Source: Octopus bimaculoides
Lineage: Eukaryota
Assembly (NCBI RefSeq): GCF_001194135.2
Contig: NC_068993.1
Location: 478,236 to 542,235, forward strand
Length of the DNA: 64,000 nucleotides
Direction of reading: 5' to 3'
A program made the translations under genes and the position numbers. Shown here in pieces: positions 1 to 64,000 of this stretch. The stretch's first letter is position 1. Every line of letters begins with the position of its first letter. The notes under the pieces were generated by a model. It was not told the origin of the DNA and did no database searches. It saw nothing but the letters and a program-made list of their open reading frames with translations.

Positions 1-169
1 TATCTCAGTCTTGCTGAGAGTTAATCTATTTAAACCTTCATTAACTATTAATTAATAATTATTTTTACAATATACCAACCGTTTCCATAGAAATTTTTTC
101 TTCAATATGTTTGTTATTACTTTCGTGTAGTTCATTCACTTTATTTCTTAGTTCACCCATTTCCTCTGC

Positions 170-209
<40 letters not shown>

Positions 210-1034
210 CCTAGCAAATATATTGAGGAATCAATAAAGTAAGGTGCCTACAGTTGAATTTGAACTGATGACAACATTAGATGAATTGATTGGAAGGAAA
301 CTAGAAAGAAATGTTGGTTGAGGAGAAACAGTTTATAAACAGGAAAAACCATATCTTACCAAGTTTTCTTTTATAGGACTGAATTAATGTTTCATTTCTT
401 GCCTGAAATAATATTTTAAAGAGAAATCTAATTAGATATAATGTAGGTTAGAGAGAGAGAGAGAGAGATGTAAAAATAGAAGTGGGGCAATTTGAAGCTG
501 TGTCACTGTCCACGTCCCAGCGGTGGTGGGGCAGGGACGAAAAGGTTTAACACAAGAACAACAAGTGAAATAAAATAAAATTAAAAAAAAAGAATTTAAC
601 AGGTTTTGTGTCTTAAGTAATTAAAATGGTTATTCCATGATGGAAGTACTTCTTCAGTTTTAACATATAATCTCAGGTCAAGTCACTGAGAAGACAACAG
701 CACTGAAACACACACACACACACACAAAGCAACCGAAATGTGGTCTTTGAAAGTGAGAATCATTGAGGAAAAAGTAGGATTAAAAAAGACAAAAACTCGA
801 GATTAAAAAATTCAGAATTAGATTTCAATTCTCAATTTAAGATTCTCTTAATTAATGAAATCTCCACTAAACGATGAGTATCACATTAATACTTCCCTTG
901 TTCTTCTACAAAATGTACAATTTCCGGTTTTATTGACTAATAACCAAACAGCTTTCCATAAATCCCATCAGTTTCTCTCCTGTCTATCAAATGAGGCACA
1001 AACCCCTTCACACTCACTGATGGAACTCCTGCCC

Positions 1035-1165
1035 ACCAAACCCACTCAGAAGACTTTGGTTGGCTTGAGGCTATAGTAAAAGACATTTGTCCAAAGTGCT
1101 GTGCAGTGGGACTGAACCTGAGACCATGTGATTAGGAAGCAAGCTTCTTAGTCAAGCAGTCACTC
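1035..1165 (-). mobile_element. tRNA-derived SINE, family A (partial)
   Basis: Matches other copies in the window (aagcttgcttcc...ggttcagtcccactg...ttctactatagcc); approximate ends. Confidence 0.75.
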
Positions 1166-1413
1166 TAGAAACAACACCACTTCATCCTTTCATCCTACAC
1201 AAATATCCACTTGGATTTGGTTTTTATTCCTATTTTCTTGAAGCAACAAGTTTCTGATAAATAATCAAATGTCAATATATGTTAATATATTTAATTGAAA
1301 CATTTGTTTATTACACATATAATTACTGAGTAAAACAAAATACTAACTGAAAAGTAACAAAAGAAACCATAATGGAATAATTAGATTAATTAGAAAGAAA
1401 ATCAAAGTCTTAC

Positions 1414-1497
1414 TTGTTGTGAAGCTAAGTATCGAAGTTCATCAACTTCATCTTTTAATGATCTTGCTTCGTCTGCTTGTTGATTGAGTTCTATATT
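1414..1497 (-). CDS. HOOK: HOOK exon 12 (NIELNQQADEARSLKDEVDELRYLASQQ), 84 nt
   Basis: ttatccag acceptor, gtaaga donor; conserved A.SLKDE.D.LR motif. Confidence 0.93.
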
Positions 1498-3792
1498 CTG
1501 GATAACGAGAACAAATGATCAGTAATTACTTAATTATAACAATGAAATTATCTTGAATTAAATAGTCATTAGGAAATATATATTACATGGTTTAATTCAT
1601 TTTATTTAAGCAATTACTTTGATATTTTAAATGAAGTTGAAGAATGGTGGTCCCAGTAGTATTGGCAGGTAATTTTACAGAGATCATAGGAATCCAAAGT
1701 AGATAATTACACAAAAAGAATTCAATAAAAGATGGAAAAATAACCTTTTGTTGGAGGTCTCGAAACTCTTCAGTCATTATATCAAGGCGAGCAATGCAAT
1801 TATCTCTGGCTGTTAACGAGAGAAAAAGAAGAGAAAATATTTTGGAAATTATAATTCAAGGCTGAAATAATATGAAATTTAAAAAGTCCTGGTCTGTTCT
1901 CAAAAATAATTGATAAATATCCCAGAAGTAACTAAGTATTTTAAAGTTGTTGCTGGGTACCTTTAGTAGTGAGTAACATTTTAGAAACTTCCTCATTAAC
2001 TCAAATATATATGTATATACATACATATATATATATATATATGTATGTATATAGTCTTCTGTAATAAACTTTGGTGAGTGTGTGCATATTTATTTACTGA
2101 AGAAAGGAGGGAAAATATGGAGCTTATTGAGGAAATCTTACCAGATTCCAGTTTAAGAACTTCTTCTTGTAGACGTTCAGTTTGTCGCTGTAACTGTTGA
2201 CAGCGCCGGCCAGCTGGAGTTCTGCAAATATTTAAAAGAAATCAGATTTTACACTCTATCATTAACACTTTTCTACAAAAAAAACCACAGAATGTGTTCT
2301 TGAATCAGTATTTGGAAGTTTAGTCTTTAAAATCCTTTTACTTCTGACATCATCATCATTCAGCAGTTAACTCCAACAATGAAGAACCCGCTACCAGAAT
2401 AACTCTTTTAATTTTACTATTTCACATCCATTATTCAGGTTTGTTTACCTGTAACGGTTTATTGGTGGTGGGGAATTGCCTTCACAGTTGTGTAACTTCC
2501 CAACTTTATAAGCATTCCACCATGAAATAAACTGGAGCTAGAAGAGCTATGTGCCTTGCTCTGCACTACAACACAATGACTGTAGGAAATAGTTTTTAAT
2601 TCAAGGTCAGCAGTGCAGTACCTTCACCAAACAGTCATTGTACATGTTTACTTTTGCATGTGAATGTCTATAACTAAATGGTATGCCTGTCTCTATATTT
2701 TGTATATATACATATTTGTGTGTTTATATTTGCTTTTATGTACACACACACACACACACACACATTTAAATATCACAGTTTGTAAATGGAAGCCATGGAA
2801 AACATTTGACAGATAATGAAGGGCATGTCCCTGAAAGATTGTGAAGCTTGAAACTTGAGTCATGGGAAAAAGAGGTCATCTTGAATTTTTTCTGTGGATT
2901 TATTTGGCAACAAGAAAAAAAAAAAGGTAGCATTCCCAAATCACCACAAGAAAGATTATTGTTGTGGTGCCTGTTGTGGTGTATAAAAAATAATGAAGGC
3001 TAATGGTCAATTGTGAGACAGTGTCATCCAATCTATGAACACTAAATGGACAGGAAATAAGGTTGACCAACTGCATGGAAGTCTCTGTTGTAGACTTGAG
3101 AGCAAAAGACATCTATTTTCTAAATTATGGAGAAGCTAAAAGAATAGGGAACTTTCTGGTTAATTGGCAGACAATAAAGAATTATTTAAAACCCTACTGA
3201 ACATTGATTCAGTTAGAAATTTCCTTCTGGGATTAGAAATAAAGCTTACCCAGGATCATCAAGATTTTCTGCTTGGTTCAAACGTTCTGATAATCTGTCG
3301 ACTTCAGAAGACAGTGTGATTTTCTCATCTTGCAAAGAAGTCATCTAACAAACAAAAAAAAATATGTCTATCAATGAATAATGACGACAACAACAACAAC
3401 AACAACACTTCCTCTTTTGCTAAATTCAAATAAAGAATTTTCATCTGGCTGTTACATGAAAAATGACACCAGATAATAAAATCTGCTTCAAGTTAGAAAA
3501 ACAAAATTGCAATCTTATGTAAAGTGATTTATAGATTTCATTTTAGCAGCTTAAGTGGTTAATGGTTTAAATGGTTAATTAGCTTTTTGTTTCTAAATAA
3601 TATAACTAGTTAGACATTCTAAAAATTTACATTTAACTTACATTTTTCAAGTTTACAACAAATTTTATATCAATTATCCAGATTTTAAAAACAAATTTAC
3701 AAAATGATTCCTCAAGAGTTTATGAAATGTTAAACCAATGTTCTTGGTTTGACTATTAAAGAAACGTGGCTGATATTTCTTAATGCTTAGAG

Positions 3793-3824
<32 letters not shown>

Positions 3825-5374
3825 CAAACATTAATCCAACTAACTTGTTCGTCCAAGAAGTGGCAACGTTTCGTTAATTCTTCGTTGGCTTCTTTGACAT
3901 TTCGCAGTTCATCAAGTGTACGTCTTAGCTGAAGAAATAAAAGGTTAATGAGTAGGAAATAATTAGTAATTTAATAACAATAATTATATATCAAATGGAC
4001 AATAAAACAAGTAATTATTTTATGGTTAATACAACAACAACGTGATTATTCATTATATCATTAAAACTAAATTATAAAGATTAAAAATAGCCAAATAAAA
4101 TTTATTAAATGCTAGATAATGTTATTGTCAAGCAGAACAACTTGTTCAATATTATTTAATCAATAAAACTGACAAAGGGAAACTTCTGGGATAGTTTCAT
4201 AACACTATCTCATATTCTAGCGAAATATTTGCAAGGAAAAACTCAAACATATTTATATTTTTTCTCAATTTTATGATAGAAATATTTTCTATCAACCTCA
4301 ACAACATCATTATGATGGTTATTACTGTTGCAGGATATCACCTATGGTTCTCAGAATTATCTCAGTTCAAAAAGGCTCACATGTACACACACACACACAC
4401 ACATCTGCACAGGGCTGGATGCCCGTCATATCCCTGACTTCACAGCATGGGCCAACAGCACTAAAAAGGTTGACTATGGCTGGGTTAAAGACTCCACTCT
4501 ATCCTGAATCAATTCTATTTTTCAGCGATAAATGGGTGATGTTCCTCGACAAATATCTGGAATTTCCCATCAGTTTCCCTTCCTCCCAGTATTTTAAATT
4601 AGGAATTACAACTAATACAACAGCAACCCAGATACCTTTAAGCTACGCCTAAATTTATAAATACTACCTGTCTCTTTTCTCCTCCACAATCCACCAAAGC
4701 AAAGCTCAGAGTAGATACATTTGAAAAGTTGAGCAGTGCTTACTCACAAAATACACAAACTTCTTTTCCAAAAGTTTGTGACATTCAGTTTTCTAAAAAA
4801 TGTTAATAACGTTTAAGAAACTCTTCCTTTAAATATTGTGACTGTATCAAGCATTTTTCGCAAAACCCCTGATATATATATATATATATACAGAGAGGGA
4901 GAGAGAATGATTTTCTTGCAGAAGTATCTACACATTAATTTCTACCATACTTCATAATCACTCTCTGCAGTCCATCTATTTGAGTAGAAATGCTAGAAGC
5001 AGTAAATTCCAGGGAAAGTAGAGAAGGTTTGCAATGGCAAATACATGTACGAACACATATTTACTTCACATTTCCAGATAAGTCCTAAAAGTGGAATAAG
5101 TGTGTCATGAAGAAGACAAGACGTCTGCTGTGTTGACGACTCAACTGAGCCGTCTCACTTTGAGGATCTGTGCTGCTAGCACTCGTAGTAGGTGACACTT
5201 GAGCCAACTTACAAGAATCCAGAATAAATTCAAAAAGACAAACCTGATCATCTGCACGTCCAAGTTGGTAAGATCCATCAACATTGTCTTCAGGATCAAA
5301 ATTCTAAAAATGATACAGTTTCATATTCATTATAATCAAATTTCCAAAAGGGTGGTGGTGGTGGTGGTGGTGGT

Positions 5375-5452
<78 letters not shown>

Positions 5453-8400
5453 GAATTTATTTAGAAACAAAGAAAAACAGCATTTGCAACAACTACGACA
5501 ACAACAATAATGATAATAATAATATTAATAAATATTATTCAAACTTGAAAATGTATAGAAAGGGTTCCAATGAAACCAAATTTCTAGAAATGAAATATTG
5601 GTGATGCCAGGCTGAATTTACTGATGAACTGATGAATTTATTCTTGGTTAAATTCCAAAATAGAATTGAGTGGAATTGCTAAACTAAATCTTCCAGGTTT
5701 ACAGAACAGAATATTGACATTTGAGAAGAGTTTTAACTGTTTTGGCACAAGCATATCTGGAACTGATGCTTCCATGAGATAAAAATCTGATTTAAAATGC
5801 CCACAAAATGAAACGTTTTATAATGTTAGGTAAAGACTTTTTGTTAAATCTCAAATATCAACTTGATACGCACACAAATATATATACATAAATGTATATA
5901 TGTATTATTAACTACTACGACATTTTCACAAGGTAGAATACTCCTGGAAAAAGCTGTTATTCTGCAAGTGAATACTGAAGATGTTTCTCTTTTTTCTTGA
6001 TTCTTTAACTACAAACATTTCACGAAGGAAAAGAAGAAAATTCACATTTCATGTTCCCTAACTGTAATTAATTTAATCATTAATTTTAATGGAATGTCTA
6101 ATCAATAAGTTACAGTTTATATTCATGCTGACAATTTCTGAAAAGAATGAAATATTGCTATGCATGACTGCCACCAACTAGGAACTGTAAGGACTTTGTA
6201 ATAAGTAAAGACAAAAATTGAATATGTGAATTCTAATCTCACTTCATGTTGTGAAGGGATGATTATCTCCCTTTTATTAATTGCTATCACTAGAGGGAAC
6301 CACATGTATATATGTATTAATAAATGGAATTTTCCTTTTTTTTCTTGAGGCTCCAGATTCTTGATGACTTTGAAAATGGATTAAAACAGAATTGGTATAT
6401 TTTGTTAGGAAAGGGCTACATCTGGCAATGTTATGTCTGCCAACATAAATGTGTATTTAAATGTATTTCCATCAAAATTGAACAAACAATTGTTTTTTGA
6501 TAGATTCTTTGGAAATAATGACATTAACTGACATCTCAAGATCATTTCTAAAAAATGGTGTGTTGGCAGATATTATGATTACAATGCAAATAAATACCAA
6601 ACAAAAGGATTAGAGACAGTGGTACATACATGTGTATGGACATATGAGTGTGTGTATATATTTATGTCGATATGCACACACACACACACACATTTATACT
6701 GGGAGTAGGTTAATTAATAAAATAGTAGCAGAAAACAAAAAACACCAACATACATGTGGACATTCAACATACATGTAAATATTCAAATACAGGTATCATT
6801 CTTTGTAAAAAGAGGTAAAGCGTGAATTAGAAAAAAAAAGAAAAAGTCATGTTCCTGAACATGCAGGCTTCTAGATTTACCATTTACCAAAAGAACTTTG
6901 AAGTTTAAAGAAAATTCTTTTTTTAACTTTGTAAAGAAATATTTTACATTTTGTAGCAGAGACAGAGACAAAAAAAAAAACAACAAACAAACCCAAAAAC
7001 ACTTGTTCCTTCTGCAGGAATAAGTTACCATCTTTGGACTGTTGAACAATTTCAGAACCAGAAAATAAACTACCCACATTTTACAGAGCCTTTGACCAGA
7101 AACCCATCATTAAATGCTGCCGACCTTCACCTATTTCCAAGCAAAGTAATATTTCCCCAAAGCCACAGGTTTTCTATACAGAAGCCTTCATTTTCCATCT
7201 ACTTAATCCACTCACAAGGCTTTGGTTTGCTCAGTGCTACAGAGTAGAAGACATCTGCTCAAGGTGCTACACAGTTGGACAAACCAGAAAAAAAAAAAAG
7301 ATACAAACACAAATACACCCACGCACCCACCCTAAAAGTCAGAAGATATGAGAGGTGAATATACATTTATTTAACTGCATGATGTTTTGCAACCTTCTTC
7401 ATGTAGAACTAATTTCAGTATGGAAGAAATTATGCGTACGTGCTTGTATGCAAGCTCAGTATTATACAATAAAATTGTATATTCCCAAATCCATGCAAAT
7501 AAAGAAAGCAAGGTCATCAGGGTTACACCAAGGTCTCAACCCTTGCATTGATTTGCAAATGTACAATTCTATTGCATAATGCTAAGCATGCATCTTAATG
7601 CAAACATAAAAGCATAATTTCTTCCACACTGGAATTAATACTGCATGAAGAAAGTTGCAAAGCAGTCGTAATCCCAAGGATGTCAAATGGTTAAATAAAT
7701 ATATTCATCTCTCGTGCTGCCTGACTTTTTATGAATTATATACTCCTCATGAAACAATTTCATCAATCGGATCTTCTGGATTTCAGCTGCAGGGACACTC
7801 TGCATTACACTTCCCTGTATTGGATTACTATGTGGCCTGATAGCCGAGTCCATTAGAGGAGCTTTCTGTTATATCGACACGATTCTCAGAATTCATTTCT
7901 TATACTTATGCATATATGTGTGAGGAAGAGTGTGTGTAAATCATTTTAGCTTGCATGAAGTGCAAATACATCATGCAAGCTAAAATGATTTACACACACT
8001 CTTTAAAAAAAAATGAGAATAAAGCAATGGTTGATTGCAAACATTCATGCAATTTTAGAGGCAAAAATTATAAACTTTCAGCAACATCTTCAAGCAAAAG
8101 TATTTAGTTTCCAGAATCAAACACTTCTGCTGGAACTGAATAGCAGGAAAAAAAGTGTTCAAGAACTGCAATATAAAATAAAAAGTAAAAAAAAAAAAAG
8201 GCGGGGGGAATGACCCACAAAATATTGGTTACAAATAGAAAAAAAGCTAACAAAAATGATGAACATGAAGTAACAAAATTGGAAACAAAAAGACAAAACA
8301 AAAACCACCAGTTGAGCAAAAATTAAGTAAAAATGAGCAAAAATTGAAATAAAATTGGATAAAAAATAAAAAATTGAAATAAAATTGGATACAAATTGAA

Positions 8401-10013
8401 AAAGAAGTTGAAGAACCTGAGAGTAATACTTGGAAAGCTGTGAAAGGGAAAAAAAATGATTCTCTGATGATTCTAGAGAGTTTGTCAAAGTTATTACATA
8501 TCAAAAAGGAGAAGGGGTTAGACATGAAGGCATGCTGGGTTTCAACAACTGGGGAGACACATAAGAAGAATTCAGTGAATTAGAAATGAATTTTCAGTGA
8601 GATGAGTTTAATATTTGAAATGGGAAAAAGAAAAAAAAATATTGAGGAATGGGGAATAATAAAAATACTAATGGTGTTTTAATTCTAATCCAATTGTTGA
8701 TTATATCAACGAGAAGTGCCAGACAGTTTGGATTGGTTGTGACTACCTGGAGAAAATAGAAAGACTCTTCTATGAAGAACATTAATAGATTGTTCTGTCA
8801 ATGATTTTTTGTAAACAACTTGCAGATGCAAGTGCTACCAGTTAAAAGCTCTGCAAGTTTATGGAGTCATCAGGAGAGAATGCACTCAACAGGATCATTG
8901 CACACTGACTACCAATCACTGAAATGAGTCCCTGCTTGCTAGATCAACTGGTTATTAAGTTTTGCTCAATATTCTTCTAACCATTGCTCAACATCACTTT
9001 CTAACCAAATCCAGTGGCTTGCCTTCTCCACTGTAGTTTAGAGAAAATTGTCAATGAAGAATCAAAATTAATCCGTATTTAAAAGGAAGTCTTTAAGAAA
9101 AATTGCTCATTGGAGGAAATAATAGAATGGTTATTTCAGTATTTGGAAAAGAAAAAAGAAAAAAAAAAGGTTCAATTAACAGTAGAAAGCAGAGGTGAAA
9201 ATATTTTAAGGACTTCTTAGTGATGCAATGTANNNNNNNNNNNNNNNNNNNNNNNNNNNNNNNNNNNNNNNNNNNNNNNNNNNNNNNNNNNNNNNNNNNN
9301 NNNNNNNNNNNNNNNNNNNNNNNNNNNNNNNNNNNNNNNNNNNNNNNNNNNNNNNNNNNNNNNNNNNNNNNNNNNNNNNNNNNNNNNNNNNNNNNNNNNN
9401 NNNNNNNNNNNNNNNNNNNNNNNNNNNNNNNNNNNNNNNNNNNNNNNNNNNNNNNNNNNNNNNNNNNNNNNNNNNNNNNNNNNNNNNNNNNNNNNNNNNN
9501 NNNNNNNNNNNNNNNNNNNNNNNNNNNNNNNNNNNNNNNNNNNNNNNNNNNNNNNNNNNNNNNNNNNNNNNNNNNNNNNNNNNNNNNNNNNNNNNNNNNN
9601 NNNNNNNNNNNNNNNNNNNNNNNNNNNNNNNNNNNNNNNNNNNNNNNNNNNNNNNNNNNNNNNNNNNNNNNNNNNNNNNNNNNNNNNNNNNNNNNNNNNN
9701 NNNNNNNNNNNNNNNNNNNNNNNNNNNNNNNNNNNNNNNNNNNNNNNNNNNNNNNNNNNNNNNNNNNNNNNNNNNNNNNNNNNNNNNNNNNNNNNNNNNN
9801 NNNNNNNNNNNNNNNNNNNNNNNNNNNNNNNNNNNNNNNNNNNNNNNNNNNNNNNNNNNNNNNNNNNNNNNNNNNNNNNNNNNNNNNNNNNNNNNNNNNN
9901 NNNNNNNNNNNNNNNNNNNNNNNNNNNNNNNNNNNNNNNNNNNNNNNNNNNNNNNNNNNNNNNNNNNNNNNNNNNNNNNNNNNNNNNNNNNNNNNNNNNN
10001 NNNNNNNNNNNNN

Positions 10014-10068
<55 letters not shown>

Positions 10069-13000
10069 AAGAATAATTTAAGATAAAGCATTTTTAAAAG
10101 ACACAAACAATTGCAAATAAATGGTAATAATGAAATGTACTTACATCACTAATTGCTGAGAAACTATCATTCATACTGGAGGTACCATCTTCATTAACAA
10201 CCTAATTACAGAAACCAAATGAATGAGGATCAATAAAAGATGCAGTCATATCATGAATAGGAATATTTAATACATGGAATCAATAATTCTGTATGATGCT
10301 GCTTAGCACAGAAAGTCGACGACCAGACTGTAAACAATTGTACCACAGTGTACATAACTGTATCGTTTTCTACCAAATTGTACCATACCCTAACCCTCAC
10401 TGATGTGGTTTTAACATTAAAAAAACTTCAGGTTATTTCTATACATAATACAAATTGAAGCTGACTTTATCTTGTGTGTATGTGTGTGTGTGTGTATCAT
10501 ACTATGAAGGGCAGTAGTGCCACACAATGGATAACTTGGAACACGACACTCTGTCAACCCATGCATTGTGTGTGTGCTTGTGCACATGAATGCTTGTCTG
10601 TGTCTCTGTTAACTGAAATTGAGATATTTTCCCCTGATATCTTAAATAATTAAACTATTATTCTTTTTGACTCTGATAAAAAAATATCCCATCTTCTCCA
10701 ATGAAACTCACCTGTGGGGCTTGTACCCTCCAAAATGTTAAAATTGAATAATTAGATTTCAATGAAGAACATAAAACTATCTTCACATTGCCAGGTAAAT
10801 TTAATAAATTAACAATCATTTGGAGAAAGAAAGAGATTCTTTTAAAACCAGGTTTTCAGTAAATAAGATACTTAAACTTCAATTGAAGTTCAGCACTTTA
10901 CATTCAGGCTGATGCATCAACCATGTCAGTGTCGTTAGTCTCAGAGAACCTGCAAAAAAGTCACATACATCAGCCATATTAATCTCTTTAGTCTAGGAGG
11001 ACCTCTAAAGGTCATGGCTACCATTTGTCCGCCCCTGTCACTTGAGTTTTCAGGATGGCATACAATTACTGCCCATTTGAATTGAAAGGATTTGTAATAA
11101 TAATAAAAAAAGGTTTACCTCTTTTAGGAGTTGCATAACCACTTGTTGTACAGATTCCTCCATTTCCATAATTTGGTGTATGTGTGTATTTTCTTCACAA
11201 TACATTGCACACACAAGAATCAGCTGCAGGAAAGAAACCAATTCTTTCATGCTGCTAGTTTCAGCTAAACGAGAAAGACAGAAATTATGTACTTGGCATT
11301 CATTAACAATTGAACAATTAAACTGAAATTCATAATTGTTAGTTAACATTTAGTTAAGAATCATCAATCAGGAAGCTCATAGATAGCCAATTACTGCCCA
11401 TATAACAAAATTTTTATAAACACTTTTCTAAGATTTGAATAATTTTAGAATTTCTAGCAATAAAATAGCACCAAAAGTCTTGGAATTATTTGACAAATAC
11501 AACTAAACAAAACTACCAAATCCTTCTTCTCACAGACGTTCCACTGAAACCTGTATCCCACTTGGAAGGAAGCAACCTAAACTCTAACTGTCTTAACCTC
11601 ACTTAATTAACCCTTGTTTAGCCCTAGGTCTGCCTAGATCTAAGACATTCCACCCATAACCATCACATCGGTATCTATGACTAGATTATCTCACCTGTCC
11701 TGTTTTTTATGATTGCAGCATGTGATTTGAGGGAAATTTGGCTGCTATTTCTACCAGGTCGAGAAACCATGTAGAAGCTTTCTCAGCAGAAGATAGGGGT
11801 AGGTTTAGACATATAGGAAGACAATAAAAATATTAAAATAAGAGATTTTGTAGAATTATGGAACTACAATATTTGTCCTAAATATTTTTGTAGAAACAAT
11901 TACATCTTGGGAGAACCATTCTAACCATTTTAAAACACACACACACAAAAAAAAAAACATTGTTAAATTCTTGAGTTTAAAGTGAGTTTAAGTCACAGTT
12001 TTTGTCTTATTAAATAGTTAAAATGAATCTTCTATAACGGAGTTACTTCAACACACATACTCAAATCAAGTCAGTAGTTAAACAAGTATAACCGCTAAAT
12101 CTTGATAAAATTTTGTCTTACAACATTTTCAATGAAATTTTACAGCACAATAACGAAAGAAAATGAAATAAAGAAAATATTTCTTACCAATAGCGTTAAT
12201 ATCTGGCAGGGGAAATCCTCTGTTACGTAAATTTGGTAACTGGAAAGAGAAGGACAGCGATAGTTAGTAATTTGTGATTTAAGGGGAGATATTTAATTAT
12301 AACGAGTGTTAATATAATGTAATGAAGCCAACATATTTTATTTAGAATTACTTTTACAGTCAAGAGGTGGAAAGAGACTCACTTCAGACTGACGTCAAGT
12401 GAAGCTGGACAAGGCGAAGGGGAGACAACCCAAAATTTTAATTACACAAGAATTGAAGAAATGAAAACATTAGCAGAATGACTATCTTAATCTGATCTTT
12501 AATGGAAGTAGCAGACATTTTTCAATTCTATTAGAGCTCAAAAGCAAAGTATAATCTTTGTTGTCAATGTTTACCAAGTCCAGAGATTGAAAAATCACTG
12601 TGCTGATGATAAAAAGGTTAAGTCGTATACAGTATCTCTTGATAATATCAGAAAGTATAAAACCATACATTTCATTACAATATATACATATGAACCAGTA
12701 TAGAAGCTTTTATGAGGTCATTCAATATACTAGAAATAGGAGCCATACCTCTTCAAAATCATACACATATTACAATATCATACACATTCAAAAGCCAACA
12801 TCAGAATTTGTACATAATTGCTTAGCATGCAAGAAACAGAATTCAAATCTCCCTAAAAACAACATCCTACCATCAAGAAAATAGGAAGGACATACTGAAA
12901 AAATGTATTCATAAACATCCCTTAAAAGATAGGGTTAGTCCTGGTTGGAACATCTTTCTTTCAAGGTCTGCTCATTGATGGCTGACCTAGGGTTAAGCAA

Positions 13001-16000
13001 AAGAAATTCTACAATTTGTAGAAATAATGAAGGACAGAATGAAAAACATTTCTTCAAAGAATATTTTACATAGAACTGTACAAATACACCCTATAAAACT
13101 GTACAATTATTCATATAAAACTACAGTTATTCCATATAAAACTGTGCAGATATTCATATTAAACTCTAAGGTTATTCCATATAAAACTGTGCAGATATTC
13201 ATATTAAACTCTAAGGTTATTCCATATATTTGATATTAGATAAAACTACATCATTTTTTACAAATTCTATTTATAATGAGTTGACATGGAAGTCCCTATG
13301 TGGCTACTTGACTTGCTAGAAATAGCAGACAAGTCTTTAACTGCTGTCTTGAAAAAAAAAGTATGATAGTCCTTGATACACTATGTCACAAACAAAAGAC
13401 AAGATGGTCACGGATGGAACGTCTTCAATTACAGGTCAAAGTCAGTCGGCAGAGTTGCCCTAGGGGTAAATAACTTCTAGTTCTATTGAAATGGTAAATA
13501 TCAGAATATTTCTGACCACTCAGGTCATTTGACATAAAACAACAGTAGAAGGTAAGAACAGAATAAATGTTGTTAAAATGTGTGAAATAATTACTTACAC
13601 TGGAAAAAAACTCTTGGACTCTGCTCAGAATCTTTTGTAAATTTGCTGCCTGAAAAGTTAAACAGAAAATATTAACACAGGTATCAGCTGAGGTTAAAAA
13701 GTTTGCCTCACAACTTCACAGATTTGGGTGAATGTTTCTTGGGAGTGGAATTTGGCAGAAGCATAAAACAATACAAATCCTAAAGTAAAAACAATCCCTA
13801 ATTTAGCATAATTTACCTTATAAGTATTTTTCATGTAACTAGAATCCCACTCAAAGGTTTAACCTTTTTGACAATGTCTCCTTCTTTCTGATTAAAGGTT
13901 AGACATTCAGGAATGACATCAAACTGATAGGTCTTCCTTCGTTTTAATATTTATAAAAACCAGGGTGGTGCACCAGCAGAACTGTTGGTGCATTGGGCCA
14001 AATGCCTAGCAGCATTTCATCAAACGTTTGGTTACTGAGTTCAAATTCTGCCAAGGGTGATTTTGCCTTTCGTCCTTTCAGGGTCGATAAAATTAGTTGA
14101 ACACTGGGGTTGATGTAATCATCTTACTCCCACCCCTCATATTGCTGGCCTTGTGCCGAAATTTGAAATCAATATTTATATAAACCTGTAGTGTATATAG
14201 GATTATAATGGACCCTTCCACTGAGATTGATGTAGGAGCATCCAGTTGTTCAATCAACAGAACTCATTGAATTAACAACATGCAAAGTAGCTGAGTATCC
14301 CACAGACACATTTATTCTCAATGGAATCCCAGAGTAGAATCGGTGTGACAGTGTAACAAGGAGTAGCATTGAATTAGAGGGAGAGTCCATCTGACAGGCT
14401 TCTACACACTGCTTTGGACTGCCCCAAAGCTAGGGTAAAACACCATGCCTAAGTTGTCATGAAGTTGGATTGAACCTAGCATGGCTTGGTTGGGAAGCAA
14501 ACTTCTTAACTTGGCTACGCCTGCAAGCATTGTATGTGTGTGTGTGTGTGTGTACAGAGATAACTGTACAGCAGCAATTGTAGTAGTAGTAGTAGTGATG
14601 GTGACAGTAGTTGTATATAGTAGTGGTGGTAGTTGGAAGGGGTAGAAATAGTGATGGTGGTAGCGCAAGAAGTGGTGGTAAAAGAAGAAAGCTGAATGCA
14701 AAGTAAATAAAAAAAGAATAAAAAAGTGAAAAGTTACCCGTTGTTTTCTATTGTTTCCTGGATCCGAATACATGGACATCAGCCACTGGTCATGGAAGAA
14801 TTTGGGGTCACTAGGAGAGAAAAACAGAGAGAGAGAGAGAGAGAGGGAAACATTCAGATAACCTGGATGATTTAATCTATATATACATATATATATATAT
14901 ATATATACACATACAACACTAGTATAAACAGAAATCTTAATAATACTACCACGTTTATCAACACGTGTAATTCCAAAATATGTAGAGTAGTTTCTACACT
15001 TGTTGCCTCTGTGTGTGTGTGTGTGTGTGCGCGTGCGTGTGTGTGTGTGTGTGTGCATTCTACACGATTTGATCTTGGGAAGAAATTCACTAGCTTCATT
15101 ACTATTAAGTTTGGTCATGGGTGGCAAGTCTAAAATGTAAATTCATTAAAAAGTGAATGGGGCTGAAGGAAGAAAGCAGCGGGAAATAATTCTGTTTTGG
15201 AACAACTGTGAACTTGCTTCAGTCTTATGAAACCTCATCTGTGTTCCGAGCTGACTGAGAGACATGCTCTAACAAGCAGTCAACAGTCTCCCAAGATGAC
15301 TGGCAAAATGTTTGGTTCAGTCAGAAAATCCTCAAACTGACAGCTGGATATTATTTAAGGGACATATATAATAATTACACGGAGTCTTAACAATGAATTG
15401 GGCAGACAAATACACAATGAAACCTTCAGGACTTACACATATACGAGATAGTACCACTAGGTACCATACACACACACATTACTATATAGAATAGGGGAGG
15501 ACTTTAGCACCACTGGGCACTGTAGATATTGCACAGAGTAACCTCAGGTGAAACTGTCATCTATTCTGAGGGGGAGGACAAAATACACGGCAGTGGGAGT
15601 AGTGGGAGTAGCTTTTCTGATGTCCAAAGCTGCTGAATCGGCACTCATGGGATGGAAACTGGTGAATGAGAGAATCATCACAGCCAGATTTTTATTCCAG
15701 AGTCATTAAACTAACAGTCATCCACGTGTATGCACCCACAACGGATGCAGAGGATGAGGTGAAAGACACCATCTGTGAACAGCTGCAAACTGTAGTCGAG
15801 AATGTGCACAAACAGGATGTGGTTATAATGGCTGGAGATATGAATGCCAAGGTTGGAGCCAATAATAAGGAGAATGAGAGAATAATGGGTAAACATGGAA
15901 TAGGAATCATCAACAGAGATGGCGAAAGGCTCCTAGAATTCTGCAGGATGAATGATCTCATCTTTACTGGAACTATATTCCCACACAAGGACATTCACAA

Positions 16001-19000
16001 AAACACCTGGACCTCTCCAGATAAAAAAGAACAACAAATCAAATTGACCAGACACACTCATCAAATGTAAAAGACACCCGGGCCATGAGAAGTGCTGATG
16101 TTGCAAGGGATCATCAGCTTGTAAGGTCACAAGTGAAGTTCGAAACTTCGAAATGTTTGAATTTGCCCAAAATCTGACTTGCATCTGGTGTCATCTCACT
16201 CATATTGGGCATCAGTGTTCTGGGGTATGGCAAGGTCTTCAGTGGTCCAATCGGTTAGTGCTGTCTCCAGTTCCTGGGCCACAGCTGCTTTGGCCATCCT
16301 GTGGAGTATCTCACTAACGAGGGTGTAGCTGAAGGAGACTGAGGAGGAAAGACAGGCAAACAGAGCCAGGCCCAATGGGGAGCAGAGACCAAGGCCACCA
16401 AAGTGGACAGGCTGTTTAGCCTGTTGCCAGTTGGCACTGTCAAAACTAACATTGTAGATCAGCTCAGCACAGTGCCAGGGGGTGTTATCAATATCAACGA
16501 GGTAGTCTCTGAGAGGGTGACATGGTGCACTGCATAGCAAAGAAAAAAAAAAAAAGGGAGCTTGGGTAGCACAAAACATTTCCTCAAGAGGAAGAGCACA
16601 GGTGAATGTCAGTAAGGCACAAGCTGTCAGTCATCCTGGACAAGACCACAAGCTTGGTCTTCAGGAACTCCATTATGGCTTTCAGGAGAATTGGGGGAGC
16701 CAAGAATGCAGATGGCATCCTTTGGTGTCAGCTGAGCCCCTGTCAAGACAGACTGGGTGCTGAATAGGACATCCTGAAATTCAACCTCACCATAGCTCAC
16801 ATTTATCACCTCCAACTTGGACAGGATTGTCTCAAGCCTGAGAAGCTTTAGGGCTGGGATAACCTGCTGAAGATCCCGGAGTCGCATCATCCAGGTACTA
16901 GACATTGAAGGATGACTAGACTGACTAGCCAATATCAACAACAGACAATGTGAAAAGGAGCAGACCAACAGGACCACCATATGGGACACCTGGGAAAGAA
17001 GTGGTCCTGCTGTCAGCAGCTATGACTGAGCTGAGATGGATGTCAGTGGGTGTAATGAGGGGGTAGATCTTAGACATATCTTCAGGACAAGGTCATGCCT
17101 AATGCTGTTGAAGGCATTCCTGAAATCCCGCTTCAGTAGGAAGCAAGGTGATGAGGGAGATATGTGCTGTGTGTAGTGTCTGGCAGCATGGGCAGCAAAT
17201 AAACCTCATATCAGAATGGGAATCAAACAACAACAAAGACTTCCTATGATCAAATAAGCTTGTCAAGGTTAATTATTGGGGAGGATTAATTTAGCAAGTT
17301 GTTAATCAGATCAACAAAGGCTAAAACATTTTCATATATAATGACATTCTTCTTGTTAATTGATTAGTCTATCAGCAATTTGTTAATTAGAAGTGGATTT
17401 TGTTGTTGTTGGTTACTCCTTGTTCAGGTCTGATTGAACAAACTTAAGATCAAAGGTGGGATCCAACCATGACTTTCTCCCTATTTTATGAGGTCTGCAT
17501 GTAAGATAACATTATCTAATAAGTCCTTTCTTGTTTACAATAATGCCATGTGATTTGAAATAGATTTGACTGCTATTTCTAGTGACCACATACAGGCTCT
17601 ATGGTCTACTTTGTATATAATGTTGGCCATGATAACAAGATTGTATTTTAATATGTGTTGATGACAAAATACTAGGCTGTCTACCATTATTAGTTTAATT
17701 AATTACTGATGAACTAATCAGTGTATTTTGGATAATGGATTAACACATATCAGCAATGATGACTCGAATTTGTGGTTATGCTCTTTCGCACATCAAAATT
17801 GTTTGCTTTCCTTTAAACAGATGCTGGATTGGTAACGATTCTAGGCTCTAATTAAGTCAGAGCATACAACTGAAGCATGGTGTGCATATACCACCTTCTT
17901 TCAAAATGTCTTTCATAAAAATAAAACAGAATAATATTGAAATACGATTTTGTTGTATGCCTCCACATACATCCATGGTGGAAGTGGATTTATGAGAGGC
18001 AAACCACTTCCTAAACCCATTTCATCTCACAATTGGGTCCCCCACCATGCTGATGTCATCTCATATAGCTCCTAAGGTCTGCAAGGGTCTCACAAGTCAA
18101 CCCATCCACTCACAGGGCACAGCCAGGCCATCTGGACATTGGAATTTGTGATTCTGCAGGCTGACATCCATTCTCTCTCAGACAGTTATCATTACATCAT
18201 CATCACCATAAAAGTAAATTGAAATGACATAAAATAATTAATTATATCCAGTAATTATGGTTTCTAATATAGGACACAGGATCATAAACTGAATGAAAGG
18301 GATGGGCAAGTTGAATAAATTGACTCAGTACTTCACTGGTCATTTATTTTACTGACCCCAGAAGAATGAAAGTTAAAGTTGACCTCAAAGGGTGTACCAT
18401 AAGGCGTTTTCTCTGAAGTTGTAACAATTCTGCCATAATTACACGTGAACACATGACCATCTTTCATTAAACAATTTTAATTAGCACCAAGAAAACTATT
18501 GTAATTGTCATCGTTATTTTAGTATTTTCTCTATGCTAAGTGGAACTTACTGCACACGAGTGTCACTCAGCTGAGTGAATGGTGAAAACAAAAACAAAGA
18601 GTGGAACTTACATTTTATTTAAGATTTGCGACATGGCAATTCCCGTGCTTAATTCTTCCGTGTTGTGGTATGGAGCTTCAATATTGAACGTGTCAAGCTG
18701 AGGAGGAGACAAAATATTCAAGGATTAAAAAGAAAATAACAAAAATCTCCAAGGCATGCCGGCATGGGATGCAGGACGTAAAATGATGATGATGATGATA
18801 CACATCCATGTTTATGCAGACAATCAAGCTTGGCATAGTCTTCTGATTTGCCAGCACCTGTCAAACTGTCCAACCCATGCCAGTATGGTAAATGGATGTT
18901 AAATGATGACTGCGATCACACACACATTATTATCCTCAATTTATGCCAGTTGTTTCTTCTTCTTCTTCTTCTTCTTTCCATGCTGGCCTCCCCTGGTCTT

Positions 19001-21907
19001 TTCTAGTCACTCTGTCACGGTCCATATGTTATCCAGTTCACACAACAGCAACAACAGAGAGAAACATTCACACAAGCACATGTATAGAGCTCACCCTAAC
19101 AATGAATTTTGAACAGTTTATGTCCATCAAATTCATTCACAAGGTATTAATTGGTTCAGGGCTATAGTAGAAGACACTTAGACAAGGCGCTGTGCAGGGG
19201 GATCGAACCTGAAACCACAGGAGCCATGCCTGTCTGTTTACTCATCTCATTTTTCCCCCCTCTGCTGACATATCTACTGAGTTCTCCCAAAGGCACAAAA
19301 CGTCAACATTTTTTTTCAAGGAGAGAGGGCAGAGTCAATTAAAATTACTTTTGGTTCCTGACATATTTATTCAGACCTATATTGCATGGTGAGTTTTACA
19401 AGTGACTGTTCTTTGCTAGCACAAATGCTGTTCCCATCACAAAGCACTCCATTGTTAGCTATTTATTCTTAAGCTAAATATAACAAACAATTGAAGGAAA
19501 CAATACAATTATTTGAATGTCATAACTATATGTCATAGTTATATGTACATAAACCTATGAAAGCCAGAAATTCCTCACGGGTAAAGACAGATTTAATAAC
19601 TCCTTCACCACACTGACTATTTCCAATTCCTACTTTTTAAAGTTTAAAATAGTTTTTCCTTGTAATGTAATCTCATACTAAAAAGATTAAAATGTCTGCA
19701 TCTTAAAAATGTCACATGACTTGGAAAAAAAAAAGAGATTATTTTAGAATGAAACTAATGTATATTTTACAAACAGAGATTTATAAAACATGAACTTTAA
19801 CCAGGTGTATCACCAAGTTGAGAATTTAAACATTTTTAAGGGGAGGTGTGAGAGGAGAAAAAAATTAAAATTTATGGGGGGAAAAAAAAACTAAAAAAAC
19901 ACAAACTATTTGATGACGTGTGCAAATGGTTACATTTCTCACAACTAGGAACAAACTGGACAATAAAAAACCATCACCATCATCATCATTATAATCTTAT
20001 ATCCAGATTTTAGCGACGAGAGAAGTTAGATAGATTATCAGTCCAAGTGAATTGTTATCCAGAGTCACAGTCCTCAGCCACAATTTAACCTCGATCCAGC
20101 AGACTTAGGACTGATCCTCTTCTGCACATAGTCATCGTTTTGTCTGTTTTTTTTTCAGACATAATATAAAATATATCCTTCATTTTATTTTTTAAAGCTA
20201 GTAATGTGTGATCTAAAAGAGATTCAGCTTGTGTTTCTAGCAGTTTATAGAGACAGCCTCCTCTATAAGTTCCTTGTTGATAGATTCATGGACTATATCT
20301 TGTATAAAGGACAAAATGCCAAAATTCTTCAAGGTTGTTAATACTAATAATAGATTATCAACAGATTAGTGCTGCCACAAACTGCTGCATTCATGACTAA
20401 GTGAAACATATGTTTAGTTAAACACACTTCAATGTCCAATAAAAGTGGGTCACTTTCAATTCTTTCCCCGCTTCTCAAAACCAGTTTTCGCTCTCAAATA
20501 ACAACGGCTGTTTCATTTACTTAAGGTTATTAATGTTTCTGGGAAATATAAATGAACATCACAACTTCTCAATTCATCCTCAATAACAAGGAGACATCTT
20601 CTAAGTGGTTGCTTGACTTCGTAAAAATAGCAACCAAATCCCCCTCAAACCACACCCTACTATCTTAATATAGGACATTTTGGATGATGTACTCCAAGAT
20701 ATACTATGTTAAAAAAAATGGAACAATCAAACTATGGAATGCCTGTGATCATTGTAAATCAACATAACCAGGGTAGATCATTGGGTTAAACGATAACATC
20801 TGAGTCTTATTTGTAAGAAATCATACTTAAATTTCATCTTCTAATCATCATCATCATCATCATCATCATTTAATGTCTGTTGTCCATGCTGGCATGGGTT
20901 GGACAGTTTGACCAGAGATGGCAAGCTGGGGAGATGCACCAGGCTTCAGTCTGATTTGGCATGGTTTCTATGGCTGGATGCCCTTCCTAATGCCAACCAT
21001 TTTACAGTGACACAGAATACCTATCACTTTCTATCTCTCTACAAGTAAATTAATGGATAGTTTTCGCTTCTCTCTCTCATAAATATTAATCTTTATAATT
21101 GATTATAAATATAGAAACAATAAAAAGAGTTGAAGAAACCAAGTGGGATTTCTGACATTTTAAAGAAAATCTGTTGGAACAGGAAAAACATTTTTCTTTT
21201 AAAAAAAAAAAAACTGTTTATTCTCTTTGATGATGGTCTTTGACCAAAACAATACAATCTTCATCTCCATCCAGCATAACAAATTTATTCCAATTTCTAA
21301 ACTTTGGTTCTAAAAATACAATTGTCCAAAAACAGTCTTAATGACAGATCTGTCTGGTGGATGAGGAGTGACTTGGGACAACAACACAATGGAGTGATCA
21401 TAGGTGTTTTTGGTGTGCTAGAGATGGTCCAGGGCTGAACAAGAGAGGATGGTCATGGCTCTCACACACTTGGTCTGGGTGGATTGGGGCTGACCTGGTG
21501 CTAAACAACAATGATAAGACAGAATGGTCATATCATAAATCTGTTTAGTAGATAGACCTGGCATTTGTCAACATAGACAAAATACACAGAACTTTTCCAA
21601 TTCCAAACTGTTACCATTGACGTTTAGTCTGATATCTGTGGGGAGAATGTCAGTATGGAAGCACAAAGGTTTGGGTAAATGGTCTCGTGTAAGGTTTATT
21701 AGAAGGACAGGAATTGTGGTAGTGGTGGTGGTAGTGGTGGTAAAGAGAAGATAGAGCATTTTAATGTACCAGTGGCTGTAATGTTGGTCAGTGAAGGTTT
21801 GCCTGAATATAACAGTGTGAATGAGAGAAAAGGAAAGAGAGAGAGAGATGACTGTACCAGTCTCTGTAGTGTGTTGGTCAGTGCTGATTTGTTTGTAAAT
21901 ATAACAG

Positions 21908-21954
<47 letters not shown>

Positions 21955-24900
21955 CACAGTGTTTGCGTAGTGTTATGTTGGTCAGTGAAGGTTTACCTAT
22001 TTTGGTGATGTGTAATAGCTTCACTGTCTCAGAGAAGTGGGTAAACATTCTAATGTAGGTTATACTTGTGGCTTACGAAGAGTAAATAACTCTTCACAGC
22101 TGAAGAACAACTTGACTTTTCAGATGCTCAACCGGATACAGATGTGTGTTTTCTTCTATTCAGTTTATTGTAATTTTCTGTCCCTTTAGCAAATAATTAT
22201 TTCTATGTTATTACTTTAACCAAGACATGGTAAAATTTCAAAATCTTGAATCTGTTCTAGTTGCAAACTTGTGAAGTTCTTGGATTGATTCCTCACCATT
22301 TAATGTCAGTCCAACCCATGCTGACATGGGTTGAATGGTTTGACAGGAGCTGGCAAGGTCGGAAGCTGCACCAGGCTCCAACTGTCTGTTTTGGCATGGT
22401 TTTTATAGTGGGATGTCCTTCTTGATGTCAACCACTTTATAGAGTGGACTGGGTGCTTTTTATGGGGCACAAGCACTGGTGAGGTCTGTCTTTTTTTTAA
22501 TTCTAAAATTAAAACAAAGTTCTTTACTGGACACTTCCCTCATTGGTTGTGAATTCAAAGAATAATGATAAAAGACAGACTAATAAGTCCTTCATCTTGT
22601 TTATTCCAAAGTTTGTGCTTTTAACTCTGGTTCTACTGATATATGGTATGACCAACATACTCAGCAGAGCTTGCAGTTCCAATTAGCCGAAAATTCTGTT
22701 AATCTTCATTTCTATGTCAATAAATGTAAATCACTGCCATCATGATAATACAACCAAACACTGATGTACCCCCTCCACCTACCCTTACACTCCTCTACCT
22801 CCTCCATATAAATATTTCTTTCTTTATTGCCCACAGGGGTCTAAACATAGAGGGGGCAAACAAGGACAGGCAAAGGGATTAAGTCAATTACATTAACCCC
22901 AGTGCATAACTGGTATTTATTTAATCGACCCCTAAAGGATGAAAGGCAAAGTCGACCTTGGCAGAATTTGAACTCAGAACGTAATGGCAGTCAAAATACT
23001 GCAAAGCATTTTGCCCAGCATTCTAACGATTCTGCTAGCTCGCCATCCTCCATATAAATTATTGATGTCTTACTATATGATAATGTTCTCATTAAGAATT
23101 CATGTTAATCCTGATCCTCGCCTAAAAAACAAAACAAAATACTAATCTTCTTCTTGCTGCTGCTGCTGCTGTTGTCTACCAGTTATACCTCCACACCCAT
23201 TTCTGATGGTTTAGGACAGCTTCCTCCTCCTCCTGATGGCCAATCCTGCTGAAACAAGCTTCTCTCTCTTCCTGAGGCAGGAATTGGACCATCATTTATT
23301 TATAACTTCAGCCTATGTTTTGCTCTAATTCTTCCATCATCACTGCAACAACAGCAACAACAGCAACAACAGCAACAATAACCAATCATGATAGAACAAC
23401 AGTCAAACGCAACCAGAGGGAGATTATTTAATGGCATTGCATGTGTGTGATCAAAGCCGTTGGCACAATGCCTCTATGCTATAATGATTCGGAAGAGCCA
23501 CTCTCAGAAATGATTTGTCCTTAATCTAACATTAAACCATAACATCACTTTAAAACAAAACCCAAACAAACAAGGTGCTGGCTTACTGTAAATGTCATTG
23601 TTGTTCTTAATGTTGTTGCTGTCATAGGAAGATGTGTTCTATGAGAAATAGAGAATTGAAGGGTTTAGAGATGGAATTATAATCTGCAGAGAAGAATGAC
23701 ACAAATACTATAATATCAGAGGTAAGATGATCAAAATAAGATTATATAAAACTAGCTTAAATAGCCAGACTCCATGCAGACTTTTAGCCTAGATTCATTA
23801 GTGGAGCTGGGCTAATTGGGCTTGTGGATCAAAACATGACTATAATGACTACATGCCCTGGTGGTGTTTGATCAGAGGTTAGAGGCAGATGAGAATTTAT
23901 TCTGGAGTGCAATCATTCCCAGTCCCTAAGTTGAATTACAACTGTAGGCCAGTTTGTCCCAAGGTTCTTATCTTGACGCAAAATTAATGAAATGAATGTC
24001 TCAGATTTTTTTCTTCAGGAAAAAGTTGAAAGAGAAATTGAAGAAACAGTAGAATTTTACAAAAAAGAATGGCTGCAACTATAAGAAATGCAAGATCTGG
24101 GAGCTTCTTATGTGAATAGGAAGTGGTAAAAGGGGGGGCTCTATATTCAAGGGCTATAGTAGAAGACCCGTTATGCAAAATGCTACACAATGAAACCAAA
24201 TGCAAGACCATATGTTTGGGAAGCAAGCCTCTTAACCACACACACATGGTAAGGCTACGATCAGAGTATTAAATCTATTTCACAAGGTTTCTACATACCC
24301 CACCCCCATCCTCCCTTGTTTTCAACAATGTTGCTACAGAAAGAGAGATTTGACATCTCAGTCCAGCACCAAACTGTGTCTCCTCCACATTGGGGCATGG
24401 CTGTGTGTGCGAAAGTAATTATAGTTATATAAGAATATATATNNNNNNNNNNNNNNNNNNNNNNNNNNNNNNNNNNNNNNNNNNNNNNNNNNNNNNNNNN
24501 NNNNNNNNNNNNNNNNNNNNNNNNNNNNNNNNNNNNNNNNNNNNNNNNNNNNNNNNNNNNNNNNNNNNNNNNNNNNNNNNNNNNNNNNNNNNNNNNNNNN
24601 NNNNNNNNNNNNNNNNNNNNNNNNNNNNNNNNNNNNNNNNNNNNNNNNNNNNNNNNNNNNNNNNNTCCTAACGCCAACCACTCAGAGAGTGTAGTGGGTG
24701 CTTTTACGTATATATATATATATATTATATATATATACAACTAAACACTGTAGGTAGGACCTCCCAACATGCTAATTGTGATGCTGGGGATGGTGGTGGT
24801 GGTGGAGTTGCTTAACCTATGGGGAATGTAAGAGTGATTTTAGGGAGCAAGAAATAATAATTTTACTTCAAAATCTAAAATCTAAACAAAAGTCCCTGGT

Positions 24901-27320
24901 TCTTGAATTTTGGTTCTGCAATGATAAGCAGAGACATGGATGGTTGTAACAGGTTGCTTTCTGATGTAGTAGGGAATGGTTTGAGAGAGTTTAGCTGCTA
25001 CTTTTGAAAAAATCAAACGACCCTGCAGAGCAGGGGTCTCCAAAGTGGTCGATGGGACTATTCAAGGGAGTCGATGGTCTAAAAAGTTTGGGGACCCCAG
25101 CTGTAGAGGTTCCGTCACTGGTTCATTAGAGATCCCAAGGTTTTAAGGTGGAGTGCAAACAGAAACACATGATGAGTCATTGATTCAGATTAAAGAATGA
25201 AAGAGGAAAATGTGGAGGAACCGTTGGAGCTCCAGTTGAGCTCTGATTGTGCAGAAAAGCCATAGGGTGTGTGATTTGGGTGGGGGGGAGATACCCTGCT
25301 ATTTCTAGCAGGGCACCCCCTAGCATTGACTTGAAGGTTTCTGGTCTTCAATTAACAAAAACAAAGCAAACCAAATCTAATGGTTGTTTAGCCCTAGATC
25401 AATCCTGATCAAGCAGACCTATGGTTACATATATTTCAGCAACGACTGTCTCATGTCCTTCGTATTTTTAAGATAGTAAAGCATCATGTAAGGGATTTTG
25501 GCTGGTATTTTTAATAGGTCCATTGGCTCCTCTGTTACCTCAAGAAAATGTAACTAGGGTGCAGTGAAAGGGTCAGTCTACAGCATCAGATGATTTTCTA
25601 GGAGAGAGAGAGAGAGGGGGGAGGTTCTAATAAACATCCCTGTATATATGAACGAGACTAAAATATTTCTTATAAAGCAAGAAATATATATTGACATATT
25701 TCAATAAAAGTCTGTTAATAATAAATTGGATAATTTTTGTTTTTGCTGAAATAATTCATGTGTAAATCTTTTTCTCCAACCATGTCCCATAAATATAATA
25801 ACTTATTGATGAGTCTTAAGAACAGAGAACCTTGTGTTGCCATGGTATGTCACTTCTATAGTCTTTCTCTCTCTCTTCTACATATTATGGCAAATCGACT
25901 CTCTCCATTCCTCTCTCTACAAACTTTAAATGTTTGACGAAGAATTTAGGTGACTGACTGACGCACACACACACACACAGAGTTTTGATTAGTCTTGATT
26001 CTGAGAAAAGTATACGAATGTAGAAGAAAACTAAGCAAGTGGAAAGTCGACTGAAAAGTATTTTTGACAGATGTACAATTTTAGAGAGGTAAACGAAGTC
26101 GACGCTTTATATAAGTGGACGAAGGGACGTTGATTAGCTGCTGGTCAACCCTCAGTAGAGGCATGATCAAAACATTCCAGCCATGACCATCCTCTCTTGG
26201 ATCACATCATGTAGTCGAGTGTGATGTGAGGGCGATTAGCATCACAAGGAAATGATTAAGAAAATGAAACAGTAAACGACTTGATGATATTCCTTAAAAT
26301 TACCGTTATTTGAAACAAAAAGCGTATTAATCACTGATTGATGACATGAAGAGGCACTTCAAAATATTTTAGTTAACAGAAGGGATTTAATACGAGAAGT
26401 GTTTTAATAAAACATTATATAAGAGCAAGTTATTTCCTCAAACCATCAAAAAAGCGCCAGCACCACCAAAGAGAAATGTCATCATACAAACAACACAGAA
26501 ATTCTATTTATAGCTGCCACAATTAAATAAATATGGAATTTTATCGAAAACAAAACGAAGATTCAGTAAATATTTGTCTATGAGAGAATCGTCTGTTGAA
26601 ATGCCACGTTCTTGGAGTTGTATTGATGACAACCCACGAGAAATATTGGACTTGGTGAAAGATCTGTCAAGATATGCGAAAATCAAACCCAATAACAGCA
26701 GATTCTATGAAATGGCAAAATTATATCTAATCTATCTATCTATCTATCTGTCTATCCATCTATCCGTCTATCTATTTATCTATCAACCTATCTATCTTTA
26801 TATACGATTACGAGAATTACCATTTATTAGGGTAGGTCATAATTAACAGCTAATTCGTAGAACAGTGAAATATTCAAAGAGAAAATAGTTCCAAAAATGG
26901 TAATTTGGATCAATGGTAAGACACTAATATGATTGAGTGTTTATAAAGTAAATCTAACGTTTGTGTGCCTTAAAACTATGTACACAGTTGCTAGGAAGAC
27001 TAATAATGGGTGGTACTTTGATGTTTCTAGAGACAAGATTTGACGATCTATGGACAAGATTTATCAAAAAGACAGTAATTAAGAGAATAACATTGCTTTA
27101 AATTTAGTTTCTATGAAATGACAGATTCTGAATTTGAGTATTTTAAAAGAATGTCAATCTAATTTAATTCTAGATGAATAGATCAAGAAAGAAAACGGCC
27201 AAAAAGTTGAGTAAGCAAATGTCCAAAGTCTATAAAAGAGAGAAGAGAGATTGTGTAATTAATAATAATTAAGCAACTTACCCATTTAATTAACATTGAA
27301 TAAGAGTAGGTTCGGTCCAT
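1414..27320 (-). CDS. HOOK: Protein Hook homolog (HOOK1/3-like dynein-dynactin adaptor), 5' part; gene continues beyond the left edge
   Basis: 12 GT-AG exons join in frame (915 nt): MDRTYSYSMLIKW-LDTFNIEAPYHNTEELSTGIAMSQILNKI-DPKFFHDQWL...-AANLQKILSRVQEFFSS-LPNLRNRGFPLPDINAI-AETSSMKELVSFLQLILVCAMYC...IMEMEESVQQVVMQLLKE-...-TPAGRRCQQLQRQTERLQEEVLKLES-...ADEARSLKDEVDELRY. This matches the recalled HOOK N-terminal CH-like domain and first coiled coils (e.g. HOOK3 MLQLILGCAV, MEESVQHVVM, PAGRRHLQLQ, EAQSLKDEIDVLR). Confidence 0.95.
1745..1809 (-). CDS. HOOK: HOOK exon 11 (ARDNCIARLDIMTEEFRDLQQK), 65 nt
   Basis: gttaacag acceptor, gttatt donor, phase 1 to 0. Confidence 0.88.
2142..2221 (-). CDS. 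HOOK: HOOK exon 10 (TPAGRRCQQLQRQTERLQEEVLKLES), 80 nt
   Basis: tttgcag acceptor, gtaaga donor, phase 2 to 1. Confidence 0.94.
3250..3344 (-). CDS. HOOK: HOOK exon 9 (MTSLQDEKITLSSEVDRLSERLNQAENLDDP), 95 nt
   Basis: ttgttag acceptor, gtaagc donor, phase 0 to 2. Confidence 0.93.
3845..3928 (-). CDS. HOOK: HOOK exon 8 (LRRTLDELRNVKEANEELTKRCHFLDEQ), 84 nt
   Basis: tttcttcag acceptor, gttagt donor; resembles HOOK3 EEIAQRCHELDMQ. Confidence 0.93.
5244..5303 (-). CDS. HOOK: HOOK exon 7 (NFDPEDNVDGSYQLGRADDQ), 60 nt
   Basis: catttttag acceptor, gtttgt donor, phase 0 to 0; fills the linker between flanking conserved exons; little sequence conservation. Confidence 0.8.
5352..5450. repeat. (GGT)n-(GT)n microsatellite
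   Basis: Direct reading; one of many dinucleotide tracts in the window. Confidence 0.95.
9233..10013. other. Assembly gap (further gaps: 24443-24665, 35385-35668, 49017-49375, 53908-54728, 55845-55915, 61568-62251)
   Basis: Runs of N, mostly flanked by microsatellites or repeats. Confidence 0.99.
11119..11264 (-). CDS. HOOK: HOOK exon 6 (AETSSMKELVSFLQLILVC...MQLLKE), 146 nt
   Basis: ctcgtttag acceptor, gtaaac donor, phase 1 to 0; LQLIL motif. Confidence 0.95.
12188..12239 (-). CDS. HOOK: HOOK exon 5 (LPNLRNRGFPLPDINAI), 52 nt
   Basis: ctttccag acceptor, gtaag donor, phase 0 to 1. Confidence 0.92.
13126..13228. repeat. 45-bp minisatellite, about 2.3 copies
   Basis: gttattccatataaaactgtgcagatattcatattaaactctaag repeated exactly at 13126 and 13171, partial third copy, degenerate units upstream. 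Confidence 0.9.
13599..13649 (-). CDS. HOOK: HOOK exon 4 (AANLQKILSRVQEFFSS), 51 nt
   Basis: cttttcag acceptor, gtaagt donor, phase 0 to 0. Confidence 0.93.
13965..14175 (+). mobile_element. tRNA-derived SINE, family B
   Basis: ctgagttcaaattctgcc...ttttgcctttcgtcctttcagggtcgataaa...actggggttgatgtaatc, shared with copies at 22840, 29900, 41970 and 50205. Confidence 0.8.
14738..14810 (-). CDS. HOOK: HOOK exon 3 (DPKFFHDQWLMSMYSDPGNNRKQR), 73 nt
   Basis: ctctcctag acceptor, gtaact donor, phase 2 to 0. Confidence 0.93.
15520..16150 (+). mobile_element. Decayed RTE-type LINE fragment, AP-endonuclease domain
   Basis: ERIITARF, TVIHVYAPTTDAEDEVKD, VVIMAGDMNAKVG, NRDGERLLEFCRMNDL, FPHKDIHKNTWTSPD, ADVARDHQLV; frameshifted. 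Confidence 0.9.
16195..17200 (-). mobile_element. Decayed CRE-clade-like non-LTR retrotransposon, RT domain and downstream region
   Basis: AAHAARHY...LLKRDFRNAFNSIRHD, GVPYGGPVGLLLF (cf. GVQQGDPLGPLLF), YLDD at 16886-16897, ILGSP, WQQAKQPVHFGGLGL (cf. WxQAxLPxxxGGLG); several stops and frameshifts. Confidence 0.75.
18612..18697 (-). CDS. HOOK: HOOK exon 2 (LDTFNIEAP...QILNK), 86 nt
   Basis: ctcctcag acceptor, gtaagt donor, phase 0 to 2. Confidence 0.95.
20845..21010 (-). mobile_element. RTE-associated SINE/LINE 3' tail with (CAT)n
   Basis: (cat)n ttaatgtc...ccatgctggcatgggttggacagtttgacc; related copies at about 18780-18900, 22295-22485 and 47980-48035. Confidence 0.65.
22840..23048 (-). 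mobile_element. tRNA-derived SINE, family B
   Basis: Reverse-complement match to the 13965 and 50205 copies. Confidence 0.82.
25031..25100. mobile_element. 70-bp hAT (Charlie-like) MITE
   Basis: 16-bp imperfect TIRs (CAGGGGTCTCCAAAGT versus reverse complement CTGGGGTCCCCAAACT, 13/16) and 8-bp flanking direct repeats ctgcagag/ctgtagag, resembling the NTCTAGAN Charlie target. Confidence 0.8.
27282..27320 (-). CDS. HOOK: HOOK coding exon 1 (MDRTYSYSMLIKW)
   Basis: ATG at 27320-27318; ends TGG|gtaagt in phase 0, at the conserved W of the HOOK N-terminus. Confidence 0.85.
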
Positions 27321-28470
27321 TCTGTCAGTTTATTGACAATGTAGTCAGTTTAATTCTTTTGTAGACTAATATATATTAAAGTATAGAGTTATTAGCGAGC
27401 ATCCCTGGAGGTTTTTATGATTTCAAGACGTTTTGTGGAAGTCGACGATTTGGCTGATGACAACGACCTGTTAAATGTATGGAGTATTAACTTTGTCATA
27501 AACATTACTTCACACAACAAGATACAACATCAATACTGACTTCATGTTACCAGTAAATAGATATAAATATCAAAATGATGTAAAAAATAATAGCACATAG
27601 ATTTATGCTTTTGTATTGTATTTAAACATTTTTCAATACTTGTATGAAAGCTGACAGAATATATTGCACGAGAAGCTTTCCGTATTTTTTCGTCAGCCTG
27701 AAATGAAGCAAATATAAAAGAAAATAAAAAGGTTGTTTTTTCAAGGGAGATAACTGTAGCGAGTTCCGTTCTGACCAAAAACCGAAGACTTTCAAGTTTT
27801 GGGGTAGAATTATTTATTAATCATCGTCTTAATTCATTGAATATCTCTCTCTCTATATATATATATATATAAATGGCTATTGAACTACTTTATTAGTTTA
27901 TAGAGCTTATAATCAGTTGTAAACTTGGCAACAGAAACTGAAAATGTTAGTAGTTTGTTGTTTGAGCAACTTATGTTTTGTAGTAAACAAGACTTTGTGT
28001 AAATTACAAACTTATTTTGTCACAATGTTATAAATATTTAACTTATTTCATATATTTCTCTTACAGAGATGTTGTTTATTAAGGAGTTTAAAATATTTTA
28101 TATTTTTTAATACTAAATGTCAACAAGGTGTTTGCTCAAAGAAAGTTGCAAGTTTAAATAGTGAGGAGAAAGTTTTTCTATTTCTGACAAGTCTTTCTAA
28201 TTAAACGTGTCACAAACGATGTTCTCTTGTCATTCACAGCGTTTAATTAAAGACAAAACTTGACAACTTTCTTTCTTTACATTTTACAAAGCCTTTTAAT
28301 GTCATTCTCCTTGCCGTTTTCTGGACCAGTTTGTAAAATAAATTGAAGCTATAAATTTAATCTACAGTTGGTTTATAATTACTGTAAAATTAGAAACCTA
28401 TTTCTTCTAAACCTGTAAAGCAACACAGTTCTGAAGTTCTTTCTACTGTTTCTTCTCTCTTGGATTAGAA
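27321..28470. promoter_or_regulatory. Putative bidirectional promoter and 5'UTR region shared by HOOK and RNF170
   Basis: Only 1150 nt separate the divergent start codons. It must hold both TSSs plus an RNF170 5'UTR intron (acceptor at 28467-28468). TSS positions cannot be read from the sequence. Confidence 0.7.
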
Positions 28471-28577
28471 ATGTCATCAACTTTCCTTGAAGGCGTTGGC
28501 GATGAAGTCATCTATGCATGTCTCCTCACTATATTGCCATTCATTCTAATTACAATTTTTGCGACCATGAAAAAACG
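28471..28577 (+). CDS. RNF170: RNF170 coding exon 1 ([35 protein letters not shown])
   Basis: ATG sits 2 nt after a pyrimidine-rich acceptor (ttcttctctcttggattag, ending 28468), implying a 5'UTR intron; donor gtgagc, phase 2. Confidence 0.9.
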
Positions 28578-31500
28578 GTGAGCTATTGTCACTTTATATA
28601 AGTTGATAGTAAAAATAACTGATTCATTTCTGTTGTTAGTTCATTTCATAAATAAACATCTATTAATATTTCATCGTGCACTCCTTGCCTCGCCCTCAAC
28701 TTTTATAACACATCTGCCCACATTTTACTTTAATATAATTATGCATCGGTAGGTATCTATTTTCGGCCTGCTAGGGGAGTACTACACATCTGCCAAAGAG
28801 GGTAATTTTCCGGATAATACTTCCTGCTCTTGCACTTCCATGATATATTCTGGTCATCAACCTAGATATGTGATCAACAGAAACGACCAGAAAGTTTCTG
28901 CATCTATTTTTTGAGTAATAATTATTCGGTTCAGCATCATACTAGTGTAAAACGTGTCTACGTGGATGATCCTCTCATCATTTTGAAACCGATAGATATC
29001 TCAACTTCTTCCTTAACAAAAATGTCTTGATTACCTCACACACTTATTCTCAGTTTGACAAAAATATATTCTGCCGGACTGACGGTTCTGCATGAAGAAT
29101 CTTGATTCTCAGATTCCTTGTTTTGAGTGGCCTGACACTTCCATGAATGTATGTGCGTGTGTGTGTGTGTGTGTGTGTATATATACACATACATATATCT
29201 ATGTGTGTGTTTACATATGTATGTATGCATTTCGGTGATGTATTTCTTTGACAAGTGATTTGATTTGATTTCATGTATTAAATAACTGGCAGAAGAATCA
29301 GGAAAACCATTTTATATAACACACGCACATTCTTTAGTTTTATGTCTTGATTAGTATTATGACAATAAAGGGTTATCGAAATGTATTTTATACTGGAAAG
29401 GAGTGTCAGAAATTGTTCTATACTATAAAGGGTTGTCAAAAGAACGTTTTTAGACAGCATCGTCTGAGACAAGGTGGATCAAGGCTGTAATAGCTTTGAT
29501 CCTGGACCTGCTTGATCTGGGTTGGAACTGGAACAACAACAAGAACATTTTAAATCATATATATATATGATTGATGGCAGCGGTTCGACGAGTCTTACCC
29601 AGAACAGTGTTTACCATTTATTGTGGTGCCTTGTCTGCCTTCTGAGTTCAGTCATTTCCTCCCACCTCTTCCTTTTTTACAGGTTCTTTCTCTTTGGATA
29701 ATTTGGCCCCTCTTCATGCACATCAACATTTCCTTACCTGTACAGTTTTCTCTTTTGCCACAACTGATTTGGTGCACATTTTTAACCCCAGATCACTTCT
29801 TTGAGAAAGAACACAAAAACCACAGCCAAATATTGCTATTAGATGTTGGTTTTAATCATTTCATTTTAATGTTACAAATTACAAATATTGGTTTCCAATT
29901 TTGGCTCAAGGCCAGCAATTTTGGGGATGGGGGATGATGGAATTGACCCTGAAAGGATGAAGGGCAAAGTTGACCTGGCAGCACTGAACTCAGAATGTAA
30001 AGTCAGAAGAAATGCTGCTTAGCATTTTGTCCAAAGCAGTAATGATTCTGCCAGCTCATTACCTTCTACTAATTACAAATATTACCAAAATCAGTCACAA
30101 ACATTTTAACCATTTCAAGTATATTGTCATAATTGTGAGAAAAAAAAAAAAAAAACTTTGAGACTCTTTTATTTTTTATGCTTTAACCTCGTTTTGCAGG
30201 TGTTTGAATATTTTGGTATTTGTTGTTCTGAATGCTATTAATAATTTGGGATTCAAAATGACTGAAGTATCTTTTCGATGATGTCTTGATTAAAACCAAA
30301 AATAAATATGTTAATGTCTTGTCTGTTTCATTTATATTTTAGTTATAACCATCAAATAATCCATCCTGATAGTCTAGAAAATGTTCAAACTGCCCGAGAA
30401 CACTTGAACCGTGTCCCTATAAGCAATCCTAATCGAAGACAAAATGAATCGAATTGTCCTGTTTGTCTTGATGATCTTTCTTTTGGAGTTGAAACAAATT
30501 GCGGTCATGTATTTTGTGGTAAGTCAAATTCCAGATCACATTTTACAGTCTGCTTTTAATGATATAATCCAAACTCACAGACAACTGATGAAGATAATGT
30601 ATATTTTTGTCTTTTCCTGGCTGACCCTCAAGCCCACTCGCCTTGAAGTTTCTCTCGGGTGGTCTACCTCATCTTGCATGTTTTGCAGGTGATGTGACAG
30701 CCAATTAAAGTAAATGCAATTAGATAAAAATAAATGATTTGTTGTTTGTGTTTATAAATGGAGAAGGGTTAAGTGTTTATGTAATTAAGGGCAGGATTAA
30801 TGTTTACAGCTTAGCTTATTAACTGGATTAAGAAGATTTTCGTTAGTCAATATAATATTGATCAGTTAGGTTAGATTTTAATAAACAACACTATTGATTA
30901 GATATATTTATTAAATTTTGATAATCAATACTGCATTGATTTCTAACTTTAACCCTAGGCTACATATTGAGGAGGTGGGGTACAATGGTGGGGAGTAGGC
31001 ATTTCTATTCTCATTCCATTCACATTTTGGTATTTTGTGAGGTAGGCTGGAAGTATAGTTCATGAAATCCACTTGTAATTATCAAGTATTTTATATTCTC
31101 ATTTATAGTGTATACCCATATCTTTTTGTAGCAGCTACCCTTATTTACAGTTGTACCTTTATCATTTATAACATCTACCCTTATAATTTATAGTATGTAT
31201 CTTTCTTTAGAGAGTACACCCTTATTTATTGTATCTACCCTTACAACATTTTGTCCTAATAGTTCAGCTGTTTATGGTGGTTGTTATTGTTTTTAGACAC
31301 TTTTATAGAGAAGTGGGTGGGGGATGGGGTAACCCCAGGTCTGCTCTGTAATAGAGACAAACCTATAACCAAAGGCATTCCAGTGATGACCATCCTGTCT
31401 TTTATTCAGGACTATATCATTCAATATCTATTTTCCTTTTAAGACAGAAGGGAAATAATTTAAAGGGGACAAAGCTGTTGTTTTTAACATTTCCAGTGAG

Positions 31501-31718
31501 CCAGGTAGAGGTTCAATCACCAGGAGTGTTGTTGTTACAAGGACACGGAGATATGAAACGTTTTCTTAAGTATTTGTCAGCTGATGTATTGCTGTAGCTG
31601 GGCAAGTTATTGTCACTTTACAAACACTTCAACTGCTTACTCTTGTCTTAGAATCAAACCAATTTATTCATTAAGATACAACATATTTATTGCACTAATT
31701 ACTTATGTCATCATTTCT

Positions 31719-31759
<41 letters not shown>

Positions 31760-33605
31760 AAACTATGTCTACATACATACATACACATCCATATATACAT
31801 ACATATATACACATATATATACACATATATACCCATTGTTTACTTTTAGCTAGCTGCATCATTGCTTACTGGCATTATGGATCATGGCTAGGTGGAATTA
31901 AGTGTCCGGTTTGTAGGCAAAAGGTAAGTTTGACTACAGAACGGATTCCATTTTTGACATAAAACAATTGATTTATTGTGTTGAAAATTGTTGAAAAAAA
32001 GCTGAATTTAAAGATATTCGTAAACGTTGAAGTCATCAACTTCTCTTGTATCAGTTATATTTTAAATTTATTTTTTTATGCAAAACAATATTTTCTAAAA
32101 ACAAATCATTAAGTTGGTGTTAACGTAGCTTGATTTAGTGAATCAAGAAGGTTTTATATAATTAGATTGTTAATTATAGTAATTGTTAATTATAGTAAGT
32201 TTATTTTTTTTTTGCCCAGTACAATGTGACTTAAAATGCTAAAAGCTTAAAAAAGTTTAGCCATCAGTCACAGACGAGTATGACGTGATAGCTTGGACCA
32301 GACTTTGGCCATTTGTTTTGGGTGTTTTATGTAGTTGTGGGTCAACATAGATACCTTGTTGTCCCTCCTTCACTTGACTTTGCTGAGCATGAAGGAGAGA
32401 GTGAGAAAGCTGCCTCAGTGTATGACTGTTACTCATTTACAGCTGAGTAGACTGCAGCAACATGAAATAAAGTGCTTTGTTCCAGGATACAGCATGCTGT
32501 TGAATTCAGGAATTGAACCTATAACCTTATCTTTAGGCTGCACACCTTCACAGAAAATATAATGACCTCCCCGCTCCAATAATATATATTTTATCATTTT
32601 GTCTCTTTTGCTTAAATACTCAAATATAATGTTACCTGCCGCTAATATTTTTCTATTGAATTATAAACCTGTTGTGCATTGTATACATTAAGCTCAGTGT
32701 TGTAATTCTTAAATGTTGAATAATGAACTCTTGGCCTATAAAGGCAGGGGAGGCAACTCCAAATATGTTTGAATCGAATGTAAGATGCTTAGATTTTTTT
32801 GTATTTGTCACATTCTTTAATGATGCTTTGCTATGACTCATTCCTGACGGACTCTGAATTTAATTTCTTTTTAGGTTACTCTTTTATTACTTTGTTTCAC
32901 CGATGCAGAAACTCGTTCTACGACACAAGAACGAGCTGATATACTTAATCAAATTCATGATTATAATCGAAGATTCTCAGGAGAACCTCGATCTGTAAGT
33001 AATTTTCAAACATTTACACTTTCAAAACGTCGTGCGTTGTTTTAGTCTCGGGTTTGTTCATGTTTGTATTTCTTCTTATACGGACTATGGTCTTTGCAAA
33101 GTTAACTTTTGAATTTGGATGTTGCTTCCACTCCTAGAATTTCTTTTCTAATTCTGCTATACAAACAAATTCATCTGTCTTAAGGGGTGAGACAACTTGG
33201 TTCTAAACATTGTCTTCACAGACACACATGTAAGATTGTGTGTGAGTGTATCACTACATGTATATATTTATTGATGTATTCGATTCCCTTCCAGCTTTTA
33301 ATTCTTCAACACTTAATGCTTATTTTCTGTTACAGATAATGGACTATCTCAATGATATCCCAACTCTTCTACGACACTGTCTACAAGAACTTTTCTCATG
33401 GAATGGACTTATGATAATATTTCGTATGCGAATTACGATCTGTGCCGTATTTGGGATATGTTATCTTATTTCACCATTAGATATAATTCCTGAAGCTGCT
33501 TTCGGTTTGTTTGGACTCTTAGATGATGTCTTTGTTCTTTCTTTGATGGTTGTTTATATTACAATTGCTTACAGGGAACTGGTGGCCAACCGCTTAGGGG
33601 GTTGA
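28471..33605 (+). CDS. RNF170: E3 ubiquitin ligase RNF170 (ER membrane, C3HC4 RING); complete, 5 coding exons, 248 aa
   Basis: Exons 28471-28577, 30343-30518, 31850-31923, 32875-32994 and 33336-33605 total 747 nt. N-terminal EGVGDEV plus TM helix; [49 protein letters not shown]; [12 protein letters not shown]; C-terminal [22 protein letters not shown] motif. All are characteristic of RNF170. Confidence 0.97.
29900..30062 (-). mobile_element. tRNA-derived SINE, family B (partial)
   Basis: gaccctgaaaggatgaagggcaaagttgacc...gaactcagaatgtaa matches other copies. Confidence 0.75.
30343..30518 (+). CDS. RNF170: RNF170 exon 2 (IHPDS...CPVCLDD...TNCGHVFC)
   Basis: tattttag acceptor, gtaagt donor, phase 2 to 1. 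Confidence 0.95.
31850..31923 (+). CDS. RNF170: RNF170 exon 3 ([24 protein letters not shown])
   Basis: cttttag acceptor, gtaagt donor, phase 1 to 0. Confidence 0.95.
32875..32994 (+). CDS. RNF170: RNF170 exon 4 (VTLLLLCF...[12 protein letters not shown])
   Basis: tttttag acceptor, gtaagt donor, 120 nt. Confidence 0.95.
33336..33605 (+). CDS. RNF170: RNF170 last coding exon ([14 protein letters not shown]...RLGG*)
   Basis: gttacag acceptor, 270 nt to TGA. Confidence 0.96.
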   Translation: MMDYLNDIPTLLRHCLQELFSWNGLMIIFRMRITICAVFGICYLISPLDIIPEAAFGLFGLLDDVFVLSLMVVYITIAYRELVANRLGG

Positions 33606-34747
33606 GTGACCCCGTTCCCAGCCTCGACTTTATGTTCTTGTATTTGTTACTGCTGTTTTAACAAATTCTCAGATATGACCGTTCATTATACACACTGCCA
33701 TTAATACTCACTGCTCTTCAAAAATGTTTCTTTTCTGGCAATAAGCAATATAGAGTGTAAATTAATATATTCTCATCGTTTTGAGCACACAACTGAACTG
33801 CAATGGTAAATAGTCATTAGCGTGTGTGTGTGTGCGTATATATGTGTATGTACACACATGTATATATGCACACACACACACGTGTGTGTGTTTGCTGCAT
33901 ATAATGGTGATTTAATCTGGAGCTGCTAAATCTTTTTCGTTCAATGAACGGTTTCTGTGTTGACCTAATTATCTCCCTTTGTCTGCACAAACGGGCAAAT
34001 TTCTGAAGCTTTATGGAAAATAAAGCGAAACATTACAGAAAACATTTCAGTAAAATTTACTGACTTTGGATAAGATAAGTTTTAATAATTGAAAACTGAA
34101 GAGTTTTTCATAATTTCCCGTTTTATCTGAAAATATTTTCTTAAAAAAAAAAAAGACAAAAAACATTTGAATGTTAGAATTTTATAAAATTATGACTTAC
34201 AAAATCTAATTGAATTATTTCTTTGCATTTCAATTGTTTTTAAACTAATTCCCTGAATTTATTTTTAGAATGTACATTTTTTCATGGATCTTTTTTAAAA
34301 AAAAGACTGTATTAAACATTGGTTAAACAGTTTCATCGAACCATTTCATAAATCATTTTCTTCATATCACATTTGTCTGTTATGTTTCTTACCATTCTAC
34401 TTCAAAATACTTATTTTCAAATCTCAATGAATTTAAACAAGCGATGATCTGCTGTAATGGTTAAAAAACACAAAAAAGCGAGCAAGCTAAAGTTCTGAGA
34501 TGTCCAAAGTCATTATTTGAATGTGTTGCAAAATGAAGGTAATTTATTAGTCACTGTCGAGTTGTTTGATTGGGAACAATCTCAAGCAAGATGTCGTTGA
34601 AAAATGATGAGCAAATTATTAATAAGAGACTGTTTACACCACGTCTGGACAAAGAGATGAAAAAAATGACAACATCCTAAAATTGGTAAATTGTAAAATG
34701 CATTCAGAGTCCAGACACTGATTTAGTATTCATCGTTGCTCAACCGC

Positions 34748-34870
34748 TTATTTCAGATTAAGCTTTGCTATAAGATTTTCTTTTATTTTGAATTTTTGTA
34801 TTTTTCCAGTTACAGTCATTGGGTGACTATCAACAAAGTCAACATATCGAGGTCTCTTGAATTTAGCCAA
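34748..34870 (-). CDS. ACSF2: ACSF2 last exon (LAKFKRPRY...[20 protein letters not shown])
   Basis: ctctttttcag acceptor, TAA at 34750-34748. Confidence 0.96.
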
Positions 34871-37800
34871 CTGAAAAAGAGAAGATATTAATGAAGTGAA
34901 AGATTAGATTGGTTAGGTATTAGTTATCTTGAGTCACTTCATAAAATTAACAGCCATCATTCAGGTTGAATTTCTGAGAAAGACATTAGGGAACACGACC
35001 ATCTCACTTAGCATTAAACTGTTTGCTCTGTATATTCAATTGGTCAACGTTTGCTATAAGTAAACCTGCAGTGGTTTTTTTTTTTCCACTTCAGTAACAT
35101 TGATCAGCCTTTGACTGTAACAGCACGAACTCCACTGATGGGAGCCAGGCAGGAGCATTGAAAGGGACAAAGTCAAGTCAAACATTCATAAACAAATAGG
35201 AGTTTACAGTTTATACCTATTCTTTTCTTTTATTCTTTTACTTGTTTCAGTCATGCTGGAGCACCGGCTTTCGTCAAACAAATCAAACCCAGGAATTAAT
35301 CTTTGGAAGCCGAGTACTTATTCTATTGGCCTTTTTGACGAACCACAAAGTTACGGGGACATAAACACACTAGCATCAGTTGTCNNNNNNNNNNNNNNNN
35401 NNNNNNNNNNNNNNNNNNNNNNNNNNNNNNNNNNNNNNNNNNNNNNNNNNNNNNNNNNNNNNNNNNNNNNNNNNNNNNNNNNNNNNNNNNNNNNNNNNNN
35501 NNNNNNNNNNNNNNNNNNNNNNNNNNNNNNNNNNNNNNNNNNNNNNNNNNNNNNNNNNNNNNNNNNNNNNNNNNNNNNNNNNNNNNNNNNNNNNNNNNNN
35601 NNNNNNNNNNNNNNNNNNNNNNNNNNNNNNNNNNNNNNNNNNNNNNNNNNNNNNNNNNNNNNNNNNNNTATATATACGACAGGCTTTTTTCAGTTTCCGT
35701 CTACCAAATCCACTCACAAGCCTTTGGTCAGCCTGAGGCTGTAGTAGACGACACTTGCCTAAAGTGCCATGCAGTGGGGCTGAACCCAGGACTATGTGGT
35801 TGGTAAGAAGCTACTTACCACACAGCCACTCCTGCACCTATGAAGAATTTTCACTTGATAGACATTAATGTATTCAAGGTGGAAGAAGATAATTGCTCCC
35901 AAGTGCTTTAGCACTTGGGAGCAATTGTTCCGTTACAGGGTTCTGCTGCTAAGAGACATGTTTCATTAGCAGAGTATTCTGCTGAAAGTATTCGAGCCAT
36001 TTGTGAGATCCTCCTGTCATTCCATCAATATTGGAGATCTGGAAAAAGGAGTTCTACTTTTCTTTCTGTGCCAAAGCTATTAAATAAATCAATCAAAATT
36101 AAAACGTCCAGTTCTATCAAAAAGTATTCATCCATGTCACAAGAAGTCTTTTTTCCTCTGAAAGATTTATTCAACTGCTTAATCAAGTCTGCACATTGAA
36201 CACCTAATCCCATTAAAATCACATGGATTAAATGACCACCAGGTTGAACCACAGGACAGCAGCAAATATGCCAAGTTTGCAACACTACAATATGAATACT
36301 GTTCAGTAACTTTGTTCTATCAATCCTATTTACTTACATGTTCAACACAATAATCTTTAATCTCATCTTCACTGCATTCCACGCCTTCCTTCAGTTGAAT
36401 GCTTGCACACACGTCTTCTCCCATTCGTTGATCTGGTATCCCAACAACCTATAAAATATGAGATTTAAAAAGAGAGAATGCTTAATAAACTGTACCACTT
36501 CCTCTGAGTTCTTCTACAAGTATTTTCTGCAGACTCCTTTAGTGTTGCTCATAATATAGGACTGGAAATTCTACTGAAAGCTTGTTTGAAGTCTGATTTA
36601 ATGGTCAATCCTCAAATTGGTGATGTTACCCCCCACTAGAAGTTTTCCTCAATACCTCCTGTTGTCTTAACGAAGGAAGGACACAATAGATAATGTCAAA
36701 CATTGCACTATGTATACTCTGAATAAAAGAGATGGTCATTTCTGGAACGTCTTTGATGATGAGTCTTCTCAATCATGGCTAATTTCATACTAAACAACTC
36801 TGTGAATGATCAACTGACTGAGCCACCGATCCTCAGTGGAGGGTAACTGATGACAGGGTGACAATGTGGTGTTGTCAGATGACAGGATACTGGATGTCGC
36901 TGTGTAGCAGACATACCTGACCCATCTCTTCATCAAGAAAATAAATGTTATGGTAGCAATCACTGTATCAGTATTGGAATGATTAGACATAAATTTATTG
37001 AACTAATATAAATATCAGGCTGGGTAGTTAAAGAAGTTTGCATCTGTGCTCTTGGATTCAGTCTCACTTGTGCAGTACTTTGGGTGTCTTTTTGCTACAG
37101 CTCAGACCAACCAAAACCTCTTAAGTAAATTGGGTGGCCGGAAACTGAAAGAAGCCTGTCCTGTATGTGTACATATATATATGCATGTTTACCCTTGTCT
37201 AAATATCACATAATGGTTGTAAATGAGCATCACCCTCATACAAGTGAGGTTGGTTGTTATCATTCTTCTGGGGAAATACTATTTCGCTTGGATACAGTTG
37301 AGGGTTGGTGACAGCTTGGGCATCCAGCCATAGAAAATCTGCCTCAAGAAATTCTGTCTGGTCCTTGCTTGAAAGTGGATATTAAACAATGGTATGAGAT
37401 GCTGGATCTGATAAGGGACCACAATGAGAGGTGAGGCTGTGCAGGAGGGTTTGTGTCCAACACGTGCCTGCATAGAAGAATGAGGATTGATGTGAATAAT
37501 TACTGTAATTTTAAAGCAACAATAGATTGATGCTAATTAGAAGATAAACAGTGGAAATTGTATAAGGATAAATGTTGCATACCTGAACTTCCTTCACTTT
37601 AGGATGTTTGTAGAGCAAGGTTTCGATTTCACTGGGATAAATATTTTCACCTCCTCGAATAATCATGTCTTTGATTCGGCCAGTTATTTTGCAGTAGCCA
37701 TTCTCATCCAAAATGGCAATATCACTGCAATGAAGATACATTTTCATGAAATTATAATTCCTTTTTGAAACATGGATGTTTTAATCAAGGTTGGAATTCC

Positions 37801-40800
37801 TTATATGGACACAAGCTTCTGTGACCATATTTCTTATGACAGACTCAGTACATGGGATTTAATTAATTTTGTCAGTAATTAACAATTTAAAGAGAGATTT
37901 AATCAAATAACTTCTTCATTATTTAGGTAGTGTTATGCAATATCTTGGTTATGTTATCCTCTGCTATTTTAAATGTTTATATTCCGAGATCAAATCCTAT
38001 CAATGTCAACTTGACCTTTCATCTTCTCAGAACTCGGCCCTTTAGTGATGGAATCGATCCTAAATTCCTTCAAAATGTGTGGCTTTGAATAAATATAAAA
38101 GAAACAAAAAAAAAAAGACATTATTTAATTGGTGTTTAACATGTTTCTTAGTTAAAATTATGGTCACAAATTTCAATATTTTAAAGGAAGTTCTTGGTTT
38201 CTTAAAAGACCAGAGATGATATTAAAAGGATTAAAATGCTTCCAAAAATCAATTTTATTATCAATAAAAGAAAATAATATAAAGTCTTACCCTGTTGCAT
38301 ACCATCCCCCACTTTTGATGACTTCTGATGTCTTCTGGGATTCATTCCAGTATCCTAACATTGTTGTGTAACCTCGAGTATAAAGTTCACCTGGTTCATT
38401 TACAGGAAGTAATTTGCCATCAAGATTTACGATTTTTGCCTGTCCAAAGAAACAGGTATTTGGTGTATAATTCAGCTTTTTATGTTGATTTAACAACAAA
38501 TTAATAACTCGTTTAAAATAATACGAAATATTTCTATCATTGAATATTCAGTAACATTTATTGTGTTGATGAAAGAATTAACCTCATCTTTGGAAATTTT
38601 AAACATTATTTCCCTCTTTTATTATGTATTGATCTGAGACTCACCTCAATTAGGAATCTCCATTTTAAAACTAATGAGTGCTGAGAACTGTTCAAGCCAT
38701 GTACAAAGGTGTTGTCATTAAGGTGACTGTTGGCAATGAATTTATGGTACGAATAGGAGTTTCCCAGGGCTCAGATCCCAGTCCCCTCCTATTCATAACA
38801 AGACTGAATCCCATGGGAACTCTTCTATGCTGATGACCTAATTTTGTTGCTGAATCTGTAGCAGGATTGGAAAAGAAATTTCAGGTGTGCAAGCAAAACC
38901 TGAAATCAAAAGACCTTAAAGCTAACTTCATAAAGACCAAGAAAACAGACAGGACACTACACCCACCAAATAAATGACCCCTGATATGTAAGAAAGCAAA
39001 GGTAGAACTTCCATATAATGTACCCAGTGTAAATTATGGATACATAAAAGGTGAAATCACAAAAAGGTTTTCAGAGAAAGCAGACTTTGTCTATGGTAGA
39101 TTCACAAAAACAACCGAGGACTGGAAACAAATTCTCTGAAACACCCAAAAGGTTTGCCAGAAGTTAGAGATAGCTTCTGTTATCCAGGTGTCCTAATTAG
39201 TAGTAGAGTGACATTCCAAAAGTGTAAATGCTTGAATAAGAATAGGATGGAGAGAGTTTTTACCTCTGATGCTAATGAAAGACTTCCGTTTCAGAGTAAA
39301 AGGCAAATTGTATGATGTAATGCGAAATGTAGGCTGTGAATGCAAAAACTAAAAAGAAGCGAGTGCATTCTGCTGGGATATGTCAGTGTGCATATGCAAC
39401 AAAGTGCAAATGTATTGAGAGCAAAACAGCCTAAGAGACATCAGATGTGTAAGAATGAAAACTGTGTTGGTCTGGTCAAGTGATGCATAGGAAGGAGGAT
39501 AGCTGCATGTGGATGGGGCCTGTGGAAGAGGGAGACACCTTTAAGCAGTGAAGTCTGACCTCAGGATGTTGAGCCTCACAAAAGAAGTGACAAAGGATTG
39601 AGACGATTGGCTATTTGTTGTGCTTGAGAAGACATGCCCACCCCAGCAAAAAGGAGGTCCTATGTACTGACCCCCATATTCAAGTCATTTCTCAACATCC
39701 AGCCCTCCATTACTCTTCTAAGTACAGTACTTCCTCAGTTGCTGTAATTAAATAATTATATGACAGTAGAAGTGCACATATTCCCTTCCCCATACCTTTG
39801 TGCTACCAATTTCCCAGCTCCCTGGAGTCAATTCCACATGTTACCCACCTTGCACTTTTAATATCATCCCAGACCACTTTTGAACACCATCTCATATCGG
39901 CCGGCAATCGTCCCCACCACTGCTCGTCATTCTCTCTCGTTATTTCTTACATAAATGTGTACTCACATCCACCTTCACTCTTCCCACTGCTCTTGTGCCC
40001 ACCTCACCCCCTCGTACTGCCACTTATCAACCTTCTCCTCCTCCTCAATCCACTCCTTTTTTTTTCACCTCCCACCACTCAAAAACTCATATTCACCACT
40101 GACTTTGTCCCCTTTGTTGTTCACTGCATTCCTTTTACTTCTGTATTCCTTACTTCTAACCATCTCCCATTCCAGCAAACATACCTGCTCGTCTCCATCC
40201 CCCCTCTTATCTCTTCCCATCAGTTTCTCTCCTTTCTGTGGTTATGCACCTCTTCTACAGCAAGACACCTCAACACTTAGTATAAGCTGCCCCCTTCAAT
40301 GAAGGGGTCTTCTTTTCTGAGCTACATGGTGGCCTCACTAGAGTAACATGAAAAAGCATCCGATACACTCTGTTATAAAGACTCCCGCCACTACGGTATC
40401 TCAGCATCTCCCACCATGGAGCATAAACCTACCTCTGTATGGGATGAAACCTGACCCACGGTTGAACATTTCCTTTCTGCAGTGTCATTAAAATCACTCT
40501 GAAATGTCACTGGACTCGTTTCGGTACTTCCATAACATATCTGAAAACACAAGAAATGTGACTGTAATTGGCTGGGATACCTTTCACCTTTCAGCATTGA
40601 AACAGGCCATTTCTGGCCCAAATATTCTGTCTATTTTATGTTCAAACCAGCCAGATCCAGTCTTTCATACCTATCCTACAATGTCATTCTGAAAATATAC
40701 AATCACATCATCAAAATCTCAAAGCCATGAAATATTGTAAGATTAATTCAAAACAATGGGAATAAATAAGCAGAACATTTGACAGAATAATTTGAATGCT

Positions 40801-43800
40801 GAAGGGTTAAACATGGATCTTTTCTATCAGAGCTGTCCTAATCATCATCATCATCTTTCATACAGATACTTACTGTAATGTGAGGCATATGCATGTCTCT
40901 CATGACTCTTTCCATAAGGGATATGGGACAGACAGAGCCAGCCATGACTCCGGTCCTTAATGATGTCAGATCATATTTTGGAAAGTCTGGATGATTCAAA
41001 ATGTCTATAAACATGGTTGGAACACCATACATGGAATTGCACCTAATGGACGAAACAGAAAAAGGTTAAGGATGTGAATAACATGCAAATCAAAGCCAGC
41101 CGCGATCATCTCATCTTATTAAGACAGGAGGTCAGTCCCAATCCAGTAAATCTACAATCAAAGACGTTCCAACTATGACCATCACATCTTTTATTCAGAT
41201 ACAGTGTATCTAGGACTATATCAATTAATGTGTCCTTTTTTAAGATTTGACGATTTGGCTGATGATACCACAGAAGGTAGAAACATATAAATAAAAGATG
41301 GAATGACTAAGTTCTAATCACTAATTGCAACAATTATTTCTGTGCATTGGTAACGACTGTCAGTTGCTGAGTTTTCCATATTTATGCTCTTACTTAAACA
41401 TCATATAAATAAACATGATCTGGAAGCCATTGTGCACCTTCACGTCATCAGGTGCACAGTGGCTTTGATAGCACACACACACACACACACACACATCCAT
41501 CATTGAAGATAAGTGATGTAGTGTTGCAGTTACATTTTGGTTAATAAATTATTGAAAGATTCTCGCATGGGATGTGATCAATATGGTAGAATAATTCTTG
41601 ATGAAGTGTGTGTGTGATTTTAAAATGTTGAATAAATATTGGCCAAGTCTACCTTTCGTTTTCAATAGCTGTTAGAACGGTCTTTGCTTCAAATCCAGGA
41701 GATGGGAAGATGCAGCAAGTTCGGTGAGTAATCATTGTTAATGCACCAACAACAGAACCAAAACAATGGTACAATGGAACTGGCACACACACACGGTGTT
41801 TCTAAAAAATGAAGAAATAAGTAAATAATCCGGGCCTGAAATTTTCTGGGAGGAGGTTTGTCCCCCACCACCACCCCACTCAGTGCTCTCGACTGGTACT
41901 TATATCATTGACAGTCCTAATTAAATGCCATAAGGTATTTTGTAATAATAATAATAATAATAATAATGATTTCAAATTTTGACACAAGGCCAGCAATTTC
42001 AGAGTTAAGGAATAAGTCTATTACATTGACCCCAGTGTTCAACAGTTCCATATTATTTATCAACCCTGAAAGGATGAAAGGCAAAGTCCACCTTGGTGAC
42101 AATAATAATAACAATAATATTCATAACATCAACATCTTGGATCCAGTATTTTCACAATCTGGACGTTTTATTCAGCACTTTAGTCTTACAGTGTATAAAT
42201 AAACTCTTTTAACAAAGAAAAAAAGCAATAAAATAATTCTTTCTCAATGTAAACCTAAATTGACAATAAAGTACTTGAGGACGCTATAGTGAAACATGTA
42301 CTTACCACTTCATTGTATCTTAAACGAAAACCTACATAGTAACTATTGTTGAGAATACTGAAGTGTGACAGAGTGGCCCCTTTAGGTTTACCAGTTGTTC
42401 CCTACAAGATATACATAAAGAATAGATTTGTGTAATGAGATGTGAGTAATAATAATAATAAATAAATAATAATAATAATAATAATAATAATGCTCTGTAG
42501 CAGCCTAAAAACAGAAACAATCTCTATTCTCGAATGAGGTGTGGATATGGCTGTGGAGATGAGGAGTATGCTTCCAAACATTTCAGGTTCAGTCCCACTG
42601 TGAGGCACTCAGCCAAGTGTCTTCTACAGTCACAGCCTGACCAAAACCTTAGTAGATTTGATAAACAGAAACTGAAAGAAGCCCATTGTGTGTATGTGTG
42701 TGTGTGTGTGTGCGCGCGCGTATGTCTATGTGTGTATGTTTGTGTCTCCTTGTCTTAACATCACATAATAGTTGTAAACGAGTTCCACGGTCATATAAGT
42801 GGTGTCATTCATTTCCCGTTTTCCCTGGAAACATGTCTGGCCATGAGGAAATATCACCTTGCTTGGAAACAGATAAGGGTTGGTGACAGGAGGGACATCC
42901 AGCCATAGAAAATGTGCCTCAATAAACTCCAGTTTTTAAAGGCATGGAAAAGTGGACATTAAAACGATTTTATACAAGGACTTCATTAAGACTAATTATG
43001 TTGAAACCCTATGGAGTACATATTTGTTACATTATTACCAAATACAGTAAAATATAATGAGCAGAACTTACTGAAGTGAACTGAATGTTAACCGGATCAT
43101 CAAACTGAAGTTCCTTTTGTAGATTCCCTATGTATTGGACTCCTTTAGTGGTGCCTGCCTGCAGAACTTCTTGAAATGAAAATGTGCCACTGAAATCGGA
43201 AATGCCAGCCTGCATCAATGGAGCAGAGGTAGACAAGAGTGGTTCCATACACTCACACTCACACATGTTATAGTGAAATAGTATTTGACTCATCTGACAT
43301 GGATAGAGAGTCTGTGGATTGTTACAAGTGTCAAAGTTACCCAAATCTACAATTATGCCAAATCTCTTTTAATGTGGCATTATTTCTTCCAGTGACAACA
43401 CCTGTCTCATGCCCTCATCAGTCACAATGTCACATTGTCTCAGGTATTATATTCGGTTTCAGGTGTTACCATGTCACACTTATATTCAACAAGCGCAATA
43501 TCATCTCATCTGTTGGATTGTTTTGCAATTATCAGAATTTCTTAACAAATACTCACGCTATTTTCTTGGTTTCCATTGAAATTATCATTTTCAAAGATGG
43601 TAACCTATAAACAAAATGTTAAATTAAAAATAGAATCAGTTTTAGTGAGTTAAAACAATTTTAAACTGAAAATATTAATTTAATTTTTACATTGTCACAT
43701 GGTCTAAAATTTAGGAAACAAGTATATCTGACTGACTTCAGGATATAACTGGTATTTATCAACCAAGAAAGAATGAAAGACAAAGTCGATTTTGTGTGTC

Positions 43801-46800
43801 CTTGTCTAAGTGTCTTCAACAAAAGCCTTGTCAACGAAATCTGGAGGAGAAAAATTGTATGGAAGCCTACACAGACTGTTTTGCTCTAGTGTGGTTGACT
43901 CTAATTTATCTCCGAGATTTAGCAACGAGAAGAACAGACATGCAACTGTTGCAACAAAAACTTTCTCATGAAAGGCAAATGCTGTCAGAAAAAACATAAT
44001 ACACCAATAATATACCACACCAATTCATTCTCAGACTGAAATAAGTACTGATGTCGATAGGATAGACTAAACCTTAGAGGCTGATGCCCCAGCATGGCCA
44101 CAACTCAGTGAGTGAAACTAACGGAAAAAGGTAAAAGACTGCCTTACCTTTTAGATTTGATATCTCCCGGAGTTGATGTAGGTAGGTCTGGTATTAAATG
44201 GTGCAAAATGTTGTAATAGTTTGTGTCACGGAATGGACCAGCTATCACTAAAGCTTTCATACCGACCTTAAATATTAGAAACAAAATATTTGATAGAAAT
44301 CTGTTGAAAAAAACTAAAATAGAATTTAGATGACTCATGACATATTAATCACACACAAACACAGAAGATGTTCATTTGTCAGAGTGACAAGGGCCATTTA
44401 GTCATCCTTCAGGATGACTGATGATGCGTGTGGTGACTTTGTTTAAAGTGTAGAATTGCACACCATCAACATCATTCTCTTGTCTGAGATCATTTTCATT
44501 CCAGTAGCAAGACCAGGTCAAGATAACTGGGGGATGGAAGTGGATGCTGTGGACGACCAAGAGGCCCTACTTGCCTCATCTTGCTCTTTGCACTCCACAA
44601 TGCATTGCCCTGGCCACCTTTCCCTTCATTGAACCACAAAGTCTGCTGGATCCTGTTTTCGCATGCATTGGTAGACAAGCCATAATATGCTGATCAACTC
44701 TAAGCTGGGACCCTGACAATTGCTACTATTCCAGATCAGAGTAGATCTGAGAACAATAGTGGCCACACTCCTCAAAACCCTTGGAACTACAAGTTATCAT
44801 TTGAGAAATAGAGACCAGCAGGCAAAGCACTTTTGAAGGTGGTGCTCCAGCATGGACTGCTATTCAGAATATACTGAAACCAGTGAAAGAATAAAAGAAA
44901 AGAATCTGGATCTTACAGTATTTACAACGTGCTCCAATTCTGCCATTCTAAAAGCTGGGTTGACGTTTACCTGTAAGAAAGAGAAAAAAAACAGGAAAAA
45001 GAGGCAACACAGCTCTGGAACAAAAGATATGAACAAAGGAAATAATTAAGATATTTAATTCTTTTTAATCTTCAGTTATAATAAAGTTATAAGTAAACTG
45101 TAAACGATAAAAAGGAGGTAAAACTCTATAGAAGATGTAGGGATCTCCAGGATAGATTTTGGAAGGGTTAGGGACCAGCAGAAAAGGTTCATTTAAAAAG
45201 ATAAGAAGTAACAATGGTAAAACACATATGTAAAATAATTAATTAATTGATTATTTAATTATCATGATTTAAGACTGAACACAGAATTTAAATAAATGGA
45301 TATTCATTAGTTAGATGAGAATGACAAACAAAACAGAAATTATATATATACACTTTTTTAACAGTGTATATATATATGGGGCATCAATATACATCCACAG
45401 ACACAACAATTATTTTAAATTAGTGACACACACACACACACACACACTTATGTTGGTTTTTGTCTACTAAATTCCAATTTCCATATATTGATTCAGATCC
45501 AATGGAAATATATTTCATTCTATTGTTTTTTTTATAAATTTTTATTTACATCAAAATGTATTTTTCTGCCAAGCAAAGTTTACATATGTTGGTGCCTTCA
45601 TTGTGGTTTTCAGTAAGCCTGGTGATGGACCATTAATAACCAAATATCTTTTGAAAAGGCACCATGTTCTTCTTACATATATTTCTGAAGAAACTGATAT
45701 GGAGTGTATAATAATTTTTATTGCTACACACCATCAAAAAGGGAAAAAAATCTGGTGTATTTAGCAACTTGTGTGTATGTTGGCGTTTTACAAAGTGACA
45801 AGGAAACCAATTGATGTGTTGAACAGAAATATCTTGACATTACTTGACATTACCACCATCAGAAATTCAATGAATCAGTTATTGACCCCTAGGGAACCTG
45901 TAATCAACAACGCTATTATTGACAGAAGTCATGATAAATAAAATAATTTAGAAAATAGCAATATTTACTGAAATGATTCCAGCTCTGAAACCTGCATACT
46001 GGGCTAGTAACCATTCATAAGAATTTGGTCCCCAAATACCAATTCTGTCTCCTTTGTTTATTCCAAGATCCAGGAAACTAGCAGCTAGTTGATCACACTA
46101 TCAAAAGATGAAGAAATTGATGGAATTATAAGAAATATGGCATGGAAAAAGAAAAAAAAAATGGACAAGAATAATTAAAATTTCTACGCAATATTTATAT
46201 AAATACAGGATTTTTTTTTTACATGAAAAACAACTCCAGGAACAAAACAAACAAGAAATGATAAGAGTAAAGATTATTTGCCAACATAACATGGCAGTCC
46301 TGGTTTAGGACGAATGTTGCTGTAATTTAGCCCCAGCATGCATCACTTCCAGCTGGCTGCACGACACGATGTGTGTCCTTATAGCCAGCTGGAGACAATG
46401 TCTCCTGGGGCTAAATTACAGCAACATTCCTCCTAAACCAGGACTGCCATGTTATGTTGGCAAACAATCTTTACTCCAAAGTACTGTTGCTGAATATCTC
46501 TCCTTGTGAGACTTATAAATAGTAATTTTCTAAAGAAATGATAAGTAATTAATTTTATATTTTAAGAAATTTGGTTGAAAGAAACAGTTTAGAATTTTGT
46601 TGCAAATGGATTCGGAGTTTTTCTGTCACCCAGTTTAAAAGCATCATCACCTGATTCCTGGCACCTTTAATTAAGTCCACTCTATTGCAAAGATGTTCTA
46701 AGGATAAGTTCATCCATTTCTCCTATAAGTTTCACAGGCCCCAAACTCTTCACTAAGTCCACAGGAATAGATTGTTTTCACTCATTGTCCTTACCAGAGA

Positions 46801-48978
46801 CAGTTTCTCATTAATTAGTCTAGATGTGATGCCATAAATTTGTTCCACTTGGATGACTGATTGATGTGTATGTGTGTGTGTCTATTTTGATAGACTCAGA
46901 ATTGAACTCATACCCACTAACTAAGCAACTACACTTATATTCCTTATCCCATATGAGGAGATATCAGTATGCAATAATTAATCATTTTTATATGAAATTT
47001 AAGGTCAAAATTATTGTTTCATCTTTTTTTGGATCAATATAATTAACTGTCTCTCCTCAATCATTCTGAATCACCCTTTAGCAAATATTTCTGATCAATG
47101 CAAGATCAAACAATCAATCATTTATCTGCACAGAATGTAGAAAATTGAGAAATATAAATATTTTGTCTCTCAAGACTTACTTCTTTTAAGAACTGAGCAA
47201 ATGTTTTTCTTATTCCACTTGAGTAAAATACACAAGCTTCATCATCTGGGTTGTTTTCTGTCTGTTCTTGGAACATGTCTCCAATGGTGGAACCAAGAAA
47301 AGGTATATCTGCTGGTCCATGGACATAGCTGGAGGTTAAGGTTTTCTTTCCAGAACTGCTGAGTGGCTTTGTGTCTGTCGTACACCCCCTGAAATTGATG
47401 TAGAATACAATGTCAGCAGGAAGACGTGGGCTGAAAGATATTAGGAAAATCGAATATCAACGGAGAACAATGAATTTATACCACAGGAGATGGCTGTAAA
47501 AGGGCAACATATCACACCTTTGTATATAAAATATAAATAAAAACTAATGGAGAACCTGTGTTTTGCCTAATACTTCTTTACTGGACTGCTGGAGCCTTAG
47601 GAACACGAAGAATAAGAAATTAATGGGAGAAAGGCGATATTCAACCGATATCCAGGCTGGAAGTGGCCCACAGGCTGGGAGTTTGACATGCCTGATTTAT
47701 AGGAATCTTTTTATCAAACTCCAGTATCTGTCTGATATTTTATTTTAACTGACTTTGATCAGCCTTGAACTCACAACCCGAAGGTTAATGGTAACTCAAT
47801 GCTACAGAATGTTTTAATCTGACACTAACGATTATGTTACTGAGATAAGTAGGACAGAACAAATGAGTTCACATGGATTTCATTGTAGGGAGGAGAAGAA
47901 GGAGAGTAGGTGAGGGAGAGAGAGAGGGAGAGAGATGTATGGTGGTGGTGGCAGTGAGATAATGCCTCAAATATGCACATCATCATCATCATCATCGTTT
48001 AACGTCAGCTTTCCATGCTAGCATGGGTTGGACAAACATTGTTATAATTGTATAAACCATATATCACAATGAGTTCTTCAAGGCGGTGCTCCAGCATAAC
48101 CGCAGTTTAATGCCTCAAACAAATAAAGAAAGGATAAATACTTTTCAGAGGCCGTAGGTTATGATTACGAATTCACTGATAAAGCTTTGGTCGGCTCAGG
48201 ATTGTAGTAGAAGACACTTGCTCGAGGTGGGAGCATCTAGTGGGACTGAACCCAGAATCATACGGTTGGGAAACAATCCTTTTAGCACACAGTCACTCCT
48301 GCACCTACTTGTAGAAAATTTCATTAAAAGAAACATTCATTTTTCTGAAAGTTATGAGGAAACAAGGTCGATAGGGGTTGGACACATTTGTGTAGATATG
48401 CGTGCAGTATACACACCTCGTCACATACTTTAATAAGATATAATGTTGGAAGTAAATTGTTTGCCCCCAAAGTACGATGATGCTGTTATATTGTCCCCTA
48501 TTATTGTAATTGTGTATCGTCGAATTACTTTAACTTATTATTTACGCTATTTAAATAAAGTGTGAGTTTTTCACTTCAACAAAACAAAATGTAGACAAGT
48601 TGTCAACATTGGCAAACGTTTTCGGAACGATGAAATGCAAGTACTTCCCCGAAGTTTAACATTATTTCATTATAATTAACACTCAACATTATTATGCCTT
48701 AGAAATCTAACAGCACCGTCCACAAATAAGATTACAATATGGTTTAACAGCCAACATGATAATAAGAGAATGTCTCAATACTTGTTATGTAACACTGAAA
48801 ACCACCCGTTTACTGATAGAAAGGAGTTTATGCGAAGAGAAAACTCTAATTAATTAATGAAGCGAGGATGGAATTAATGGAACCAATTAACTAAAATTAT
48901 ATTTGTTTATTATGCTTTCATTACAACGTGTTATTTTTCAAAAGTAATGTCAACAGTTTATATATGAATGTTTATATA

Positions 48979-49016
<38 letters not shown>

Positions 49017-49470
49017 NNNNNNNNNNNNNNNNNNNNNNNNNNNNNNNNNNNNNNNNNNNNNNNNNNNNNNNNNNNNNNNNNNNNNNNNNNNNNNNNNNNN
49101 NNNNNNNNNNNNNNNNNNNNNNNNNNNNNNNNNNNNNNNNNNNNNNNNNNNNNNNNNNNNNNNNNNNNNNNNNNNNNNNNNNNNNNNNNNNNNNNNNNNN
49201 NNNNNNNNNNNNNNNNNNNNNNNNNNNNNNNNNNNNNNNNNNNNNNNNNNNNNNNNNNNNNNNNNNNNNNNNNNNNNNNNNNNNNNNNNNNNNNNNNNNN
49301 NNNNNNNNNNNNNNNNNNNNNNNNNNNNNNNNNNNNNNNNNNNNNNNNNNNNNNNNNNNNNNNNNNNNNNNNNNNTCCAATCCGGTATATTTGCTATAAA
49401 TATAAAGTCCGTTTCTAATGTGAGAGGTTTTACGATTCCAAACTTTAGCAGGAATTCTAGTGCGTAGCAT
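34748..49470 (-). CDS. ACSF2: Acyl-CoA synthetase family member 2 (medium-chain acyl-CoA ligase, mitochondrial), about 606+ aa
   Basis: 14 in-frame GT-AG exons from 47388 to 34748 (1723 nt). They contain [24 protein letters not shown], the AMP-binding P-loop [69 protein letters not shown] and the catalytic TGKIQKF. The first exon is a candidate cut by an N-gap. Confidence 0.96.
35675..35835 (-). mobile_element. tRNA-derived SINE, family A
   Basis: Reverse complement reads ggtgcaggagtggctgtgtggtaag...gggttcagccccactgc...ggaaactgaaaaaagcctgtcg. Confidence 0.82.
36338..36448 (-). CDS. ACSF2: ACSF2 exon 14 ([15 protein letters not shown]...YCVEH)
   Basis: ttttatag acceptor, gtaagt donor, 111 nt. 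Confidence 0.96.
37015..37455 (+). mobile_element. SINE family A with extended 3' region (diverged)
   Basis: Collinear with the 42540-42965 copy (ggaaactgaaagaagcc...gggttggtgacag...catccagccatagaaaat). Confidence 0.72.
37583..37724 (-). CDS. ACSF2: ACSF2 exon 13 (DIAILDENG...GGENIYP...KEVQ)
   Basis: cattgcag acceptor, gtatgc donor, phase 2 to 0. Confidence 0.96.
38291..38439 (-). CDS. ACSF2: ACSF2 exon 12 (AKIVNLDG...GGWYAT)
   Basis: ttggacag acceptor, gtaaga donor, phase 0 to 2. Confidence 0.95.
38690..39660 (+). mobile_element. Decayed RTE LINE 3' part (RT domain)
   Basis: [25 protein letters not shown], then a degenerate C-terminal region; many stops; coordinates approximate. Confidence 0.8.
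40433..40540 (-). CDS. ACSF2: ACSF2 exon 11 ([10 protein letters not shown]...SSHTE)
   Basis: gttttcag acceptor, gtaggt donor, 108 nt. Confidence 0.96.
40874..41042 (-). CDS. ACSF2: ACSF2 exon 10 ([11 protein letters not shown]...MHMPHIT)
   Basis: tccattag acceptor, gtaagt donor, phase 2 to 0. Confidence 0.96.
41653..41801 (-). CDS. ACSF2: ACSF2 exon 9 ([15 protein letters not shown]...AIENE)
   Basis: ttttttag acceptor, gtagac donor, phase 0 to 2. Confidence 0.95.
41970..42095 (-). mobile_element. tRNA-derived SINE, family B (partial)
   Basis: ttgaccccagtg...caaccctgaaaggatgaaaggcaaagtccacc. Confidence 0.72.
42306..42401 (-). CDS. ACSF2: ACSF2 exon 8 ([13 protein letters not shown]...RYNEV)
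   Basis: cttgtag acceptor, gtaag donor, 96 nt. Confidence 0.96.
42540..42965 (+). mobile_element. SINE family A with extended 3' region
   Basis: atggctgtgg...ggttcagtcccactgtgaggcac...gaaactgaaagaagccc(TG)n...ccagccatagaaaat. Confidence 0.8.
43072..43189 (-). CDS. ACSF2: ACSF2 exon 7 ([12 protein letters not shown]...[10 protein letters not shown])
   Basis: cgatttcag acceptor (the only AG that fits the phase), gtaagt donor. Confidence 0.92.
43557..43604 (-). CDS. ACSF2: ACSF2 exon 6 ([15 protein letters not shown])
   Basis: gtttatag acceptor, gtgagt donor, 48 nt, phase 2 to 2. Confidence 0.88.
44148..44266 (-). CDS. ACSF2: ACSF2 exon 5 ([10 protein letters not shown]...GDIKSK)
   Basis: atttaag acceptor, gtaagg donor, phase 0 to 2. 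Confidence 0.92.
44917..44970 (-). CDS. ACSF2: ACSF2 exon 4 ([18 protein letters not shown])
   Basis: ttcttacag acceptor, gtaaga donor, 54 nt. Confidence 0.93.
45969..46097 (-). CDS. ACSF2: ACSF2 exon 3 (CDQLAAS...WGPNSYEW...RAGIIS)
   Basis: ttttgatag acceptor, gtaaat donor, 129 nt. Confidence 0.95.
46265..46476. repeat. 212-bp foldback/palindromic element (MITE-like) in ACSF2 intron 2
   Basis: Arms 46265-46336 and 46405-46476 are reverse complements at 70/72 nt; inner ccagctggct/agccagctgg pair adds more stem. Confidence 0.92.
47181..47388 (-). CDS. ACSF2: ACSF2 exon 2 (GCTTDTK...SYVHGP...KTFAQFLKE)
   Basis: aatttcag acceptor, gtaagt donor, phase 2 to 0. Confidence 0.93.
48165..48305 (-). 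mobile_element. tRNA-derived SINE, family A
   Basis: aaagctttggtcggctcagg...gtagaagacacttg...gtgggactgaaccc. Confidence 0.78.
49376..49470 (-). CDS. ACSF2: ACSF2 probable exon 1, mitochondrial presequence-like ([31 protein letters not shown]...), truncated by gap
   Basis: aaagccATG context; Arg/Lys-rich with no acidic residues in 31 codons; locally CpG-richer; donor not visible because the frame enters the N-gap at 49375. Confidence 0.6.
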
Positions 49471-50204
49471 GGCTTTTACGTGCGGACACTTTCTGAAGCA
49501 GGGTTTATTAAGTTGATAACTCTATCTTTATAATCAAAAACATGTCCCTTATTTTTATTGGTTAGACCAAATTAGGAAAGTGCCAATGCGAGATATCAAC
49601 AGATAAGGTACTTGTACACCTTCAATAATTTTATATAATTATCATATCGAAACAAATTCTTATTCTTTAAAAGTGGAGGACGAGGTTGTATGTGTGTGTG
49701 GGAGGAGGTCTGGTGTTATAATTGAAAGCATGGCAAATGATTTTTCTGCTTGTGTTGTCCTTGCCCCATTTTATCTCCGAACAACTTTTGCCTCCTTTTA
49801 CTGTTAGCTGAATCTTTTACGTTCCCCTTTTCACCAGACTCATAGACACTTTTTTTTTTCTCTGTACCCAGCTGACAGGCAATGCTTTTAACAGTCTTCT
49901 GATAGTGACTCTTATTGGGGAGCTTTAACACTCATACGTTTTTAAAGTCACGTGGAAAAATCGTGACATTTAGAGGTGACAAATGTTTCTAACGAAGGAG
50001 GAATGGCGTTACGCACATCTCTTTAACTTTCAGGTATGCAAATACCTTACCATAATCCCCCATATCTTTTTTCTCTAGGTCAATTCCTACAACAAAAATA
50101 GAGATATATAGAAATATATCATTTTAATTTGCTACTAAATCACTAAAACTACAAAACAATCAAACGACAAAACAAGGCAACACGGAACATTAATATTTTA
50201 CACC

Positions 50205-50395
50205 TCCAAAGTGGCAGGCTGGCCAAATGCTTAGCAACATTTTGCTTGTCTTTATGTGCTGAGTTCAAATTCTACTGAGGTTGACTTTGCTTTTCATCCT
50301 TTCAGGGTCAATGAAATAGGTACCAGTTATGTACTGGGGTTGATGTAATTGCCTAGCCCCTTCTATCAAAGTTATAGGCCTTGGGGTCATAGTGG
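50205..50395 (+). mobile_element. tRNA-derived SINE, family B
   Basis: ccaaatgcttagc...gagttcaaattct...ttgactttgcttttcatcctttcagggtc...gtactggggttgatgtaatt. Confidence 0.8.
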
Positions 50396-50649
50396 AAATT
50401 ATTATTGAGTAGGAGAGCAGCACAATATAGAAACATTTCTCATGGCATCAGCACACAATTTACAGATGCTGACAATTTTTATATTCTTTGTGAAGTTTCC
50501 ACGGATCCAGCTAATTATTATTGTTATTTGTATAATATGACCATTAAATCAATGTTTGGGTATCTTATTACAAAGTATCCTCATCCCTTGTTTGCTAATT
50601 GCACATGGCCACATTTCAATGACTGAAACAATTCAAAGATAAAAGGTAA

Positions 50650-51010
50650 TAAAAAAGCAAATGTGTTCTTTTATGCATCTGTCCTCATCCATCTGCATCA
50701 CATGACCAAACCAACACAGTCTTCTTTCTTCCAGATTACACCTGATGCCCCTTCTGCCCAATCTTTCTCTCAATACATTTGCACTTCATCATACATGCAC
50801 ACAGCTGTTGCAGATCTAGTGGACCATACTAACTTCGTACCATCTTAGTCTTTGCATGTCTTCTGCATTTGTGGAACTACTGTTCATATACATGCAGCCT
50901 AAAATTTCTTTTCCGTCCTGAGATGGATGCATTTTGTTATCATCAGAGATAAAAGCTCTCTGAATTTTCTCCACCTTATTCTTATTTTGGCAACTATACT
51001 TTTGAAACAA
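50650..51010 (-). mobile_element. Decayed RTE LINE C-terminal fragment
   Basis: Reverse strand encodes an RRLCWFGHVMQMDEDRCIK-like motif typical of RTE ORF ends; approximate. Confidence 0.7.
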
Positions 51011-51293
51011 CCTCTTCCACTACAAATTAACTCACATAGATAATAGAATCGATCTCCCACCTCCAAGACATTCAAGAGAATCTATTTCCTATGTGTTATT
51101 AGTGTTCATTGCTCCTGTGCATTTACCACATATAGACATGGCTTTCTTCATTAGCCCTCCTGTAATTCTGTTGAACCTCTTGTTTGTCCATAGCTTGCAC
51201 TGGGTACATCATGCAGAATTCCTCCCTAATACATATATATATGGTTTGAAGAGATAGCACAAAGCTAAATAGAGGTGGAAAGCTTATTCTCAA

Positions 51294-51333
<40 letters not shown>

Positions 51334-52304
51334 TGGCAGTGATGATAGTAGTGGTGGTGTTGACAGGTAGTTGTGGTGGTGGTGGTGGTGGAGGTGGTGA
51401 GTGAGAAATGCATTTATGAAGCAGTTAACAAGTAAATGGAAAAGAATCTGCAATAGTTTAATTCTAATGTAGCAGAGTTAAGACAGTCTTAGACACTAAG
51501 ACATGTCAGAGTTAAACCGCGTCCCAGCTTAAAACCGATGTCACACTTCTCAAAGCAATGATAAGACATCACAGCTGTAAACAAGTAAGTTATATCTCCA
51601 ACTTTATCAAGTGGACTGAGCAATCTACAGTAAATGGAAATTAAATATCTCAGTTTTTATCAATAATAATAAGAAGAAGAAGAAGAAAAGGAGCAGCAGC
51701 AACAACAACAACAACAACCTACCCGTGATTTCTCTTTCAAATGTCATCTGACCATCAAAGGAATTTCTCTGTTATCTTCCACTTAATTCTATGCAAACAT
51801 TACACAATTTCTGAAGTAAGGACAAGATGACCCACAAACTAAATTGTTGGTCAACATGTTGCACTATCTGCAGAGAATAGGAAACTGCAAAGAAGGGGAA
51901 CAGCATGTTCCACTGTTTAAATAGAAGAACAACTGTTGAATCTCCAGTTTAATGGCACACCATGTGCCACTGGCAAGTTTCATACAATTTCACTGCGGCC
52001 AAGTTGGCCATACTGACCAAACCAAAATTTTCAACAGTTTCTGCAATTTCTTCAAATTACAAAAACATAATTGAAAAAAAAAGTTCAATTTTTCAACTTT
52101 AAGCACAATTTTGTAAAAAATTATATTGGTTTATTCTTTTACTGGTTTTGGTCACTGGCCTGTGCCCATGCTGGAGCAATGCCTTCAAGTGTTTAAGTTG
52201 ATCTTAGTCTTTACTTTTATCAACCTTGAAAAAAAATGAATGGTAAAATCCAGCCTAAGAATGGCTTGAGCTTAGAATATCATCATCATCATTTAATGTC
52301 CACT

Positions 52305-52690
52305 TTCCCTAATTAGTTGGGCTATGACCCTCTCCGTGACTTTCATCGCCTGATCCAACAATTTGATACCTCTGTAGTTATTTGTATCTAATGCATCACC
52401 TTTACCTTTGTAGCAGTTGACTATGGTGTTGCCACACCAGTCATTGGGTGTGACTCTTTTATGTATCACCTAGTTGACTATACAGGTGACTAGACTATAG
52501 CCTACGCTGCCAGATATTTTAAACATCTCAACAGTGATTCCTGATGGGCTGGGGGCTTTCCCTGTCTTCATACCCTTAATTTCTTTATCTACCAAGCTAC
52601 TGTCAATTCAGATAGCTGGTCCCTCTGTTGGGTTGACATTTAGCAGACTAGCTAGTCCCTCTGTGAAAAGATTATAAAAGTTTGTTTAAT
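52305..52690 (-). mobile_element. Decayed RTE LINE fragment (N-terminal part of RT)
   Basis: MKTGKAPSPSGITVEMFK, DWCGNTIVNCYKGKGDALDTNNYRGIKLLDQAMKVTERVI. Confidence 0.88.
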
Positions 52691-53132
52691 ATGGCATTCA
52701 CTGACAATACTGTCAAGTTGGAAGATTCCTGACACTGTCTCTAACAGTCTCAACTGCTGGATGAAGTGACAAAGAAAACTGAACTCTGAGAATGAATGTA
52801 GAAAAGATAATTGAGCACATGGAGATTGGTCCTGAAACTGATCATGATAGTTAAAGACAAGACTGAAAGACATGAGGTGATGTGTTGACAGTGTTCTTTG
52901 CAATGATGGATATGCTAGAACTGTTCTTAAGTTCAGAATTGGAAAGGTGACAGCATTATTTCAGTGAATGCTACCATTAAACATAACATATATTTGACAT
53001 TTAAAAACTTTATTTTGAATCAAATCTCTTTGAGCTGAATTTATTACAAAATTCCAGAAAAGATTTTTATCAGGAACAAAGACAAAACTTTTCCGAAATG
53101 ATTTAAAGAATCTTAAATTTCTCAAAATTGTT

Positions 53133-53237
53133 TTACATTTGGATTGTTTTGGAATTCAATGATTTTTCTCTTTCAACATTTTGCTCTTCATTCTTTAACT
53201 TGGTTTTTTGTTGTAGAAGTGTAATCTCTTTCAAGAA
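53133..53237 (-). CDS. FAM47-like last exon (FLKEITLLQQK...KTIQM*)
   Basis: catttttag acceptor; starts with FL, completing the RKPEFL motif; TAA at 53135-53133. Confidence 0.82.
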   Translation of the reverse strand, partial: FLKEITLLQQKTKLKNEEQNVEREKSLNSKTIQM

Positions 53238-55454
53238 CTAAAAATGAAAAAAAAAAGAAAGCCATGAGGGTTCTAACAATTCCATTTAATTATAGTTTGG
53301 ATAATAAGAGACTTATTTTCAAACATTGATGTATTCAATGGAATAACCAAATATTGGTTTGTTCTTTGGACTCAACAAATATAAAGTTTGACAAAATTTC
53401 ACTGAAACAAAAATGAAATAAATCTTAAGATTTTGGAAAAAAAGTGTTCTCAAATTATTGTATGCTGTGTATACATCAGAACACTGATGTATAACAGATA
53501 TTCACTATATACATACACTGTTCTGTTGCACACACAGTAACATGTACACTGTTTTATACATAACTAGCAGAAATACCCGGCGTTGCCCGGGTTAAAGAGA
53601 ATAATGAAATCTAAAAACGCTGTCTAGACTACGCATCATCTTTATATATAGAGATGTATATACACACATGCACCCAAACACACGTATATATATGTATATC
53701 AATATAAATATATGAAAGTCAATGAAGTTTCGTAAAAGAAGGTGATCATGAACATACTTTCTTGCTGTTGTGATTATGACACCTCATTGTAAACTATGTT
53801 CCTTGTTTTCCCTTGTGGAGCATATACAAATAGGTTTTTTTGTTGCTGCCCACTCTTGAGCAGCCAACATACAGTTGTCCATGTGAGAAGCAGGGCTCTT
53901 CCAAGAGNNNNNNNNNNNNNNNNNNNNNNNNNNNNNNNNNNNNNNNNNNNNNNNNNNNNNNNNNNNNNNNNNNNNNNNNNNNNNNNNNNNNNNNNNNNNN
54001 NNNNNNNNNNNNNNNNNNNNNNNNNNNNNNNNNNNNNNNNNNNNNNNNNNNNNNNNNNNNNNNNNNNNNNNNNNNNNNNNNNNNNNNNNNNNNNNNNNNN
54101 NNNNNNNNNNNNNNNNNNNNNNNNNNNNNNNNNNNNNNNNNNNNNNNNNNNNNNNNNNNNNNNNNNNNNNNNNNNNNNNNNNNNNNNNNNNNNNNNNNNN
54201 NNNNNNNNNNNNNNNNNNNNNNNNNNNNNNNNNNNNNNNNNNNNNNNNNNNNNNNNNNNNNNNNNNNNNNNNNNNNNNNNNNNNNNNNNNNNNNNNNNNN
54301 NNNNNNNNNNNNNNNNNNNNNNNNNNNNNNNNNNNNNNNNNNNNNNNNNNNNNNNNNNNNNNNNNNNNNNNNNNNNNNNNNNNNNNNNNNNNNNNNNNNN
54401 NNNNNNNNNNNNNNNNNNNNNNNNNNNNNNNNNNNNNNNNNNNNNNNNNNNNNNNNNNNNNNNNNNNNNNNNNNNNNNNNNNNNNNNNNNNNNNNNNNNN
54501 NNNNNNNNNNNNNNNNNNNNNNNNNNNNNNNNNNNNNNNNNNNNNNNNNNNNNNNNNNNNNNNNNNNNNNNNNNNNNNNNNNNNNNNNNNNNNNNNNNNN
54601 NNNNNNNNNNNNNNNNNNNNNNNNNNNNNNNNNNNNNNNNNNNNNNNNNNNNNNNNNNNNNNNNNNNNNNNNNNNNNNNNNNNNNNNNNNNNNNNNNNNN
54701 NNNNNNNNNNNNNNNNNNNNNNNNNNNNAAATGTGATTGTTTCAGTTAGTGGAATAGTTTCATTTTTAAAGTGAAAGTATTTGACATGAGTGTTTTTGTT
54801 TCACTTTTGACACGTAATACTTAAATAGTGGAGGAGATATTATGTTGCCGTGTGCTCGAACTCTGCAAGAAGTTAATAATTTTTTTTGACTAAAACACAA
54901 CTGGAACCCTAAGTAAGGCATGTGTAAAATTTGAATGAAATTGGTTGCGTAGTTCTCGAGTTTTAGGGATTCACACAGACAGACAGACAGATAGACAGAC
55001 AGACAGACAGACATTCTCATTTTTATATATATAGATAACTGTGTGTTAACACAATTATATAAAAGGATTACACAACATGCATTAACACACCAATGTTTGA
55101 TAAATCAAAAGCAGAACTTACTTCTGGTTTCCTGTATCCTCGGTTGTTGATCCAATCTAAAAATGCCTGTGAACAATACAGCAAAGACAGTTTGGAATTC
55201 TGTGAAATAAAATATTATGATTTTCTTATTCTGTAGAAATAACCAAAGATTATTATGTGTACCATACTCATATCTCTAACAATGAACTTAAGACCAAAAC
55301 ATTTGACATATTATTATTATTATTATTATTATTATGATTATCATTATTATTATTATGATTATCATCATTATTATTATTATTATCATCATCATTATTATTA
55401 TTATCATCATTATTATTATTATTATTATCATCATTATTATTATTATTATTATCA

Positions 55455-55492
<38 letters not shown>

Positions 55493-55808
55493 TTCTTCAT
55501 GTTCAAGTACATGTGTATTGATCATTATTTTATTTATTCTATTCAATTTTAGGAAAATTGAAACGTGTCTCTGACAATTCTGGAGAGAATTGAACTTATT
55601 TTGTGCATAACTTTTGGCCCATCCTGTATGACTCAGTGGTTAGAGTGTCAGGCTCGCGATCATGAGGTAGTGAGTTTGATTCCCTGACCGTGTTGTTGAG
55701 CAAGACACTTTATTTTCATGTTGCTCCAGTTCACTTGTGCCTCGGAGGGGAACTTCCTGGGTACAAATCCATGGTCCATTCATGATCAAAGGGTGTCCTT
55801 TTATGTGA

Positions 55809-55844
<36 letters not shown>

Positions 55845-57767
55845 NNNNNNNNNNNNNNNNNNNNNNNNNNNNNNNNNNNNNNNNNNNNNNNNNNNNNNNN
55901 NNNNNNNNNNNNNNNCATAAAGAAAGAGAGAAATTTACCAGACTAATACTAAGTTTTTTCCTCTCTGATAATTCTTCACTTGGTAATTCTTTAGAATCTT
56001 CTAATTGGTTTTCATTATCTTCTTTCTTCCATGCCTTTACTGGAAGATACCAGGCACCAAACACTGGTCTTTTAGTTGGAAATGGTGAAACTTGCTCTGT
56101 GTGATTTTTACTGTTCTTGTGAGGTAATGGAGGAAGTGTTGATGGTTTCTGGCAGAAAAAAAATTATTGTCTTGAGAAAATGGACACATGAATACATTAG
56201 CATCATACATATACGCAACAGCACACACACACACAATTACACATAGACATATAAACACATAGACATATAAACACACACACAATTACACATAGACATATAA
56301 ACAAACAAAAACTGACAAACTCTGTCAATGAAGAATTTCCATTCTTATTCATCTGTTGCCAACCCAGTGCAGGATGAAGGCCTCAACATGCCATGACCAG
56401 CTTATCTCTGTTGGTTGCAGTTCTACCTGCCTACTCTGACCAATCACAGGTCAGACTGGTTGCTCCTGTGGTCAGTGATTCGTCCTGGCCTTACAAGGTG
56501 CCTGGCTCAAATTTGAGCTCAGAACACAATGAATCAGATCAAACACTCTAATGACCCCCACCAATCCTCACACCTGAATAAATATTTTGTTTATGAACCC
56601 TGGAATGGTCAAAGGTAAAGTTAACTTAACTAGGTTTGAACTCACTGTGTATAGACCTGGAATCAATACCACAAGGTATTCGATTGGATAACATGATGTG
56701 TGTGTGTGTGTGTGTGTCTTTGTGTCTGTTTGTCCTACCCTCACTGCTTGACAAACATTGTTGGTGTGTTTACATCCCCCATAACTTAGTGGTTTGGCAA
56801 AAGAGAGCGATAGAATAAGTACTGGGGTCAATTCATTTGACTCAAAATTCTTCAAAGTGGTGCCCCAGCACGGCCACAGTCTAATGGCTTAAATAAGTAA
56901 GATATAAAAGATAATAGCAAATTCCTTTTAAGTTTTGTAAGAGAAAAAAAAAAAAGAAAGAGTGAAAAACTTTCTTACTGCAGCCGGTCTCTGTTTCAAT
57001 GTTTTGTTTTGAATAGGTTTATGGTTTTGGTAAACTTTATCTGACACATCAAGGTTATGGTGTGTGCCTTGAGAAATGTCAACAATTTCAATTGGAACAG
57101 AAAGAGTTGGTTTATTTTCATAATCGTTGCTAAAAAGTGCATTAATCGTTGATTCATCAATACTGTTGTCTCCTCCAAGACTTGATACCCATTCACAAAA
57201 TTCTTGGATAACATTTTTCACATGATCATTCTGGAAGACACAATAACAGAAACACTTGCTTTATAAACTGACACATGTAATATATATGACAGCACATCTG
57301 TCAAATGTAATATGTTTTATTTGTGGACCGTCAAATGACTGACATATATAATAATTTGTCCATTAAATTTGATGATGATCAAACAACAACCCAAATATAA
57401 AAGAGAGAAAGAGAGACAAAGGAGAAAATAGAAGATGATGTCTAAGGTTATATTCATCTGTTGGTGATCAATAAGACTTCAGCCACATAGAAGCACTTCA
57501 ACAGGGAACTCATCCATGCAAGGGACCAGAGAATCACAAACTCTCCTACATCAACTATACTTTCTGAGTGCCTGGAGTTGTGGAAGTGGTAGAATCTCAT
57601 TGTGGTAAATATGTGGTACGCCGCAGACACAATGAAAGATCCACTGTCTGTGGATCCAAGAAGTTTCAACCATTTGTAATTAATGAAAACCATGATTGAT
57701 GACATAACATTTCAACAAGTGTTGTTGTTTGTATATCTTGCATGTCCATGTATGCAAGGATGTATGA

Positions 57768-57812
<45 letters not shown>

Positions 57813-59155
57813 TTATAACCTTATATGTATATGCATACACACACACACAAACAGAATCTCTATGTATATGTGTATACATATATATATACACACACACATG
57901 TTGATGCCATCACCCAAATGGTGTACATTTGTGCCATGAGTATATCTTACATGTGCATCTGATATTCTGTCTCCTTTCTTTTGTTCTTTGTTTTTGTCTT
58001 CGTTTTTCGTGGTCAGCCACCGATATGGGTTACGCAAGGTCTCACCATCACTGAAAGTAGACAACAAACTCAATGACAAAGCAGCTCAATCACTCCTCTC
58101 ACCCCCAACTGTAACAGAGAGAAAAGGGAGGGTGGAGGGTAATCTTATGGCTTCAACATGTGGAAGTGGAAAAAGGGCCATAGTTCGAATCCAAGTTGGA
58201 TAAACATTTTATAGTTCCTGAACAAGGGAGGTAACTCTACTCATTCTGCTTGACCGAACAAAGAAGTTTGTAATTCCTAATGAAGGAATAAGTAATTAGC
58301 AAACAGCGTAATTAGTCTGTGAAGAATGTCTGAGAGAAACAGTCAATGTCATCACTGTTTCCGTTGTTGTGTACAAGAAGATTACAAAAAAAAATATTGA
58401 CGACTCACTTGTTAGAGTTGGCAACTGGAACAGAATTAGCAAACGAAGATTTGTTTTCCAATTGTTTCTTCTGTCCTTCCATTTGATGGTTTGCAGCATT
58501 TTCATTCAAGTTTGGTTGAATAATATTAGAGGCAAACTGATTAATAATCTTCATCTCGGTAACGTCCTTGGTGGAAGTATCCATTTCTTCAGGACTTTGG
58601 GGATTATACATTTCAGGGTCCAGCAGTTTGACAATATCCAGAAACACCTAAAAGGACAAAAATGGTTGTTAGTTTTTTAAGACCAGTTTATAAGAAAGAT
58701 GATGATGTTGCAGAGATAGATGACAGCAATGTGGACCCTAGCCATGCTGGCATCAATCACAGCCTTGCTACTTTAACCCCGAGGACACATATAAACTATG
58801 TCCTTTCTTTGTACTTTCTATTGTGGCTTCTGCACCTCACAGCCGTCTGGTCTCATATCAACGTCTCTCCTCCTTCCTTTATTTGTCTGGCCTCTTCCCT
58901 CCACTCCAGAACCGACTCCAAACATTTCACCAATTCCTTCCTTCTCACAATATTAATGCATTCCCAGTTTTCTGTAGGTGTAACATGTCACACTGTCATT
59001 GTCCCACATACGTGTGTGTCGTTATCTATATATATATATATATATATAATCAAGTGGAGAACCCACACAAGTAATCTCCAGGAGTGCCTTCGGATTTAAT
59101 TATCCCCTGGTTGCTTAGATACTTCAGACTACCCCTTGAATATTAAAGCAATCCT

Positions 59156-59197
<42 letters not shown>

Positions 59198-62100
59198 TAT
59201 ATATGGGTACAGGACGTTACCAACAGTGCAAACAACATGAAATACATAGACAACATATTAAATATGTAAACACCAAGAAGAAAAAATGGAAAACAGGACA
59301 AGTAAACACAGAGAAATGACACTTCTTCAGTTGTCGGTTGTCTATCTACTCCTTTTCTTTGAAAAGAGAACGTGCATAAAGACAACCCATGTTGAGATGG
59401 AGACAGTCACACTGACATGGAGGATATGCCATGAACCACAGCCATGTTGACATGGTCCACAGCTGAGATGGAATACTTCAAGACTTGATTAAATAATTCT
59501 CTGAATGTTTTCCAAAGTAATTTAGACAAACCATAATATTTACCTTCTTGTCTACACACAATTCCAGATGTGGAAACAAAGCTAACGGATGCTGCAGTAA
59601 GGTGTATTCTAACAGCTGAAGTTTATTCCATCTTTCCTCAGCAAGGGGGAATTTCTTGGAGTAACAGATTTGTTCTTTAGTAAAGCGCTGATATTTTGGT
59701 ACCTCTTCTTTTAGTTTTGCAAGACTTTTTGGCTAGAATAATAAAAAATGGGGAAGATCAGAATAAGCAATGTTAAGAAATCTATAATACAGGATAAAAT
59801 TCTAAATGTGTGTATAGTTGTTTAACAGCAACCCTATGTTCAAAGTAATATTTTTGTCTTTCAGAAGATTAAAAAAATAGAATAGATAAAACTAATTAAC
59901 CTCATTTCTTCTAATTAAAAGAGTTTTAATGAAAAAAAACACATTTTTGTATTGTTTCTAAACTAAAAATAATGTTGAAAATAGAGTGAAATACTTGACT
60001 AAGGTATGATCCATCAGTTATGAGGGGTAAACCATCTCGGAAATCATCCACTCCATTTTTCAATAGAAACTTATTTTTCCAATTTAAAGATTTTGATGGA
60101 ATTTTTGATTTCAGGGGCTTCAGATATTTGGTTTTAAGTCTTTCTTTGTACCTGCAAATACAGAAAATGGTAGAGACCAAAGATATTTAATCAGAAATAT
60201 TTCAAATGGATGTCAACTATTCAAATATTTGTTTATCAATGTGATGAACTCCTGTCATAGATTGGTAACATGATCAAGGTTTGATTAGTCTCTTACCTGC
60301 TTATCTTCAATATCTAAATCACCCACCAGGACAAGATCCTTGACCATTTTCGCTGTTGCAAGAGACTTGGATTTTTTACCGATTTTTTTCCTCCCCTCTT
60401 GACGCTGGGCTTTCAACAGGTTTGTTGAAATGTTTCAGTCCTGGTGGAACCATTCCTCCATAGAACAAGTCTATTGAAATGGTTCAGTCCTGGTGGAACC
60501 ATTTCCTCCATAGAACAGGGCTGTGATTGGCTCTCAAGGGAATTCATTTCCTGCTGTCACTTTTGTTTGATGTTTTTTTTTTAAAATCCTGTTGGGTGCC
60601 CATATCTCTTCAACAAAAAAACTCAACTGAGATGATAGTATAGGATGATGTAGGTACCAGAAGCAGGTTCCACTGGCCGATGATGGAATCAGTCCTGTAA
60701 GACGCCAGTCTCTTAAAGTTAACATTCCCTGATAATCCAACAGTTAAGTTACTTCTTATTTCCAGCTTCAACTCTTTATTCTCTTGAAGTCTAAATTTCT
60801 AAAAATAGTTTCTTAATGGCCCTTAGAAGAGGAGAAAGGGTCTGACTTCATAACATATTCAGGGCCTTTGAGACAATTATTAGAAGAGGGTAGACAAGGG
60901 GGAAGGATATGGGAGAGGAAGAAACTTCAGTTGGAGTGGAGTTCAGTAAAATAGGGGACAAAACATTAAGATATCGAGTTTTTCTCAGACTGGAGATAAT
61001 TTGGCCCAAATATTTATAACAGAGTGGACCCAAATAAAGACACTCCAGAACCAGGCAGTGGTGGTGGTGGTGGGGAATGGACCCTAGAAGCTACTTATTG
61101 ATCTTTTGCATTTTATTTAAAATAAGAATTATATTTGATGGAAAAAAAATGTATTTTCTTTTCCTCCTCTCTTTCACACACACGCACACACACATACAGA
61201 ATGTATATATGTTTACGTGTGTGTGTATATATATGTGTTGAAGAGTGTAGGCTCGAAACATCTTGTAGAATTCCGTAGAATTTAAACAAGCGAAGGTAAG
61301 GTGGACGAGAATTTAAACAAATGAAGTTCAGTTTAAAGTTTATAAATAAATATATTTCATTCCATGTTCAGTTTAAACTTTATGAATAAATGTATTTTTG
61401 CATTATTCATTATTGTTTTTAAAAATAAATCACATATACCCATCATACCCACCCAAAAGCGCGCGTAATTCAAATTGAAATCTACACGAGAACAAATTAG
61501 TTGCAGGTTTTTCACGATGACTTCTACATATCCCAGTGCAAATGGAATTAATCACCGCGACATTGCCNNNNNNNNNNNNNNNNNNNNNNNNNNNNNNNNN
61601 NNNNNNNNNNNNNNNNNNNNNNNNNNNNNNNNNNNNNNNNNNNNNNNNNNNNNNNNNNNNNNNNNNNNNNNNNNNNNNNNNNNNNNNNNNNNNNNNNNNN
61701 NNNNNNNNNNNNNNNNNNNNNNNNNNNNNNNNNNNNNNNNNNNNNNNNNNNNNNNNNNNNNNNNNNNNNNNNNNNNNNNNNNNNNNNNNNNNNNNNNNNN
61801 NNNNNNNNNNNNNNNNNNNNNNNNNNNNNNNNNNNNNNNNNNNNNNNNNNNNNNNNNNNNNNNNNNNNNNNNNNNNNNNNNNNNNNNNNNNNNNNNNNNN
61901 NNNNNNNNNNNNNNNNNNNNNNNNNNNNNNNNNNNNNNNNNNNNNNNNNNNNNNNNNNNNNNNNNNNNNNNNNNNNNNNNNNNNNNNNNNNNNNNNNNNN
62001 NNNNNNNNNNNNNNNNNNNNNNNNNNNNNNNNNNNNNNNNNNNNNNNNNNNNNNNNNNNNNNNNNNNNNNNNNNNNNNNNNNNNNNNNNNNNNNNNNNNN

Positions 62101-63075
62101 NNNNNNNNNNNNNNNNNNNNNNNNNNNNNNNNNNNNNNNNNNNNNNNNNNNNNNNNNNNNNNNNNNNNNNNNNNNNNNNNNNNNNNNNNNNNNNNNNNNN
62201 NNNNNNNNNNNNNNNNNNNNNNNNNNNNNNNNNNNNNNNNNNNNNNNNNNNNCAAGGACGAGATCTTCCAGAGGTTATTGGAACAAATTCGACACCTATA
62301 TCCATGCGTTTGAAACATTACAGAGTATAAGTATCTACGGAGCATAAGTATCACATTTATTTTGAAACTTAACTTCAAACTTCATTTGTTTTCTATTTTG
62401 ATAAATTCTCTCTGTTGAAAATTATATTTTTATATTTTAAATAATTTGCAATTTCAGGAAATATGTTTTTATATTAAATTTGTGTTTTCTAATAATTGAT
62501 AGATAGATACATAGTAGATAGATATCAGTAAGTAAGTAAGCCAAAGTATCAACTCAAATCAGCAGACAGACAGACAGACGGACACACAGATAGCTCGACA
62601 GGCAGACAGGCAAGCAGGCTGACAGACCAGCAACAAGGCATGCAGGCAGACAGGCAGACAGACAGCGACTACTTTCACTTCTGACATCTAATAGCGTGAT
62701 AGTGCCGACAAATGCTTTAACTAACCCTAACCCTAACCCTAACCAACACATGACTCCCAACTTTCTAGAAACAGCCTCTAAATCTCCATCGTTTTTCATA
62801 AAAAAGACACATTGGATAAGGAGATGTTCTTTACATACAAAAAGGGTGGATGGTCACGGCTAGATCGTCTTTGATAATAGGTTTGAGCGACAAAGAAACC
62901 GCTTTCACCAGCAAGTGCTCGTTCATATCTATTGTCAAAGTGTACGACGAACGGGGGAGGAGGCTATTATCGTAATATTTAAATAATATTGTACAACGTA
63001 CCATGGCTGATGCTGGATCGTGTGGTTTTTGTTTGTTGTATTGATTAAAAGCAAATCATATTTCTTCTCCGCCAT
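53133..63075 (-). CDS. FAM47E: FAM47-family protein (FAM47E-like); complete, 9 exons, 467 aa
   Basis: Nine in-frame GT-AG exons (1404 nt). Recognisable FAM47 blocks: QPWYKERLKTKY, GVDDFRDG, FTKEQICYSK, QHPLALFPHLE, DIVKLLDPEM, NPYRW, EFCEWVSSLGG..IDESTINALF..DYE.KP.LSVPI, FGAWYLPVKAWK, GYRKPEFL. The family call is firm; the specific symbol reflects the intron-containing vertebrate member, and orthology is untested. Confidence 0.88.
53564..53654 (-). mobile_element. Minimal non-autonomous Helitron (91 bp)
   Basis: Minus strand reads A|TCTCTATATATAAAG...AACCCGGGCAACGCCGGGTATTTCTGCTAG|T: 5'-TC, 3'-CTAG, subterminal GC hairpin at 53575-53592, A^T target, no TSD. Confidence 0.82.
54729..55035 (-). 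mobile_element. 5' part of a non-autonomous Helitron with (GTCT)n; 3' end in or beyond the gap
   Basis: Minus strand begins A|TCTATATATATAAAAATGAGAATGTCTGTCTGTCTG..., the TC-start plus tetranucleotide-microsatellite layout of Lep1-like Helitrons. Confidence 0.6.
55122..55199 (-). CDS. FAM47-like exon 8 (NSKLSLLYCSQAFLDWINNRGYRKPE)
   Basis: tttcacag acceptor, gtaagt donor, 78 nt. Confidence 0.92.
55310..55493. repeat. Compound (TAT)n/(CAT)n microsatellite
   Basis: Direct reading; source of the poly-Y/N/I pseudo-ORFs. Confidence 0.95.
55616..55800 (+). mobile_element. tRNA-head SINE (third type)
   Basis: A-box-like cagtggttagagtg and B-box-like gagtttgattcc, followed by non-tRNA body gttgagcaagacacttt; cannot form a complete cloverleaf. 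Confidence 0.65.
55939..56148 (-). CDS. FAM47-like exon 7 (KPSTLPP...FGAWYLPVKAWK...LSISL)
   Basis: ttctgccag acceptor, gtaaat donor, 210 nt. Confidence 0.9.
56979..57230 (-). CDS. FAM47-like exon 6 (NDHVKNVIQEFCEW...QRPAA)
   Basis: tcttccag acceptor, gtaaga donor, 252 nt. Confidence 0.92.
57951..58050 (-). CDS. FAM47-like exon 5 (DGETLRNPYRWL...SDAH)
   Basis: ctactttcag acceptor, gtaaga donor, phase 2 to 0. Confidence 0.9.
58409..58647 (-). CDS. FAM47-like exon 4 (VFLDIVKLLDPEM...VANSN)
   Basis: ccttttag acceptor, gtgagt donor, phase 0 to 2. Confidence 0.9.
59544..59732 (-). CDS. FAM47-like exon 3 (PKSLAK...QHPLALFPHLELCVDKK)
   Basis: ttattctag acceptor, gtaaat donor, 189 nt. Confidence 0.92.
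59995..60151 (-). CDS. FAM47-like exon 2 (YKERLKTKY...GVDDFRDG...YLSQ)
   Basis: tttgcag acceptor, gtattt donor, phase 2 to 0. Confidence 0.9.
60427..60517. repeat. Local tandem duplication (about 49 bp)
   Basis: tgaaatg(t/g)ttcagtcctggtggaaccatt(t)cctccatagaaca occurs twice. Confidence 0.85.
63002..63075 (-). CDS. FAM47-like exon 1 (MAEKKYDLLLINTTNKNHTIQHQP)
   Basis: aataATGG start; donor gtacgt in phase 2 completes W of QPWYKER. Confidence 0.85.
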
Positions 63076-63129
63076 TATTTAAAGTTCCTGACAAATTATT
63101 GAAGCAGACATTTCATAGACAGAGCAACA

Positions 63130-63143
63130 GTTGCCTTGGTAAC
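63130..63143. promoter_or_regulatory. RFX X-box motif upstream of the FAM47-like ATG
   Basis: GTTGCCTTGGTAAC fits the GTNRCC-N0-3-RGYAAC consensus exactly; 54 nt upstream of the start codon. Confidence 0.65.
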
Positions 63144-63807
63144 AAATAGACTGTTTTGTGTTGTTGGAAGGGAGTTAACTCATGCATTACAGTTAGATGT
63201 TGCAGGAAATATAACCCCGAGTCACACGGGTGGAATTCTACGTGTTTGTTCAAACTGCTAGAAAGAGCAGCGAAATTCATTCAAATTAACTTTTTTTGGG
63301 GAAAATAATTGTACAAAATTATTTTCTTTGTTTACACATACTCTCATACTTTATATTGATAGTTTTTTGCCCTCTCCTTCGGTTGCTACTGCTTAAACCA
63401 TGTCCTATCGATTTGAAGACTTCTTAATTAATATCCACCTTTGTTTTACTCTTAGTTGAAAAAGTCGAAAAGACAGAAACTGGTACTGACCGTTACAAAA
63501 TGTATTTCATGATAAAATTGTTTTAGCATTTTCCACCTTCTCTTATTTTCCTTATACATATCGACTCAAATGTCACTTTTCAACACTCTACACGTGTGTG
63601 TGTGTGTGTGCATAAGAAACAAAGATATTTGCTAGTAAAAGTATGCTATTGAAATAAATTATCTTTTGCATACCTTTTTTAAACCACGAGGTTACTCTAA
63701 TGAAATTCTTTGCACACATGCATACATACACACTGGCAAACACGCACTCAGTACTCAGTGTGGTACTTTTTTAAAAAGAGAAAGTTTACCATGAGAAAAT
63801 GAAAGAC

Positions 63808-63850
<43 letters not shown>

Positions 63851-64000
63851 GGGGAGATCTTTTCTATTGCTGTCACAGACTTTTAAATTGAAGTGAAAAT
63901 TTTCAAATTTGCTATATTGATGTAATTTTTCTTAATGAATCTGAGTTTGTAATTCAATTATTCCAGAAAAAAATTTTGGAGAAATGTTACAGAGTTTTAA

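Follow-up and report, generated by a model that had tools for sequence, protein, structure and literature searches.

A head-to-head HOOK–RNF170 gene pair in Octopus bimaculoides, probably a copy of an ancestral bilaterian arrangement

In Octopus bimaculoides, two protein-coding genes, HOOK and RNF170, lie on opposite strands in 5'-5' orientation and form a divergent pair, with 1150 nt (28471 − 27320 − 1) between their start codons. The same pair was found in two other Octopus species, a chiton, an annelid and a hemichordate, and is known from human. We consider the octopus locus to be, quite probably, a copy of an ancestral bilaterian 5'-5' HOOK/RNF170 pair with a presumed compact bidirectional promoter region between the two genes. 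Coleoid cephalopod genomes have undergone heavy chromosomal reshuffling, and the pair has outlasted it.

HOOK and RNF170 in the octopus window

All positions refer to the window, i.e., the whole 64,000-nt stretch of DNA analyzed, which contains several N gaps outside 27.0–28.7 kb. The sequence-only reading had placed the HOOK ATG at 27320 on the minus strand and the RNF170 ATG at 28471 on the plus strand, diverging across 1150 nt, and had given HOOK a first intron of 8.6 kb. Both start codons, their divergence and their separation were confirmed on the sequence, and so was the intron, at 8584 nt (Table 1). The same head-to-head HOOK/RNF170 arrangement, with start codons 1161 nt apart, is annotated independently in O. 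vulgaris (OX597826.1) and O. sinensis (CM016871.1).

Table 1. Positions of the HOOK and RNF170 features in the window
Feature	Position	Strand	Remarks
HOOK exon 1	27282..27320	-	13 codons, 39 nt, read from the sequence
HOOK intron 1	18698-27281	-	8584 nt
HOOK exon 2 (LDTFNIEAPYHNTEELSTGIAMSQILNK...)	18612..18697	-	Begins at 18697 after ...ctcctcag
Further HOOK exons	~14740-14809, 12183-12215, 11116-11250, 3833-3925	-	tblastn, positions approximate
Further HOOK exons	~3252-3344, 2137-2220, 1429-1500	-	tblastn, positions approximate
1150-nt spacer	27321..28470	.	Presumed to hold both 5' UTRs and the divergent promoter region
(TC)n(TA)n microsatellite	~27846-27872		Inside the spacer
RNF170 exon 1	28471..28577	+	N-terminus with LEGVGDEV motif and putative transmembrane helix
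RNF170 exons 2-5	30343-30518, 31850-31923, 32875-32994, 33336-33605 (stop codon included)	+	RING finger, DUF1232 region

HOOK proteins are activating adaptors of dynein-dynactin. On the minus strand, the ATG at 27320-27318 opens ATGGACCGAACCTACTCTTATTCAATGTTAATTAAATGG directly followed by GTAAGT, i.e., MDRTYSYSMLIKW and then a canonical donor, and this first exon is 100% identical between the window and O. vulgaris. The start of the window cuts the HOOK gene, leaving the N-terminal part visible to about residue 310. A Pfam search with the concatenated minus-strand exons detected HOOK_N (1e-29) and the HOOK coiled coil (2e-13), in the domain order of the HOOK family, whose N-terminal HOOK (CH-like) domain precedes the coiled-coil region. 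The HOOK genes at the same place in O. vulgaris and O. sinensis encode 716 and 723 aa, respectively, and both carry HOOK_N and HOOK. The octopus gene is the single invertebrate HOOK, the pro-orthologue of vertebrate HOOK1/2/3. An alternative first exon at 22997-23065 (MEDGELAESLECWAKCFAV; tblastn E = 8.6) was rejected, as it lies inside a dispersed SINE-like repeat with a second copy at 14039-14067, and its HOOK-like ORF closes with a stop codon without a donor.

On the plus strand, the ATG at 28471 opens 35 residues plus (R), and exon 1 ends at 28577 before GTGAGC. This exon is likewise 100% identical between the window and O. vulgaris, and the N-terminal stretch of its translation is hydrophobic as judged by eye. 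The spliced five-exon model has canonical AG/GT sites throughout and encodes 248 aa, 246 of which are the same as in the O. vulgaris "RNF170-like" protein P0001. Named RNF170 proteins of invertebrate phyla showed 44-54% identity to the model over at least 97% of its length, and most vertebrate RNF170 entries 47-51% over at least 98%. Pfam placed a RING domain at residues 71-122 and DUF1232, above its cut-off, at residues 196-230, in keeping with the C3HC4 RING finger and C-terminal DUF1232 membrane region of RNF170 proteins. Judged by its sequence, the plus-strand gene is an orthologue of RNF170, an ER-membrane RING E3 ligase. We assume, by orthology with the mammalian protein whose biochemistry is carried over here, that octopus RNF170 may ubiquitinate activated IP3 receptors together with ERLIN1/2.

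Distribution of the pair among animals

A minus-strand HOOK and a plus-strand RNF170 were also found head to head in the chiton Liolophura sinensis (HOOK of 705 aa, start-codon gap of 346 nt), the annelid Owenia fusiformis (714 aa, 200 nt) and the hemichordate acorn worm Ptychodera flava (605 nt), where a 710-aa gene was identified as HOOK by tblastn. Across the positive Octopus, Liolophura, Owenia and Ptychodera loci, the gap ranged from 200 to 1161 nt and thus stayed within about 1.2 kb. In octopus, chiton, Owenia and Ptychodera, HOOK exon 1 has exactly 13 codons and ends in TGG (W) before GT. The adjacency and divergence of human RNF170 and HOOK3, stated in the sequence-only reading, are backed by the published gene order THAP1-RNF170-HOOK3-FNTA (PMC4527799) and by a catalogue of divergently paired genes that includes the two and gives 211 bp as the distance between their TSSs (PMC3815023 Table S1). 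The 3' neighbors vary, with an AMP-binding gene in octopus, BSMAP in Owenia and THAP1 in mammals; conservation is limited to the HOOK-RNF170 pair, and the wider neighborhood is not conserved.

In other species the immediate adjacency was missing or not seen. In the scallop Pecten, Tctex-1 lies upstream of RNF170 and the immediate HOOK adjacency is lost, and in the sea anemone Nematostella, RNF170 is head to head with PheRS-alpha (FARSA), with 305 nt between the coding starts. In Asterias (starfish), Centruroides (scorpion) and Sycon (sponge), the 10 kb upstream of RNF170 contained no annotated gene, and HOOK was not found within 10 kb of RNF170 in Sycon. The guinea pig, in which the human arrangement would lead one to expect the pair, likewise had nothing within 10 kb upstream of the RNF170 ATG. 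Pecten, Asterias, Centruroides, Sycon, Nematostella and guinea pig were all scored on the flanks of RNF170, a view in which "unlinked" and "linked at a distance" look the same. A regular expression for an unannotated 13-codon HOOK exon 1 found none in the 10 kb upstream of RNF170 in the negative species; it recovered three positive controls and missed the O. vulgaris exon, and is a weak test. A protein search with the concatenated HOOK exons returned two weak matches and no coordinates of a HOOK orthologue.

The layout shared by two mollusc classes, an annelid, a hemichordate and human indicates that the pair was present in the protostome-deuterostome ancestor, and the claim that linkage and divergent orientation predate this split is supported by Octopus, chiton, Owenia, Ptychodera and human. 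The sequence-only reading had named a pair unlinked in bivalves, annelids and amphioxus as the sign of convergence; we found one bivalve without the adjacency, and an annelid and a hemichordate that keep the pair, and this refutation therefore does not apply. The arrangement is dispensable and not universal, as Pecten and Nematostella differ. Since the Nematostella partner is PheRS-alpha, a HOOK-RNF170 pair older than Bilateria finds no support in the cnidarian, and by the Nematostella and Sycon loci the pair appears to be bilaterian and not older.

Could the octopus pair be an artefact of assembly or annotation, through a mis-join or a false HOOK first exon? The window has several N gaps, and the 39-nt exon 1 is too short for detection by similarity search alone, but the 27.0–28.7 kb stretch is free of gaps and collinear with two other Octopus assemblies. 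Independent annotations call the identical HOOK exon 1, the 13-codon exon and its donor are conserved in chiton, Owenia and Ptychodera, and the sole alternative HOOK-like ORF (22997-23065) sits in a dispersed repeat. We regard an artefact as extremely improbable. It is equally hard to believe in convergence, in which the head-to-head arrangement was gained separately in cephalopods, chitons, annelids, hemichordates and vertebrates. By our own estimate, a given gene in a genome of ~15,000-20,000 genes has a chance of ~1e-4 to 1e-5 per lineage of becoming the divergent 5' neighbor of another given gene, and it is not credible that the pair arose five separate times in one and the same orientation and at sub-kb spacing. 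The distribution is patchy, as separate gains would predict, with the pair missing or unseen within 10 kb in bivalve, starfish, scorpion, cnidarian and sponge. However, adjacencies usually end in loss, which makes patchiness expected, and several of the 10-kb absences are weak evidence because the guinea pig, an expected positive, looks equally empty.

The spacer and the retention of the pair

The octopus spacer is AT-rich (GC 0.29, CpG o/e 0.67) and is not a CpG island. Bidirectional promoters are expected to have TSSs less than 1 kb apart; should both octopus 5' UTRs fall within the spacer, the TSS distance would be below the 1150 nt between the start codons. It is 90.7% identical to that of O. 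vulgaris, compared with 88-91% for the neighboring introns, and footprinting among the three Octopus species was uninformative, the conservation of the spacer being indistinguishable from that of introns. Scans of the spacer revealed no Rfam family, no notable repeats and no canonical bidirectional-promoter motifs. As a set, NRF1, ETS/GABPA and YY1 motifs typically mark the bidirectional promoters of vertebrates. Within 60 nt, the Owenia spacer combines a palindromic NRF1 site (TGCGCATGCGCA) with an ETS/GABPA site (ACTTCCGG) and a YY1-like site, and the chiton spacer has canonical motifs in part (ACTTCCG and a CACGTG palindrome). No k-mer common to the octopus, chiton, Owenia and Ptychodera spacers rose above the shuffled expectation. 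CGAAATATGG was rejected as a shared spacer motif, being an apparent match of Owenia and Ptychodera only and missing from the other spacers.

Near the octopus spacer are a SINE, a LINE fragment and the 8.6-kb intron 1, with kilobase-scale insertions that vary between Octopus species. The spacer is still short while the surrounding introns have swelled with repeats, which suggests selection against insertions into it. The 3' side of RNF170 is equally compact in octopus, where the next coding sequence follows after ~1.1 kb, so tight packing does not by itself set the 5' side apart.

These observations bear on why the pair has been kept. Rather unlikely, although the strongest of the alternatives, is passive retention of an ancestral adjacency, in which the spacer is rarely broken, the promoters are independent and neither co-regulation nor linkage as such is selected for. 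It agrees with the tiny spacers (200-1161 nt) wherever measured among pair-keeping species, with the finding of no promoter motif common across phyla and no excess spacer conservation within Octopus, and with the scallop, which lost the pair without obvious consequence, and Nematostella, which lacks it. To our knowledge, there is no functional link between the HOOK and RNF170 proteins, which also counts in its favor. Against passive retention stands the octopus spacer itself, whose shortness amid repeat-inflated introns suggests selection against insertions. Furthermore, 5'-5' conserved pairs as a class exceed controls in co-expression and in conserved orientation (PMC3514665).

In the preferred reading of an ancestral pair with a compact bidirectional promoter region, HOOK and RNF170 would be broadly expressed genes whose core promoters closely adjoin or overlap within the spacer. 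The Owenia motif set and the membership in an established class of 5'-5' pairs speak for this reading. Counting against it are the octopus spacer, with no canonical motif, no CpG island and an intron-like identity between species, the want of a k-mer common to the four invertebrate spacers, the dispensability of the arrangement in Pecten and Nematostella, the empty upstream flanks in Asterias, Centruroides and Sycon, and the equally compact 3' side of RNF170. Either a breakpoint or a sizeable insertion inside the spacer would impair at least one of the promoters, and rearrangements separating HOOK from RNF170 would be purged by selection; the very small target presented by the spacer would also make separating events rare at the outset. 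A shared promoter may in this way hold HOOK and RNF170 together, as the sequence-only reading proposed. Co-regulation of the two products is possible and is unnecessary for explaining the retention of the pair. A coupling of IP3-receptor turnover (RNF170) with dynein transport (HOOK) is speculation. We consider improbable the stronger proposal of a bilaterian-specific regulatory unit, in which one compact bidirectional promoter is needed to hold the HOOK:RNF170 expression ratio constant. If true, such a unit would imply that the turnover of ER calcium channels and the transport of organelles along microtubules are functionally linked in a way not recognized so far, and the pair would have outlived the scrambling of the coleoid genome for that reason.

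Comparison with known gene pairs

Human RNF170-HOOK3 (8p11.21) resembles the octopus pair in its orthologous genes, divergent orientation and very short separation. Vertebrates have three HOOK paralogues, only one of which, HOOK3, keeps RNF170, whereas octopus has the single pro-orthologue. In mammals, as seen in guinea pig, more than 10 kb separate the RNF170 ATG from the shared start region, while in octopus both ATGs fall within 1150 nt. The flanks also differ, with THAP1 in human and other mammals and the AMP-binding gene in octopus, and the octopus spacer differs from its human counterpart in being AT-rich without a CpG island. In Nematostella, RNF170-FARSA is likewise a tight divergent pair (305 nt), but the partner of RNF170 is not HOOK.

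About 600 conserved ancestral microsyntenic pairs (CAMPs) have been described, mostly 5'-5' and enriched for spacers of <1 kb (Irimia et al. 2012, PMC3514665). HOOK and RNF170 are non-paralogous, their orthologues are adjacent in protostomes and deuterostomes, and the orientation is 5'-5' at every positive locus, as in this class. No discussion of the conservation of HOOK-RNF170 was found in the literature searched, and the pair was absent from the supplements of two other microsynteny papers. We rate the pair as a new or unremarked member of the known CAMP class, real but fairly ordinary; it reveals no new kind of system, as hundreds of comparable pairs are known. Its value lies in a clean, checkable two-gene adjacency that has survived >550 million years, including coleoid reshuffling. 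The small spacer (200 nt in Owenia) makes it a natural system for setting shared promoter elements against a small breakage target, and also suits the question of how the sequence of a bidirectional promoter turns over completely while the architecture stays fixed.

Among 5'-5' CAMPs, HSPE1-HSPD1 (PMC3514665) offers a direct comparison. Its products are partners of one complex, the pair is found beyond animals and its bidirectional promoter has been shown experimentally, whereas HOOK-RNF170 has no known functional link, is seemingly bilaterian-only and has a promoter predicted from the layout. Both join unrelated genes across a short spacer, with conservation that has lasted >550 million years and is confined to the pair.

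The divergent pair in the octopus

The sequence-only reading placed HOOK and RNF170 head-to-head, and every detail of that layout was borne out: both start codons, the exactly 1150 nt between them, the length of HOOK intron 1 and the gene identities. The window consists of AT-rich eukaryotic DNA interrupted by several N gaps. Human HOOK3 and RNF170 sequences, used only as tblastn probes, detected exon series for both genes, and HOOK continues past the window start. Because HOOK exon 2 starts at 18697 after a clean acceptor, intron 1 measures 8584 nt. The RNF170 model encodes 248 aa, of which 246 are identical to the Octopus vulgaris "RNF170-like" protein. Pfam searches revealed RING and DUF1232 domains in this product, and HOOK_N and the HOOK coiled coil in the minus-strand gene. 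In DNA, the window matches O. vulgaris and O. sinensis at only about 85-91% identity and so derives from a further Octopus species; in both of those genomes, independent annotation places a HOOK gene (716/723 aa) head-to-head with RNF170, with 1161 nt between start codons.

An ORF mimicking the HOOK N-terminus, MEDGELAESLECWAKCFAVF, was considered as an alternative first exon and rejected as a chance resemblance, as it lies inside a dispersed SINE-like repeat (…GTTCAAATTCTGCCAAGGTCGACTTTGCC…) that has a related copy elsewhere in the window. Another ORF, in a GC-richer stretch at 15-17 kb, resembles by eye a non-LTR retrotransposon endonuclease domain (…VIHVYAPT…GDMNAKVG…) and is probably a LINE fragment within a HOOK intron. 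Sub-threshold Rfam matches to mir-297, mir-466 and mir-1277 in RNF170 intron 1 (48 bits vs a gathering score of 90) probably reflect low-complexity sequence and not a miRNA. The N run inside the HOOK gene may hide an exon.

Features of the octopus locus (window coordinates) and of HOOK exon 1 in other species (coordinates of each species' own locus, L009 to L011)
Feature	Position	Strand	Details
HOOK exon 1, octopus	27282-27320	minus	MDRTYSYSMLIKW; 39 nt, opens at ATG 27320, GTAAGT directly after
HOOK exon series	18697 down to 1429	minus	tblastn
RNF170 exon 1	28471-28577	plus	107 nt, opens at ATG 28471, GTGAGC directly after
RNF170 exons 2 to 5	30343-30518, 31850-31923, 32875-32994, 33336-33605	plus	five-exon model, canonical splice sites; tblastn series 30.3 to 33.6 kb
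Spacer between start codons	27321-28470		(TC)n(TA)n microsatellite at 27846-27872
Acyl-CoA-synthetase-like (AMP-binding) gene	~34700 to at least 40621	minus	convergent with RNF170; exon-like ORFs 37511-37747, 38287-38499, 40391-40621
HOOK-mimic ORF	22997-23065	minus	rejected; related repeat copy at 14039-14067 (plus)
Endonuclease-like ORF	15666-16070	plus	probable LINE fragment
Sub-threshold Rfam matches	29143-29215	plus	RNF170 intron 1
N runs (assembly gaps)	~9000-10000, 35400-35700, 49000-49400, 53900-54700, 55700-55900, 61500-62300		first run inside HOOK
HOOK exon 1, Liolophura sinensis (chiton)	L011 9616-9654	minus	MDREHLCDSLIKW; HOOK 705 aa; 346 nt between start codons
HOOK exon 1, Owenia fusiformis (annelid)	L009 9762-9800	minus	MDRDHLCQSLLTW; HOOK 714 aa; 200 nt between start codons
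HOOK exon 1, Ptychodera flava (hemichordate)	L010 9357-9395	minus	MSSIELCESLMIW; HOOK 710 aa; 605 nt between start codons

Distribution and age of the pair

RNF170 orthologues from protein searches were traced to genomic loci, and their 10-kb flanks and annotated neighbours were inspected, with the flanks rechecked by tblastn. HOOK lies on the minus strand directly upstream of plus-strand RNF170 in the chiton, the annelid and the hemichordate; the Ptychodera gene carries no Pfam record and was identified as HOOK by tblastn. In these three species and the octopus alike, HOOK exon 1 comprises exactly 13 codons, the last of them Trp (TGG|GT), and the position of the first intron is deeply conserved. 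The human arrangement, which had been put forward as the parallel, is backed by a clinical paper giving the order THAP1-RNF170-HOOK3-FNTA (PMC4527799), and by Table S1 of a survey of human divergently paired genes, in which the TSSs of RNF170/HOOK3 are 211 bp apart (PMC3815023).

The pair was not seen in every genome compared. In Pecten maximus, no HOOK exons were found within 10 kb either side of RNF170, whose upstream neighbour is a Tctex-1 gene 7.2 kb off. Nematostella vectensis RNF170 is also in a divergent pair but, unlike in the octopus, its partner is the phenylalanyl-tRNA synthetase alpha gene, across a 305-nt gap (L013, the Nematostella locus on OW051985.1, 9695-10001). The 10 kb upstream of RNF170 held no annotated gene start or HOOK-like exons in Asterias rubens, the scorpion Centruroides vittatus or the sponge Sycon ciliatum. 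These absences are weak, because the guinea pig, in which the pair is expected from human, was equally empty: the 10 kb preceding the RNF170 ATG (L004, the guinea pig locus, 1-10000) contain no annotated gene despite the human TSS distance, presumably owing to a long 5'-UTR intron. A search for neighbours that relies on CDS coordinates can therefore overlook genuine bidirectional pairs.

It is not credible that five lineages (octopus, chiton, annelid, hemichordate and human) acquired this divergent adjacency separately, so the pair was already present in the protostome-deuterostome ancestor, in support of the age proposed from the octopus sequence. The pair looks bilaterian-specific, and its origin on the bilaterian stem, with later loss in some lineages, is the simplest reading; the pair may also be older than Bilateria and have been lost from Nematostella and Sycon.

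Spacer and persistence of the pair

Start-codon gaps in the retaining species range from 200 to 1161 nt, and such short spacers throughout are consistent with what is generally accepted for a bidirectional promoter region. Motif matching in the 200-nt Owenia spacer (L009 9801-10000) revealed a perfect NRF1 palindrome, TGCGCATGCGCA, two ETS-like sites, among them the canonical ETS/GABPA site ACTTCCGG, and a YY1-like site, AATATGGC; NRF1, ETS/GABPA and YY1-like sites all fall within 60 nt. Vertebrate bidirectional promoters typically carry this set. In the chiton, the spacer contains ACTTCCG and a CACGTG palindrome. None of these motifs was found on scanning the octopus spacer (GC 0.29, CpG o/e 0.67), and the octopus, chiton, Owenia and Ptychodera spacers shared no k-mer above shuffled expectation. 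Among the three Octopus species, which are too close for footprinting, spacer identity was 90.7% vs 88-91% for introns, and the mid-spacer microsatellite differs in length by 10 nt from O. vulgaris/O. sinensis. Judged from these alignments and motifs, spacer architecture is conserved and its sequence has turned over.

The favoured explanation is that the core promoters of HOOK and RNF170 abut or overlap, so that at least one of the genes would suffer if the DNA between them broke or took up a large insertion; independently, the very small target size makes breaks rare. The octopus spacer is still about 1.15 kb, and neighbouring introns have gained SINE/LINE material as well as kilobase-scale insertions, which vary from species to species. 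Because the spacer stayed short amid inflated introns, selection against insertions there is mildly suggested. However, the 3' side of RNF170 is just as compact in the octopus: in O. vulgaris, only 1148 nt separate the RNF170 stop codon from the coding end of the AMP-binding gene, and RNF170 therefore has close neighbours at both ends. Purely passive retention of a small target is a serious rival. The neighbour on that far side varies (the AMP-binding gene in octopus, BSMAP in Owenia, THAP1 in guinea pig), and conservation covers the HOOK-RNF170 pair only, with no wider neighbourhood. The shared promoter and co-regulation that had been proposed are plausible predictions; selection for co-regulating a dynein adaptor with an ER ubiquitin ligase is speculation.

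Relation to known gene pairs

Our literature search found no discussion of deep conservation of this pair, and HOOK-RNF170 is absent from the supplements of two microsynteny studies, the pair list of PMC3514665 being outside this comparison. The human genes are already catalogued as divergently paired (PMC3815023). About 600 conserved ancestral microsyntenic pairs have been described as a class; most are 5'-5', with enrichment for spacers <1 kb and for co-expression (PMC3514665). HOOK-RNF170 is a new, or at least unremarked, case of this class, a tidy example of modest interest and no surprise.
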